From: Blasia pusilla | Lineage: Eukaryota | NCBI GenBank assembly: GCA_050084515.1 | Contig: CM114271.1 | Location: 2,852,001-2,916,000 of the forward strand | Direction of reading: 5' to 3' | DNA: 64,000 nucleotides | In this document: positions 1 through 64,000 of the stretch, one piece after another | How positions within the stretch are numbered: the stretch's first letter is position 1 | Layout of the letters: every line of letters begins with the position of its first letter | Notes under the pieces: generated by a model | What the model saw: only the letters and a program-made list of their open reading frames with translations | Told to the model about the DNA's origin: nothing | Database searches by the model: none | Translations under genes and position numbers: made by a program

Positions 1-96
1 TCTTCTCTGAGTGGGATCATGAAAAACCCGTTGGGATGATGGTAATTTTCCGTAAACCCACAAAAGATAGTCCTCTTCGATTCAATATTAATTTTA

Positions 97-134
97 TTGC
101 CATAAGTACTCTACTCGTAGAGTACTTATGGCAA
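97..134. repeat. Perfect inverted repeat (18-bp arms, 2-nt loop)
   Basis: TTGCCATAAGTACTCTAC-TC-GTAGAGTACTTATGGCAA; the arms are exact reverse complements. Confidence 0.9.
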
Positions 135-482
135 GTTATTAATTTTTTTTCAAGTTGAAACTATTTATGAATCAAAGTGTGGCGTCTTGGGAGGGAAATA
201 ATTTCCAAGGATCGACCCATTGAAAATGCTCTACTTTCTTGTTCCATCAATAGCGGTTACATGTGGAAAATTGGACGTCATTTTTTTTTCCACTCACATG
301 TTTTATGATAATTTATTTTTTAAGTTAAAAGTATTATAAGAGAAATCTATATACTGATTGGAGGATGTTGTTTATGTGACTACTCCTCCTTTTGCCATGT
401 CAATAGATTTATGTCAAAAAGACTTTGTCACCTTAAGTGGGGTCAAAGGAAGAGAAATGAATAAAGAGAGAATATGTAAATG

Positions 483-512
483 GGGTCCGTGCATCACAAG
501 GGCCCTAACTAG
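483..512 (+). mobile_element. Probable Helitron 3' terminus (decayed hairpin followed by CTAG|T)
   Basis: gggtccgtgcatcacaagggccc-taa-CTAG-t resembles the plant Helitron end (GC-rich hairpin shortly before CTRR, followed by T); preceded by AT-rich sequence. Confidence 0.45.
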
Positions 513-1899
513 TTTGTTTTGATGGAGAAACCTTAATTAGAGACACTCTTACAGGCGTCTTATTTTGGGTTTGCATTCTTATGACAATTTTATTTTCATT
601 TTTCATATATTTTGAATCACTAGAAGAAAAACATGATTTAAATAATTTGATAATAAATCATTTCTGTACAAAAGCATTCAAATTATGATTCAATTTCATT
701 TTTATGACTTAGAAAGCCCCATAAATGCATATTTTCATGATTTATAATAATTATAAAATAATATAAATATCATTATATATTATATAAGAAAGGAATTTTT
801 TAATGGCTTTAAAATTCATAGTATATTTCCAAAAAATTACCATAAAATATTTTTATGAGTCGTACTCAGAGGGGAATTTACTTTGAAATTTTCTTTTAAT
901 CTCAAGTTATTGAACAAATGAAAAATGCAGTCGCTCCAATAATCTTTGCAATTATGGATTCTTTTCCAACATTAAATTTTATATTTCCTTAATAAATAAA
1001 TGCACATATCGCTAGTCCATTTATGATTTCTTTGGACATATTTTCAAAAAACTTTATTTTTATGAATTTAAGGAAGGAAAGAAGAAGAAATACTCATGAA
1101 GACTACTACCAAGGAGCTCACTATCAATATATAGCAAGACGATTTCCTTGAATCAAACTATTAGATTTATTAACCATTATCTTACTTTAATTTTAATTAA
1201 ATATGCAGTTGAATTTTCTAATTTGAACGGATTAAATCTCTCATAATTTTTTAAATTTTCTTTTTAAATGAAATTTCCATTCATTTTGATTTTCAATTTG
1301 AATTTTCAATTCTTTTAAAATATCCCTTACTTCCAATTTTTCCATATTAATCTTCACATAATTTTGATTGGAAATTGATTGCAAATATAAGTTTAGAAAG
1401 AAGAAATGTTTACTAAGACTAATTTAATGATACTTACATTACCAATTTGGTGCAAGATGCATATCTTTTTCCAATCATTTGGCTTGTAGTTTTTCACATA
1501 CCACCAAATCTATTTTTTCCTTTTGAATGGTTTAGATATTACAGGAAGTAGAATTATTCATTTTCACCATTTAAATAAAAATTATGTATAAATCAAATGA
1601 ATGAAATTTTTTTAAGAAATAAAAATATCTTATATCTTATAATTGATGATTAAATTATACATATTCTTAAAATTTATTTTTCAATCCATATACTCTTGGT
1701 CATCCAGAAGGTTATCACTATTTTTTAATAATATTTAATCATAAAGAATAATTTTAGAAAAAAATCCACCGAATGGGCTTATGCTTTTTATTAATATATT
1801 TAATGAGTTCACGTTCTACATGTGCGACTGCACAGTGTAGTGGTAGCAAGACTTACTTTGGTAAAGGTGGTTCAAATTCAAATCCTACATCCTTAAAAT

Positions 1900-2160
1900 T
1901 CTGATAGAAGATGGAGGAAGGATGAAGATTGGGAGACGTAACAATGGATAAAGTGTACATGGATGAAAATAGATGGTAAAAGGGAAGATGGATGGAGGAT
2001 GAAAAATGGATGGATAGATGGATAGATGGAGGAAGGGCAAATGTAGGGAAAATGGATGGATAGAGGGGGATGGAAAATGGAGGGAGGGAGGGTCAACGGA
2101 TAAATGGTTCGATAGAAGTTGGACGGGTGGAGGATGGAAAATGAATGAAGGGAGGGAGGG
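1900..2160 (+). repeat. Purine-rich low-complexity tract (GGAT/GGAG/GGAA); similar sequence resumes at 16580-16690
   Basis: Strong strand asymmetry; same style of sequence on both sides of the nested block 2161-16579. Confidence 0.75.
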
Positions 2161-2440
2161 CATCATATACTCCGTTCTCTAATTCATCCTACTTCATCCC
2201 AAAACACTCCCAACCTTGAGCTTTGCAAGGGGAACACTTAGATTGAGTCCCACATACTCAACCAGTAGGTAGTCAAGAAGCCACCAAGCGTTGGTCGATT
2301 CGAGTCTCCCCTAGTGCGTACTATCTTCCTAGTAAGTCTCTTCCCTATGCCCAGACCAATTTGGTCAAGTCGCTTGCCTCAACCAGAGTGCGTCAGTTAA
2401 GTCTTTAAGATACGTCATTTATCTCAAACTTGAAACACGG

Positions 2441-2568
2441 TGTCGAGCGCATACACATCGCTACATAACAAACATCGTTATCATCGAGCATACACACAAA
2501 CACGCACAATCCCGTGCTAACTCATGGCATCCAAAAAATGAGACGAGAAATACCAAAATATCTCCAAT
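2441..2568 (-). repeat. Terminal repeat B of the DNMT-gypsy family
   Basis: TGTCG(A/T)GCGCATACACAT...AAAATATCTCCAAT recurs at 30853, 48045, 57453, 58779 and 59401. Confidence 0.85.
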
Positions 2569-2749
2569 CACCCCCCTAGTTGGTGGTTAGGTCCCTCTAA
2601 CTCCAGATAGCCATCTATCCCTACCTACCATGACATACATCTCTCGGACGCTAAGAGCAAAAAGGCTGGGTGCTCGTGTGGCCCCATCATTAGTCACCTT
2701 CTTGTCATCCATATCAAAGACACAAGTCATAATGTATAACTACCTACTC

Positions 2750-4100
2750 TATGTACATCTGGGACACATCTATCGTCCCTGAGGAACCGTAGTGAGAGGT
2801 GACGTCAGACATGCCATATGCCATCCTCTCGAACACCCATCACAGACTAGCATAGTGGCTACACCACAAGTAGAACCACACAACATACATCGCAAGCATG
2901 CAAGAACTACCACTAAGCTTGGATCAACTATACCGTCAATTTTAGGAAGGTGACATAGCACACAATTATGCACATGGTCCTTCCAAACCATTCCATCGCG
3001 TCCCTCTAATAAGACAACACCATTGGCAAAATCTCACGCACTCTCAAGATAGTGCGCCCTGCAGTCACATCCAATGTTGTGGGTGACGTCTACTACAAGT
3101 AGACATAGTCTCCTTGATGAAACCTCCGGATAGTAGATCGATAACCACCTCCCTGAATAGTCGCATACCTCAACCTATCTCGATGTTACGCAATCGCTAA
3201 GTTCTTAAACGCCATGGGCATCACTCTCCAAAACAACTCAACCTGTTGAGAACATGCTTGCATCCATACATCAAGGTCATCAAGGTTCAACACCTCACCA
3301 ACATCTCGACAAATGGCCGCAGGTAAATCCGGCTCTTGACCATAAAGCAGCAAGTACGATGAGAAAGATGCTAAGGATGATTTCCTGCTGAATTTGTATC
3401 CCATCGCCAACCACAAAAATTGGAGGTCCCAATCTCAAAGGTGACCTCTCTGCAAGCCATACTTGCGCATTCCTCTCTTCACCGTCTGCACAACCTTCTC
3501 CGCTAGTCCATCCGCCTCATGATGATCTCGCAAAGTGGTTTGGTGGTCGATTAGTGCCTGGTCACACAAGGCTTGAAACTCCCCTCAAAACTCTATACCC
3601 TGGTCTTTCAACACCTCAATCGGTACGCCGTAATGACTCAGCACTCCGTACGCTACTCTCTCACTCGCTTTGTCAGGAAATGCAACCAACTCTATCCACT
3701 TCGAGAAGTGCTTGACCATCACCAACACATAACGACTATGGCGCTCCGTCAAAGGTAAAGGTCTTGCAAAATCCAAATTCCATCTATAACCTAAACCCAT
3801 GATCGGAAGTGGATGCAACTTTGGAGTCAGAGCATTGAACGATGCTCAGACCCGATCACACACCATGCACCTGGCAACAAACTACTGAACGTTAATGTGC
3901 ATGCCTTGCCATCAATACTGTATCCAGAGTAAGTTGTACGTTCGCTTCACTCCAAAATGACCCAACTCCTTGTAGGCATGACACACCAAACGTGCTCTCT
4001 GCAAAGGATGAGGCACAACACACACTTTGCCATACTCTCAAACTCGCAACACATGTGACCCCTCCCACCGGAGCTGTCTGGCTCGCTGTAGGATCCGATC
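2750..4100 (-). pseudogene. Integrase (rve) plus C-terminal PHD finger, copy 1
   Basis: WNLDFARPLPLT..RYVLVMV.HFSKWIELVAFPDK, HYGVPIEVLKDQG.EF; CMLCGS...TMLVCDGCSRGWHMACLTSPLTTVP.GR (C4HC3); stops and frameshifts. Confidence 0.88.
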
Positions 4101-4185
4101 CTGCTCTCTTACACCCATTGTGCTCGCAATTCTCCAAGTACGGAGATGCTCCAAGACCACTCCATCGTCGTGAATATCTTGGCCA

Positions 4186-7092
<2,907 letters not shown>

Positions 7093-7197
7093 GGCCACCT
7101 ATCCTCTCCTCATCGGCCTTTGGATCTAAGGACTTGCCATCGAAGTCTCAGCAGTATGGCTCTTCATAGCCAATAAGCCCAAATAGGCTTACGCGTG

Positions 7198-8520
7198 TCA
7201 TAATGGCACCAACTCCTCATCACTCTCCCCATGCCAACGAGCTCTAATCGCATCTCGTTGACTCGGGCATGGGTTATAGCTCAAACCATCTGCAACATGG
7301 TTGAGCATCCCATGTCTATGCACCGCGTGGAAATCATACTCTTGCAACAAAAGAGCCCATCTCAAAAGCTTCCCTGTAAGCTTATCGGACTCCTTCAACC
7401 ATTTAAGTGGTTGATGATCAATAATGATGGTAAAGGGATTGCCGAAAAAATAACATCTGAAATGTACGACATCCCACACTACAGCCAAGCACTCACCCTC
7501 GTACGAGCTATACTTTGCCTCTACCGCATTGTTCAAGCGACTAGCGTAAGCCACCATGAACTCTCTACCCTCATCGTCATGTTGGGTGAGCACAACTCCA
7601 AGCCCCAACATGCTCCATCAGTATGCAACTGGAAAGGACGCCCCCTGATTGGTCTCCTCAAAATGGGCGTGAACGTCAAGCAGTCCTTGAGCAGTTGAAA
7701 TGCTCTCTCTTGCTCATCCTTCTAGTGCCACTCCTGATCCATCTTGGTTAGCAAGGTCAACGGCTTTGCAATCTAACTGAAACCCTTGACGTACCGTCGA
7801 TAGAAGTTTGCCAATCCCATAAATGCACGAACTCAACTCACATCTATAGGGCCTAGAATGCGTGAAATTGCCTCTATCTTTGTCTGTTGCACACCAATGC
7901 CCCCTTGGGTATATCGTATGATCCAGGTACTCAATCTGCTTGTAGAAGAACTTGCACCTGCTTGGATGTAGCTTCAGCCCATGTCATTGTAATTGTCAGA
8001 ACGCCCTCCTCTAGATGTCGCTCATGCTCCTCAACCGTGGCGCCAAAGACTAAGACATCATCAATATAACACCTAGCAAAATCCATACCTGCCAAGATCC
8101 TATCCATAACCCTCTGAAACCCAGTCGGGATATTCTTTAACCCAAATGGTAAGAACCGCCACTAGTACAAACAATCCTTCCGATGAGGATCGATGCCCCA
8201 AAATGCCGTCTTGTGCCTGTCTTCCAATCTGATAGGCAGCTGATGGTATCAAACTCGAAGATCTAACAAACTGAAGACCTTTGCATGCCCAATAGCATCA
8301 AAGATCTCCTTAGGGCTGGGCATGGCATACCTATCGAACTTTGTTTGCCGATTGATAGGTCGGTAATCTCCATACATCCGCCTATCCGTCCAGTTGCCAT
8401 GCGCATCCTTCTTGGTGAGCATGATAGTGGCAAATGCATACTCTCCATGCAAAATCTCCACTAGTCCAGCTCCAACCAAGTCTCGGCTCCTACTTTGAAT
8501 CAAAGCTCTCTCCATGTCAC
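7198..8520 (-). pseudogene. Reverse transcriptase and RNase H, gypsy copy 1
   Basis: KKDAHGNWTDRRMYGDYRPINRQT..DRYAMP..KEIFDAIGHAKVFSLLDL; VYIDDVLVF; GLGVVLTQ..EFMVAYASR.N.VEAKYSSYEGECLAVVW..HFRCY...DHQPLKWL. Confidence 0.92.
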
Positions 8521-9029
8521 TTTACCTATAGGATCATTGAAAGATCGGCGTGTCGCTCGACAACTCAATGCGGATCCCTGGACCCTTCAGCATACTCAAA
8601 TCATGCATAGTAAATGAAAAATAGCTCCTATAACTCCTAAGGAACAAATATATCCGAAGTCGCTCTCCTCTTGTCAACTTAGGGTTCATTTCTAGCTCCC
8701 AAGTCTCCATCGTGACCACGGTAGGACTCTCTAGTGCGAGTGTCCGTGGTTGCTATGGTACAACCCCATCTTGCACAACATACCTCGACTGCTCACCTAC
8801 AGCCAACTGCAAAATCAGATCTCCTCCACGTGTAGTACACTGAACCACGCTCGATGTTGTGGCTATCATCTCCCGGCGTACCTGCAAAATATCCCAAGAA
8901 ATCTAAGGGTGTCTCTCTCGATCACCCCCAGTGTGTAGATCTCCTTGGGTCTCACCCCCAGCCATTGTCTCAACCGTCTCGTTAGGCATGGGGCTCACTA
9001 ACCCAATAGTTGTAATGTGTCGCAACCTC

Positions 9030-9990
9030 AAACGACGTTGTTCAGCTACTCCTAAGTTGAAAATCCATGTTAAGCAGTTAAGGTCCATCGCTTGACCCAA
9101 GATATGATGTCGTGATGCTTCTAATAGTGATGGTATTGCCGTCACTCATGTGGGGAATCCCATCGCTCGCTCTCGCTCATCGGCGTTGGGCTCCACCAAC
9201 CGCTGTACTTGGTCATCCCAAACCAAGCCAGATTCGGCCTCCTTGAATGCATAGGAAGCGGGAAAACTCACCAATATGGGAAAGGCTGCTCGTGGCATGC
9301 CAATCTTGTTAATCACAATCAACGGCGATCGATCATCATGCCTCACTGCATGAGTTTGGCGACCCGTATCCAGAATAGAATCCACCAACAAATCGGAGAG
9401 GCGCTCCACTCTTGCATACCCCCTGCGCAAAACCTCATGTGGCACCAAGTTGGTACACCAAAGATGTGGGCGATGTGCTCGTGAACCTACATTCGCCGTA
9501 TCTAACAACACCGTTGGGTCGATCCATACGTGCACTTGTCACCACACTAGACCTCAAATCACCCAAAATTGGCATATTCTTTAGAATATATGTTGGGGAA
9601 CAAGATTGATGCTCCTGTAAGTGTGGCAAGATCCGCATCATCTCCCAAAATAACTTGGACCAAAAAGCTAATCCGCTACCCCGTCCAACACTCGACTGGC
9701 CCTAACATGGCCAATCAGCAATGACCAAGTCTATAGTCCCTACCCGCTCCAAGTCCTACGCCCCCAACAATGAAATGTCCCTCAATACGGAACTGTGGTA
9801 ACCTTGGATGGCGGAGGCAGACAAAAAGTCAAGAAATCAAAGGCGTAACTACGCCACATGGTGAAGTGAAGCGTGCCTCGCAACATCATCAATATCCACG
9901 TATAGGTATCGTTGCACGGGCATTCATGCTTGCAAAACAACTGCTAAACCAATGCTGATCCCTCCAAAGAGATCGTGCACGCGAAAACCC
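9030..9990 (-). pseudogene. C5 cytosine DNA methyltransferase domain (DNMT3-like) within Pol, copy 1
   Basis: Motif I VHDLFGGISIGL; II YLYVDID; IV IDLVIADWPC*GQS; VI YILKNMP (ENV in other copies); VIII GSRAHRPHLWCTNL; IX ERERAMGFPT; X RHHILGQAMDLNCL. Confidence 0.88.
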
Positions 9991-10439
9991 TCCTCTAGGA
10001 TGCACCACACAATCGGAGTGGTGTCCAAATGGATCATAGTAGCACTCCTTTCTACCTCGGGTTCCTCTGACCTGTCACGCTCTGGTGCAAACGCCTCGCT
10101 CCATGCAATTTGCACATGCTTAGCGACTAAGCGTCAAAGCTCCTTAGTCGAGCCCCAAAGCGGTACCTCTCCTCCACGGAATGATGCGGCTACCATGATA
10201 CTCCTCTCCATAGAAATGTTAGGAATGGGAGTGTCCTCTACATGGACATGTCCCTCAATCAAATCACTAGGCCAAGTGATGGCGCTGCTAAATGCTGCTA
10301 AGGTCGGCATCTCTCCTAGCCCTTGTTCGATCACTCCTCCGATGAATGGAGCAGATAATAAGCTAAGGGGCCCATCACCTGACTACCATCATTGTCTGAA
10401 GGATGGAAACTCTTCCCAGTAATCCAGGGAAAACCCCAT

Positions 10440-10720
10440 CGGGTACAACACTACTCCACCAACCAAGACGTCGTAGGACTCTCCATCGCTCTCCATCGGT
10501 CCTTGGCTTGGACCATAGACTTATCTATAGGATGTCTCGGGCGAATCCTCACCACGATCTCATGTCGGGTGATATACTATGTGGTACTCGCTCCACCCAA
10601 GGATGTCTGTATCCGGAATAGACAACGCTCTACATCGGCTCTCATCAAGCCCAATTCTCTAAATGTCGATTTCCCCAACATCAGGGATTGCGCTCTTGAA
10701 TCCAACAAGACGCAATGCAA
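10440..10720 (-). pseudogene. Aspartic protease, gypsy copy 1
   Basis: VLLDSRAQSLMLG (decayed LLDSGA) followed by FRIQTSLGG and a downstream YDVLVG-like motif. Confidence 0.7.
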
Positions 10721-11559
10721 TCTAAAAACTCTAGCTCCTGGACTCACCAATTGGAAGACCTCTCCCGGATTATCTAGCAATACAACACCAAGAGCAACCA
10801 TGGCACGCTCTATCGCGGGTCTAGTGGGCATCTCCGCCATCCTAGCAGCCACAGCCTGCCATGAATCTGACGTGGACGGCCCGAGCATAAGCTCCAAGGG
10901 CAAGTCCATCACCTCCTTTGGAATAAACCCTTAATGTGACGTAGGAACACCAACTCCATGCTTTCATAGCATAGCGGGCAGCCTAAAAACCTCAGAGGGC
11001 GTACCTCCCAATGTCATAACATCGAAAGCAGAAAATAAAGGAGCGCGGTACACAACAGTGACCGCCCCCAATAATATGCTCGACACATACTCCTCCTGAG
11101 CATAAGCAATAGGAGTCATTGCACTTGCTTCTCCCATTTCCCTTCATGCTTGCACACCAACAACATCACCAACTCTTTGAAAACTCTAATCAGTATCCAT
11201 CAATGGGGTCCTCATCGCCTCGGACAACGTGAAAGACTGAGGAAGCCTGGTATGTTTCCTGGATTCCCCTCGCTGTGGATCCAACTCTGCCACTACTCCA
11301 CACGTAACAACTACGGCGGTCTCCATCTGGGCAACCCCGCACATCCAACCAAGATCCTCCATATCTCTGGCTACTCCATAAGACTTTGATGCCATGGATC
11401 TGGCATCGAGTAACCTCAATGCCATAACGGCAATCTGCTATCTGAGCAGCCATCCCAACCTCATGCCCGACGTCTCCCTTGACACATCTAGGTGGTGGGA
11501 CTCTACCTCCTCCACGGGCAACTCCAGCTCCTTGTCCCCCAACGGGAGCACCTGGTGCT

Positions 11560-12911
11560 CGACCTCATGGCCCACCCAGACTGGCAACTCGCTCTAATGC
11601 CCTCTCTGGCCCTCGATCCGGATGTAACTCAAGGTGTACGCTGAAACACTTGGCATGTGTCTTACCATACCTCTGATAATAGTCACACTGATAACCTCCT
11701 GGTGTAGCACCATCTCCTCCTCCATGTTGAGGCACGCGTCCATGACCGTGACGAGTGCAATCCCGCTGGTGATGGGCTCCACCATATTCCCAACAAGTTA
11801 TCGTAGGCGGCTGCTGTTGAGCCGCATATGAAGATGCATGTCTCTGTGGCACGGCCTCACGGTATCCTCCCTGAGCTCGTGGTACAACATACCAATCTCG
11901 GAATCCACGTTGCTGCACTGGATTTAGGGTGACTACTCTCGCCTACAACCCATGGTGGCTAGGCTCTCCTCCGCCATGTTCCGCTCAATGTTCTCAACGG
12001 TCCTAAAAACAGCTCTCAACGTGGGTGAGGTATTCATAAGAAGCACCTCCTCCCGCACCTGTGTGCGCAGGATTTGATCCAACATTGCGTACCATGATTG
12101 GAAAGCTTGGGCCTATATCACACCCTGAGTGACGTTAATTAACATGCGCAAGCGAGTGTAGGCCTCACACAAACTCTCACCTGGGCACCTTTGAAGTCGT
12201 GGATGCTCCGCAACTTCTTCGTCCGTACCCCTTGGTAGCTTGTCCGTAACTCAACAAAGAACTCAACCATGAGGTTGAACCTGGGATGAACCCGACTGGA
12301 CGGTGCAACTACTCCAGTGCGAGTTACCCCTCCTACAACATCACTGGTGGAAGAAGCCTCTCCTAGCTCCTCCTCCTCATCGAGAAACGACTTTGTCCAT
12401 GAGACATAGTGTGGTTCATAGTAGAGTCACCATGCCTGAATCTCATGGGCATATCGGCGAGAGAACCCATGGGAATCGTCCATCGGTGCCCCCTCTAGGT
12501 GCTGGAATATACCGTTCCATGTTATAAACGGGCTTAACTCTTTGGAGTTCCTAGCCCGTTTGAGTTACACCAACTCCTAAACTCCGTAACGGAGTCATGT
12601 AACTCTATCGTGCCTATAGCACCCAAAAACCTACGCGGTCCTCTACCCCAGTCATCCATCTCGTACGCCCAAATGGTAGGACCACTCAATATGTGTTGCG
12701 AATCACTAACAGACTCCTCTACAATCTCCCCCTCGTCTGAAGATGACAAAGAAGGAGATCGAGGTGGTCTCTCTCGTGGAGATCCTTGAAACCTCGTGCC
12801 ACTCCGCGTGAACCCTGTAGAGCTAACCTCACGCCCACCACCTATCCTCTCAAGGACTCGAAAGGACGTCGTGATGACCCTCGTATCCCTCTCAACCTCG
12901 CGAGTAATCAC
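11560..12911 (-). pseudogene. Gag with zinc-knuckle remnants, gypsy copy 1
   Basis: TCWEYGGAHHQRDC (CWSCGGAHHQRDC in copy 2) and a second C-x2-C/H-x4-C-like motif CDYYQRYGKTHAKC; ESLCEAYTRLRMLI capsid-like segment. Confidence 0.75.
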
Positions 12912-13093
12912 TCAATCACTCCAACTATCATGCGGCACTCAATCTACACTCTCTCTCATTGAGAAGTGTGCTATGCAGCAACAAGCGGCATGGTGCAGCA
13001 AATCAACTACTGTCATATTATCTCATGAACAACACATACCCTCAACTCTGGACATCCCTCTCAGGTCTATGTCCCCTAAACCCATACATCAAC

Positions 13094-14598
13094 CACTAGA
13101 AGGAAACACCCTTCTTAGCCACTAGATTACACTACTATAGTAAGTTGAAAAGAATATTTAGTCATTGGTGACTAGCATTTACAACTACAAAAATCTAGTA
13201 TCAAAGGACTCATTATTTAGGATTTCTAATTATAAAGTGACACGTTGGCAACATGACATGGCAATATTTACAACTAGGAAATATCCTAGTCATCAACATG
13301 ATCGGTATGACATGGAAACTATACTATGCTGACAATGAATTACTTTCGATGTGCCACGTCGCTCTGCCTAGTTATTAGTGAGACTATTTCTAGTTGTAAT
13401 TTAGTTATTTAAGATTGAAAATCGCTATAACAAAAGAAAGTGGTTACACTTGTAATGGTTTGATATGTCCATATGGTGGATTTTTCATGATGCGAGACTA
13501 ATATTAGTTTTATATTATGTAGTATTTTTTTATTACATTCATGTGTTGACACATGTCAAAATCATGATCAAACATGTGTATTGTTGATACTACAGTGAAC
13601 ACTAGTGATAAGGAGTGTTATCACTACATGTAGTTATATCAAGAACGCATAGTTATTTTTATGACTGGTTGAAGTACTAGTGATAGTGTGTGTTACCACT
13701 ACATCTAGTAGTATCAAGAACACATAGTTATTTTTATGACTAGTTGAAGTTGTATAATAAGTCTTCTGACTAGTGATAGTGGTAGTATTATTGTGATTTC
13801 AGTTGTACAATAGTTAACAAATGAAGAATAAGATATATTGTGGGGACTTTTCTTCTTGTAAGAGAATCCATAGAATAAGAAATTGTATTGTGAGATCATA
13901 AAAAAATACCCCTCACAATTGGGAAATTTCCATTTCCATTTTAGAAACCAGGTTGATGGTATAAGTATTGGTGACTGATACTTTGTTGGCTTGGAATCAC
14001 TTTAGGAATGTTGAGAGACTCTTGCATCTCTTGTATTATAGGAGGAGCTCCCCGCTCCTTCTTCTACTTGAAAATATCCAAAATTGAAAAAACAAAATCA
14101 AGATTTAGTCATATTCCAAGATGTAAGAACTCCTTGTGAAACCTAAATTCTGCCAACAAAGAAACCAGGAAGACTCAATGGAGAATATACTCACAAACAC
14201 ATTCTTTTCGCCCAAATATCCTCGTCTCCCATTAGGGTTGGGGTTTTCCACCTTAGATATGTTGGCCTTCATTCATTCAGATTCCAGTTGTCCCGCGGGT
14301 GACACCCAATACGACTTCAATGACTGCCATGTTTTTGGATTCACATCTAGAGGACAAGCGCATTCTTTAGATACCCCTTTTTCTCTCCAATACTTTTTCA
14401 AGCGGGCCCGCTCTTGTTTCATCAGATCTTGGAGAGAAGTACGCCAAAACCTATCACTCAACTCACCACCCACATACTCGTAACGATTGTCAATCTCTCT
14501 ACGGATGGTTCTCAAGTCTTGCTCGGGTTGTTTACTAACATCAACTATACTAAGGTCCAAGTGGCAATGTACACTTGCCCTGACACCATCATGCCATT
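13094..14598. mobile_element. CACTA (En/Spm) transposon fragment inserted in the 5' region of gypsy copy 1
   Basis: CACTAGAAGGAAA at 13094 plus subterminal repeats; segment absent from copy 2; gypsy sequence resumes at 14599 (aacgatgctctc). Confidence 0.75.
14273..14560 (-). pseudogene. Ptta/En/Spm (TnpA-like) fragment
   Basis: RARLKKYW...CPLDVNPKTWQSLKSYWVSPAGQLESE fits the P-x-V-x4-W-x2-L-x2-YW-x-SP-x6-SE pattern of CACTA accessory proteins. Confidence 0.65.
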
Positions 14599-15537
14599 AA
14601 CGATGCTCTCTGTATCAGCACAAAACCCAATATCCCCAAATAACTCTCAATACCCAAAATTTCCTAACACGTGGAGGGAAAAAGACTAGAATGGGTAACC
14701 TGAATAAATTTCGATCTCTCCTCAGCAACAGAAAACCTCGACCCCAACTCAATCATGAAGACAAACTCCTCCAAGTAGCATGTCGTACTCCCCTAGTACT
14801 TACGATGCTCAAATCTCCTCCTTGTGCGGTGCGGGTCCAGTGTATGGTGCGGCACTAATGGCACGGAATCGCTACAAATGGCACGGAACTCGAGAATGGG
14901 GTACGGCACTCAATGGCATACCCTCCTCAATAGCAACACACGCTCTGCTCCAATGATGGTGCGGCTCCACGATCGAGATGGTGTGGTGCGGCCACGAGCA
15001 ACATGGCGTGGAAATCGGCGGCGCGTTGCAGCTATGGGCATCACAACACGGTACTCGATCATTGTTGAGCGGCTACCGCACGGTAGCGCGGTGGCTATGG
15101 CAGCTTGCTTAATCAACCACAACTTTGTGCTCCAAACTCAAAAATTGTGCATCGTTTCTTCAGCAACATACACAGCTTCTCAATCTACGACCTCATTAAA
15201 TTGGTTTCTTCATTCAACCTTCCAATAAAAATTGACAGGGATTGTCATGCAGCCCTTCAATGTGCACTCCTACGAAAAATTTGGCAGCGCTTCTACGATG
15301 CCAAATTTGGAAATCCGCCCCCATATTCAATCTTTAAAGCAACTTTGGCAGCGCTTATGCGTGCCACTCTTCCACACAAAAAATCAGCAAAGAAAGAGCA
15401 AAATCAAGTGGCTCTTGCTCCGGTGAGCACTCCTATGAGCCCTTGAATGGGGAACACGGTCCCCAACATGCACCAATAGCGAGTGACTAGTGAGCTCTTC
15501 CATTGAAACTCTCTCACTTACTCATTCTCTCTTTGTC

Positions 15538-16046
15538 AAATCAAGTAGATCTCACATCAATATCTCACACCAAACTCTCTATGGTGTGCACTCTCTCTCA
15601 TGTCAAACCAAACCCACTCTCCTAATAAGAGGCTTGGGTTATACACACAAGGCAAACAAGACCATAGCTCCGCCGCCTCATGCCAAGAGGTTCAACAAAG
15701 AGAGAATGAGCTCTGAAGCTATCTCTCTTGGAGGTATACCCCCTTCCCTCTCCTAAGCTCTCTCCTTGTCAACCTATGCTCGCAGGTCACATCCTTGGCT
15801 CTCGACCTCCTGTAGCAAGTCAAGGGCCACTTCCCAAAAAGAAAAGTCAACTATATTCTAAATGGGAACTGACCCAAAATAATAAGTTTCTATATATGGC
15901 TCCAAATGAGCTAAAACGAAGGGGAAACTTACTCTCTCAGGTTACCCGGGGCCTCAGCAGGTCATCCTTGACCTCTTGAGGCTATCCTCCAACATCTCCA
16001 AAGGGGCTCTACTAGATCGTGCCGATCTATCCTAACAGTCGTGACA
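15538..16046 (-). repeat. Terminal repeat A (5' end) of gypsy copy 1
   Basis: AAATCAAG...TGTCAAACCAAACCCACTCTCCTAAT...CTATCCTAA...GTGACA recurs at 47694 (partial), 57581, 58090 and 58890. Confidence 0.87.
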
Positions 16047-16699
16047 ACGACCAAACATGCATCAGGGTTAGTTCCTAGTTCAAGGACTTGAGTGAGTAGA
16101 GAGGGAGAGTGTCCTCGCCTCTTGCAAATGAGAGTTCAAATGCATCTTGAAGTGTGGACCCGCATTTCATGTGTCCCATCTTGACTCACGATTTGGCATC
16201 TTGTGGTTGTCTTACCTCCCTTTGTGTTTCATGACTAGTCTCGTGGTGTCTCGTCCATCTTGACTACTCACATGTTCCTTGCTTCTTGCCCTCGATTCGA
16301 CACTTGGATTCAAGGTCTCAAACCTTGCTTGCCTTGTCTTTGTCCTCGCGCGTAGCTACGCCTCTTTCTCACCTAAGATCAATCACATGACACATGCGCG
16401 CTGTCACCTAGGGTTTAGTCTTATGGCTAGTTCTATTTCCCTTCCTAATCTCGAGACCAGCAAGCATAGGTTTAAATTTTGGTGGATCACACAAGGGTCT
16501 TCCTCCTTGGACCTGCGATCATGACTCATTTCCTAAATCCTCACTAGTGTGGACACCATAAACTTAGCTATTTGTGACAAAGGGAGGGAGGGAGGGATGG
16601 AGGGCTGATAGACGGAAAATGGATTGAGGGAGGGATTAGGATCAGACAATAGATGGTTGGAAGACCAAAAAATGAGGAGCAAATAGATGTTTTTGTTAA

Positions 16700-16859
16700 T
16701 ATACTAGTTATTTATTAATGACTTAGAAACCGTAGTCATTACCACTAAATGACTTAGTTAGTAGGACTCTACATGTCATCAATCATTACGAGTCCTTTTG
16801 TGTCATCAATGACTCAACCTAGTCATATATCAAAATCATAACAAGATTTACTTCTAGTA
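16700..16859. mobile_element. CACTA right end with subterminal repeats
   Basis: agtcatatat..aatcataacaagatttacttctagta approximates the reverse complement of the CACTAGAAGAAATCCTTGGTCTTATGACT end at 4186. Confidence 0.6.
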
Positions 16860-16914
16860 TATAAGGTTTGAGATACCTCCCTAAGTACTCCCTTTCAAAC
16901 ACCATAACAAGAAA

Positions 16915-17140
16915 TGGATACCTCATTATGTATCATTTTTGGAATTACATATATAGTGGTCGGAAGGGAATGTCGAGTTTATACTTGGTAAGGTAGTTTG
17001 AATTTACCAACATATGCACATTGGCAACATTTATGACTCCCACGAATGCTATACTTCATGACTTGTTGGATAAAGGAGTGGTGGTAATATTTGATGGCAT
17101 GATCATCTATTTTGTCACTTAGAAAGAACTTAAAATTTAT
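16915..17140 (+). pseudogene. Short Ty3/gypsy RT fragment (different family)
   Basis: ATFMTPTNAILHDLLDKGVVVIFDGMIIYF, a decayed form of PATFQ...VYLDDILIYS. Confidence 0.6.
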
Positions 17141-17349
17141 TTTCCTCTAAGAAATCTTGGACAACCCCAACTCCTTCACGATTATGGGGCTCAAGAAGGA
17201 GAGCAAAGCACTTGTATTAGCAAGCAACATCACATCGCAATAAGAGATCTTGGATCTTAGATACACAAGATTGGGCGTCTTCTTGGTGACTTAAAGGGAC
17301 GTTTCCACACCTCATGTCAACAAGTGTTTAGCAACTAATGCAATCATAC

Positions 17350-19460
17350 TCCAATTACTAACCTTGAGTTTTGAGCATCCCTTCGCCATGTGCCCAGGTT
17401 AACCATATTTGTAGCAAAGCACTTTGCCATTCCCTGACTTCGGATGCTGCCCTCCATTTGGCCGCCTGTTGAGTTCCACTCGTTTTGCTGCCGGGGCAAG
17501 AGATTCTACTTTGTTGCGCTTGCCCCCACTCCAAACCCTCTTGGATGCCTCTTTTTTTGTTGGATTCTTCAAAAAAACCTTTATGCTTGAAGGATTGTTG
17601 GACTTGGACCTCATCGTCCCCTATCCGCTTTGCCAACTTCAAAAGTTCCATGCACATCTTTGGTAACTCCATCATTATAAGAAGGCCTTTTTCGCACTTG
17701 CCTTAAGTCCACTAAAGAAGATGACCTTCTTTGCGAACTCATCCATCTTAAGTATAGACTTTAGTTTTACACTGAACTCCTACACATAAGAGCTTAGCAA
17801 CCCGCTCTACCGCAAAAGCAAGAACTCTACACCATTTCAGAACTCTTGGTACTCCAGAGGGAATCAGTTGCCAATTAACACCTTTAACTCCTCCTAACTC
17901 ACAGATGATCCACCGGCTAAAAGTTATTCCCGATAAGTTGTCCATCATCGGAGCGTTGTCGTCCCTATCTAGGTTAGGGCCCATTGTCGTGTTGAGAGCC
18001 TTTCTTCAAGTAAGGGCAGACCTTCTAGCTGTGGCAGACGTGGTCGATGCAAGATAAACTCTATGAGAAGATCTCCTTTTTCAATATAAAATTATTATGT
18101 ATACTCTCCATTCTCTCACGACAAGTATCACAAATGGAAGTGCCGAGGCGATCACTTCTTCGTAACATCGGACCCCGAAATTCCTAACTATAAAATCCCT
18201 ATAAACTATTTTACGCTTGTACACGAGGAAGATAACATAACTAGTGTGAAACCCTACTTGAACAGGCCTATTGACGTCAATGGATTGTTATATAAGGACA
18301 TAAAAAGTACAATCCCATGTCCTTCCATATGTGACGATAGGAAGGATCACGGGAGTTGGAGATTGAATGACCTGGTCCATGAACGTCTCCCCAAAGTGAT
18401 AAACTAAATAGTGAGGGAACCAGTGCCTATCTACAAAGAGTATCTTGACATGGTATGGATTGAGGAAAGGAAAGTATGACACAACTCGTGCTCCACCCCT
18501 ATCCATGTTTGACAAGCATTCTCTACTCTCCTCAAGAATGGGTTTTGGCGGAGTTATTCTCCCAACAGGGGTAATTCACTCTCATTGGGAAAGTAACAAG
18601 CCCAAGCCAAAATATTCACTATTTTAGTATGACTAAACTTCTCTAAGGTGACAAACCTCTCATCTCCACACACACACCACACTCTAAAATCCTCTCGAAG
18701 AATAGCCATGGTCAAGTTACTCTCCCAAGAATGATGATCTATTCTCATTGGAAGAGCAAGCAATCCCAAAGCCATACACTCAAGAGTGACACGAAAGACT
18801 CAAGATGTCGAATAGAAGGTGATGAACCCTTGAAGGTCCCTCCTATTTATATACTCACAAGAGATCCACAAGAAAACGAAATAGAACTAACATTATCTTA
18901 TGCCACATGGCTTCCTCTCAAGGCTTAGCCAATCATATTTTGACACAAGTAGATTTTCTTTTATCTCTTCCAAAATATCCTCTTTTATCCATTTGATATT
19001 TTCCAAATTACCCCAACTAATCTAGCCACCAACCAAGCCTACTTTTGCTTTTCGATAAAACACCAACCTCATTACTTTACTTTTATAAAGTCATCTTTTA
19101 TTTATTACCTCTTTTCCTAAGTTAGGCCCGCATAAAAGAGGCACCATAAAGAGGTTTAAACATGGGAATTTCCTTTTCCTAAGCTAATTTACTGAATACT
19201 AATAAAACTCTATCTAACACTTAACGAGGAAGGAGTTTACACACTGGATGATTTTACTATACGATAGCGCATGATCCTTAAGGAACGTAGTTGCCATGGT
19301 CACCTTGTCCTGATGCTCTGCCCTTTGCGCCTCAAAGTATAGTTCAAATTCTGTGAGGAACTCCTTCACTTTTCAAGATCGTCCCATTCTCGTGAATGGC
19401 GTTGGCAGACTCGTCTTGGACAACTTCTAGCCAGAACTAGAAGCCCTGTCTGACTCCAGC
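17350..19460 (-). pseudogene. Gag remnant of another gypsy family, interrupted by a solo LTR
   Basis: KVKEFLTEFELYFEAQRAEHQDKVTMATTFLKDHA (about 19270-19380) and the CCHC knuckle CYKYG*PGHMAKGC (about 17375-17420). Confidence 0.65.
17985..19266. mobile_element. Solo LTR (family E), about 1.28 kb
   Basis: TGTCGTGTTGAGAGC...TATACGATA(=CA); collinear over its full length with 31811-33096; possible TSD gcccat/gcgcat. Confidence 0.8.
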
Positions 19461-20432
19461 TCAAAAATCCATAGGATCAAGTGCTAATCCATAGGATCAA
19501 GTGCGATCCTAGATAGGGGAAGGAGGGAAGCATGGCGGAGGTAATCCCGAATGGCATAGGAGATCCTATGGAACAACCTCAGTAAGGGAAAATGGATCTT
19601 GCAAAGACTTATGATGATGCCAAGGTGGGATCTCAACCACTCCCATGCCTCCGGAGGGGGCGATGATGCGAGAAGCACTGGAGAGCATCCAAGGTTGACT
19701 AGAGGAACCAACCATCCAAATCTATCAAAGTCAAGATGCTTAGCCTCTAAGTGGTTCTAAATCCCTGAACGAGTGAAGAATTCAGGACAACGTAGACATT
19801 TCGTATTCCGACTAGACGACCCACGGGTCCCCACATGGGGGGCCGATGCTGGTCGAGGCATGGATGTAACTCACCAACAAGAGAACATGACACATCCATC
19901 AAACTTGAGAGACAATCCCCCACCCATATCAACCCTATCACCCCCATTCAAACTAGCAATCCTGGCAATTGACTCTCTTCCCGTCCACGGTAATGCTCCC
20001 CCTAGCATGAACTCTCATCTATCTCCATGACCTAGGACTTTTAGGCCCAACCCCCTCCCAAAACAAACTAGGGATTGCATGAAGATACTAATAATGTGGA
20101 AAGTGGATAGGCAAATCCGGATTAAAATGGATGGGAACATAGATCTACCTAAGGGTGGGGTAACGGAGACAAACATGAATCAAACCTGAAGGAGAAGTAA
20201 GCATGATAAATGGAGAAGAACGTAGATAAGAAGGGGTGGTGTGGATGAACAAAAGGAATTACTTTGGGAACACTCACCACATGGCAACAAATGAGACCCT
20301 AATACCTACAGGAGGAACCCTGATAAAGACAACAATCTAGAAAATAGAAAAACAATAAAAATACTTCACATACGAATCATTGCACGACCAAAACGTAGAG
20401 TAAGCTAAGCTCTTCTAGCTCTAAGCTGAGCT

Positions 20433-22147
20433 AAGAAGAACAAGGGAATGGGGAAATGCCGATTGCGAAGGCTGTGTAGCCAATTGTGGGGCAATAATAT
20501 GACCTCTCACGGTTTTGAAGGGGGGCAATTGAGTGTAGCCCTAAAAATGCAACCTTGGTCAAAGGAGACGAGATAGGGTCAAAATCTACCCAAACTGTAA
20601 GGAGCGAAAATATAAAGCTCTCGCCAAACAATAAGAAGCTAAAGGATATGATAGTGGCTATGGCATGCTATCCCTCCGGCGAGACATCCGCTAGGGCCAA
20701 TTACGTTCATCCATTCCATGCCTTTCCATACATAAGGCGCCTACTGCCCGGTGCCCGACAAGGACCAATCCAAGGTCTCCAGTGAGCTGCCCGCACCAAC
20801 CTTCATCGGTCATATCCACTCCCGGCCAAGTTGCTCAACACCCGCTGCCCGCTGCCCGCTGCCCGTTTCACTGCTCCCTCCAATGGAAATCCCCGCCTCA
20901 CCTGCCCGTTGTCTTTACTTTATTTGTTTCCGCCATAGCCACAGACGATCGTTGCCGCGTTCAGAGCCGATAGCCTTTCCTCGAAGGAGTTGAAGTGGGA
21001 AGTTGAACATCGGTACGCAGGCAATGCGAAAGTGAAATTTCGTCGTCGGAAGCTTATCGGGATGGCAGCGATTTCAGCGAGTTTCGTTGGAGTGGTGGCA
21101 GCGGGGACTCCAGTTCAGGGGTCTTTGAACAAGGTAGGCCACGGCAGGGTCCAATGCAGGCCGATGGCTGGCAATCGCTTCCCCAGTTTTGTGGTTAGGG
21201 CTTCAGAATCGGTCCAGCCCGCCGCACCGGCCGAGGAGAAAATTGCTGCACCGGAACCGATAGGCCCCAAGCGTGGTGCGACTGTGAGTGACTATGTTCT
21301 CTCCACCATGAGCAATCTCGCGAATGTTATTATGTTGTGGAAGTGGAGAACAATGTCACAGATAGGAAGTGAATATGGTTGCTCTTACCTACAGCCGACG
21401 ACTGGATGTGAGGAGTAGGGGCGCATGCTTCTTTGGACGAGAGAACGCCGAGTTCAGACCCGTCCTAGTTATGTCCATAATGAATCGAATGATCTACGTG
21501 AGTTTATTCATGGATTGTCACTGAGTTACTTACTTGCCTTTCTATTATTTGCTGTTGTACTTCTGCCTCTCTGTCGCAGGTTAAGATTCTGCGCCGAGAG
21601 TCTTACTGGTTTAATGAAAACGGGAAGGTCGTAGCCGTGGACCAGGTAAGTTTTCCTTCTGTATTCTGCCCCCTCCATGGAACATTAGCGCTCCTTGTCT
21701 CCCCGACCTGTTGTTTTGGTCAAATCTGACTTCTCATACGCTGTTGTGACGTCGACGTACAGACCCCAGGAGTCAGATATCCCGTCGTCGTGAGGTTCTC
21801 CAAGGTCAACTATGCTGGAATTTCCACGAACAATTATGCAATTGACGAACTTGAGGACGTGTAGTTCGAGTTCTAGCAGAGGGGACCAGAGGTGATGTTG
21901 GTTCGGTCCTTGAGCCGTGTACCATGTACAGTTGTGAGATGGAGCATAAATTCTTAAACGAGTTGTCCCAATTAAGGAGAATGCTTTGCCGTTGTGTAAG
22001 ACCTTATTTGTGGAGATACATTTTGACGTGAATTTGACATGAGTGACTGAAGCAACTCTATTCGCCTGTTCTGGCCACAACAGTGTTGTGAAACTTTGTA
22101 AATTTAAGCGCTTTCGTACGCTACGTTGCAATTTGTATTCGACGAAA
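20433..22147 (+). repeat. Segmental duplicate carrying psaE with its promoter and 3' UTR (partner 43973-45705)
   Basis: Collinear homology from aagaaca.gggaatgggg to atttgtattcgacgaaa, covering introns and both flanks. Confidence 0.9.
21062..21864 (+). CDS. psaE: Photosystem I reaction centre subunit IV, chloroplast precursor; 129 aa; exons 21062-21283, 21580-21645, 21763-21864
   Basis: Transit peptide ending [67 protein letters not shown]; canonical GT-AG phase-0 introns. Confidence 0.97.
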
Positions 22148-25100
22148 CAAGTATGCGGCCCTCTACTATAAGGCCGGAATAATTGTCGGCTTGTGGAGCA
22201 CTATGGTTACTGCACAGTAGTATGCGATCAGTGATGTGAATTTACTGGGTACAGTTGGAATGCTCAGCAAAAGTTGTGTGAAATACTGTTATTTTAGGCA
22301 CATTTTAACATAGTTGCTGGGTGTTCACAGATTTTGGTGTGCGCTATTATTCAGTGTTGTTTGCCTGCGCTATTCTTCAACTGACTGCTGTTAAATATTG
22401 TTAGTCCGGCGATGTGCGGACATTGTTGCTTCACAGGCACTGTTTCTGGTGTGAGCTTCACAATATTGTTTGACTAATAGCCTATTATTCAAACAATATT
22501 GCAAAGTGATTAACTTGCTTGAGACTTGGAGACCATGTCTGATTGTGGAAATGCTGTGCTGCGCATATCTGAGAAACAAAGTGTGATTTCAAAGATTGTT
22601 TGCATTGTTAGAGGCATTGAAATGAGAAGACATAAAGTCAGGGCGAGACACATCATTCAGGTCGCAACACTCAGTACTATATTTGTGTTACAGTTCTCTT
22701 GCAAGGAAAAGTAATTGATGTAGGAAGATGTATTGAAGCAATCAATACTTGCACTCGGCAATCTGGAAAATTTCCTGCCGTTATGTACACAAGTAATTCA
22801 CAAAGTTTCATTCCAGAATCGACGGGTAAAAACTGATAAAATGAAGCTGAACGTTACCCGAAATAAAATGCTCAGAAGTTTGTGGAGAACGTGTCCGTCA
22901 AACCACCAACTGAGAATATTCAGGATATTCCAATGCTTGTGTTCGCAGTACAGTTACCAAACCACTGTGTATATATCTAGTGAATGCAGTGAACATTATT
23001 GTGGACACGACACAAAAATGATGTTGGGCATGATTAAGGATGATCTGCAGTACTAAAATAATGTGTAGCTATTTCATCTGCTGAAAACATGTGAGGTGGT
23101 ACATGTATCTGTCGGATAAGAACTTCAGAAGTCTTGAGTTCGAAGCAGCAGTACCTTCTTGTGGATCACTGGAAAAAGCAGAGGGTTGTCGACAACATCC
23201 CTGAGTATGACTTCAATCAGAACCCCAGAACGGTGGCAAATTAATGCAAAACCGATGTACATAAGAGTGTCGCTTAAACCATGTACAAAATTGTCTCGTA
23301 ACAGACGAGATAGACGAGATAATTCGCATGTACGAAATTATCTCGCAAATTTCTCGGCGTTTTGAGGCTTCGAGGCAACTCCAGGCAGCTCGAGCTTGCT
23401 TGGAAGTTCTCCAACTACAAAACATACATAGCCAATTCAGTGTTGTCTGGCTACTAATGTAGACAGTGGTGGCCAAGTACATGAAGTTTTGCAGAGATGT
23501 CCTTTAATTGTTGGTTGCAGAGATGTCCTGGAGTTGTTGGTGGATATGTATGATTTTGTCCTCCCGATGGCCGTCATCCTTGCAGGCATACTCCATTACT
23601 TCTCTCATGCTTTTACTACCTGGACTACAATAGCGCACACACTTATGAGTCGTGGAACATTTTCACACAAAGGTATTCAAAGTAGTCAGCTTACTGTCCC
23701 ATAAAACAGATTTTTGGAAAACAACATACGTAAGAGCTGATCGATTCCATGGGTTGAACTTTGTGTAAGATTAACATTGTTGTATTCTAAACAGCAAACA
23801 ACAGCTTGCACAGGTAGATTAATATTTAGATGAAAAACACATAATACATATACCAGTACAAAATAAGAGTGTTGGCAGCCTAGCACATTTGACAGCAAAT
23901 AGCTGGTGACGCTTAATAAACAAGTGCTAAAATGCCGTGTGTACCAGATCCTCATAACGTCATATATAGCAACTCAACATTAAGATGAGTTATTGTAGAA
24001 TCAAGATACTCATGAATAGCGACAACCGAACAACTCTGAACTTGTAGTGGAATTTTTAAGCACATCAAACAACAGAAAATCTAGTACGTTTACCAACCTG
24101 AATTCCTTTACTCTTGAAAAATTCCAGACTTACAAAGGGAGATTAGTGTTCAAGCAGGGAGCCAATAACTTAAATTAGCGCTTGTTGCATGATTGAGATC
24201 TAATCACTTTCCTTTTTTCGTGAGCACAAATTGAAATTACTGTCACTCTCCGAATGACCATAAGTATTGACCATAATCTTGCTTCATAACAAACACAAGC
24301 AAAGTTGAACCTATTTCTAAGCATGAGAATCTGATAGTTTGAGTTGGCGCATAAAAATAAATACATAATGACTGGGTGATAATCTCATATACCTGACCAA
24401 TCTCTGAGTCGATTACACTTTTGTTTATTTGCTGACTCCGGCATCACAGGTCTCTGATATGACGTACCGTGGTTGTGGAATTGATATGTGGTAGGATTTC
24501 TCGTTGGTGGGATCTTTTCACCATATGTTGAAGATGTCTGTTGAGTTACACTATTCATGTGATGCTATGTTTTAGGGAGATTAGGGATAGAATCACTATC
24601 ATGAATGTTCCTCAAGCGTGTAAGTAGATGAGTGGCTTTGGTAGAGGATAAAGAGATTATCTCAATATGAACCTTCCTTATAAATTTGAGCTCTTGGAGT
24701 TGCTTCTCTTTTATTCCGCGTGTTAGTCTTGGATAATGCACTACAACTTGTTGGCGCGTTAGCTCGGATTCATTGAATTCAACTCCCTTGTGCATCATGA
24801 CTTCCTTCTAGACCCCTGTACCATATGGAAATATACCAAACACATGTATCAGATTAAGTTAGATTGAATGCATGACCAATCCGATTGTACCATAATCCTA
24901 TTGAAAACACATACTTTTTGCAAGTGGGTGCTTCCTCAACTCCCGAAATGAAATTGCCCATAGCTTCCTCTGATCATTCAATTGGCTTATCCGACATCTC
25001 AAGATATCGTCACCCCAATAGGAGTGATCAAGGCCTAATTTTTTTGCATATTTTAATTGAGCGTCTGTTGGTGGAATAACTGGAACATGAGCTTTGTCGA

Positions 25101-25629
25101 GTAGCTCAAGCATGTAATCCATAATCAATTTTCCAAAATCCACATACTATTTGGGTACCTTATAGTGACACTGTTAGAACTATTACCTATGGGCGTGGAA
25201 AGGGTAAGTTCACTGAGCAATTATGACAACACATATGAGGTGGACTGTTAGGTTGATGTGTGGTGTCTTTGAGTCATGTGGAGAGCAGTATGTGAGAAGT
25301 CACTTGGTATAATTGTTGTACACACCAGAGTAGTTTGCTGAATTTGTTTAAGAATCTGACTAGGGTGGCGCGTCGTCATGGCTGCATGGGAGTAGTCGTC
25401 TGAGTTGCCGTTGCTCACCTATGCTGCTGGAAATGGAGATATAGCTGTAGCCAGGTGTGGCACGGGTGCATTTGAGGTAGACTTCCTCCTTCGGCGAGCT
25501 CTGTATGACCCTTCACTAGTTGCCATACTATTTACAAAGAGTCTAGATTAGTTGCAAGTACTGAAGAAGCTGACGCAATTATGTTTATTGGCCAAATACA
25601 TGGAAATTTGCAGGATCGTATGAACCAAT

Positions 25630-28600
25630 GATGCGCAGTTGTGCCCAAGTCTTGACTCTAGACAACATAACATACACAAGATCCAATGCAAAAGCATCCT
25701 TTATGACTAGGAGAAACTTTCTTGTCATAGTTAGACCCTCATTCTTATGTCCAGTTCAGGCATACCCTCGAATAAGCGGGAATGTCCTCTTATCGTATTT
25801 CTTGTTTGGACCATGTTGCAGAGTGGCGAAGTTGGTTCTACTAACATGAATAACCCTGTTATTTGAGTGTAGCATGAGAGATCACTATCTCATTATCTCA
25901 TTACCTTTATAGATACAATCTATAATTGTTGCTGACGAACTGTTGGTTGCCCGGTTTTTTTTAATGTTGGACGTGAGCAGCACTTGGCAACCCATTGCAA
26001 CAAACAGAAGTTGGTGAAAACTAGGTCAGATATCCATTCATTAAGCTCTAACCCAACACACTTGTCGGTAGAAACATTCACAGGGAAGATGTTAGGTGAA
26101 CCATATAATCTTTGAAGTGCAAGAACATTGTAGAGCTGGACACCAATACGATGGGAGCATTATGATTTGGATATCTTCCCGTATAAAGTCTATGCCAATA
26201 TTATCCTCAACAAAATAGTCCCCTATAATTGTATTTATGTCGTCTTGTGTGGGCATTCTGACTCTTAGATGTGAAAAGAATGTGAGGAGTCTATGACCCT
26301 CATTATGCCTCATAGGAGCGCTTAACTCAAACTTGCCCATAGTTTCATAAAATGTAGAAGAAGAGATGTGACAAAGAAGACACAATGGAACAAAGTTGTG
26401 TCGGCACACTGGTGATAACCGACACATGTTACCTACTAGTACGACAAGTTTCCTTGAGAAGGGATTTAATTGTAAAGATGGACTTACTTGGCGACTATCA
26501 CTATAACTTTAGCATCTCTGGGGAGAAAATATTGAGTAAACACAATATACATTGAGGGAAGGTCCCCCTTCACAAGTAAAGCACACGTAGAATGGACATT
26601 AATTGCTCTCTCATGAAGCTTGTCATAGAGATACCAGTCATTGCCATTGACAACATAGGAATGGAGTTCAGTGACCAGTACTTTTGCATGAAGTGAATAA
26701 AGAACATATTACCACAACGAGGTGGGCCGATGAGCATCACTAATCTAGACTATAACGCTTTGATGGCCTGACATAGTTTTTTTTGCTCAATATTTAGGAT
26801 ATGAAAAGGCAATTCTTCCTCAGCCTCAAGGTGTGTGTCCTCATAAACACAACTAACCCAATACTGGTTAGCAATAAAAGAATCGGGAGAGATATCAAAT
26901 ACCAAATCTAGACCAAAACATCCATGACTTTTGTCACAATCTCACTTGTATGAACTTCACTCCACAAGTTTGCAACATATATTTTCATTTTGTCTACAAT
27001 GGAATGAGGATTCCAAAAAACCTTTCTATAGATACATTCATGCAAATATGTTCAGTTACGTGACAATACAGTAAGAATCTGAGATTATGATCTAAATCAT
27101 ATTTTTTGTAGTAAATGGTTAAATAAGAATTCATTCCATTGGTGGAATGGATCAAACTTAGTAAAACAAACCACCCGGTGTATTTTCTATACTAAGTTCC
27201 CATTTGAATCAATCGAAAAAAGTTTTTGGACTTTCTTGTACATGTTTTAAGTACGTAGTATACACTCTAGAAGTCAGTGAATGTTAAACCAAATAGGCAG
27301 TGCGGACGATGAAAATATACTATTGTTGGATGAATACACAATATAGTTGCACTTTTGTATGAGCAGATTCCCCTATGGAGAGGGCTTGAGTAAATATATT
27401 GAACACTCTAAGATCTATGAATGATAGGAATTTTTAGAGCTGTTAATGCCACCTTAGTCGACGACATTGATTTATTCAACACCAACCCAGAAACAAGGCG
27501 TAGTTTTATCTCATCTATCCCCTCAAGGCCTAAGCATCTTGCACATTCAATAGTAATGTTGAGGGTTTCTTATGGTTTAGATTTAAGGGCATATTTCAAC
27601 AAGTAAGTGAGTTTAAATGACCATTGGATGTTTATCACATATTGCAAGTTCATATGTGCCCCCGAAAGAAGCAATATGGTTGGGTGATAGTGACTTGCAC
27701 CTACTTGTCTTCAACGTCAATCTTTAGTGTTGCGTAAACATACGTTCATTAGGACACGCTCTTCCTACCAATCTTCACCCAAACACACTCACGTTAGTCA
27801 GATCTGGGTCAATTGGCCTTCCAACCCACCGAGTTCTAAACTAAAAACCTCATCAAGCTCAACCTTCCATAATTTCTAGCTTTGCAACATGGGCAAGTCT
27901 TTTGAGACTTGGGATAGATTTTCTTGTTTGTCCAAACACCTAAAACGGTGTTTGGCCACATAGTTGCTGTCGTGTCGAGAGTTTTCCTTTGAGTAAGACG
28001 TAGTTTTATCTCATCTAGCCTCTCAAAGCCTAAGCATCTTGCATATTTTGTAGTGATGTTGAGGGCTCCTTGTGTTTTAAATTTAAGGTAAAATTTCAAC
28101 AAGTAAAATGACCACTAGATGTTTGTCACATGCTGCAAGTTCATATGTGCCCCCCAAAGAAACAATATGGGCGGGTGGTAGGGAATAACATTGCGATGTT
28201 TCTGACGTAGTCTATAGTATCTCCATTTCAAGCTCTTTGGATCTATTGAAGGCTTTGTGTCAAAATTCGGGGCAATAGGGAATCCCATGCAGCAACAGGG
28301 AGGATGATCCTTTGTTCTCCTAATAATAAAAACTCCTTGTTTGCACATATGTAATTGCTTGGTGGTTACATACCGGTGTAGCTTATGTACAACATTAGCT
28401 GACATCATGAACTCACTATTTATTTTGGGGATATAACAACAAATTTTTGATGTTACTTGATCAATATCGCCCTTGTCAATCCAGAGTACAATATGACAGT
28501 ATAGGCCGCCTCCATCCTGTAGCTCATACCAAATTAGATGGTTTTATATCTATCATAATATTTGTGGTCCATTGAAAATATGTGCAAAAATAGTTTTAAT

Positions 28601-28790
28601 CTTGAATGAAAGAAGAGCGCGGACTCAACATATGCATCTCTCCATGTGAAGGAAGGATTGAGTTTCTGAACGATAAGTTCTATATCATCAATTTTTGGCC
28701 ACCTAGTGTCGGAAACCTCATCACAAGTGAGTGTTAAGAAGAAGTCATGCATGCCCCATTTCTGAACCAGTGCCATGAGGTCCTTCAAAT
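25630..28790 (-). pseudogene. Helitron Rep-helicase (RepHel), decayed
   Basis: DLMALVQKWGMHDFFLTLTCDE..WP (Rep motif 1), YELQ..G..CHIVLWI (HuH), PYHPPILFLWGAHMNLQ..YLLK (motif 3); Pif1-like helicase remnants incl. LVVLVGNMCRLSPV, MRH, FPLIRGYA.TGHK, SRVK. Confidence 0.88.
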
Positions 28791-30852
28791 GTTCTCACTG
28801 CTAAGAGAGGAGCAATAAAAGGAGAGGAAGAGTGGAAGAGAGGAGAGATGAGAGAGGAAATTCTTGTCAACCCGAAGAGATCCTCTTTTTAAGAGAGCTT
28901 CTTGTGATTTGAAGAGAGTTTCCTATGGATTGAAGAGAGGGAGGAAAATTTTGGAACATATTTTACAATTATGTTCTCTTTTCTTAATCACTCCCAATTT
29001 TTTTCCTCTTCCTCACTATGGCAACCCGTATGAATCCCAGAGATTGCAACATACATGAAACTTTTGTGTATCCAATCATCTCTTGACAGATAGTACAAAT
29101 GTGGAAAAAATCACTTTTTCCATCCAAGGTGTGAAAAAAAAGACCATTTAAGCACATTGATGAAATGAATACTTTGGCATTTCTAAACTACACTCTCACA
29201 CGTGATGTTGCATCCTCAAAGTGGCTTCTTTAGGACACTTGACACTTCTTTCACAGATAAAATTGGTTGGTGGATTCCTATTCCTAGCTCTGAATCTCTA
29301 AAAGCTACAAGTAGAACTTAGTACATGTGCTTACAAGGGAAATACCTTTTGCCACTTCTCTCTCTTTGGACAAACTCATCACAAGAACATGTGGGAAAGC
29401 AACAAATGTGTACAACATAAACCCCAGAAATATTCAAATTCACGGTGTTGTTCCTGACCCAATACATTCTTCCTATTACATTCTCACTATGCAAAACTCT
29501 TGTGGCAATGATCTCCATGTTGGCCTCCCGAGTTGATGCGATTCATTTTGCCCTCTCCACCAATCGCCTACACATTCTATTTCTCTTCACTCCATTTCCT
29601 TAATCGAACAAAAATAGTGGATTGAGATCATTCGCCTTCTTATGATATAAGTTGATATCAATCTTAGATTGGATCCGAAATGCGAATGTCTTTATAATGC
29701 GAATATGTTCCGAACTCCCTCTGTCTACTAGTCTCAACCTTGCATTTGTAAGATTGCCCACTTCTTCCTGGAAATTGGTTCTTGTAGAAATGGGCCAAAT
29801 CGTGGGGATATTCCCTCGAGCTCGAATGGCATGTGGATATGATTTTTTGGATGTGCATGATTCATTTAGGCAGAAGAAGTACTTCAATTGATCCCTTGTC
29901 CTTGTAAACGATCTAGAGTTTTCAGCCCCCATAAGCTTCGCTGTGGTCAGCCTATCCTTGTACAGTTCTTATTCAGAAAAGTGCCGCATGCTCTCCTTAT
30001 TCCATCAAATCCTGTCCTGCAGGTGGATCCACATCTGGGGTAGCTTCAAGAGATATGCTACCTTTTGAGATAACAATCCATTTCTATGACAAGAATGCCA
30101 TATTGTTGAATAGCCCTTGGTATTGGATGATGAGAAGTTCTAAAATAGAGGAATTTGGAAATAAGACATTCATGGATTTTACAAAAGACACTCCAACTCG
30201 AGCTTGGGAGCTATCTAGTGTTTTCGAATATTTGGATGGGGTGATTTCATCATCCACATCAATCACCGGATTGGTTTCTCGATACTAATGCTTAACTTGT
30301 TTGAAATCAAGGTACTTATGTAGTCTTCAAGAGTCTCGCTCAAACTTCTCTACCTCCCTTTGTATGGGATGTCTTGAAACACGCCCACAAATGTCCCCAC
30401 GAATGTAGACATCTCTCTTGAGAAGAGTTCCGCCTACCCACCGCTTGAAGGCTTCAATATATATTTTCTCATCCCCAGATCTTATAGGGCCCTAACATAG
30501 AGTTCATAAATCGAAGGGCATTTTCCCTTGGTTATACCTTTGTTGAGAAATATAGGAGATGTTGTAGATTGTAATATTGCTCTAGCCTGGTTTTGTTGGC
30601 ATGTCTCCAAGAGGGAGATTCTTTGGCATGCTTGTGATGACCTCCAACATGAATGGATATTCTCGGCTCCACTTGTATTTGGGCAAATTAAAGGGTATAT
30701 ATTTCATTAATGTTCAATCCCTACACATGCCAAATTGATAAGTGAGGGAGCATTACAGAACACAGAAGTTCACAATATAGGGATATTGCAACATGTGGGA
30801 ATCCAACGAGTTGAAATATGTTGCAACTTGTATGAATTCGATGGATTGCAGA

Positions 30853-31145
30853 TGTTGTGCGCATACACATTGCTACACAACATACATCGATGTTACTTAA
30901 CATACATACAAATACACACGATCCCATACTCACTCATGGCATCCAAACATTGAGATTGGATCTTACTTTACAAAGTCAGCTATATCAAAAATAGTAACTT
31001 ACCGGATATGTTCCTCAATATGGCTCCAAATGAGTCGAAAGGAAGGTTACCCGTGCCCTCATTAGATCATCCTCGACCTCTTGAGGTTGTCCTCCAATAT
31101 ATCCGAATGCGCTCTTCTCCTTGATGTATCCTAACAAATGTGACA
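30853..31145 (-). mobile_element. Internally deleted solo A-B unit of the DNMT-gypsy family, in the transposase intron
   Basis: Starts TGTTGTGCGCATACAC (repeat B) and ends ATCCTAACAAATGTGACA (repeat A). Confidence 0.8.
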
Positions 31146-31810
31146 GTGAAGAGAAATATGTGCAATCCATCGAATTCATACGAGTTACACGAACATACGT
31201 CGAGAGAATTTTTTCTAACTTTCCAAACTTAACAAGTTGAAAACTCATGCAACTTGTTGGAATCCAACAGGTTACAACACCACACTCCCACAACCTTTAA
31301 TTGCAACCTGTCGATTTCAAACGGTTTGCAAATTGAGGCAACTTATCGGATTGCGACAAGTTGCATATTGATATAACTAGTCAAATTATGACAGGTTGCC
31401 AAACACCAATATTTGCAACCTCTTGGATTCAGACAAGTTGCAACATTATATTTAGACCTACTTTTTCTTGCAACCCGTCAGAGTCAAATAGGTTGCAGAC
31501 CGAGGCAATGTCACGTTTTGACGAGTTTCCAAACACTAATATTTGTAACACATCGGATTCAGATGGGTTCCAACCCAACGGAATCCAACATGTTACACCT
31601 GCGAAATGGAAAGGAGAAAATGTTTTACTCACCTTCCGCATAAACCTTCCCCATTGCCTCATACGAACACTCCACCAAATCAACCAAAAACACAATTCTT
31701 AATATTTCCCCTCAATTGCATGCTTCGCCACCACACATGAAGCTCTTCTTAGTACTCTATGGCTTGTTTCAAGATTTTGTTGTCCTTACAACGTTGTAGT
31801 AGAGCAGGGT

Positions 31811-33096
31811 TGTCGTATCGAGAGCTTTTCTTTGAGTAAGGGTGGACTTTCTAGTTGCGGCAGACGTGATTGATGCAAGGTGATATCTCTAAGAAGTTCG
31901 TTTTTTTCAAAACATAATTATTATATACATTCTCCATTCTCTCACGACAGGAATCACAATTGGTAGTGTCAAGGCGATCACGTCTTTATAATATTGAACA
32001 TCGGAATTCCTAACTATGAAGTCCCTATAAACTAATTTACGCTTGAGCACAAAAAAAATAGCACAACTAGTGTTAAATCCTACTTGAGCAGACCTATTAA
32101 CATCCATGGATCGCTATATAAGGACATACAAAGTACAATCCCACGTCCTTCCGTACGGGATAATATGAAAAATCACCAGAGTTGGAGATTGCATAACGTG
32201 GTTCATGAATGCCTCCCCAAAGAGATAAACTAGATAATGAGTAAACTAGTGCCTATCTCCAAAGAGAATCTTGAAGTAGTACGGATTAAGGAAAGGAAAA
32301 TTGGTTATGAATTGTGCTCTATCTCTATCCATCTTTAACGGACATCCTCAACTCTCCTCAAAATGGGTTTTGGTGGAACTGCTCTCCCAAGAGGAATAAT
32401 CTACTCTCATTGGGAAAATAAGAAGCCAAAACCATCCACTATCCTTAGTATGATAAAACTTCCCTAAGACGATAAGTCTCCTAAAATAACCATCTCATAT
32501 CAGACTCTTGAAACTCTCGAAGAATAGATCTTGACCAAGTTACTCTCTCAAGAGGGATAATCCAGTCTCATTGGAAAAGCAAGCAAGCCAATTCCATCCA
32601 TTCAAGAGTAACAAAGGGAGACTCAAGAAATGGAGTAGAAGATGATGAATCCTTGAAGGTCCCACCTCTTTATATACTCACTAAGAATCCTCAAGACTAC
32701 AAAATAGGGCTAATATTATTTTGTGTGCCAAATGGCTTCCTCTCAAGGCTTAGCCAATCCCATTTTGACACAAGTAAATTATATATTATCTCCTCCAGAA
32801 TATATTTATCAACTCACTTCATATCCTCCAAACTACCCCAACTAACCTAGCCACCAACCAATACTAATTTTGTTTTTCTTTCATTAATGCACAAATCCCA
32901 AAACTCTACTTGTATACTCTCATTTCTTATTTATCATCTATTTTCCTAAATTTGGGCCCACACAAATGAGCCATCCTAAAGAGGTTTAAACATGAAATTT
33001 TCATTTTCTTAACCTAGTTTACTTAATACTAATAAAACTCTCTCTAACACTTAGTGAGAGAGGAGTTTATATAGTGGATGATTTTATTATACGACA
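31811..33096. mobile_element. Solo LTR (family E) inserted in the MULE-like transposase
   Basis: TGTCGTATCGAGAGC...TATACGACA; transposase frame continues on both sides; no clear TSD. Confidence 0.82.
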
Positions 33097-36000
33097 ACGT
33101 GCTCCGTTATCTTATTCTCCTTGATGCAAGATTTTATGTAGCAAGTCACGGACTATTGCCAATGGAAAGCATTCAACCTCTCCCATTTTGGCTCAGCTTC
33201 ATCTTCCCATAACGCCTCCTTGATAGCAATCCATCTTGATTGTGCATTGTCCTCCATGAGCCTACAAATTTCAGAGGATGCCTTTTTTTTCTGTCACCAT
33301 CTCTAGTAGGAGTAACAAACATATCTTCAAGCTTCCAACATCATCTGCCTTTATCTCACAAAAAAATATGGTTTAGAGTCCCTTCTTCACATGGTTTTAA
33401 ACGTGTGCACCTATGGTCAATCATTCATTAAAAACCCTATAATAAGTATCAAAGCTAACTCAACTTCAAAATAGATCTTCTCCTTCCCTCATTCTGTCAA
33501 CAAGATCAACGCCACTAAACGGCCTTGTAGTAGATATTTTGAAGACATAAGCATTGGATCCCTCGCCTCCTTGGCCCATGAATTATGATATCTGAATAAA
33601 TAGAAACTTGGAGTTTGCTTTGATCCTGGAAATGGCATCCATCTCTAAGATCTTTCCATAAAGTATTCGTATTTTCCGCAGTAAGTTCTTGAAGCATTGA
33701 GGATCAACCAGAGAGGCAAGATTTTCCCATAGTTGTTTCTCCTCAACTCTGCGATCTCTCCTTGGCCACGTATTCCCAACAGTTGATCGCAAATTTATGA
33801 TACCATCGTCAATTTTATATTTTTGTGCTTAGATTCTGTAGAGTCTATATATACCTCCGACACTTTCTTGGCCACATTATTCTTGATGTGTTTGTGAATG
33901 GCACTAGTGACAAGATGAGTGTGAGACCCAACATGAACATGTGGCTTGATGTACTCAAACATAGAAGTGGAGTCGTGCACTATGAAAAAATATAAGCGGG
34001 ACATGCTCCAACGCAAAAGGAGGAGGCTTGACAATGAGGACATTGATGGCCACCCGACAGTATAGCTGCACCCACCTCATAAGGAGTCTCTGCATTTTTT
34101 GGGGAAAAATTGTGAGGCATTGACTTCCCTATTCTATTCTAGGTAAGGGCATCAAGGACTTCTACATTCCAAGGCTACCACGCATTGGCAACAAGACACA
34201 ATCCAAGGATCACTTGGGATGGAAGCAGTCGTTTGGTGTAGTTTACACCATCGATGAAAATCGGAGTTTTGGTCCTTACCCTTAACCCATCCTCCATCTT
34301 GCTTCTGAGAAGGACCAAAAAGTGGAGGCAACTCGAAAACATAGTTTCTATCATAAGTGGTTGGCAACTCATCCACAAGAATGTGCTTGAAGATTTTAAA
34401 GGGGAGAATGACAAAAGCAAACTATTCCCTCAAACTCGCAATAGGAATGTGTATGCAGATGTTGGGTCTAAGTTGTTTCCAACAGATCCCCTGAGGTTGA
34501 AAACATCAAAAATATCTATATCTTGAACCAAATTGTCACAAATCTGTAAGTTTGGAGTCGAAATTGGATCGGCAGAAGCAAGGGTGGCAAATATGGAACT
34601 TGGAGCACTCGTAGGTTGTAGATAATTGAGATAAAATAGAGTGGGATTTAGAGACAAGCCATAGATTATGTATTGTCTATTGGAGTAAGGTGAGAGATTC
34701 CATACTTTGGAATCTCCAATCTTGGGCTCACCTTACTTTGGAGCCTCTCATCTGTTCCATCCATCCTGACATCCTTCGAAGCAAATATGGTTCCAATCTC
34801 GAGAAGAAATTGGAGTGAAAGAAAATATTCTTCAATTAATATATGAGCATTGCCAACTTACGCCCGAATTATCTCCGATTGAGGAAGGGCCGCTAGATGA
34901 CTGCCATATGTGAATTTCACATAATTTTCCATCTGGATATGACAACATAGATGATTCCATTAGAAAGGATGGGAATAAGAATAAGAATTTTAATGTTAAA
35001 TTTACAGTGAACAGTGTCCGAGTATATTATTATAAAAGTTATCTACAAGCAGTTGGTAGTTAGGTTGAACCATCACTTGCTGATTAGACCAAGCGATGAG
35101 GAATATTCCTACAACAAATCCATGGGTGTGCAACCCGTCAGAACCCGACGGATTGCCATGGGATTGCCTTTAAGAGTTGGCATGAAAGCGAGTTAGTGAT
35201 GAAATGCAATCCGTCGGACTCCGATGGATTGCATGGGGTGATGTTGGTCAACCTGTTGCATTTTGACCGATAGTTGGGCTTGTCTCAGTTGGACTCAAAA
35301 GTATAAGGCAACCCATCGGATTTGGGGGCTGATATTATGGCAGAAGAGAGGAGAAAAAGAGAGAAGAGTCTCTCTTCTAAAAAAAGGAAAAAAAATCCTT
35401 AATTATAACCTCTCTTCAAAACTTTATTCTATTTTTGAAGATTCTCCACTACTTCAAATGCAAGAAATGTTTAGAAGAGAGATCTAAGTGGTAGAGATTG
35501 GGGCAAAAACTAACCTCATTTTTTCAGACCAAGATGTGAAGTTGGAAATGTGAAGCCCTCTTCAAACATGCTTAAATCACTTTATGTGTAAGCCACATCA
35601 AGGAGTGAAGGGTATCAGAGTTCTTACAAAATTATTTGTGTAAACCAAACAATAAGATAAGGGTCATTCTTCTTAATAGAGGGAAAGATTTTGGGCTCTT
35701 AATCCAAGACTCCCAGCCTCATTCCTAACACTTTGTCAGAATTTAACAACCAGTCATAACAATCTTGGAGAAATAGGAACTCAAAGAGAGGAGAGGTGAT
35801 TTGTTGAGAGGTTTACTCACAGACTCCTTTATTGCTTCATTATAGTTTGTCAAAAATCTGATTGTTTCAAGAAATGGATATTAAAGATGCACTTGAACTT
35901 GGAAGCAGAGGATACACAAAGTAGTAAAGAAATAGTGATGATTTGAGGTTGGAAAAAAATGGAGGATTGCAAAGTTTCCAAGAATGACTCAGAACACTAG

Positions 36001-37689
36001 AAGGCCGCATATGACATGCAAGACTTGGCTAAGCAATGGCTATATGGAGTCTTTTATTAAATTCATGGGACTTTGGCAAGTGTGGTTGGACACAGATGTC
36101 AGAAGTTAAGGAAGCCAACAAGTTGAAGGAAACGAGAACTCGTTGTGGGAGTAGCGAAAAATCATTTGAGACTAATGGAATTGAATTTTGATAATTGACC
36201 AATCCAAAAGTCAAGCCTACAAGGGTTGAAATCCCACAAGTTGCACGACATGAGAAGAGAAGTTTGCAACCTCTCAAAAGATTAGTTTGAAGTGGAAGAA
36301 CAAGAGGAAAAGATATAAGCATTGATCCAGGCAATGCAACTTGTCAGAATCCGATAGGTTGCATGACTTGACAAGTAGAGGAAGAGTTTTAAGATATGAC
36401 TAATTAGAGATAAGGAAAAAAGGATATCAAGAAAGACATGACCACTGAAAAAAACAAACAAAATAACCTGACCTACATGTGAAGATATGAGAGGAAACCC
36501 ATAGGTTCTATTCTGATGAGAGATGAGAAAAAAGAAAGAGCGATTGAAATTAATAGAAGGCAATAATTTATACTTGCAACATGTCAGAATCAGATAGGTT
36601 GCATGATAGGAACAAGAAAGGAAATATCAATATGAAGAATCGTTAGGAAACCCATAGGTTCCATTTAGACATGCAATCCGTCGGAATCCGACACGTTGCA
36701 AGATATGACAAGAACTTGTGAGAACCTGGCAGAAATCGACTAGTTGCAAGACCTATCATATTTGAGCTTGCTACTCATGAAAAAACCTTGGTGAAAAAAA
36801 ATAAAAGGAATGAAGGTAGTAATATGAAATTCAGAGTAGGTAGTCATCCAGACTTGTAACCTTTCGGAATCCGACAGGTTGAAGGAAACCTCCACAAGTT
36901 GCGTTCAAACATGCAACCCATCGGAATCCAACAGGTTGTCAGACATTACAAGAAGAGAAATATTTGTGAGATATGGCTAATTTGTCGGAAAGACAAGACA
37001 GGTTAACATGAACACATGTGCAACACGTTGGAATCCAATACGTTGCAAGAGATGACAACTAAAGAATTTCAGGAGACATCTTCACATCAATATGATAAAA
37101 TCTCAGAAAACTTAGAGACACCAACATACTCCCATTTTGACTTGCAACCCGTCAAAATTTGACGGGTTGCAAGACATACCATCTGTCCAAAAGAGATTAC
37201 TAGAGTAGAAAATTGATTTCAACATGTCGGAATCCAAGAACTCCAATAACATCATACCATTAAAAGAAAGAAGAGCTTGTGAAAAAAAATCAAGTTCCTT
37301 TATTCCAATCCATTTGTAACCCGCATATTTAAATTCGATTTCCTAAACTAGAAAATCTAATCTATGATCTCTTTTGCCTCGTCATCTGCAAAAATATTCC
37401 TAACTTAGATTGGTTCTTGTACAATGGACTTCACTAGGCTCTCCAATGGGTGTTCTTAGGGGGACAAGGCTCTCAAATTCCCCTTCTTTCTCAATCCCCA
37501 TCTAAAATATTGAAGAGGAAGAACACCAAATCGATCCCATGCGACCCGAGATAAGTCCCAACACCTGCCCCGACAAGTGATCTTGTATGCTCTGCAAAGG
37601 GACACCCATCTATAATCAATACGTGCTCCTTCGCTGGAAACCACTACAGCCCAACAGCAAAACGCTTGAAATCCAAGGCACCACGCACT

Positions 37690-40600
37690 CACTCAGGAGT
37701 ATCAGGGAGCTCTTCCAAAATCACCGTTGGCCTTGTCCACCCGATTTTTGGAATGAAAGGTAGTGGCAATGGTGTCACCACCAATGGCTCTCCTAACGCT
37801 GCATTTTGACCTGGAGGCGACTTGTACTCTCCCAATTGCCTCTCGTACTCCGCCTTTTCCTCCTTGCAAAGTGCAAATAGTTGCATCCTTAACTCGAGGC
37901 TGAAAGTGTTTCTTCCACTCCACTAGGCACCTCTAACACTCGCTCTAGAAATCCCCACTAAATCTAACACAAAGTCAATACGCCTCAAGCAGAGCTCCAT
38001 CAGGGTCTGCATGAGCGCCGGGGACTTTTCCTCCCTCCAACCAGCGGATCTCCTTCCTCCATGACAACTCCCAAGAGTGAATCGTACATGCTATAGAATG
38101 TGTAACCATTGTAGGCACGATCAATAGGATCCTGGATCTCAAAAACCTGGAATGTGTGCTCCGATCTGACAAAACAATACAAATACGAGTACTCAATCTT
38201 TGCACAAGAAAAAGGCACAATGATATTAGCTTTAAGGAGAAAGTGCTACGAGGATTGATTTTCCCATTAAGCAACCTGAAGGATTCCAACGAGTTGCAAG
38301 TGTAAGATTTTAGGTGCCTAGTTGTAGCAGTAGACAATAAAACTTTAGAGGGGTCCATGGAACTCGTCAAAATCCGACGGGTTGCTCTGCACCTCCTTGA
38401 ACAAGTCTCGATTTGCAACCCGTCGGGTTCCGATGGGTTGCACATTCCGTATTTGGGTCTTTCTCCAACCTATTGAAATCTGACCGGTTGTAGATAATGT
38501 TGCACGTGCTCACTGAAAAAGGTGATTTGGACTCCCTTAACCCAAATATTCGCAGGCTAATTTTTCAAACTTACCCAGAGTTGATTTGTTGCAGATCTCA
38601 ACAAGTAGTCATTCTTGACTATCCAAGATTGTGTTGTCTGCCATGTCGTTTGACACACTGCATGTTGAAGAGCTGATCTTCGCTGTCGCTAGTCAAAATA
38701 AGGAAACATCCCTTGTCACTTAGATACGCATTGGCGCACGAAAACATCAATGTGATCTGGTCGTATGTGAAGGGAGAGTTCCAACCCATGACAATATCTT
38801 GTGGGTTATCGTCCCACAATCTGAATCCCAACGGTAAATCTACAATCATGAGGTCAACTGCAACCTCCTCAGCTACCCCATTGACAATCCATGGGGTGTG
38901 GCCGTTTCGGATGAGCTTTCGTCTTAGGATTGTCAGCTTCTCCAGGGCATGGATGGACTCCTAACTTGAAATTTTTTCCAATTCAGCAGAGAGGTCTGAT
39001 GGAGCAAGATAGTGACCTTTTTCATTACATTGCTCTCCTTGCCCACGGATGATGAAGTATATATCACATTTCCGTTTTCTCCCTTAGAGGAACCCAACGT
39101 TTCTCTCTTTCACTTCACGCAAGTTTGGTGCCTGTTGGTCGCGGTCTGTGTCACCTCGGAATCTACATGCATCATTTGTGGGCCTCCCTTTGCTATCCCT
39201 CACGCTTGGAAGAACCAGCCTTGAATTCCCTTGATCACATACCCTTCGGTTTCAGCCCCGCTATGGACTTGTGCTTGGCTGTTACCACCTTTCACACCTG
39301 ATCTGCCGTCTCGATTGCTTGTGCCTCCGCATCACCATCAAAGTACTCCTCAACCTTCAAGAGGTTGGGGATGTCCCCCCTTGTAGGCTACAACTACATT
39401 ATAGAAGGCTCCTAGCGTCTGGTTGCTAAACTCCTCTAGGCCATTGAAGTCCAACCAAATTGGACAGTTTAGATATTCCCAAGGGCTTATCTACTCAGCC
39501 ATCTCCACGACGTACATGGAGAATTCATCCCCATTCGGATGAGCAACCCACAATTTGCAGGCGGCAGGTTACTTTCTCCATGTACTTGCATTGACACACG
39601 AGATGAAAAACTTGTACACCATTCCTTGGGGAGCTTGTTGGCAAGAGGACTCAAGAGCCTCCTCAAGAAGGTCTCCTTTCTTTTTGGAAAAATTACCATT
39701 TTTTAGATCGCCAATCTCGTCATTGAGATCCCCCTATGGGAGAATATGATTCTTGAACATTGTCCGGAAGCCAGGGTTCTTCACTAGCTTATCTCATATT
39801 TCATTCAACCGTAGCTGGTAATCCTCGGCCAACTCAAGGCTGGCCTCCTCCAAAATAGGCTTGATTTTCCTAAGCTTGGCTTGACGACACACAATCATCA
39901 ATTTTCCGAGCAACCACAATGCATCCCAGAAGGACCATTCTCTCAACCACTAAGAGATAACATGATCCGAGACCCCTGATGGGTAGTGTGCCATCTTCTT
40001 CTCGGCCTCTGTCCTCTCGAGACTGATCTTCATAAGACTAATTCAGCTGAATTTTGAAATTCCTGAAAGTGCAAACCTGTGAATACGATCCAATGACACC
40101 TTCTCTCCGATACGGCCAAGGGGATCCTCATCCCTCTTTCTTTGGCATTTAATGATGGCTTTCAACTCCTTGTAGAAGTATGGGCTGAGCTCGGGGTTTA
40201 GCAAGGCGATGCAATGCTACATCTTGGTGGTTGTGTACTTAGTCGCTACCAACACAGCACCCTAGATGAACTTCACCCTCTCAGTAGCTGAAACCAGGCC
40301 TTCTCCCTATGCTCCATCTCCAATGTTGTGCTTCTCTTTGCTGCTTGGATTTTAGATCAGCACAAAATTGTGATAGCTGTATCTTGGGAGATGTATGTGT
40401 TCGCCCAAGTCTTCATCTTGATATGTGCTCCTTTAGCGAGCATCACATTGACCAACTCCTCTCCTAGGAATCCTTTGTATTGCCCAAGGTGCGTTGTAAG
40501 CACTTTCTTCACTCTGCCGCACTCTTGGATCCAATGTTGCATGAGATTCCCTTCCCACACAATCCTGCAAGGTTCAAGGTTTTTTTAGAATTTATATCAC

Positions 40601-42200
40601 ATGCAACCCGTTGGTTTCCGACAGGTTGCAAAAAGACTAACACTACCATAGAGAAAAAATTAGATCAAATAATATAACCTTTGCCTACTAAGTGTTGGAG
40701 TCCGACAGGTTGCAATTTTTTTTCTAGAGAGCCTCTATGGCTGATGGCACATGGAGTCGTGGCAGCCCTTTGGAGTCCGACATGTTGCACGACCATGAAG
40801 TAAGTTGTTCCAAGATGCAACCTATAGGGATCCAATTGGTTGCATCCAGTCCCTATCGTAGTCCCAAAGACTTCGAATCCCTTGGTTTTTCGATTGACAG
40901 ATAGGCCTTTTTGCAACCCGTCAGACTCTGACGGGTTGCAATTTCCCATCAACTCATAGGGGCTAGCATAATCTTTGACCCTAAAGCAACCCGTCAGACA
41001 TCAAAAGGTTGCTTTTGGTCCAAAATCATGCAACTCTAGGATAAATTGTGTGGGAGTTGCAACTTGTCGCACTCTGATGGGTTGCCTTGGAACTAATCTA
41101 GTCCAAATAGGAACCCTCATGGAAAAAGAATGCAACATGTCAGAATCCGATGGATTGCACTTTGGCCACATAAGAAGACTAATCATCCATGGCTTTGGAA
41201 TCCGTCGGACTCCAATGGGTTGCCCTTGTACCTTACTAGTCTAACTAAGGGACCTTTGGGAATATAAAATGCAATCCATCAGAGTCGGGCGGGTTGCATA
41301 TTGGCCAAGGAAGAAGTCCTGGCATGAATGGCTTTGCAACCCGTCGAAGTCTGACGAGTTGGAAGCTCAACCAAATTCAACAAACGAGAAAAAAAACACT
41401 TAAGTGTTCATTGAGTGCATGACCATCTCCACCGTGGCCATGTGATTTGGGAAGGGATGGAGGATGATTTCCCTCACGCAAAAATGCACCTCCAATGAAT
41501 TTGGGCACTCCGATGCAAACTAGGGCCACGCCATGAATCTGTGGTTCCCATCCCAGATGAAGAAGTACAAGTTCTGCATCCACTTGTATTCCGTTCTTGC
41601 AATTTCTTTTTGGAACTCTATGTCCTTCATTCTCCAAAACTCATCCAGGTTCTCGAGGTCGTCCTCAGTGATCAAGGCCTACATTCCATGTTCATCATAA
41701 GGTTGAACATAGAAAGGAGGAAAGCTATCTACACATGAAGCTCTTGCAATTGACTGCTTCAACTTGGTGATGTCTTTGTCGGACTGAATTTATCGAACGT
41801 ATTCCATTGTTCAAAGTCTGCAGTGAGGAATCCCTGGTGCCTTGGGGCCATCCACCACTGCCATTTGCTTCACAACCTACAAGAATTTCAAAAATTTCAA
41901 CTACATAAGTTTTCCTCAATGCAAGCCATTCGAATGCACACCAAAAATTGTCGATCATTGCTTACCCTATAAAAAATTGGGTCTATGTCGAGGCCGGCAA
42001 GGTGCTCTAGTGCAACAACAAGTAATTGCACTAGATATCCCTCAACGTTGAAAAGCTCCATTTCTTCAACAAGGCTTAGCAAAGAGACGTCTCTTCTTCT
42101 TCCTCAATCAAAGATAATTCGAGCGAAACTTGGTGACTCTCACGTACCTGTTGAAGAAGATTTCCTCTCACTCCAATTTCTTCTCCACATTGGAACCATC
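37690..42200 (-). pseudogene. Spliced, decayed gene for a ParB/Srx-like domain fused to a beta-class amino (N6A/N4C) DNA methyltransferase-like domain
   Basis: IPHCRL..VR..DITKLK..FYV..FFIWDGNHRFMAW (about 41525-41830); VDLMIVDLPLG..W..ANAYLSDKGCFLIL (38700-38860); EKSPALMQTLMELC..DFVLDLVGISRAS..GRNTFSLEL (37890-38030); putative introns 41877-41965, about 40565-41402 and 38276-38574. Confidence 0.72.
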
Positions 42201-42399
42201 TTTGTTTCCAAGGATGTCGGGGTTGATGGAATGGATGACGGGATAGGAGAAACAGTCTAGCCAGAGATTGGAGACTCCAAAGTCTGGAATCTCTTACCTT
42301 CTTTAATGGATAATTTAGAGTTTATGGTCTACCTCTGAACCCCACTCCAACTCATCTTGACGGTCTGAAACCTATGAGCTAGTGCTCCGAGCTCCATGT

Positions 42400-43930
42400 T
42401 TGGCACCATTGCTTTTGCCGATGCAGCATTGATTCCAAACTCACAAGTTCGTGACAATGTGGTTTAAGCTAAAGATATTCTGGATGTCGTCGATCTCAAA
42501 GGATCTGTTAGAAACATATCAGACCCAAAATTTGCTTACTCTTTCATGCTGCGAGTTTCGGGGAATAGTTTTCTTTCGTCTCTACCCTTGAAAATGTTCA
42601 CGCACATTCTTGTGAATGAGCGCTAGCCAGGTATGATGGAAATTGTATTTTTGAGCTTCCTCCACTTTTTGGTCTTGCTAAGAAGAAAGATGGAGGACGC
42701 TTGAAGGGTATGGATAGAAAATCTGACAATCATCGATGGTGTAGACAAAAATGGACAAGTTCTTCGATCCCGGGTGGTCGTTGGACTCGTTGCCAATACG
42801 TTAGAGCCTTAGAGTGTAGAAGTGATCGATGCCCTTTCCTCGAGTGGAACGGGGTTGTCAATACCTCATAGTTCCCTCCTAAAAATGAAGAAACGCCTTA
42901 CGCAGTCGGTGCGACCATACTGTCGGATTGCCATCGATGTCCTCATTGTCAAGCCTCCCCTTTATGCATTGGAGCGTATCCCGCTTACATGTTTTTCATA
43001 GTGCATGACTACAATTCTACGTTCGATTACACCGGGTTGTGTATTCATGTTTGGTCTCACACTCATCCTGTCACAGGTGCCATTCAAAGACACATCAAGG
43101 AGGATGTGGCCAAGAAAGTGGCGGAGGTATACAAAAACTCACCAAGATCTAAGCTCGGAGTGATCAAACTAACAACGGCAACAAAAATCTGCGATCAACT
43201 ATTCAGAATACTTGGCCAAGGGAAGATGACAGTGGAAGAACAACTATGGGGAAATCTTGCTTTTCTGGTTGATCCTCAATGCTTCACGAACTTGCTGCGG
43301 CAGATAAGAATACTTGATGGAAAGACCGCAGAGATGGATGCCATCGCCAGGATCAAAGCAAACCCCAGGTTTACATTTATCCAGAGACGGCAATTCATGG
43401 GCCAAGGAGGCGAGGAATCCACAACTTATGTTTTCAAAATGTATACTACATGTACGGTCGTCTAGTGGCATGGATCTTATTGACAGAATGAGGGAAGGAG
43501 AAGATCTATTTGGGAGCTCGGTTAGCTTTGATATTTTCTAGAGGGTGTTGAATGGGTGGTTGACCATGGGTGCACATGTTTATGACCATGTGGAGAAGGG
43601 ACTCAAAACCATTTTTGTCTGTGAGGTAAAAGCAGAATATGTTGGCAGCTTGAAGATGTGCTGGTTACTTCTATTGGAGGTGGTGAAGGAAAACAAAAGG
43701 CCACCTCATGAAATTTATGGGTTCATGGCGGACAATGCACAACCAAGATGGATTGCTATGAGGGAAGTGTTCTAGGATGGACAAGTTCAACCAGAAAGAC
43801 AGAGATTATATGCTTTCCATTGGCAACAGTCCGTGATTCGATATACGAAATCTTGCATTAAGGAGAATAAGAGAACGAAACACGTAGTTCTCCTAGAACG
43901 GTGCAAGGATAGCAAAAGATAGCAACCACA
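42400..43930 (+). pseudogene. MULE-like DDE transposase copy 2 (3' truncated)
   Basis: FELPPLFG..CPHCQ..H..HTHPV; VSFD..GWLTMGAHVYD; GFMADNAQ..W.AMREVF; AFHWQQSV; inverted homolog of 33100-34890. Confidence 0.78.
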
Positions 43931-44615
43931 ATTTGATTTTGATGTGCAAAGAATAGCAAAAGAATAGATATGAAGAACATGGGAATGGGGGAGATCCCAT
44001 TGGGAAGGTTGTCTAGCAAATTGTGGGGCAATAATATGACCACTCAATGCTATGAAGGGGACAACTAAGTCTAGCCCTAAAATGTATCCTTGGTCAAAGG
44101 AGAGGAGATAGGGTCAAATCTACCCAACAATGAGGACACCAACGAATTAGAGGAGCGAAGATATAATCGCTCTCGCCAAATAATAAGAAGCCAAAGGATA
44201 TGATAATGACTATGGCATGCTATCCCTCCGGCGAGACATCCGCTCGGGCCAATTACGTGCATCCATTCCATGGCTTTCCATACACAAGGCGCCTACTGCC
44301 CGGTGCCCGACAGCACCCTTCTGACCAATCTGAGCTCTCCAGTGAGCTGCCCGCACCAACCATCATCGGCCATATCCACTCCTCCACACCCACTGCCCGC
44401 TGCCCGATTCACTGCTCCCTCCAATGGAAATCCCCGCCTCAGCTGCCCGTTGTCCTTACTTGTTTGTTTCCGCCATAGCCACAGCCGATCGTTGCCCCGT
44501 GACTACGTTCAAAACCGATAGCCTTTCCTCGAAGGAGTTCGCGTTGAAGTGGGAAGTTGAATATCAGTACGCAGGCAATGCGGAAGTGAAATTTCGTCGT
44601 AGAAAGCATATCGGG

Positions 44616-45420
44616 ATGGCAGCGATTTCTGCGAGTTTCGTTGGAGTGGTGGCAGCGGCGGCTCCAGTTCAGGGGTCTTTGAACAAGGTAGGCCTCGGCA
44701 GGGTCCAATGTAGGCCGATGGCTGGCAATCGCTTCCCCAGTTTTGTGGTCAGGGCTTCAGAAACGGTCAAGCCCGCCGCACCGGCCGAGCAGAAAATTGC
44801 TGCACGGAACCGATCGGCCCCAAGCGTGGTGCGACTGTGAGTGATTTTGTTCTCTCCGCCATGAGCCATCTCGCGAATGTTATTATGTTGTGGAAGTGGA
44901 GAAAAAATGTCAGAGATAGGAAGTGAATATGTGGTGCTCTTACCTACAGCCGACGACTGGATGTGAGGAGTAGATGCGCATGCTTCTTTGGACGAGAGAA
45001 GGCCGATTTCAGACTCGTCCTAATTATGTCCATAATGAACCGAACGATCTATGTGAGTTTATTCGTGGATTGTCACTGTGTTACTTATATGCCGTTCTAT
45101 TATTTGCTGTTGTACTTCTGCCGCTCTGTCGCAGGTCAAGATTCTGCGCCGAGAGTCCTACTGGTTTAATGAAAACGGAAAGGTTGTAGCCGTCGACCAG
45201 GTAAGTTTTCCTTCTGTATTCTGCCCCCTCATATGGAATATTAGCGCTCCTTGTCTCCCCGACCTGTTGTTTTGGTCAAATCTGATTTCTCATACGCTGT
45301 TGTGACGTCGACGTTCAGACCCCAGGAGTCAGATATCCCGTGGTCGTGCGGTTCTCCAAGGTCAACTATGCTGGAATTTCCACGAACAATTACGCAATTG
45401 ACGAACTTGAGGACGTGTAG
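44616..45420 (+). pseudogene. psaE: Second psaE copy with a 1-nt deletion in exon 1 (exons 44616-44836, 45135-45200, 45319-45420)
   Basis: GCTGCACGGAAC versus GCTGCACCGGAAC in copy 1; exon 1 is 221 nt, giving a premature TAG in exon 2; splice sites intact. Confidence 0.85.
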
Positions 45421-48356
45421 TTCGAGTTCTAGCAGAGGGGACCAGAGGTGATGTTGGTTCGGTCCTTGAGCCGCGTACCATGTACAGCTGTGAGATGGAG
45501 CATATATTCTTAAAGAGTTGTCCCAAGTAAGGAGGAGAATGCTTTGCCGTTGTGTAAGACCTTATTTGTGGAGATACATTTTGACGTGAATTTGACATGA
45601 GTGACTGAAGCAACTCCATTCGCCTGTTCTGGCCACAACAGTGTTGTGGAACTTTGTAAATTTAAGCGCTTTCGTGCGCTACGTAGCAATTTGTATTCGA
45701 CGAAAGTACTACTACGCAGTCTCCGCACACGATATCGACACGGTCTTGAATGGAGCGTGCATATATCACCTACTCTCTACCATGCGTAATGTTCAGATGG
45801 CCGAATGTAAGTTGAATATTCAGGATGTCAACGAGACGCTGACTCTAGATCACAGTTTTGTAAATTCAAAGGAACCGTCTTCCAACCTTTTGCTTGGCTA
45901 CCCGCCTTGGCGCGGCGATCTGTTGGATTCGTATTTGAATGTGTCAATCAACACTCTACAGGGACGTTTAGAGACGAAAAAATGTTTTGCCACCCACAGC
46001 CTGAAAGTCTTCGAATAAGGCATGGATGAATCACAATCCTAAGTCAGCAGTACGCTAGTGACTTGGAAAACTACACCTAGAACCGGAATTTCTCATAGTG
46101 AAGAAGCAGCATAAATTCTCAACTTATTCGAGGACAGTTCCATAGTCAACCGAGGTGAAGCACCGTTCATATCAACTGTGGGAAATGGACATCGCTATTG
46201 GATTCTAACCCATTGTCCAAAATGTTGTGAAACTTGTCTGGAGTCTGCGTTCGGAGACGAATTCATTGTCACAGGATTATTGCTCTACATGAAATCGCTG
46301 CACGAGAGCAATACTAACAAAAATTAACTTTGACTTACATTCTACCATAGCGTCCAGCTTGGCGACGCTGTTAGGATAAGGAATCATATCTCATCTAGAT
46401 TGAGGCACCATTATCGGCGATCCGATCACTGATTTTCTCGAAAGAGGATATTCTCTATTCCGATAGGAGCTAAAGATTTGGCGCGTAGAGGATGAGGCAA
46501 AGGTTGGCGACTGTTTCCCGAAAGTAGGTACACTCCCCTTGTAGCCGGCAGTAGTCATTTTGGTTTCGAAGGTGGTTCACGGGCAGTTTCTCTTCCTTAA
46601 AAAACAAGAAAAAAATAACTATTTTGAGGAGTTTGAAAACCAAACAGGAATTTCGGATCTCTTCAAACTTCTGGGCAGGGGATGAAGTTTGTATCGGTCC
46701 ATATTATCCAAAACGAATCCAAATGGGGCATTTCTACGGTATCCAAAGGTCCAACGTGGAAGATATAGTTTGAGATAGTTATCTCTAGTTCTCATATAGC
46801 CATGGGAAGAACTCTTTCCCCAAAAATAATCTCTCGAGTAACTTTTGACTCGGTTAACAAAGACCAAAATAGGAAATTTGTCAGAAACGATGTTTCTAAT
46901 GCAATGAATCTATCATCGATCTGATCCGAGACCTTGGGACAAAGTTATATCCAAGTAGTCTTTTGATCTTCTATGTGGTCGACGCGGTAGAACTCTACCT
47001 CTCGACTAACTACGATGTTACATATACCATAATACTTTTTTGGATATTTCTTTTCTCATAGAAGTGAAGTCCTTCTTGAAAAGAGAAGTCCTTTGGAGCT
47101 TTGGAAAATAATAAGTTCATGTTTGTTAAGATACGAGTGAAGTTTGTGTATATGGATGTTTGTTTCTATAAGATTGGACCTCTTCTAGCGTGTTTAGGGT
47201 TTAGGGTTAGGATATATACACATCGAGAAAAACACCATTGCATCGTAGAGTTCAACCTCAACTCCCCCTCACTAACCAGCAAAGAGATTCAAACCTTGAA
47301 TTTTGCAGTGGAAGTCTTGGGTCAAGTCTCAAAGACCAAGCTAGCTGCGAGTTCCATAGGCCAGTTCAATAGATGTAAAATGTTGAATAGGTTCAAGTCC
47401 CCTAAAGTATGTTTTTTCTTCTCAAGAAGCCTCTTCCCCAAGCCTTCACCAATCTCCCCAAGTAGTTCATCTAAAAAATGTTCGACCATTAATTTCTCAA
47501 AATGTGTTGAGAATGATGTCACAACTTCGTTAGCCGACAAGTAGACTTCTACCCCGTCGACGACATAGAGAATCAATGGGAGTTTTTGGTGTAATTTTGT
47601 CTTGAGATATCAAACAAAGTTGACGACTAGATTGTTGCATAGGGAACATTTTTAATGGCGATTCCTCTTCTTTGCTATTTCTGGCCAAATGATAAAGAGA
47701 GAATGAGGTCTCAAGCTCCCTCTCCTTGAGGTATACCTCCTTCCTTCTCCCAAGCTCTCTCCCCATTAACCTATGCTCGCAGGTCACCTCCTTGGCTCTT
47801 GACCTGTTGTAGCGGGTCAAGGGCCACTTCCCAAAGTAGAAAGTCAACTCTACCAAACATGGAAACTTACCAAAATAATAAGTTTCTCTATATGGCTCCA
47901 AATGAGCCGAAACGAAGGGCGAACCTGCTCTCTCACGTTCCCTGATACCTCAACAGGTAACCTCGACCTCCTAAGCCTGTCCTCCTCTACTCGCAAAGGC
48001 GCTCTATCTTATCTCTCCAATCTATCCTAAAAAGTCGTGACAACTATCGTGCGCATACACATTGCTACACAATATATATAGATGTTCGACAAACATACAC
48101 ACAAACACACACGATCCCATGCTAACTCATGGCATTCAAACAACGAGACAAGAAGTACCAAAATATCTCCAATCGCCTTCCTAGCTCGTGGTTAGGTCCC
48201 TCTAACTGCAGATAGTCATCTATCTCTACCTACCATGACATACATCTCTTGGACGCTAAGAGAAAAAAGATCGGGTGCTCATATGGCCTCATCGTTACTC
48301 ACCTTCTTGTCATCCATGTCACACACACAAGTCAGAATCTAGAACTACCTACCCTA

Positions 48357-48500
48357 TGTACATTTGGGACACATCCATCGTCCCTTAGGAACCCTAGTGA
48401 GAGGTGGCGTCAGACATGCCATATACCATCCTCTCGAACATCCATCACAAACTAGCATAGTGGGTGCACCACGGGCGGAACCACACAACATACACCGCAA
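48357..48500 (-). pseudogene. PHD finger at the integrase C-terminus, copy 2
   Basis: CMLCGSARGAPTMLVCDGCSRGWYMACLTPPLTRVPKGRWMCPKC. Confidence 0.9.
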
Positions 48501-51500
48501 GCCTGCAGGAACTACTGCTAAGCTCAGATCAACTGTACGGTCAATGTTCGGAAGATGACGTGGCGCACAGTTACGCATATAGTCCTTCCAAACCATACCA
48601 TCACGTCCCTCCAATAAGAGAACCAGGATGACAAAATCTCACGCACCCTCAAGATAGTGCGCCTTGCAGTCACGTTGTGGGTGCCGTCTACTGCAAGTAG
48701 ACAAAGTCTCCCTGATGAATATTCTGGATAATAGGTCGATAACCACCTCCCCGAATAGTCGCATACCTCAACGTATCTTGATGTTGCGCAATCGCCAAGT
48801 TCTCAAAAGCCATGGGCATCACACTCCAAAACAACTCAACCCTTTGAGAACATGCTCGCATCCATACATCAGGGTCATGAAGGTTCAACACCTCACCAAC
48901 ATCTCGACCAATGGCCGCAGGTCATTCCGACTCTCGGCCATAAAGAAGCAAATACGGTGAGAAAGATGCTAAGGATGTCTGCATGTTGAATCTGCATCCC
49001 ATCGCCAACCACAGCAACTAGAGGTCCCAATCTCCTAGGTGACCTCTCTGCAAGCCATAATTGCGGAATCCTCTCTTCATCGTCTCCACAACCCTCTCTG
49101 CTAGTCCATCCGCCACAGGATGATCTCGCGAAGTGGTGCGGTGGTCGATCAGCGCCTGATCACGCAAGGCCTGAAACTCCCCACGAAACTCCGTACCCTA
49201 GTTTGTCAACACCTCAATTGGTGCGCACTAATGACTTAGCACTCGATCTAGGAAGGCATTCGCTACTCCCTTACTTTCTTTGTCAGGCAATGCAACCAAC
49301 TCTATCTATTTCGAGAAGTGCTCAACCATCACCAACACATAACGACTATGGCACTCCGTCAAAGGCAAAGGTCCTACAAAATCCAAACTCCATCTATAAC
49401 CTAAACCCATGATCGAAAGTGGATGCAACTATGGATTTGGAGCATTGAACAATGCTCGGACTCGATCACACACCATGCACCTGGCAACAAACTGCCGAAT
49501 GTCAATCTGCATGCGTCGCCACCAATACTGTATCTAGAGCATGTTGTACGTCCGCTTCACTCCAAAATGACCCAACTCCTCGTGGGCATGAGGCACCAAA
49601 CGTGCTCTCTGCAAAGGATGAGGCACTACATGTACTCTACCATCCTCCCACACTCGCAACACATGTGTCCTCTCCCACCGAAACCGTCTGGCTCACTGTA
49701 GGATCCAATTCCGCTCTCTAGCACCCATTGTGCTCGCGACGCTACCAATACGCAAGTACTCCAAGACCACTCCATTGTCTTGGCCACATGTCGTCTCCTC
49801 ACGGACCTCTGGATCTAAGGACTCTCCATCAGACCTCGCCATCGAAGTCTCAGCTTTCTAGCTCTCCATAGCCTACAAGCCCAAATAGGCTGACGTGTGC
49901 CATCCTGGCGCCAACTTCTCATCACTCTCACCATGCCAACGAGCTCCACTCGCATCTCGCTGACTCGAACATGGGTTATGGCTGAAACTATTGGCATCCT
50001 CGTTGAGCGTCCCAGTCTATGCACCACTTGGAAGTCATACTCTTGCAACAAAAGAGCCCACCTCGCAAGCTTTCTGTAAGCTTGTCAGAATCCATCAACC
50101 ACTTAAGTGGTTGATGATTAGTAATGATGGTAAAGGGGTTTCGGAATAGATAACATCTAAAATGTGCGATAGCCCACACCGTAGCCAAGCACTCACCCTC
50201 ATACACGCTATATTTTTCCTCTACAGCGTTGTTCAATCGACTAGCGTAAGCCACCACGAATTCCCTATCATCATTGTCATGCTAGGTGTGCATTGCTCCA
50301 AGCCCCAACATGCTCCAATTGCTATGCAATTGGAAAGGGCGCCCCTTGATCGGTCTCCTCAATATAGGCGCGGACATCAATCTGTCCTTGAGCAGCTGAA
50401 ATGCTCTCTCTTGCTCATCCCCTCAATGCCACTCCTGATCCATCTTGGTCAACAAGGTTAGCGGCTTCGCAATGAAACTAGAATCCTTGACGTATCGTCG
50501 ATAGAAGTTTTCCAATCCCATGAATGCACAAACTCCACTTACACCTGTAGGGCGTGAAATAGCCTCTACCTTTATCTGCTGCATACCAAGGACCCCTGGA
50601 TATATAGTATGACCCAAGTATTCAACTTGGTCGTAGAAGAACTTGCACTTGCTTGGATGTAGCTTCAGCCCATGTAACTACAATCGTCAAAACACCTCCT
50701 CTAGATGTCGCTCATGCTCCTCAACCGTGGCGCTAAAGACAGCGATGTCATCAATATAACACCTAGCAAACTCCAAACTTGCCAAGATCCTATCCATTAC
50801 CCTCTGAAACTCAGCCGGGGCATTCTTTAACCCGAATGGTAAGAACCACCACTAGTACAAACAATCCTTCCGGTGAGGATCGATGCCCCAAAATGCCGTC
50901 TTCTGCCTGTCCTCCAATCTGATAGGCAGCTGATGGTATCCGGCTCGTAAATCCAATGAATTGAAGACCTTTGCATGCCCAATCGCATCAAAGATCTCCT
51001 CAGGGGTGGGCATGGCATACCTATTGGACTTTGTCTGCCGATTGATAGGTCCATAATCTCCACACATCCGCCTATCCGTCCAATTTCCATGCACATCCTT
51101 CTTGGCGGGCATGATAGTGGCAGATGCATCCTCTCCATCCGACATCTCCACTAGTCCTGGTCCAACCAAGTCATGCTCCTACTATGAATCAAAGCCCTCT
51201 CCATGTTAGTGTACCTGTAGGGTCGTCAAAAGATCGGTGTGTCACTTGAAAACTCAATGCGGATCCCTGGACCCTTTAGCGTACCCAAATCCTACATGCT
51301 AAATGCAAAACAACTCCTATAACTCCTCAGGAACGGATGTATCCAGCGCCCCTCTCCTCCTATCAACTTAGGGCCCATGTCTAGCTCCCAAGTCTCCATT
51401 GTGACTATGGTAGGACTCTCTGGCGTGGGTGCAGGTGGTTGTTATGGTGCAACCCTGTCTCAGACAACACAACTCGACTGCTCTCTCCTGCAACCAACGT

Positions 51501-51719
51501 ACTGCAAAATTTGTCTCCATGTGTAGTACCCGCAAAGACGCTCAATGTTGTGGCTACCATCTCCTGGAGTACCTGCAAAACATCCCAAGAATTCCAAGGG
51601 TTTCTCTCCCGATCACCCCTAGTGTGTTGATCTCCTCGGGTCTCGCCCCCAGCCACTACCTCAACGGTCTCGGTAAGCATGGGGCTCACCAATACAATAG
51701 TTGTGATGTGTCGTATCCT

Positions 51720-52700
51720 CAAACGACGCTGCTCAGCTACTCCTAAGCTGAAAATCCATATCAAGCAGTTCACGTCCATCACCTGACCCAAGATATGACG
51801 TCGTGGTGCCTCTAATAGCAACAATTGTGCTGTCACTCCTGTGGGGAAATCCCATCGCTCGCTCTCGCTCATTGACATAGGGCCCCACCAACCTCTGTAC
51901 CTGGTCATCCCAAACAAGCCAGGTCCGGCCTCCTTGAATGCATATGAAGCGGGAAAACTCACAAATATAGGAAAGGCTGCCCGTGGCATGCCAATCTTGT
52001 TGACCACAATCAACGGCAGTCGATCATTGTGCCTCAGTGCCTATGATTGACGGCCCGGATCCAATATGGAATCCACCAACAACTAGGAGGGGCGCTCCAC
52101 TCGCGTATATGCCCTCCGCAACACCTCGTGTAGGACCAAGTTGGTCCACCAAAGACATGGGCGGTGTGCTCTAGAACCTACACTCACCTTATCTAACAAT
52201 ATTGTTGGGCCAATCCATGCGTGCACATGATGTGCACTCATCACCACGCGAGACCTCGAATTGCCCAAAATTGGCACATTCTCCAGAATGTATGCTAGAG
52301 AACGAGATTGATGCTCCTGCAAGTGTCGGAAAATCCGCATCATCTCCCAAAAAAACTTGGACAGCTTGTCAACTAACCTACTACCTTGTACAACACTCGA
52401 TTGGCCCTAACACGACCAACTAGCAATGACCAGATCTATGGCCCCTACCCGCTCCAAGTCCTACGCCCCCAACAATGAAATGTCCCCCGCTAGAGAGCTC
52501 TGGTATCCTTGGACAGTGGACTGAGACAACTAGTTGGGAAAAAGGAGGCGTAACAGCGCCACATGGTAAAGTGAAGCGCGCCTCACAACATCATCAATCT
52601 CCGCATACAAGTACTCCTCTATGCGTACTCCTGCCTGCAAAAAAACAGCTAACCTAGTGCTAATCCCTCCAAAGAGATCCAACACCCAAATACCCTCCTC
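51720..52700 (-). pseudogene. C5 DNA methyltransferase domain, copy 2
   Basis: VLDLFGGIS..YLYAEID; IDLVIASWSC*GQS; YILENVPILG; GSRAHRPCLWWTNL; FPTGVTA; RRHILGQVMDVNCL. Confidence 0.88.
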
Positions 52701-55700
52701 TAGGATGCACCACACAATCGGGGTGGTTTCCAAAGGGGTCATAATAGCACTCCTTGCTACCTTGCGTTCCTCTGACCCGTCACGCTCTGGTGCAAATATC
52801 TCGCTCCACGTGGTCTGCACATGCTCAATGGCTAAGCGTTGAAGCTCCTCAATTGAGCCCCAAAGCGGCACCTCTCCTCCATGGACTGATGCGGATACCA
52901 TGACACTCCTCTCCATAGAAATGTCAAGAACGGGAGTGTCCTTTCCATGGACGTGTCCCTCAATCAAATCACTAGGCCAAGTGATGGCACTGCTAATTGC
53001 TACTAAGGTTGCAATCTCTCCTGACCGGATCTCTATCATTGCATCTGTGAATCAAACGGGTAATGAGCTAAGGCGCCCAGCACCTGACTGCCATCTTGGT
53101 CTGTAAGATGGCAGTGAGTAATCCAAGGAAAGCCCCATGGGATACAACACTGCTCCATCAACCAAGACATCGAAGGACTCTGCATTAGTCACTATTGCCT
53201 TGGCTCGCACCATGGACTCATCTGTAGGATGTCCCTGGCGAATCCTTAGCACAACCTCCTGTCGGGTAATATACTATGTGGTACTCGCTCCATCCAAGGA
53301 TGTTTGTATCCGGAATGGACAACGCTCCACATCGGCCTTTGTCACGTCCAAACCTCTGAATGCCGCTTTCCCCAACACCAAGGGTTGCACCCCTAAATCC
53401 AAAAGACGAGCTACGGACTAAAAGCTCTACTTCCTAGACTCACAAACTGGAAGACCTCGCCCCGGTTATCCAAAAAAATAACACTAGAAGAAGCCATGGC
53501 ACGCTCTATTGCGGGTATCTCCGCCATCCTAGCAACCGCAGCCTACCATGAATCTGACGTGGACGGACCGAGCATAAGCTCCAAGAGTAGGTCCATCACC
53601 TCCTATGCAATCACCTTTGAATGTGATGCAAGAACTCCAACTCCACGCTCACACAACGTAGCGGCCAGCCAGAAAACCTCGGCGGGTGTACCTCCCAACG
53701 TCATAACATCGGAAGCAAAAAATAAAGGAGGGAAGAACACAACGGTGGCCGCCCCCAACAACGTGCTCGACATATGCCATTCCTAAGCATCAACAATAGG
53801 AGCAACACACTCGCTTCTCCCATCGTCCTCCGTGCCTGCACACCAACAATATCACCAAATCTCTGAGAACTCTGATTAGGACCGATCGATGGGATTCTCA
53901 TCGCCTCAGACAACGTGAAGGACTGAGGAATCCTGGTCTGTTTCCTAGCTTCTCCTCGCTATGGATCCAACTCTGCGGTTGCTCCACGCGTAACAACTGC
54001 GGAGGCCTCCATCTGGGCAACCCCACACATCGAACCATAATCCTCCATTCTTTTGGCGTCTCCATAAGACATCGATGCCACGGATCCGGCATCAAGTAAC
54101 CTCAATGCCATAGCGGCATCTGATGTATCTGAGCAACCATCCCAACCTCATGCCCGGTGTCTTCCTCGACGCGTCTAGGTGGTGGGACTCTACCTCCTCC
54201 ACGCGCAACTCCACCACCCCCTGGAGCAAATCCAACTCTTTGTCCCCCAACGGTATCACCTGGTGCATGACCTCTAGGCCCACTTGGACCGAAAACTTGC
54301 TCTGGTGCCCTCTCTGGCTCTCAATCCAAACGTAACTCATGGTGCAAGATAAAACATCTGGCGCGCGTGTGACCATACCTCTGAAAATAGTCACACCGAT
54401 AACCTCCTGGTGCAACACCATCTCCTCCTCCATGCTGAGGCACGCAACGATGATTGTGACCAGTGCAATCGCGCTGATGATGGGCTCCACCACATGACCA
54501 ACAAGTAATCATAGGTGGCAGCTGCTGAGCCACATATGAAGGCGCAGGTTTTTGTGGCACGACCTCTCGGTATCCTTTGTAAGCTTGTGATGCCATAGAC
54601 CTATCTCGGAATCCACGTTGCTGCATTGGTGGTGTAGGCAATCGTGACTTCTCTCCCCCACAACCCATGGTGGCTACGGTCTCCTCCGCCATGTTGCGCT
54701 CAATGTTCTCGGCGGTCCTAAAAGCATCTCTCAACGTAGGGGAGGTGTTCATAAGAAGCAACCCCTCTTGCACACATGTCCAGTCGAGTATCGTGTACCA
54801 TATCTAGATAGTCATATTCTGTCACCCCTTGAATGACGTTAATCAATCGGCGCAAGCGAGTGTAGGCCTCACGCAAACTCTAACTCAGGTGCCTCTGGAA
54901 GTCATGGATGCTCCGTAACTTCTCCGTCCGCACCCCTTATTAGCTCGCCCTCAACTCAGCCAAGAACTCAACCAAGGGATTGAACCTAGGACGAACTCGA
55001 CTGAACGATGCAACTGCTCTAGTACGAGTCACCCCTCCTACAACATCAATGGTGGAGGAACCCTCTTCTGACTCCTCCTCCTTATCTGGAAACGGCTCAA
55101 TCCATGACACATAGTGCCCATGGGTCATAGTAGAGTCTTCAGGCCTCAATCTCATTGGCATATCTTTGCGAGAATCCATGGTAATTGTCCATGGATGCCC
55201 CCTCTAAATACTGGAACATTCCATTCCATGCTGTAAATGGGTTGAACTCTCTAAAGTTCCTAGCCCGCAGTGAGTCACACCAACTCTTAAACTCCACAAT
55301 GAAGTCGTGTAACTCTTTAGTGCCTATAGCACTCGAAAACCTACGCGGTCCTCTACCCGGGTCGTCCATCTCGTACGCCTAATTGGTAGGACCACTAAAT
55401 GTGTGCGGTGATCCAGTAACAACCTCCTCTACACTCTCCCCCTTGTCTGAAGATGACACAAAAGGAGATCGAGGTGGTCTCTCACGTGGAGACTCTTGAA
55501 ACCTCGCACCACTCCGGGTAAACCCTCTAGAGCTACTCTCAAGTCCACCACCTCGCCTCTCAAAGTCCCGGAAGGACGCGGTGATATCGATGACCCTTGT
55601 GCCCGTCTCACACGATCACTCTCAACCTTCCGAGTAATCACGCAATCACCCAATCTAACATGCGGTACTCAAGCGACACTCTCTCATTGAGACATGTGAT

Positions 55701-57452
55701 GTGCGGAAACAAGCGGCGTTGTGCGGAAAATTGTCTTCTGTCCTATCATCTCATGGACAGGGCACACCCTCAACTTTGGATATCCCACACAAGTCTATGT
55801 CCCCTAACCCATACATCAATGATGCTCTCAGCATCAGGCCGAAACCCAATATCCCAAATAACTGCCCAATACCCAGAAATCCCTAACACGTGTAGGGCAA
55901 AAGACCAGAATGATAACCTAACAACAAGTTTCGATGTTGCGCCTCAGCAACTTAAAAACCTCGACCCCAACTCGGTCGTGAAGACAACTCCTCCAAGCAG
56001 CAAGTCGTACTCCTCTAGTATTGACGATGCTCTAATCTCCTCAATGTGCGGTGCGAGTCCAGCAGTACGGTGCGGCACTCGCGACACGGAACCGCTACAA
56101 ACAGCACGGCACTCGGTAATAGGTTGCAAGACTCAGCGGAATGCCCTCCTCAACAACAAACACAATCTGCTCCTCAATGATGGTGTAGCTCGGCGATTGA
56201 GATGATGCAATGCGGCCACAAGCGACACGGCGCGGCAATCAGCGGCGCGTTGCGGCTATGGGCATCACGGCATGGTACTCGATCGTCCTTGAGCGGCTAC
56301 AAATCACGGCATAAAAAAGCGGATGGAACACTACGACCCCACAATCAAAAAATAAGAATGGTCGGCCGTAAACACAGGCAACCGCGGCGGTCTAGGATAG
56401 AGATTCAGATGTCCGGCTCTACGGGCGGCAGTAACACTGGGTCGGACGGAGCAGCGCACGGTTGCACGGCGGCTAACTATTTTTTCGGCACTAGAAGGCC
56501 CTGAAGCGTTGACAGACCACACAACATACAACCGCGGTACCAAGTGCATAGCCGGTTTGCGCGTCTCCGGGACAGTTGGCTAAGACGTAGTAGGACAGAT
56601 GTTATCCCCCGCCAAATTATTTTATATTTTTTTAAATATTTTTTTAAACTAGAATAATCCCCCGGGAAAATTGGATCTCCACTATCTTTCCTTACTTGAC
56701 AGCCCCCTGCTTGACAGGCCTGCAAATTGAATGCCTTACCACAAATCCCTCCTAAGATTGAGGGTCAACACCCCCCAAAAATGGGATCTACTCACCCTAC
56801 CTCCAAATAGCTGAATTCACTTCTCCTATCCACCAAGTAAACTGATTTTTTTTAACCTCTCAAGAAAGAATTTCTACCCAAAAATTTCAAATTTTCACTC
56901 ACACCTTGGAACGGTGGCTATGGCAACCCAACGAAAATGATCATAACTCCGTGGTCCAATCTCCAAATTGTGCACTTTTTCTTCAACAGCCTACACCACT
57001 TCCTAATCTATGACCTCCTCAATTAGCTTCTCCATTTGATTTTTCACCAAAAACTGACGATGACTGTCGTGCAACCCAAAGTCTCTTTCTCCTACGCAAA
57101 ATTTGGGAGCGCTTCCGCGCTGATTTCTCCCAAAGAAAATGTAAGACCTATGAAAATACAAATCAGCAAGCTACACGGTGCTCTCAAGAGCATCTGCATG
57201 GGGCAACTTGTCCCCATACTCAATTCTTATAAAAAATTGGGCAGCGCTTCCGCGCACCACTCTTCCACACAAAAAATCGGCGAAGGAAACATCAAAAGTG
57301 AGCGGCTCTTGCTCCAGTGAGCACTCCCATGAACCGCTGAATGGAAAATACGATCCCCAACTTGCAAAACCAGCGAGTGACTAGCGAGATCCCCCATGAA
57401 GCTCTCTCACTCAGCATTATCTCTTTGAAAATCAAGTAGATCCAATCTCTCT

Positions 57453-58089
57453 TGTCGTGCGCATACACATTGCTACACAACATACATCGCTGTCACCAAA
57501 CACACATACAAACACGCACGATCCCATGCTAAATCATGGCATCCAAACAAGGAGACAAGAAATATCAAAATATCTCCAATAAAATAAAATCCAATCTCTC
57601 TCACAACACCATAGTTCTCACATGTGTGCACTCTCACATATCTCTCTCAATGTCAAACCAAACCCACTCTTCTAATGAGAGGTTTGGATTACACTCACAA
57701 GGCAAGGGACCATAACTCCGCCGCCTCGCGCCAAGAGGTTCAACAAAGAGAGAATGAGCTCTCAAGCTCTCTCTCCTTGAGGTATACCCCTCCCCTCTCC
57801 CAAACTCTCTCCATGTTAATATATGCTCCCAATTCTACCTTGGCTCTTGACCTGATGTAGGAGGTCAAGAGCCACTTACCAAAAATAGAAAGGCGACCAT
57901 ATGCTCAAAATGGTACTTATCTAAAATAGTAAGTTTCTCAATATGGTTCCAAATGAGCTCGAAGGGAAAATCTGCTCTCTCAAGTTTCGTGGGGCCTCAA
58001 TAGGTCATCCTCAACCTCTTGAGTCTGTCCTCCACTACTCGCGAAGACGCTCTACTAGATCTCACCGATCTATCCTAAAAGACATGACA
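57453..58089 (-). mobile_element. Solo A-B unit of the DNMT-gypsy family inserted into repeat A1 of copy 2
   Basis: TGTCG...TGACA flanked by CTCT/CTCT; B 57453-57580, A 57581-58089; removing it restores ccaatctctctcaacacc. Confidence 0.8.
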
Positions 58090-58778
58090 CTCTCAACACC
58101 ATAACTCTCAAATGTGTGCACTCTTACATGTCTCTCTCAATGTCAAATCAAATCCACTCTCCTAATAAGAGTCTTGGGTTACACTCCCAAGGCAAGCAAG
58201 ACCATAGCTGCGCCACCTCATGTCAAGAGGTTCAACAAAGAGAGAATAAGCTCTCAAGCTTTGTCTCCTTGAGGTATATCCCCTTCCCTCTCCCAAGGTA
58301 TTTCCTCAATAACCTATGCTTGCAGGTCACCTCCTTGGCTCTTGACCAGTTATAGCGGGTCAAAGGCCTCTTCCCAAAGTGGAAAGTCAACTCTACCAAA
58401 CATGGAAACTTACCCAAAATAGCAAGTTTCTCTATATGGCTCCAAATGAGCCGAAACGACGGGTGAACCTGCTCTCTAAGGTTTCCCAAGACCTCACTAG
58501 GTCATCCTCGACCTCTTGAGCTTGTCTTCCTCTACTTGCGGAGGCACACTACGAGTTCTCTCCGATCTACCCTAAAAAATCGTGACAAAGTCAATGATCA
58601 TATGGTAATATGTACACACATGTTACCGTTTGGATGGCTATTTTGGGGGGAAGAGCCTTTTGGCTCCTACCAAGGCTATAAGAGAGGGAGAGATGGCTTT
58701 CCCTGACCATATTTCTCATGTTGGGCCTTAGGAGCACCTCTCTTGCATGTGGATGTAGGAACTAGGGTGCTAGCATCT

Positions 58779-61700
58779 TGTCGTGTGCATACACATCACT
58801 GTCATTAAATGCACACACAAACACACACGATCCCATACTAACTCATAGCATCAACACATCGAGATGATAAGTACCAAAATATTTCCAATAAATCAAGTGA
58901 TACTCTCAACTACAATGTCTCCACGATGCACACAACTCTATCTCTCATTCTCATGTCAAACCAAGCCCACTCTCCTAATGAGAGACTTGGATTACACACA
59001 TAACGCAAGCATGACCATAGCTTTGCCGCCTCATGTCAATAGGTTCAATAAAAAGAGAATGAGCTCTAAAGTTCCCTCTCTTTGGGTATACCCCCTTACC
59101 TCGCCCAAACTCTCTCCACGGTAACCTATGCTCGCAGGTCACCTCCTTGGCTCTTGGTTTGATGTAGGAGTTCAGGTCACACTTCCCAAAATAGAAAGTC
59201 AACAATATTCAAAATGATAATATATCTGAAATAGTAAGTTTCTCTATACGGCTCCAAATGAGGTGAAATGAAGGGGAAACCTACTCTCTCACATTACACG
59301 TGGCCTAAGCAAGTCATCATCGACCTCTTGAGGATGTCCTCTAGTATCCCCGAAGGTGCTTTACTAGATCTCGTCGATCTATCCTAAAAGATGTGACAAT
59401 TTTCATGCATATATACACCGCTACACAACATTCACCAAATGCACACACAAACACACATGGCATTCACACATCAAGGCAATAAGTACCAAAATATCTCCAA
59501 TCGCCCTCTAGCTAGTGGTTAGGTCCCTCTAACTGCACATAGCCATCTATCCCTACCTACCATGACATACATCTCTATGACGCTAAGAATAAATTTTCGG
59601 GTGCTCATGTAACCCCATCGTTAGTCGCCTCCTTGTCATCCATATCATAGACACAAGTCAAAATCTAGAACTGCATAGTATCTACTTTATGTACATGTAG
59701 GCACATCCATTGTCCCCGAGGAACCCTAGTGCGAGGTTCCATCATACATGCCATTCCCATCCTCTCGAACATCTATCACAAACTAGCATAGTGGTTGCAC
59801 CATAGGCCGAACCACACAAAATATAGGGCAAGCCTGTAGGAGCTCATATCAATTTTACTGTAAATGTTAGGAAGGTAACGTGGCGCATAATTACGCACAT
59901 GGTCCTTCCAAACTATATCATCGCATCCCTCCAATTAATAAGAGAACATTGGATGGCAAAACATTACGCACTTTCAAGATAGTGCGTCTTGCAATCATAT
60001 CCAACATTGTGAGTGGTGTCTGCTGCAAGTAGACATAGTCTCCTTGATGAAACCTCTGGATAATCTTTCGATAACCACATCCCCCAATAGTCACATACCT
60101 CAAAGTATCCCAATGTTGTGCAATTGCCAAGTTCTCAAACGCCATGGGTATCACTCTTCAAAACAACGGAACCCTCTGAGAACATGCTTGCATTCATACA
60201 TTAAGGTCATCAAGGTTCAATACCTCGCCAACATCTCGATAAATGGCTGTAGGTAAATCAGCCTCTTAGCCATAAAGCATCAAGTACGGTGGGAAAGACG
60301 CTAAGGATGCATGCTTGCTAAATCTATATCCCATCGCCAACCACGGAAATTGGAGATCGCAATCTCCTACGTGACCTTTTTGCAAGCCAAACTTGCGTGA
60401 ACCTCTCTTCACGGCTTGCACAACCCTCTCTGCAGGTCCATCCATCTCATGATGATCTCGCGAAGTGGTGTAGTGGTCAACCAGCGTCTGATCACTCAAG
60501 GCCTGAAACTCCCCACAAAACTTTGTATCCTGGTCTATCAACACCTCAACTGGTGCATCATAATGACTCAACATATGATCACTACACTTCTCCCTCACTC
60601 GCCTTGTCAGGAAATGCAACCAAATCTATCCACTTTGAGAAGTACTCGACCATCACCAATACATAACAACTATGGTGCTATGTCAAAGATTCAGGTCTTG
60701 CAAAATCCAAACTTCATCTATAACCTAAATTCATAATCAGCAGTAGGTGCAACTGTAGAGCAAGAGCATTGAATGATGCCCAGACCCAATCACACGCCAT
60801 GCAGCTAGCAACAAATTGTTGAACATCAGTCTGCAAGCCTCGCCACCAATACCGTATCTACAACAAGTTGGACATCTGATTGACTCCAAAGTGACCTAAC
60901 TCCTCGTGGGCATGTTGCACCAAACATGCTCTTTGCCAAGGATGAGGCACTACATGTACTCTACCACCTCCCAAACTTGCAATACATGTGTCCCCTCATA
61001 CCAAAACCGTCTAGCTTGATGTAGGCTCCGATCACGCTCTCTAGCACCCTTTGTGCTCGCGTCGCTGCCAATAGGTAGGTACTCCAAGACTACTCCATCC
61101 TCGTGAATATCTTGGCCATGTGTCACCTCTTGACCAACCTTTGGATCTAAGGACTCTCCATCAGACCTCTCCATCAAAGTCTCAGCATCCTAAATGCTCC
61201 AAGCCTCAACATGCTCAAATATGTATGCAACTCAAAAGGATTCCCCTTGATCTGTCGCGACCCTCATAACCAAACAAACACCAAATAGGCGCTCAAACAG
61301 AACATCAAAACTCTAGTGGACTCACGCTACGATGATCACGCTTTGGAGAGGCTTTTGGAAAGGTCTCTTGGAAAAGTCCAAGAGACAAAACGCAGAAGAG
61401 TTGTGAGTTTCATGCGTTTGTGGTCGCTACCAGGAAACCTTGACCAAAGGCGTTTGGTCCAAGTTTCCTGGCGCTCTTATTTTTCTCAAATGCATCTAAG
61501 GGCTAAACGTTGTGTTCCAAAACACAGTCAAAATCCCCAAATATTAGTCGTGTTCCAAAATTGGTTCTCACCTCTTCGGCAACCAACCTTCCAAGACTCA
61601 ACTCATCTCAAGTCTTAAAACCCTTGGCATAACGTCGATAGAAGCTCCCCAATCCCATGAATGTACAAACTCGACTCACATATGTAGGGCGTGGAACGCG

Positions 61701-64000
61701 TGAGATAGCCTCTACGTTCTTCTGCTGAACATCAAGGCTACTTGGGTATATATATATTGTATGATCCAAGTACTCAATCTGGTCGTAGAAGAACTTGCAC
61801 AAGCCTGGATGTACCTTCAGCCCATGTAAGAACAATCGTCAAAACACCTCCTCCTGATGTCCTTCATGCTCCTCAACCGTGATTCTAAAGACTAAGATGT
61901 CATTAATATAATACCTAGCAAAATACATACCCGCCAAGATCCGTTCCATGACCCTCTAAAATTCTTCCGGGGAGTTCTTTAACCCAGATGGGAAGAACCG
62001 CCATTCGTACAAATAATCCTTTCCGTGAGGATTGATGTCCCAAAATGTCATCTTTTGCCTGTCTTTCAATCTAATAAGCAACTGATAATATCCAGCTCAA
62101 AGATTGAATGAACTTAAGATCTTTGCATGCCCAATAGCATCAAAGATCTCCTCAAGAGTAGGCATAGCATACCTATTGGACTTCATTTGCCAATGGATAG
62201 GTCGGTATTCTCCACACATCTGCCTATCCGTCCAGAAGCCGTGCACATCCTTCTAGGCGGGCATGAAAGTAGCAGATGCATACTCTCCATGCAACATCTC
62301 CACTAGTCCTACTCCAACCAAGTCCTGGCTCTTACTCTCAATCAGGGCCCTCTCCATATCGGTGTACCTGTAGGATCGTCGAAAGATCGGCGGATTCTTG
62401 GACCCTTCAACATACCCAAATCATGCATGCTAAATGAAAAACAACTAGCTCCTATAACTTCTAAGGAACTAGTGTATCCAACGCTGCTCTCCTCTTGTCA
62501 ACTTAAGCCCCATATTTGGCTCTCAAGTCTCCATTGTGACTATGGTAAGACTCTCACGTGTGGGTATCGATAGTTGCTATGGTGCAACCCCATCTCGGAC
62601 AACAAAACTTGAATACTCACCTACAACCAACTCCAAACTCTCATCTCCTTGACCTCTAGTATGAGGAACCACGCTCTATGCTATGGCTACCATCTCCCGG
62701 CATACCTGAAAAAAATCCCAAGAAGTCCAAGGGTATCTCTCTCAATTACCATTGATATGTCGATCTCCTCAGATCTCGCCCCCAACCATTTCTTGAACCA
62801 TCTTGGTAGGCATGGGCTCACCAACGCAACAACTATGATCAATTGTGACATCATCAACGTGGCTCAGCTACTCCTAAGCTAATGATCCATGTGAAGAAGT
62901 TTAGGTCCATCGCCTAACCCAAGACATAATGTCATCCCAAACCAAGCTAGTACCGACCTTCTTATATGCATAGAAAGGCGGAAAAACTCACAAAAGTGGG
63001 AAAGGCTGCCCGTGGCATGCCAATCCTATTAACCATAGTCAACGACGGTCGATCATCATCCCTCATTTCTTGTGATCGATGACTTGGATCTAGAATAGAA
63101 TCCACCAACAAATGGAAGGGGCTTTCCACTCTTGCATACGCCCTCCGCAACACTTCATGTGGCACCGAGTTGGTCCACCATAGACATCGGAAATATGCTC
63201 ATAAACCTACATTTTCCGCATCCAAAAATATTGTTGGGCCGATCCAGGCTCACATCTTATGTGCACTTATCACCACCCGTAACCTCGAGTTGCCCAAAAT
63301 TGGCACATTCTCCAAAATTTATGTTGGAGAACATGATTGATGTTCTTGCAAGTGTCGCAAGATCCGCATCATCTCCCAAAATAATCCACCTACCACTACC
63401 TTATCCATCACTTGATTGGCCTTGACATGGCCAACCAGCAATGGCCAAATCAATGGTCTCTACCCGCTCCAAGTCTTGCACCCCCATCAACAAAATGTCC
63501 CTCTGTAGGAAACTCTCGTACCATTATACGCCGGATGTAGACAACAAGTCAAGAAAACGGAAGCATAATTGCACCATATGTCGAAGTGAAATTTGTCTTG
63601 TTACGTCATCAAGCTCCACATACAAGTACTGATGCATACACACTCCTGCCTCCAAAACAACAACCAACCAGGTGCCGATCCCTCCAAAGAGATCCAACAC
63701 TCCAATATCCTCCTCTAGGATGCGCCACACTCTCTACCTCCTCGACTTACCAAGTGACAAACCTCTCCCCGGATATCCAACAAAACAATACCCGGAAAAA
63801 CCATGACACGCTCTATCGCGGGTCTGGCGGGCATCTCCACCATCCTAGCAGTTGTAACCTACCATGAATCTGAGGTGGATGGCCCGAGCATAGGCTCCAC
63901 GAGTAGGTCTATCACGTCCTCTGCAACCATCTCTCAACATGACAAAGGAACACCAACTCCACGCTCGCATGGCATAGCGGCCATACAAAAAATCCCCATG
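58779..64000 (-). mobile_element. DNMT-carrying gypsy copy 3 (3' part: internal-B-A-B); runs off the window
   Basis: B2 58779-58889, A2 58890-59398, B1 59401-59501, PHD/INT 59690-61000, RT 61620-62360, DNMT 62880-63710; RH and PR regions deleted. Confidence 0.88.
62880..63710 (-). pseudogene. C5 DNA methyltransferase domain, copy 3 (catalytic motif intact)
   Basis: VLDLFGGIGT; YLYVELD; IDLAIAGWPCQGQS (about 63410-63455); ILENVPILG; WWTNSVP; motif IX region deleted. Confidence 0.88.

Follow-up and report, generated by a model that had tools for sequence, protein, structure and literature searches.

VANC proteins are the anti-silencing proteins of VANDAL elements, MULE transposons of Arabidopsis. 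Among red-algal transposons, certain Plavaka and Mutator elements carry a gene joining PF01555 to SET, a gene joining a ParB-like to a 2OG part, and inverted-repeat arrays; the hosts of PAG2/PAG3 are Plavaka/EnSpm elements in Bostrychia and Mutator in Chondrus crispus (10.1101/2025.02.11.637652). Furthermore, DAM methyltransferases are borne by LTR/DIRS retrotransposons (10.64898/2026.05.21.726589), and the methyltransferase domain of DIRS1 is predicted to be inactive (PMC4738411). In the present study, a 64-kb stretch of Blasia pusilla DNA (the window) was analysed, for which a sequence-only reading had proposed a MULE-like transposon with a divergent ParB-methyltransferase cargo gene. Our analysis leads to a more restrained picture, to which we assign a probability of about 0.5: a dead gene copy with a diverged methyltransferase-like module that would have served as cargo of a MULE-type element.

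Extent, decay and copy number of the gene

The minus-strand segment 37689-41864 is a dead copy, i.e. a pseudogene, of an intron-containing, repeated gene. Its translation shows at least 11 in-frame stops and one frameshift, hence the frame is recoverable only by reading through stops. Such a long minus-strand frame had been described before, and all the motifs then quoted are present on the minus strand. The accompanying claim of a spliced, intronised gene agrees with two candidate spliceosomal introns visible in the sequence.

Exon 1, the 'ParB-like' part (41404-41864, minus strand), has its first ATG at 41864-41862 with four in-frame stops downstream of it, and its translation includes KLKQSI... 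and FFIWDGNHRFMAW, the latter inside the minus-strand ORF 41520-41678. Five stops were counted among the 163 translated codons of the ParB-like part. Candidate intron 1 (approximately 40565-41403, minus strand, phase 2) has a degenerate donor TTAAGT and the acceptor CTTGCAG. It separates exon 1 from a middle region predicted to be helical (39392-40564, minus strand, placed by tblastn), which is read in a frame unlike that of exon 1 and contains six stops in the stretch 40207-39392. The N-terminal half of the methyltransferase-like module (38575-38960, minus strand) consists of VDLMIVDLPLG at the position of motif IV, then AYLSDKGCFLIL, then WIVKND...RSATNQLW. The part from VDLMIVDLPLG to AYLSDKGCFLI lies inside a 113-aa minus-strand ORF (38619-38960), and the single frameshift of this half is found near 38650-38665. 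Candidate intron 2 (38091-38574, minus strand, phase 0; GTAAGT...TATAG) leads to the C-terminal half (37689-38090, minus strand), with EKSPALMQTLMEL as motif X, DFVLDLVGIS at the position of motif I and GRNTFSLEL at that of motif II. Here EKSPALMQTLMELC..DFVLDLVG (37923-38090) and GRNTFSLEL (37689-37922) share one frame, with one in-frame TAG between them and the terminal TGA at 37689-37691. The ParB-like exon 1 and the methyltransferase-like part probably belong to one transcript.

The gene is a member of a streptophyte family that is small, repeated and as yet without annotation. When 1.84 billion representatives were searched exhaustively with phmmer, five matches at E<=0.001 were obtained; three of them represent repeat proteins, in which 4-11 stretches matched, and the other two are true relatives, namely the hypothetical, unannotated proteins P0006 and P0007 of two liverworts, Riccia sorocarpa and R. 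fluitans. In tblastn, P0006 is collinear with the window over residues 37-288 (E=1.3e-14, corresponding to 40207-39392), 372-459 (E=5.7e-10) and 455-486 (E=0.009), and both Riccia gene models end at the protein point that matches candidate intron 2. Six residues are invariant in the three family sequences (D393, L394, P395, L400, W401 and N404). No relatives were found among metagenome, prokaryote-genome and viral contigs by pattern and tblastn searches, nor among phage records, where six records came up, all with E>=5 and no methylase among them.

Within the genome, the gene body is multi-copy. At four of its positions (37736, 38887, 40445 and 40517), 6-11 contigs of run X1 carry a different letter. 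The region 32800-44200 is matched by 1624 contigs of that run at 80% identity or more, only 68 of them at 99% or more.

Methyltransferase-like and ParB-like features

The last third of the protein most likely represents a strongly diverged amino-methyltransferase module of beta class (IV, X, I) and PF01555 type. We compared it with a PF01555-type HMM made from 41 sequences, YhdJ and 40 IMG/VR ORFs, three of which were checked and match PF01555 at 1e-31 to 6e-37. The N-terminal half of the module aligns to positions 58-138 of this model. The C-terminal half, through residues 22-74 of P0001, aligns to positions 220-272 with 6.1 bits (0 of 1000 shuffles as high), and residues 387-483 of the Riccia protein P0006 to positions 61-148 with 6.0 bits (1 of 1000 as high). 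In the frame-corrected joined reading, both halves (motif IV; X-I) align in the right order with 8.1 bits, a score reached by none of 1000 segment shuffles (maximum 5.8) and none of 1000 combinations of other ORFs from the window (maximum 6.0). Thus, the methyltransferase-like motifs exceed chance only as a collinear set, not as single ORFs: when all 876 ORFs of the window were scanned with the same HMM, the ORF 37926-38090 ranked third (E=4.2), the 113-aa exon was outside the top 15, and the best match was an unrelated ORF (5.2 bits, E=0.55).

The chief alternative is that the resemblances to methyltransferases and ParB are due to chance or convergence, the gene then being an ORF of a transposon or repeat, with an unrelated fold. 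It is consistent with these single-ORF scores at chance level and with blanks in every library search. Pfam gave no family at E<=1 in any minus-strand frame between 37.6 and 42.1 kb and none at E<=10 in P0001, P0002, P0006 and P0007; the check by HMMER that had been suggested, against PF01555 and ParBc, thus yielded no match anywhere in the gene. The family profile hit just two unrelated PDB sequences (E 0.49 and 1.3), and an HMM from a phage ParB_N-methyltransferase fusion family gave P0001 only -0.6 bits. No structure match was obtained for either the methyltransferase or the ParB reading, the AlphaFold model being unusable (pLDDT 37.8, pTM 0.22). Comparing the family with the methyltransferase alignment, hhalign placed DLP over DPPY across 107 columns (P=0.0053) at a probability of 6.8%. 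In the ESM Atlas, the best clusters for the 113-aa exon carry MTS, UPF0020 and Eco57I at 0.85-0.89, and scores below 0.9 count as a lead only by the tool's own grading. However, the ten best family-carrying Atlas matches all fall within one family or clan, three separate pieces fall on the expected parts of the model in the correct order with a joined score above 2000 of 2000 controls, and an independent Riccia protein matches the same model region at a level that one shuffle in 1000 reaches. We therefore consider chance resemblance unlikely, and a methyltransferase ancestry of the gene is the probable alternative. Of the earlier beta-class assignment, the collinear alignment of IV and then X-I stands, weak as it is, but it is not joined by any Pfam, PDB-sequence or structure match.

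In motif IV, the catalytic (D/N/S)PP(Y/F/W) is replaced in the family by a conserved DLP-x4-LW(N/D)(D/E)N; DLP stands in place of DPPY in all three members, both Riccia gene models included, without the aromatic residue. The sequence of motif I is LVGISRAS in the sole copy having that segment, and only about 25 residues lie between the two halves, compared to about 70 model positions. Given the DLP motif and the short middle segment, we would expect the intact protein to act as a non-canonical enzyme, or as a pseudoenzyme that binds SAM or DNA, and not as a standard N6A/N4C DNA methyltransferase. For motif IV, the caveat in the sequence-only reading that the enzyme may be decayed or a pseudoenzyme was thus well placed, as DLP is conserved in the family.

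The proposed ParB domain has the DGNHR motif as its sole basis. The ParB-like part gained no profile support from Pfam or our own HMMs; a narrow ParB_N HMM scored -1.1 bits on exon 1 (E=0.14), with shuffles scoring higher, and the phage fusion HMM found nothing there. The pentapeptide DG.HR alone is within chance, with an estimated 0.6 or so occurrences expected in six frames of 64 kb. The protein may bind DNA in a ParB-like manner.

MULE-like surroundings and a possible cargo role

Repeats and segmental duplications form a mosaic across the window. Its right MULE-like arm (42099-43965, plus strand) has three parts, namely an upstream region, a stretch with CxxC...HxH (42872-43465) and one that is RNase-H-like/MULE-like (43308-43922), and is truncated at the start of a low-copy segment, B'. 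The transposase-like frame of the plus strand (42620-43465, then 43308-43922) is divergent from the gene and about 0.75 kb or less away. The left arm (33095-34887, minus strand) is an inverted copy of 42099-43888 (77.4% identity over 1806 columns, 34887-33094), cut at 33094/33095 by a high-copy segment, A'. Other genomic copies run past 33100, the outer end of this arm, and the family therefore reaches further than the arm ends in this window. The two transposase copies both lack their 3' ends, and the divergence between the arms is about neutral (pN/pS 0.50-0.60 vs 0.63-0.95 in control frames). The MULE identity of the arms is a language-model lead: the MULE-like stretches score 0.90-0.91 and 0.87 to Atlas clusters with PF10551 and PF21056, and Pfam gave no match on the right arm.

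The head-to-head placement reported earlier is confirmed, in that the gene adjoins a divergent fragment which the language-model search puts with MULE transposases. The inverted copy, said to preserve the same junction, does match (34748-34887 vs 42099-42238, 80%), but the gene junction is absent from it: homology ends at 42099/34887, and the first ATG in the ParB-like frame (41864) is 235 bp downstream of that point. The pairing as family structure hence finds no linkage evidence in the inverted copy, and tblastn with five gene pieces found no second gene copy in the window.

About 20 dispersed 29-nt palindromes (consensus TGCAACCCGTCGGA-A-TCCGACGGGTTGCA) were located, giving 37 strand-matches with 0 expected. 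All lie within 31248-41363 and none elsewhere in the 64 kb, in clusters at 31.2-31.5, 35.1-35.2, 36.3-37.2, 38.3-38.4 and 40.6-41.4 kb. They are common to the candidate introns of the gene (about eight in intron 1, two in intron 2), its 3' flank and the region beside the left arm. In their alignment 86% of cells are paired, with covariation weakly above shuffles; TRF did not find them as tandem arrays.

A real methyltransferase-like family could also be something other than MULE cargo, either a repeat in its own right or a multi-copy gene of host origin that came by chance to lie in a nest of transposon fragments. This would fit the presence of the gene at one of two MULE-like arms, the left one being without it, the negative search for a TIR or target-site duplication delimiting a transposon, the mosaic window and the Riccia gene models, which are without a transposase domain. 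We regard it as doubtful, somewhat more so than chance resemblance, given the short divergent spacing, the multi-copy gene body and palindromes common to introns, 3' flank and left-arm side but found nowhere else. Most likely, a DNA transposon family of MULE type carries the gene as an accessory ('cargo'), and the gene product may bind repeated sites, i.e. the palindromes, in its own element; such a role would be comparable to those of the PAG2/PAG3 cassette and of VANC. It is improbable that intact copies specify an active N6A/N4C DNA methyltransferase with a fused ParB part, which methylates its own transposon DNA or counters silencing: the beta-class motif order, ParB_N-like plus PF01555 fusions in viral contigs (with ParB_N below threshold at 24.9 and 16.8 bits in methyltransferase ORFs of 531 and 515 aa), active co-opted beta-class enzymes in Marchantia (TSPPY) and the PF01555 accessory genes of red-algal transposons (10.1101/2025.02.11.637652) speak for it, but DLP in all three members, the motif I sequence, the short middle segment, a ParB part without profile support and the dead state of the copy speak against it. 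The present copy, being dead, can mark nothing.

The cargo reading can be set beside several known systems. Like beta-class PF01555 proteins (E. coli YhdJ, phage ParB_N-methyltransferase fusions), the module has the order IV, X, I, with motif IV followed by a helix, a G-x-hydrophobic strand and W-x-K, and a C-terminal KP...L...l, then VLD..G.S, then GR..x.xEL. Unlike them, it has no library-level profile match, DLP instead of (D/N/S)PPY, no motif I glycines in the sole copy seen and a very short middle segment, and the Blasia gene has introns and a helical region of about 400 residues upstream. MpDN4MT1a/b of the liverwort Marchantia and N4CMT of bdelloid rotifers are likewise prokaryotic-type beta-class modules in eukaryotes. 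However, they are described as host genes with intact TSPPY and demonstrated activity, whereas the Blasia family has DLP and is repeated and decayed; no sequence relation between them was detectable, and they were absent from the matches of the phmmer search of 1.84 billion representatives. The retrotransposon-borne DAM and DIRS1 genes also place a prokaryote-like DNA-modification module on a mobile element, some predicted inactive (DIRS1), but as described they involve another methyltransferase group (Dam or PCIF1-like), another transposon class and another architecture. VANDAL elements share membership of the MULE superfamily and an additional gene with a product believed to target short repeated motifs within its own element; VANC is not known to have methyltransferase-like or ParB-like features, and it is likened here by description, with palindrome binding at the Blasia locus being conjectural.

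The closest precedent, again likened by description, is that of the red-algal PAG2/PAG3 transposons. They too are DNA transposons with a DDE transposase and accessory genes with PF01555-type and ParB-like N-terminal modules, with inverted-repeat units beside the ParB-like gene and a majority of degenerate copies. There, PF01555 was found by InterPro and is fused to SET, and a second, separate gene joins the ParB-like part (HHpred E=0.29) to a 2OG oxygenase; here, the methyltransferase-like module escapes Pfam, has DLP as motif IV and seemingly shares one gene with the ParB-like part, in which no SET or 2OG domain was found. Further differences are the streptophyte host and the MULE-like neighbour of the Blasia gene. 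Accessory genes of the ParB-like and PF01555 kinds on a DNA transposon have already been described in red algae (10.1101/2025.02.11.637652), and it is to this arrangement that the Blasia locus is best compared.

Two readings of a disrupted gene

We read the minus-strand pseudogene at 37689-41864 as a dead copy of a gene that a MULE-type family carries as an accessory. Its C-terminal module would be a beta-class methyltransferase (MTase) derivative that has diverged strongly and is probably non-catalytic, and we give this reading a probability of about 0.5. The observation from which it started, made in the sequence-only reading, was real, while its interpretation is half right. All peptide strings quoted there were found by translation of the minus strand, i.e. 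FFIWDGNHRFMAW in the ORF 41520-41678, VDLMIVDLPLG...AYLSDKGCFLI in a 113-aa ORF at 38619-38960, EKSPALMQTLMELC..DFVLDLVG at 37923-38090 and GRNTFSLEL at 37689-37922, the last two belonging to a single frame interrupted by one TAG. The window copy of the gene is dead. The DGNHR frame reads across a TAG into FASECPNSLEVHFCVREIIL, the ParB-like stretch contains five stops in 163 codons (four of them downstream of the first ATG at 41864), six stops fall into 40207-39392 and one into the C-terminal part, and a frame shift lies within the conserved block near 38650-38665.

Two candidate introns on the minus strand can be drawn from the sequence, one at 38574-38091 (GTAAGT...TATAG, phase 0) and one at about 41403-40565 (phase 2), with the acceptor CTTGCAG and a donor decayed to TTAAGT. 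Both gene models of the relatives from Riccia stop exactly at the start of the candidate intron 38574-38091; together with the two candidate introns, these model ends make the earlier description of the gene as intronised seem a fair one. Eleven contigs of the sequencing run X4, guessed to be RNA and possibly DNA, were placed on the stretch, and one of them, from a run that may thus be DNA, covers 40375-40634 at about 86% likeness and extends 70 nt into the candidate intron at about 41403-40565; it is given no weight here. The ParB-like exon and the MTase-like exons would be joined in one transcript.

Pfam returned no match (E<=1 or E<=10), neither to PF01555 nor to any other family, for the exons, the minus-strand read-through frames of the whole 37.6-42.1 kb or the Riccia relatives. 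A word-based protein search with the 113-aa exon matched no longer protein, and one with the R. sorocarpa relative (P0006) at near length returned P0006 itself only. With the motif-IV region as query, phmmer was run exhaustively over 1.84 billion representatives and matched five proteins at E<=0.001; three of these were discarded as spurious, being long internal-repeat proteins with 4-11 matched stretches each. The two true relatives are KAL3687003.1 from Riccia sorocarpa (488 aa, P0006) and KAL2653794.1 from Riccia fluitans (305 aa); both are annotated as hypothetical, carry no Pfam domain and are each the sole member of their own cluster. Along 40207-39392, 38903-38631 and then, in another frame, 38664-38569, the window matches P0006 collinearly, and the three-way alignment holds D-L-P, L-W, N, W-N, F..A, D.GC and N invariant. 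No relative was detected when the family alignment was used for pattern and tblastn searches of metagenome, prokaryote-genome and viral contigs, and tblastn of P0006 against phage records gave chance matches in six records, all at E>=5. The gene family is small and conserved between distant lineages.

The methyltransferase-like and ParB-like modules

The homology to MTases, which is the key to the reading, is weak. Whether the gene is a METHYLTRANSFERASE was addressed with a PF01555-type HMM that combines E. coli YhdJ with 40 non-redundant ORFs drawn from 89 YhdJ-matching ORFs in IMG/VR loci; three of the ORFs in the HMM were checked and match PF01555 at 1e-31 to 6e-37. Searches were run with all filters off. 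Residues 22-74 of P0001, the C-terminal piece of the window gene, align to HMM positions 220-272 (KP..L, VLD..G.S, GR....EL) with 6.1 bits, a score reached by none of 1000 shuffles, and residues 387-483 of P0006 align to positions 61-148, from motif IV to the W.K strand, with 6.0 bits, reached by one of 1000. When the window gene was read as one frame-corrected, intron-skipped sequence, both halves matched in order with 8.1 bits, which was attained by none of 1000 segment shuffles (maximum 5.8) and none of 1000 joins of other window ORFs (maximum 6.0). The permuted motif order IV, X, I that had been proposed is thus found, with HMM positions 58-138 followed collinearly by 220-271, at weak scores. 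An hhalign comparison of the family block with the MTase alignment placed DLP on DPPY over 107 columns (P=0.0053, probability 6.8%), and in the language-model search of the ESM Atlas the clusters nearest to the 113-aa exon carry MTS, UPF0020 and Eco57I at 0.85-0.89, which the tool grades as a lead only.

Should this resemblance prove spurious, the locus would be no more than a decayed repeat ORF within a nest of transposons. In a blind scan of 876 window ORFs, single MTase-like pieces stayed at chance level and the 113-aa exon fell outside the top 15; it is the joined reading that rises above its controls. The top match of the PF01555-type HMM among the 876 ORFs, at 63527-63733 on the minus strand (5.2 bits, E=0.55, positions 239-256), sits in another retrotransposon-like repeat and is probably due to chance. 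A second HMM, for which 17 non-redundant ORFs out of the 83 of a phage family with ParB_N-MTase fusions were used, found no signal in P0001 (-0.6 bits). The family profile searched against PDB sequences found no MTase and chance matches only, and P0001 had one chance match there. AlphaFold2 yielded an unusable model for P0006 from a three-row alignment (pLDDT 37.8); its strand-helix-strand-helix order around DLP fits an MTase and carries no weight at this pLDDT. MT-A70 (PF05063), considered as an alternative parent, gave no Pfam match. All in all, we consider it probable that the module descends from an amino-MTase of the beta class or from a closely allied MT-A70-like one.

Descent from such an enzyme is one matter and catalysis another. 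The catalytic (D/N/S)-P-P-(Y/F/W/H) motif is replaced by DLPL, DLPT and DLPK in the three family members. The deviation pointed out in the sequence-only reading is therefore real, but decay, one of the two explanations offered there, does not hold for DLP, since this is kept across the family: its invariance in the three-way alignment makes it a family feature and not decay of the window copy. The motif I position (FxGxG) reads LVGISRAS in the sole copy that holds it, a pseudogene, and the Riccia models end earlier. Because none of the three members keeps the second proline or the aromatic residue of motif IV, and because the segment between the two halves has only about 25 residues, it would be surprising if intact copies were standard DNA MTases. 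The conserved DLP variant would offer a natural example in which to ask what a beta-class MTase scaffold does after loss of the base-stacking aromatic residue.

The ParB/Srx box consists of GxxR or DGxHR preceded by a hydrophobic strand, and an L..SI helix lies upstream of it. In exon 1 this arrangement is seen in LYFFIWDGNHRFMAW, with KLKQSIA about 55 residues upstream and about 40 extra residues between the two elements. The proposed ParB motif is hence present, but no profile supports it, with PF02195 blank in Pfam, and by our estimate the bare DG.HR string should turn up about 0.6 times in the six frames of 64 kb. Our own ParB_N HMM, made from one phage fusion family, scored -1.1 bits (E=0.14 for one target) where shuffles reached up to 9.3; as this HMM is narrow, we regard the result as a weak negative. 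It is solely the motif that suggests the ParB label, and two precedents raise its prior, namely viral contigs with fusions of a sub-threshold ParB_N-like part to PF01555 and the red-algal case discussed below, in which both modules are paired. Two such viral ORFs from IMG/VR, L050:3704-5296 (531 aa) and L040:1691-3235 (515 aa), both match YhdJ, carry SPPY and DPPY, respectively, and show sub-threshold ParB_N scores of 24.9 and 16.8 bits; pattern and tblastn searches found 242 IMG/VR relatives of the former.

Transposon context and palindromes

The plus-strand frames 42620-43465 and 43308-43922 resemble a MULE transposase over its front half (CxxC...HxH, then D...D...C..H), and the frame ends soon past the C..H position. 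The assignment to MULEs is suggested by an Atlas lead, in which the arm frames score 0.90-0.91 and 0.87 to clusters where PF10551 occurs in 15% and 72% of members and PF21056 in 85%, but Pfam was blank on all three arm frames; a word-based search with the arm ORF against longer proteins found nothing. An inverted copy of the arm at 42099-43888 lies at 34887-33094 (77.4% identity), and the divergence between the two is about neutral (pN/pS 0.50-0.60 vs 0.63-0.95 in control frames).

We also considered the arms as long terminal inverted repeats (TIRs) of a 10.8-kb element, an idea suggested by the short distance of 1165 bp that separates, elsewhere in the window, the paralogues of the two segments adjoining the outer ends of the arms. 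It was rejected. At 33094/33095 a high-copy segment cuts off the left arm, and the paralogue of this segment terminates on the very same base. The right arm extends 77 bp further up to a low-copy duplicated segment, and two runs show loose ends at 33100, where other genomic copies run on past the arm; a 25-nt continuation in such copies is missing from the window. Since both copies are 3'-truncated and other copies extend beyond 33100, the arms are not termini. No TIR with a 9-11 bp target site duplication delimits an element, and the flanks ATTATACGA and TTCTCCTAG differ.

An old segmental duplication links 15.7-22.1 with 30.9-45.7 kb, in which the order of three segments is kept (15843-16046 and 30972-31145, 67%; 17984-19264 and 31810-33094, 78%; 20429-22147 and 43966-45705, 90%). 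Where the second duplicate holds a block of 10.9 kb that includes the gene and the two MULE-like arms, the first has 1165 unrelated bases. The 90% segment contains an ORF, 44346-44840 (+) and 20939-21418 (+), without a Pfam family and with a start resembling a plastid transit peptide; a duplicated host gene may have its first exon here.

The sequence-only reading had taken the pairing of gene and transposase as family structure, arguing that the same junction is preserved in the inverted copy. This argument fails, because the inverted homology ends 235 bp before the ATG of the gene and no second copy of any gene part exists in the window, so that the gene adjoins one of the two MULE-like arms. 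That the family is mobile is supported by other signs, namely the multi-copy gene body and the confinement of a palindrome to its surroundings. At 37736, 38887, 40445 and 40517, a different letter stands in 6-11 contigs of one run, and 1556 of 1624 contigs on the stretch are less than 99% alike. The multi-copy claim uses these counts of contigs with other letters and not depth; in summed contig depth, which cannot be read as a copy number, the arms and 41.2-42.3 kb far exceed 35.5-41.2 kb. About 20 sites of a 29-nt palindrome (TGCAACCCGTCGGA-A-TCCGACGGGTTGCA) lie between 31248 and 41363 and none elsewhere in the 64 kb, with none expected by chance. The sites lie in both candidate introns, in the 3' flank of the gene and beside the left arm; they are dispersed, and TRF found no tandem arrays in 30.5-44.2 kb. 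Covariation is weakly above shuffles (9 of 500 reach the paired percentage, 29 of 500 the covariation score). The palindromes may serve as binding sites or give rise to hairpin RNA, or they may be a small foldback repeat.

The gene would be cargo of the transposon family, and self-marking of some kind may be its function. In its fullest form, the proposal is that MULEs of the liverwort lineage carry an intronised gene of phage or prokaryote origin, of which the ParB-like N-terminus binds the 29-nt palindromes and the DLP-variant beta-class MTase modifies or shields the DNA of the element; this we regard as unlikely.

Relation to known systems

Transposons with DNA-modification or chromatin modules of their own exist among retrotransposons (C5 and Dam-type MTases) and fungal KDZ/Plavaka elements (TET/JBP), and VANC of the VANDAL MULEs is a conceptual relative as well. 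The MTases borne by retrotransposons are relatives in concept, too. In the window, two 6-kb repeats at 49782-55819 and 7093-13092 (minus), 81% alike, are a retrotransposon (RVT_1 9.8e-28, RT_RNaseH_2 1.6e-24). They carry a decayed C5-cytosine-methyltransferase-like stretch at 51696-53045 and 9000-10334 (VLDLFGGIS, IADWPC.GQS or IASWSC.GQS, ILENVP), in which PF00145 remains sub-threshold (E=0.018 and 0.022; 14.9 and 14.6 bits, cut-off 22) and which resembles the reported retrotransposon-borne DNMTs. The MTase domains of DIRS1 are predicted to be inactive, and land plants have few N6A-MTases, according to PMC4738411. Marchantia MpDN4MT1a/b are active host enzymes with TSPPY. Our literature search found no report of such a gene in a DNA transposon of land plants, with supplements, which might list more, outside its scope.

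The closest known case, described in a 2025 preprint on the red alga Bostrychia (10.1101/2025.02.11.637652), is the set of accessory genes carried there by Plavaka/EnSpm elements and in Chondrus by Mutator elements. One of these genes combines PF01555 with SET, another a ParB-like N-terminus (HHpred E=0.29) with a 2OG oxygenase, and arrays of inverted repeats, proposed by the authors to be bound by the ParB-like product, adjoin its gene (10.1101/2025.02.11.637652). The scanned frames of 34.9-42.1 kb contain no SET or 2OG family. Compared by description with the red-algal PAG cassette, the Blasia gene differs in having neither SET nor 2OG, in that its modules seem to be in one gene and PF01555 is below detection, and in its streptophyte host. 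The strategy of DNA-modification cargo would reach into the land-plant lineage if a streptophyte DNA transposon carried a related module. If the unlikely fullest form of the proposal is true, the gene would be the land-plant counterpart of the PAG cassette and, beside VANC, a second and independent self-targeting accessory protein of MULEs.

Follow-up and report, generated by a model that had tools for sequence, protein, structure and literature searches.

The window, as the whole 64-kb stretch of DNA analysed here is called, contains three related elements on the minus strand. Taken together with the mechanism proposed below, they are very probably three inactivated insertions of a high-copy Ty3/Gypsy family whose Pol carries a selected methyltransferase domain of the DNMT3 type. 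A single gag-pol frame of this family encodes gag, protease, the DNMT3-type methyltransferase, reverse transcriptase (RT), RNase H, integrase and a PHD finger. A Gypsy element with DNMT3 has already been published from Klebsormidium, so the arrangement is known but rare. All three copies in the window are pseudogenes, inactive for any of the functions proposed. By self-comparison they are 77-85% identical to each other at the DNA level, and copy 1 is split by unrelated DNA at 4172-7093 and 13092-14595. Their extents and parts are as follows (A2 is an HMM built from 13 relatives; numbers with P or L designate relatives; A, x and B are blocks of the terminal repeats).

2441..16048, minus strand: copy 1, whole; from blastn against copy 2 (81-85% identity), with block A at the 5' end (16048-15592) and block B at the 3' end (2568-2441)
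2755..2898, minus strand: copy 1 PHD finger; the His is kept and the Cys4-His-Cys3 pattern complete, with one stop
8834..10118, minus strand: copy 1 DNMT3-like domain; two frames with a break near 9535, 8 stops, motif IV WPC*; A2 profile positions 6-198 (E 5e-58) and 199-423 (E 5e-88)
about 58588-47694, minus strand: copy 2, whole; from self-comparison
57455..58588, minus strand: copy 2 5' terminal repeat blocks; A+x at 58588-58090 (an extra unit), A+x at 58089-57584 and B at 57583-57455; from read joints and loose ends
53052..55700, minus strand: copy 2 gag and protease region; tblastn to P0008 residues 82-323, with a zinc knuckle CX2CX3HX4C at 54465-54503
51531..52820, minus strand: copy 2 DNMT3-like C5-methyltransferase domain; A2 profile positions 7-421 (E 3e-138), tblastn to P0008 residues 310-926
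49988..51178, minus strand: copy 2 RT and RNase H; one frame with 6 stops, weak RVT_1 matches, RT_RNaseH at E 5.5e-20, YIDDI at 50758, 75% identity to the L050 RT
49018..49692, minus strand: copy 2 integrase (H2C2 zinc region and DDE core); Integrase_H2C2 at E 4.6e-4 on 49534-49692, tblastn to the rve regions of P0048, P0222 and P0031
48360..48494, minus strand: copy 2 PHD finger at the C-terminal end of Pol; PF00628 at E 3.2e-10 (40.3 bits against a cut-off of 24), with a zinc-binding His changed to Tyr
47694..48176, minus strand: copy 2 3' side; block B at 48176-48047, then a truncated block A at 48044-47694
about 63993-58793, minus strand: copy 3, whole, running to the window end; from self-comparison
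62652..63730, minus strand: copy 3 DNMT3-like domain; five pieces, 11 stops, IAGWPCQG intact; best A2 profile matches at E 4e-49 and 2e-35
58793..59500, minus strand: copy 3 3' side; B at 59500-59453, A+x at 59398-58900 and B at 58892-58793

On the motif map the parts follow each other as zinc knuckle, protease, DNMT motifs I-X, RT (YIDD), RNase H and integrase. This is the Pol order of Ty3/Gypsy elements (PR-RT-RNase H-IN), for which RT_RNaseH, RVT_1 and Integrase_H2C2 are matched in the window and the full set in open relatives; the gag-PR ORF of relative L002 also matches zf-CCHC (E 1.2e-7). The PHD finger, located 3' of the integrase, is a part of Pol that was absent from the original prediction, and it is also present in open relatives of both architectures described below. 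The DNMT region is damaged in each copy. Copy 1 has 8 stops and one frameshift there, copy 2 has 5 stops, all of them TAG, and an out-of-frame patch (51841-51930) that contains motif IX (ERERAMGFP). In copy 3 there are 11 stops and no fewer than four frame changes, and motif IX is lost in a deletion of about 100 bp.

Ordered C5-methyltransferase motifs between protease and RT had been claimed for all three copies, and they are indeed present on the minus strand. In copy 1 they read DLFGGIS, WPC*, GSRAHRPHLWCTNL, ERERAMGFP and LGQAMD, in copy 2 DLFGGIS, ILENVP, GSRAHRPCLWWTNL, ERERAMGFP (in the locally shifted frame) and LGQVMD, and in copy 3 DLFGGIG, IAGWPCQG, ILENVP and WWTNS. Motifs I (FxGxG), IV (PC), VI (ENV), VIII (RxR), IX and X are colinear in copies 1 and 2 and in the relatives. 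The catalytic Pro-Cys, predicted to be intact in copies 1 and 3, can be read in both (WPC* and IAGWPCQG), while motif IV of copy 2 is SWSC*, with SC in place of PC. Further departures are KNM for ENV in copy 1 and the missing motif IX of copy 3. When the A2 profile is run across all six frames of the window it matches three places only, with E values from 3e-138 to 2e-35, and these are the three copies. The ranges first given for the domains (9030-9990, 51720-52700 and 62880-63710) are slightly short; the domain is about 1.3 kb long in each copy.

At E <= 0.01, PF00145 matches none of nine window fragments, and at E <= 10 it matches one of ten (E 0.11). Among 12 relatives scanned, seven score above the Pfam cut-off, as do L002, L027 and L028, while the other five are missed; the matches in relatives cover only motifs IV-VI or I-VI. 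The null result on single window fragments indicates that intact relatives are needed for the domain to be recognised. A Protein Atlas look-up returned a PF00145 cluster with Streptophyta as the commonest phylum, but phage methylase clusters score equally, which makes this result uninformative.

Sequence profile and predicted fold together support the assignment of the inserted domain as a probable C5-methyltransferase of the DNMT3 type. A profile of 16 relatives (A1), searched against solved structures, finds DNMT3A as its best match (E 3.6e-17), followed by DNMT3B/3C (about 3e-14), plant DRM (5e-8 and 3.5e-6), M.HhaI (6e-6) and DNMT2 (2e-3). The alignment of A1 with DNMT3A spans motifs I-VIII, with a second stretch across IX-X. 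An AlphaFold model of an open relative (the L002 ORF with the A2 domain) has a pLDDT of 71.3 and a pTM of 0.72 and is confident for residues 7-350; the top-ranked Foldseek chains for this model are all DNMT3A/B/C, with E about 1e-19 and target-normalised TM of 0.79-0.82. The resemblance to DNMT3, at first suggested by the motifs, is thus borne out by both approaches. An identity as DRM was considered and rejected: the circularly permuted order of DRM (VI-X before I-V) is not found, and since the motifs run colinearly from I to X the domain is not a DRM. Compared with the catalytic domains of vertebrate DNMT3A/3B/3C, the order of motifs (I, IV, VI, VIII, IX, X) is the same and the VIII-IX region is likewise short. 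The element domain differs in being only about 20% identical, in lacking PWWP and ADD, in having PCQ rather than PCN at motif IV, and in being embedded in a retroelement polyprotein.

Relatives of the domain occur in other land plants. With a 130-aa frame of copy 1 as query, 31 proteins were found, with identities up to 68%. The named ones are from Marchantia polymorpha (at least nine gene models), Calypogeia fissa, Sphagnum fallax and S. jensenii, so that the extension to land plants, which the original prediction had made conditional on the host, holds for the family. The window copies are only 42-55% identical to the Marchantia proteins, which makes Marchantia an improbable host. Open relatives bear on the question of whether the domain could be an out-of-frame insertion, and in them it is continuous both with gag-PR and with the whole of Pol. 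The 943-aa protein P0008 has the zinc knuckle, the protease (LLDSGAQ) and all six DNMT motifs in one frame. P0048 (2188 aa) is one ORF with CCHC at 530, DNMT at 978-1226, RT at 1421, RNase H at 1638 and integrase at 1895-2061, and P0222 (2358 aa) is one ORF with protease at 663, DNMT at 953, RT at 1443, RNase H at 1660, integrase at 1925 and PHD at 2300.

Relatives are also encoded at 72 metagenome loci, which are mostly decayed. Both ERERAM and YxDD are found at 19 of these, in the same frame at 12, with a spacing between the two of exactly 1062 nt in 10 of the 12 and one to six stops in between; at the remaining seven of the 19 loci the distance differs by one to four bases. An open full-length Pol of the window's type is found at none of the 72 loci, where the longest DNMT-bearing ORFs are 438-458 aa, and no intact full-length copy within the window's own clade was seen among the relatives examined.

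The domain family is large and occurs in two architectures. A HMMER search with A2 of 1.84 billion cluster representatives (clusters at 50% identity) gave 10090 matches at E <= 1e-3, 2354 at <= 1e-10 and 472 at <= 1e-30, and the best 150 are all below 1e-65. Among 244 domain-bearing proteins that were fetched, 18 have the DNMT before the RT, as in the window, 85 have it after the RNase H, and 141 are without the RT part. The second arrangement, RT-RH-DNMT-IN-PHD, includes members from chlorophyte algae, namely the pol protein of Scenedesmus sp. PABB004 (KAF8056149.1) and MNEG_11595 of Monoraphidium neglectum. These gypsy elements share with the window family the same DNMT family (E < 1e-65 to A2), the type of RT and the C-terminal PHD finger, but their DNMT comes after the RNase H rather than before the RT. 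Other named matches to the domain are a Cymbomonas tetramitiformis protein, in which integrase domains alone are present, and one from Closterium that has Copia-type domains.

In a FastTree tree of 66 RT rows, the 55 rows of the RT-RH-DNMT-IN-PHD type make up one side of a branch (98*), and the window RT groups with two moss-type loci, L050 and L007, to which it is 75% identical. The DNMT domains were placed in a FastTree tree of 192 rows and an IQ-TREE quick tree of 50 rows. In these DNMT trees the two window copies that were included fall in a 12-row clade (100*) together with six Marchantia proteins, one Calypogeia protein, L002, L005 and P0008. It is only on the FastTree RT tree that the architectures are clearly separated, the deep backbone of the IQ-TREE quick DNMT tree not being resolved. 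A lineage with the DNMT before the RT is common to liverworts and mosses, and its sister lineage has the DNMT between RNase H and integrase.

Within the domain, dN/dS is 0.21-0.24 between sub-lineages (L002 compared with L005 or L003, and copy 1 of the window compared with L002, with dS close to saturation). It is higher, 0.47-0.48, between copies 1 and 2 of the window, and reaches 0.77 between two near-identical dead copies. Low values between lineages and higher ones between dead copies are the pattern expected of a domain that is under selection while the element is active and drifts after insertion. The methyltransferase is a stable, selected part of Pol and no passenger insertion. The window copies themselves show signs of decay. 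Their observed/expected ratio for CpG is 0.61-0.72, against 0.96-0.99 in the neighbouring psaE regions, and copy 2 has A or T where the reads have G or C at 740 places, the reverse being the case at 398. Both the CpG depletion and the A/T excess of copy 2 fit a decay by deamination of methyl-cytosine.

The family is abundant and transcribed. Whole-genome reads were aligned at 80% likeness, many of them in part, and the depths sum both orientations. Depth is 1500-3500 across most of the element and about 1750-1930 in the DNMT region, which is similar to gag, while in the unique flank it is about 0.2-2.9, a baseline of few reads. The copy number of the family is thus roughly of the order of a thousand, a value to be read with the thin baseline and the 80% likeness of the reads in mind. 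In three stranded RNA runs the whole element is covered 15-270-fold, with 34-72 in the DNMT bins. One strand is favoured by 10-90 to 1, and since the bias for psaE, a gene on the plus strand, goes the other way, the transcripts of the family are sense. At six of the listed indel places, including one in the DNMT region, copy 2 differs from between a quarter and most of the family reads, so these indels are not family-wide.

The mechanism we propose follows in part that of de Mendoza et al. (2018, PMC5890265), who suggested for the Klebsormidium element that a protease-released DNMT methylates the cDNA. The domain would be translated within Pol and freed by the protease of the element, as in their proposal. 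It may then act as a de novo methyltransferase, either on the new cDNA of the element, the substrate envisaged in the same paper, or on the DNA where the element integrates. Integration would be steered by the PHD finger of the integrase, which would read the state of a histone H3 tail. Acting together, DNMT and PHD finger would allow the element to set its own epigenetic state on arrival.

An active enzyme could instead work in trans, methylating host chromatin, competing elements or RNA, with an indirect benefit to the element such as a self-limiting copy number. Options of this kind are raised in the discussion of the 2018 paper (PMC5890265), and the transcription and great abundance of the family make an effect in trans plausible in scale. 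DNMT3-type folds are, however, DNA enzymes, and a place inside Pol puts the protein together with the cDNA, so we consider action in trans unlikely. Somewhat more doubtful again is the idea of a pseudo-enzyme, in which the domain would bind DNA or SAM and have a structural or tethering function within the pre-integration complex, without transferring methyl groups. Two observations speak for it. The domain of KnitGypsy-Dnmt3, the Klebsormidium element, gave no methylation in yeast, a result that its authors, in the published account, regard as inconclusive (PMC5890265). The residue before the catalytic Cys is Pro in 101 of the 190 aligned rows of the family but Glu in 77, and with motif IV reading EC rather than PC in these, the superfamily may include members that are not standard enzymes. 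Against this, the catalytic Cys itself is kept in 188 of the 190 rows, the window's clade has canonical PC, ENV and RAHR and a canonical FGG SAM loop, and the residues needed by the chemistry are exactly those kept by selection. An accidental likeness of the motifs, or a piece of a host DNMT3 gene that entered one ancestral copy and has been carried passively since, could draw on the lack of any significant Pfam match in the window fragments, but is refuted by the A2 matches at three places only (E 1e-35 to 1e-138), the 472 clusters at 50% identity that match at E <= 1e-30, the frame shared with Pol in open relatives, a dN/dS of about 0.2 and a read depth in the DNMT region like that of gag.

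Composite repeats form the ends of the elements, with a block A that measures about 450 bp together with x and a block B of about 130 bp. In the direction of the element, the order in copy 2 is [A-x][A-x]-B, coding region, B and a cut A; copy 1 has A, coding region and a cut B, and the 3' side of copy 3 reads coding region, B, A-x, B. According to read joints, the junction of B followed by A is common in the family, the 5' B is absent in many copies, and the outer edge of A abuts diverse sequence. The repeats do not form a clean LTR pair, and neither a PBS nor a target-site duplication was recognised in the window copies. The moss-type relatives L059, L038 and L005 have simple repeats, 307-342 bp long and separated by about 8.7 kb. 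The termini fit either of two layouts, an LTR of A-x-B plus one additional B that precedes the 3' LTR, or a split-repeat layout A-coding-B-A-B. The latter is that of DIRS elements, and KnitGypsy-Dnmt3 is said to have the same (PMC5890265).

Of the known systems, KnitGypsy-Dnmt3 of Klebsormidium nitens is described as having a DNMT3 within a Gypsy Pol and a Ka/Ks < 0.2 (de Mendoza et al. 2018, PMC5890265). It resembles the present family in its un-rearranged DNMT3-type domain in the Gypsy Pol ORF of a streptophyte, and in its purifying selection (about 0.2 here). Judged by the published description, its A-coding-B-A-B repeats are possibly of the same kind as the coding-B-A-B of copy 3. It is reported in few copies, in contrast to the order of a thousand found here, where there are also bryophyte relatives. 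The protein searches for relatives of the window domain yielded no Klebsormidium sequence. SymbioDIRS-Dnmt3 of Symbiodinium likewise has a DNMT3-type domain in a retrotransposon Pol and, according to the same paper, methylates CG de novo in yeast (PMC5890265). Unlike the present family, it is a DIRS element, has a tyrosine recombinase and resides in a dinoflagellate, and its authors see an independent acquisition. Chromoviruses, which are Ty3/Gypsy elements with a chromodomain on the integrase, likewise have a chromatin reader at the C-terminus of the integrase, the place taken here by a PHD finger. EpiLTRs (10.64898/2026.05.21.726589) are described as combining methyltransferases and a reader domain in one element, and differ from the present family, which is without an adenine methyltransferase; their cytosine methyltransferase is reported as the sister of DNMT4 and as separate from Gypsy-DNMT3. 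As far as their available text goes, the later papers (PMC12344493 and 10.64898/2026.05.21.726589) refer to streptophyte retrotransposon DNMT3 only by citing the 2018 work. A full-text search found no literature on DNMT-bearing gypsy elements in bryophytes or chlorophytes, although supplements may list copies, and a full-text search of main texts found none that names the DNMT-bearing Marchantia gene models.

Retrotransposons that bear the enzyme usually employed to silence them are a standing puzzle. The Gypsy case published so far, as described in PMC5890265, is from one charophyte alga, with few copies and an enzyme activity that was not demonstrated. New here are the bryophyte relatives, the PHD finger and the very high copy number with sense transcription in the host, together with a large sister architecture in which green algae are represented. 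An abundant, transcribed element in a clade with Marchantia polymorpha, Calypogeia and Sphagnum moves the question of transposon DNMTs to organisms in which knock-outs, methylomes and transposition assays are routine. It is conceivable, but in our view improbable in its full extent, that the gypsy elements with DNMT3 and PHD are one ancient green lineage with two domain orders, active in bryophyte-type genomes and with open copies in the host, in which the DNMT marks the cDNA of the element or the site where it lands, and the PHD finger picks the chromatin. If this were true, the element-borne enzyme would, at such copy number and expression, add measurably to the de novo methylation of the host, and Marchantia, with the same clade, would allow a direct genetic test. 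Copies embedded in Pol, annotated as hypothetical protein or cytosine methylase, can inflate the counts of DNMT3 genes in bryophyte and algal genomes.

Outside the three elements, a guess that the ORF at 28115-28543 belongs to a Helitron was dropped, as Pfam gave no support for it. The window also contains two copies of a three-exon nuclear psaE gene, by which its host is a green plant; a search with the exon for the N-terminus gave no match. The psaE introns are spliced in the RNA reads.

The DNMT domain family of the window copies also occurs in a second, larger architecture, RT-RNase H-DNMT-integrase-PHD. This order is carried by the database proteins P0039, P0053, P0054, P0079 and P0087 and by 80 others, and its members include the pol of Scenedesmus sp. 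PABB004 and one Monoraphidium protein. One protein of the set, P0102, contains a G-patch domain in addition. When 190 DNMT domains of the family are aligned, the Cys of motif IV is near-invariant and the motif reads Glu-Cys, not Pro-Cys, in 77 rows, including those of P0048 and P0222, open polyproteins in which the DNMT precedes the RT. A PHD finger ends Pol, after the integrase, in two of the window copies:

2755-2898, minus strand, PHD finger of copy 1
48360-48494, minus strand, PHD finger of copy 2

That of copy 2 has a Tyr in place of the zinc-binding His. The finger is also present in open relatives of both domain orders. Beyond Gypsy-type elements, a Copia-type polyprotein of Closterium sp. 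NIES-54 (P0243), which carries RVT_2, gag_pre-integrs and rve, scores against the family DNMT profile over the profile's C-terminal part (E 5e-30), and is consistent with the ‘LTR Copia’ DNMT3 named in PMC12344493.

The terminal repeats in the window are composite, being built from block A (~450 bp including x) and block B (~130 bp), and were located as follows:

57455-59500 and 47694-48176, composite terminal-repeat blocks, A + B
30853-31046, plus strand, isolated remnant, block B then part of block A

The blocks are ordered A-x-B / coding / B-A, with an additional A-x unit at 58588-58090, and the order is identical (A...B / coding / B-A) at L054, a metagenome locus encoding a relative. This layout resembles the A-coding-B-A-B drawn for DIRS elements and KnitGypsy-Dnmt3 in PMC5890265. 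The isolated remnant shows 87% (B) and 78% (A) identity to the blocks of copy 2, and has the look of a solo terminal repeat from the family to which copies 1-3 belong.

Between the 5' repeat and gag of copy 2 lies a leader:

56246-57187, stretch within the leader of copy 2

Here the family read depth falls from >1500 to 150-530, indicating that copies differ from one another much more over this stretch than over the coding region. Copy 1 is interrupted by an unrelated 2.9-kb insertion, within which a long microsatellite of (GA)n / (TC)n sequence sits at 6700-6990.

The window also carries two nuclear psaE genes (photosystem I subunit IV), ~23.5 kb apart:

20939-21900, plus strand, psaE copy one, three exons
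44346-45450, plus strand, psaE copy two, three exons

In RNA runs, the copy at 44346-45450 is highly expressed and its GT..AG introns are spliced.

Follow-up and report, generated by a model that had tools for sequence, protein, structure and literature searches.

How does an element that encodes a DDE integrase come to carry split direct repeats, the arrangement described as characterising PAT, Ngaro, and VIPER elements (PMC4157794)? The question is raised by positions 57429–59570 of the 64,000-nucleotide stretch of Blasia pusilla DNA analysed here (the window), where two old copies of a single repeat family meet one of its solo units.

Self-comparison and direct reading show that the window contains three old copies of this element, together with two of its solo units, all on the minus strand, with the layout A1-internal-B1-2nt-A2-B2 or A-internal-B. 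The matches among the A and among the B segments are far beyond chance (BLAST E-values 1e-74 to 1e-119). Copy 1 (2441–16046) has the form A-internal-B, with A running from 16046 to 15537, B from 2568 to 2441, and nothing beyond B; it contains a foreign insertion of approximately 2.9 kb (4172–7093). The A1 of copy 2 (main part 58090–58587) is interrupted by a solo A-B unit (57453–58089; A from 58089 to 57581, B from 57580 to 57453) and resumes past this insertion with its last 24 nt (57429–57452). There follow an internal region with many stop codons (48174–57428) and the 3' repeats (47694–48173), which consist of B1 (48173 to 48045), a spacer (48043–48044, AC on the plus strand), and an A2 (48042 to 47694) that breaks off at approximately 350 nt. 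Copy 3 is represented by the 3' part of its internal region (59502–64000, continuing past the window edge), B1 (59401–59501), a 2-nt spacer in CA-NN-TG configuration (59399–59400, AT on the plus strand), A2 (58890–59398, starting with TGTCAC at 59398), and the terminal B2 (58779–58889, ending in ...CACGACA at 58779). The second solo A-B unit (30853–31145) has a large deletion inside A. An earlier note, made from the letters of the window, had described repeats split in the order A1-internal-B1-A2-B2; all its structural statements on the layout of A and B are confirmed, and the coordinates that it gave for the two GTGACA-NN junctions (48037–48050 and 59393–59406) are exact. The most similar pair of A segments is that of A1 and the shortened A2 of copy 2 (86.0%, the other 14 pairs being 72–81% identical), as expected if both had been made together.

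Could such a layout have been assembled by accident? A gypsy element of the ordinary kind, with LTRs of the form A-B, might acquire it through the nesting of independent insertions together with deletions and unequal recombination: the copies are old (approximately 80% identical), nested repeats abound in the window, one solo unit truly sits inside the A of another copy, and both A-internal-B and solo A-B can arise when B1 recombines with B2 or A1 with A2. We consider this origin very improbable given the distribution of the layout beyond the window. In whole-genome sequencing run X11 of the source organism (approximately 1% of the run, reads of at least 80% likeness), B-end-NN-A-start joints are crossed by 722 reads, internal-end/B-start joints by 649 (555 + 94), and A-end/internal joints by 246. 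The spacer is 2 nt long in all 525 reads for which its letters are listed (in element orientation AC 268, GC 99, GT 94, and AT 64). Neither internal-end/A-start nor B-end/internal joints are among the best 15 of 279 joints, these 15 having at least 36 reads each, and for junction types missing from them the survey sets a bound only.

Related elements from metagenomes, belonging to two diverged clades, have a layout equal to that of the window elements. Four of them (L041, L052, L053, and L062) are complete A1-internal-B1-NN-A2-B2 elements (form I), and the distinct 3' ends among the related loci comprise eight of form I and nine of A-internal-B (form II). All ten intact joints from these other sources have a 2-nt spacer (GC in five, AC in four, and AT in one); they represent nine distinct insertions because L062 and L063 are one insertion. 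A deletion across the B-A joint was found in L033/L034 only. At the 5' end, all 23 related loci (21 distinct insertions), as well as two window copies, carry a lone A, which in the related loci is preceded by an unrelated flank, whereas the 3' end is either B-NN-A-B or B alone. The earlier note had named a complete A-B at the 5' end, or a B-A spacing that varies as under independent nested insertions, as observations that would speak against its reading; the former occurs at none of the 23 related 5' ends, and the latter is excluded by a spacing that is constant across the family. Two complete identical LTRs, as in Ty3/gypsy elements, were likewise not found. The split layout is a family trait and not a local accident.

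The protein domains of the family are gag, protease, C5 DNA methyltransferase, reverse transcriptase (RT), RNase H, DDE integrase, and PHD finger. Among the open reading frame (ORF) pieces of the window, Pfam reports RT_RNaseH (101.2 bits), the PHD finger (40.3 bits), RVT_1 (35.4 bits), and a weak rve match (21.2 bits), and the succession RVT_1, RT_RNaseH, rve on the minus strand is the Pol order of Ty3/gypsy. In copy 1, these domains lie at 7934–8161 (RT), 7201–7617 (RNase H), 3588–3845 (rve fragment), and 2773–3033 (PHD finger); in copy 2, a DNMT-like part (51408–52406) precedes RT (50426–51178), RNase H (49991–50281), and the PHD finger (48357–48638), all on the minus strand. Copy 3 contains, also on the minus strand, an integrase-core-like fragment (60269–60625) with DDE-type motifs read by eye and no Pfam match. 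The DNMT-like window fragments themselves have no Pfam or PDB match, and the methyltransferase of these degenerate copies is identified solely through the relative P0001, to which the ORF at 51408–52040 is 47% identical (E 7e-30) and in which PF00145 scores 31.9 bits (cut-off 22). The earlier note had missed both the C5 DNA methyltransferase and the PHD finger. Its claim of an encoded DDE integrase, for which the window offers the weak rve match, holds above threshold in relatives: P0029 and P0030 unite RVT_1, RT_RNaseH, DNA_methylase, Integrase_H2C2, rve (40.1 and 36.7 bits, respectively), and PHD within a single protein, and L052, with a repeat layout as in the window elements, encodes DNMT, RT, RNase H, H2C2 (36.3 bits), rve (48.5 bits), and PHD. 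Integrase_H2C2 and rve are in frame, 3' of RNase H. The nearest named protein relatives are from Marchantia polymorpha and Sphagnum fallax.

The ends of the element, TGTC...GACA (TGTCA...CGACA), have the TG...CA termini of Ty3/gypsy elements. Perfect 4-bp duplications flank four of the seven complete related elements (L041, AAGG; L052, GGTC; L022, TACA; L080, TTGA); two of the others match in three of four bases, and L053 has no duplication. The 4-bp duplication-like flanks that the earlier note ascribed to two putative recombination products in the window are upheld in part: the solo unit at 57453–58089 has AGAG on either side (4/4, in a low-complexity AG context), but copy 1 matches in three of four positions (TCGT/CCGT) and the solo unit at 30853–31145 in two of four (TCAC/TCTG).

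These termini and domains also bear on whether the element might, after all, be a tyrosine-recombinase retroelement of the PAT, Ngaro, or DIRS group, its recombinase overlooked and its integrase-like part a passenger. The split repeats would be at home there, and dinoflagellates are described as having DIRS elements with a DNMT3 domain (PMC5890265). However, Phage_integrase (PF00589) is absent from 30 window ORF pieces, six relatives, nine ORFs of L041 and L052, and the precomputed domain lists of 30 relatives, and the in-frame Integrase_H2C2 and rve, the 4-bp target duplications, and the TG...CA ends all make this assignment extremely improbable. The family is an abundant Ty3/gypsy-type retrotransposon with a DDE integrase, a C5 DNA methyltransferase, and the terminal repeats A-internal-B-A-B.

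If the element is of Ty3/gypsy type, where does its reverse-transcription repeat begin and end? The purine-rich tract CTAGAGGGCG (59502–59512, minus strand), a candidate plus-strand primer site, adjoins B1 of copy 3 upstream, and homologous tracts lie at 2569–2579 (CTAGGGGGGTG) and 48174–48184 on the same strand; a G-rich purine tract stands directly before B1 at 12 of 14 related loci and in the three window copies. At the other end, no TGG-type primer site follows A1, as the earlier note had observed, and ARAGORN found no tRNA genes in the window or in 25 loci. What follows A1 is, over its first 9–16 nt, reverse-complementary to a segment of A that lies approximately 30 nt past a TATA box. 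In copy 1, the internal region opens with the 16 nt ACAAAGAGAGAATGAG (15521–15536, minus strand), where a self-primer is predicted to bind. The reverse complement of these 16 nt is CTCATTCTCTCTTTGT (15695–15710, minus strand), a segment of A that lies 29 nt downstream of the TATA-like GTATAC and is predicted to be the transcript 5' end and self-primer. Fifteen nucleotides of this internal start recur between the sides of the A/internal joint in 132 genomic reads.

When A is compared with the 20 nt that follow A1, the longest reverse-complement match begins at internal nt 1–3 and 26–33 nt past the TATA box, and it is 12–16 nt long in L037, L041, L052, L053, L065, L069, L076, L080, and window copy 1. 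For 11 of 19 elements, no more than 2 of 500 shuffles attained the observed match length; the other eight, all of them old copies, have weak complementarity (window copy 2, one of these, has 8 nt, reached by 27 of 500 shuffles). Three lineages have wholly different paired sequences and have kept the complementarity, and L065 has one compensatory change in the paired segments. The closing helices of the folds are 15, 20, and 20 bp long (z = -4.8, -3.5, and -5.2), partly by construction, as the fold ranges were picked from the complementarity. RNA depth along A has no clear step. Complementarity in three lineages is the signature predicted for Tf1-like self-priming, and its position fits a transcript start approximately 30 nt after the TATA box; from this predicted self-priming, replication is very probably independent of tRNA, which the earlier note had suggested as possible. 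The reverse-transcription signals bracket B-NN-A and not A-B, which further argues against nested insertions of an ordinary gypsy element. Since the purine tract precedes B1 and the self-complementary site follows A1, the repeat unit of reverse transcription would be B-2nt-A, while the ends of integration are the start of A (TGTC) and the end of B (GACA).

We favour, as somewhat better than an even prospect, an origin of the split repeats through an internal CA-NN-TG joint that is opened before insertion. The genomic copy would then be a circular permutation of the reverse-transcription product and for this reason would mimic the split repeats of tyrosine-recombinase elements. Transcription would start within A, and the RNA 5' end would fold onto the site just after A1 and prime the minus strand in the fashion of Tf1, the plus strand being primed from the purine tract. 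The U3-R-U5 unit made by reverse transcriptase would be B-NN-A, and the primary cDNA would be (B-NN-A)-internal-(B-NN-A). Integrase would ignore the tips of this cDNA and act further in, where B meets A at a CA-NN-TG joint that resembles an LTR circle junction. A-internal-B would result if the linear cDNA were nicked at each joint or a one-repeat circle were opened, whereas an end-joined form (a two-repeat circle or the product of an end-to-end template jump) opened at the upstream joint would yield A-internal-B-NN-A-B, the only form that would retain a 3' R and could replicate again. Both solo A-B and A-internal-B, which the earlier note had expected as recombination products, are present, but A-internal-B need not be a product of recombination only.

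One count speaks against a circle: random opening of a symmetrical circle with two joints should give A-B-NN-A-internal-B and form I equally often, and the former was seen at none of the 23 5' ends (21 distinct insertions), an outcome with a chance of approximately 2e-4 under equal frequencies of the three forms. Faster loss by recombination between closely spaced A copies could explain its lack. The A/B joint, moreover, is exact in nine of nine related 3' ends (eight distinct insertions, L062 and L063 being one), which fits a templated origin at least as well as ligation. Both observations would suit a restoration of the ends by templating in the manner of DIRS elements, reverse transcription and not the opening of a circle setting the ends: a transcript in which A1 lacks its start and B2 its end would use B1-NN-A2 as template, in the role that the internal complementary region has in DIRS-1, template switches would rebuild both termini, and a linear A-internal-B-NN-A-B cDNA, its ends already of integrase type, would be inserted ordinarily by integrase. 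The layout is identical to the A1-B1-A2-B2 order described for PAT and Ngaro (PMC4157794), the internal complementary region of DIRS-1 is reported as proven essential (PMC7192593), and B-NN-A is crossed by sense-strand RNA reads of the Blasia family (76 in X14, 120 in X15, and 87 in X16). We nevertheless judge templated restoration unlikely, albeit with an appreciable chance. With a primer site after A1 and a purine tract before B1, no standard series of strand-transfer jumps was found that copies the junction of A-end and B-start; such copying would need minus strands that also start downstream of A2, and no second primer site was found. On its own, it also leaves unexplained why A-internal-B with perfect 4-bp duplications is as common as form I (nine versus eight distinct 3' ends).

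Opening of an internal joint, the reading that we prefer, has a partial likeness in the two-LTR circle junction of retroviruses: the end of B and the start of A meet in a short ...CA-NN-TG... palindrome (GACA-GC-TGTC in five of ten related joints), much as joined LTR ends do. The retroviral junction has 4 nt between CA and TG, whereas that of the Blasia family has 2 nt, and the former arises after reverse transcription, whereas the latter is inherited within every copy that would be able to replicate. Retroviral LTR circles are regarded as dead ends, and there are reports of integrase cutting two-LTR circle junctions in vitro.

The order A1-internal-B1-A2-B2, with B1 directly abutting A2, is described for PAT-like elements, Ngaro, TOC1, and VIPER (PMC4157794; PMC7192593). 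The Blasia family shares the order, but where those elements encode a tyrosine recombinase, it has a DDE integrase with an H2C2 finger, TG...CA ends, and 4-bp duplications. To our knowledge, the tyrosine-recombinase elements leave no target duplication. Self-priming has been reported for the Tf1/sushi, Tcn1, and TAR lineages (PMC6317226), the primer site being complementary to the element's own transcript start and not to a tRNA, a likeness that in the Blasia family is predicted; those lineages have two complete LTRs, and their gypsy members a chromodomain, in contrast to the permuted repeats and PHD finger found here.

The closest published description is that of KnitGypsy-Dnmt3, from another host, the alga Klebsormidium nitens, for which DIRS-like A-coding-B-A-B repeats have been reported (de Mendoza et al. 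2018; PMC5890265, Fig. 4c legend), a precedent that the earlier note had missed. As far as that description allows comparison, it likewise joins a gypsy-type Pol and an in-frame DNMT domain to such repeats. The main text of that article mentions primer binding, self-priming, polypurine, target site, and circular nowhere, so it offers no permuted-LTR reading and describes no 2-nt CA-NN-TG joint, 4-bp duplications, or self-priming signature. DIRS-like repeats in KnitGypsy-Dnmt3 were thus known before; new here are the purine tract before B1 and the self-complementary site after A1.

The window is eukaryotic and rich in repeats, with no clear host gene; Rfam returned no families for it, and ARAGORN found no tRNAs either in it or in 25 long related loci. 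Self-comparison of the window reveals three minus-strand copies of one element, approximately 76–85% mutually identical and with many stop codons, that carry two terminal repeat modules. In minus-strand reading, module A (~510 bp) begins with TGTCAC and terminates with ...CTTGATTT, and module B (~100–128 bp) begins with ATTGGAGATATTTTGG and terminates with ...CACGACA. All features are on the minus strand. Copy 1 (16046->2441) has the layout A-internal-B, called form II here. In copy 2, the first A module (A1; 58587->58090 plus 57452->57429) is interrupted by a solo A-B unit, i.e. one without internal region (58089->57453, with AGAG flanks), and the internal region is followed by B1 (48173->48045), a 2-nt spacer (NN), and a truncated A2 (48042->47694). 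Copy 3, the 5′ half of which lies outside the window, continues from its internal region into B1 (59501->59401), the 2-nt spacer, A2 (59398->58890), and B2 (58889->58779). A deleted solo unit is located at 31145->30853. The highest similarity of any A pair is that between A1 and A2 in copy 2 (86.0%; the other 14 pairs, 72–81%). By self-comparison, minus-strand reading, and A-pair similarity, the split repeats described in the earlier note are correct, as are their coordinates.

Pfam scans run on stop-free ORF pieces of the window matched RVT_1, RT_RNaseH with up to 101 bits, PHD with 40 bits, and, weakly, rve with 21 bits. The segment between protease and RT contains the motifs ENVPILG and ERAMGFP; the ORF covering the latter (51408-52040) is 47% identical (E 7e-30) to P0001, a related protein with a C5 DNA methylase domain (DNMT; PF00145, 31.9 bits, cut-off 22). 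PDB sequence searches with two DNMT-like window fragments returned noise only. A search with P0001 yielded 30 longer relatives, including Marchantia polymorpha proteins (58–68% identical to P0001) and one Sphagnum fallax protein, and two metagenome polyproteins from this search have RVT_1, RT_RNaseH, DNA_methylase, Integrase_H2C2, rve, and PHD all together. No domain scan, whether of the window ORF pieces, the relatives, or the metagenome locus L052, gave a match to a tyrosine recombinase. The element is of the Ty3/gypsy type and additionally carries DNMT and PHD-finger domains.

Two domain orders occur in the wider group: the DNMT precedes RT in the window, the Marchantia proteins, and L052, and sits between RNase H and integrase in the related proteins P0029 and P0030, the latter with a weak, below-threshold G-patch match. 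The gene models P0002-P0017 (Marchantia polymorpha) and P0012 (Sphagnum fallax), labelled ‘hypothetical’ or uncharacterized, are pieces of this retrotransposon’s polyprotein. The related locus L047 (46% identity) has a nearly open frame of 2,416 codons, with no direct repeat in the ~1.1 kb past the ORF, a short 3′ stretch.

With an alignment of DNMT-bearing relatives, we retrieved 80 metagenome loci, the layout of which was established by self-comparison and with A and B probes. The complete arrangement A1-internal-B1-NN-A2-B2 (form I) is present in four loci representing two diverged clades: L041 in clade 1 (A, 340 bp; B, 113 bp; DNMT 78% identical to P0001) and L052, L053, and L062 in clade 2 (A, ~290 bp; B, 176 bp; DNMT 36–38% identical to P0001). 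Within these elements, A1 and A2 are 85–92% identical and B1 and B2 92–95%. After removal of duplicates (L062=L063, L040=L041, L053=L055), 17 3′ ends with at least 450 bp beyond the first B were counted. Eight are B-NN-A-B (L007, L025, L039, L041, L052, L053, L058, L062) and in nine B runs into unrelated flank (L012, L017, L019, L022, L048, L066, L067, L073, L080), making form II as abundant as form I among related 3′ ends (9 vs 8). The contig end of L008 falls inside A2, and in L033/L034 a deletion spans the B-A joint. The spacer measures 2 nt at all 10 intact joints (GC 5, AC 4, AT 1), which correspond to nine distinct insertions since L062 and L063 are the same. All 23 5′ ends (21 distinct insertions) consist of a lone A, starting with TGTCATG, next to unrelated upstream flank; B was found upstream of A, or between A and the internal region, at none of them.

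Perfect 4-bp target duplications flank four of seven complete elements, two of form I (L041, AAGG; L052, GGTC) and two of form II (L022, TACA; L080, TTGA); the duplication agrees at three of four bases in L062 and L012, and L053 has none. The frame of L052, nearly open with in-frame stops, encodes DNMT, RT, RNase H, H2C2, rve (48.5 bits), and PHD, so split layout, integrase, and duplications co-occur within single elements. An extended palindrome at the joint was considered and rejected: the 16-nt palindrome of L041 is probably CpG decay, and only GACA-GC-TGTC is general. In L031, a direct repeat pair beside the DNMT match (1394-2180 and 8441-9225; 787 bp, 94% identity) has the appearance of an LTR pair from another, canonical element nested at this site.

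Reads from Blasia pusilla contain the same joints. Roughly 1% of the WGS run X11, together with three RNA runs (X14, X15, X16) of the same species label, was mapped to 56500-60500 at 80% likeness or above. In X11, the end of the internal region meets the start of B in 555+94 reads, the end of B is joined to the start of A in 722 reads (five nearly identical joints), and the end of A passes directly into the internal region in 226+20 reads, the 15 intervening letters listed for 132 of these being those of the copy 1 junction. The B-A spacer is 2 nt in all 525 reads with letters listed (in element orientation, AC 268, GC 99, GT 94, and AT 64 reads). Neither canonical joint (internal end to A start; B end to internal region) is among the best 15 of 279 joints, each with at least 36 reads, which sets an upper bound on their frequency, short of proof of absence. 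Internal parts are covered at a depth of ~1,400–2,200, and A and B at several thousand, in a mapped stretch without a single-copy yardstick. First mates of the RNA reads lie mostly on the plus strand; since most stranded libraries give this orientation for minus-strand RNA, the element’s RNA reads are taken as minus, i.e. sense, strand. In the three RNA runs, 76, 120, and 87 reads cross B-NN-A, and 44, 87, and 40 cross from the internal region into B1 (main joint 57580->59504).

The 190 bp between copies 3 and 2 (58589-58778) have a WGS depth of ~1,545 at 80% likeness and hence are not a single-copy flank; RNA first mates there are mostly on the minus strand (19–23 vs 4–8), opposite to the element, which indicates a separate repeat transcribed from the other strand. 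Differences between reads and window in 56500-60500 are C>T at 402 places and G>A at 334, with the other ten types at 43–194 each, an excess that fits the decay of methylated cytosines expected in an old silenced repeat.

Signals for reverse transcription are arranged around B-NN-A. All three window copies and 12 of 14 loci have a G-rich purine tract that adjoins B1 at its first base (e.g. CTAGGGGGGTG followed by ATTGG in the window, CTAGGGGGGCGAG followed by TTGTGG in clade 1, and TCTGGGGGGGG followed by ATACATG in clade 2); the two loci without it carry internal deletions. There is no G-rich purine tract before A2 and no TGG-type site after A1. Over its first 9–16 nt, the internal region is reverse-complementary to an A segment located 26–33 nt downstream of a TATA(-like) box (clade 1, CTCAAAGAAC(TATGTT) with (AACATA)GTTCTTTGAG; clade 2, TCTAGAAAAACT with AGTTTTTCTAGA; window copy 1, ACAAAGAGAGAATGAG with CTCATTCTCTCTTTGT). 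For 11 of 19 elements, 500 shuffles of A reached the observed match length no more than twice; the other eight, among them window copy 2 and several old copies, are weaker (7–354 of 500 shuffles). Pairing is kept across three lineages despite unrelated sequences, and clade 2 has a 15-bp helix in seven of seven elements; L065 has one compensatory change and L062 one broken pair. Folds from predicted start to site have closing helices of 15, 20, and 20 bp (z = -4.8, -3.5, -5.2), the ranges being chosen by complementarity and the helices arising partly by construction. The self-priming signature is conserved by covariation, with start and priming predicted; such an arrangement is known for the self-primed Tf1/sushi, Tcn1, and TAR lineages, according to a plant-wide LTR survey (PMC6317226). 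With the split layout at family level, a DDE integrase, and no TGG-type site, the earlier note’s interpretation of an integrase-encoding element with split repeats and possibly tRNA-independent replication proves essentially right.

The motif ATAATAAG (L052:5870-5885 and the corresponding positions of six other loci; columns 42-50 of alignment A3) is conserved in five of seven clade-2 elements and its core, AATAAG, in six of seven. It lies ~45 nt past the predicted transcript start and may serve as a poly(A) signal, in which case R would measure about 60–70 nt. A small hairpin just after A1 in clade 2 was dropped, as L065 does not conserve it. A scheme in which the minus strand is primed where A2 begins (with B as U5) ranks low, the signals around B-NN-A being already complete and conventional.

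The integration-level ends of the element are the start of A and the end of B (TGTC...GACA, with 4-bp duplications), and purine tract, TATA box, and self-complementary site bracket B-NN-A; we hold this structural reading with high confidence. The RNA would begin in A1 and extend through B1-NN-A2, its 5′ end would prime the minus strand directly after A1, and the purine tract would prime the plus strand at B1; these putative priming sites imply a primary cDNA of the form [B-NN-A]-internal-[B-NN-A]. Integrase would then act on the internal CA-NN-TG joints. Nicking of both joints of the linear cDNA, or opening of a one-repeat circle, would produce form II; opening of an end-joined two-repeat form at its upstream joint would produce form I; and cutting of both joints of the end-joined form would free an A-B unit with integrase-type ends. 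Such released units may explain the solo units with duplications. Since only form I keeps the 3′ R, it alone would be the replicating master.

We give the opening of end-joined cDNA at an internal joint slightly less than an even chance. Random opening of a symmetrical circle would be expected to yield the permuted A-B-NN-A-internal-B, found at 0 of 23 5′ ends (21 insertions). The joint between A and B is precise in nine of nine 3′ ends (eight distinct insertions), a precision that a templated mechanism would account for no less well. The main rival is a DIRS-like scheme of the kind outlined in PMC7192593, in which the internal template B1-NN-A2 restores both termini and which we regard as unlikely here. 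Returning to end-joined cDNA, we tentatively propose that this DDE-integrase lineage, found widely among streptophytes, would have an end-joined or circular cDNA as an obligatory intermediate, with a built-in GACA-NN-TGTC, akin to an LTR-circle junction, as the integrase attachment site.

Split direct repeats are regarded as a hallmark of tyrosine-recombinase retroelements (PMC4157794). Here, they occur in an abundant family with a classical integrase and target duplications, which argues that the layout reflects the opening of the cDNA rather than the class of the inserting enzyme. The layout resembles that of PAT and Ngaro, the priming (as predicted from sequence) that of Tf1, and the joint a retroviral circle junction. 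Unlike tyrosine-recombinase retroelements, the element gave no recombinase match in the domain scans, and unlike canonical gypsy elements, it has neither two complete LTRs nor a TGG-type tRNA primer site; it belongs to neither tested family. The closest known case, and one precedent for the bare split-layout observation, is KnitGypsy-Dnmt3 of Klebsormidium nitens, described in the legend of Fig. 4c as combining a DIRS-type repeat arrangement with gypsy domains (de Mendoza et al. 2018; PMC5890265). The main text of that article does not mention primer binding, self-priming, polypurine, target site, or circular. Among the papers searched, elements of this name turned up only in that article and in one 2026 preprint, where it is cited as ‘streptophytes (Gypsy-DNMT3)’. 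PMC11982613 and a 2026 adenine-methyltransferase preprint hold nothing on repeat layout, and PHD, methyltransferase, and Marchantia go unmentioned in the main text of PMC6317226. To that precedent, the present analysis adds evidence that the layout holds at family level and that its 2-nt joint is constant, together with the 4-bp target duplications, an A-internal-B form as abundant as form I, the placement of the purine tract, the covarying self-priming signature, and the permuted-LTR reading that results from these.

If the circular or end-joined route is true, split direct repeats would be a general signature of a two-repeat form opened internally by any cutter; LTR elements, DIRS/Ngaro, and pararetroviruses would be mechanistically linked; and A-internal-B copies and solo A-B units with duplicated flanks would be direct integration products rather than recombination scars. 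With this family one can test whether integrase acts in vivo at an internal or circle-type junction and whether reverse transcription is self-primed in plants beyond the Tcn1 and TAR lineages. Tools that seek two matching LTRs and a tRNA primer site will miss or misjoin such elements, and their own DNA methyltransferase and histone-reading PHD finger bear on the relation between transposon and host silencing.

Within the window, approximately 2.9 kb of copy 1 (4172-7093), a stretch with a long (CT)n/(TC)n run at about 6700-7000, are absent from copy 2. The deleted solo A-B unit (in the region 30800-31200) lies between two 21-nt inverted repeats, with GTATGAATTCGATGGATTGCA on the upstream side and the reverse complement on the other, and appears to have inserted within a palindromic or MITE-like element. 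Other repeat families are found at 17984-19264 and 31810-33094, at 33094-34887 and 42099-43888 (inverted), and at 20429-22147 and 43966-45705, the last being a direct pair of 1.7 kb with 90% identity, 23.5 kb apart, that may represent the LTR pair of a large nested element.
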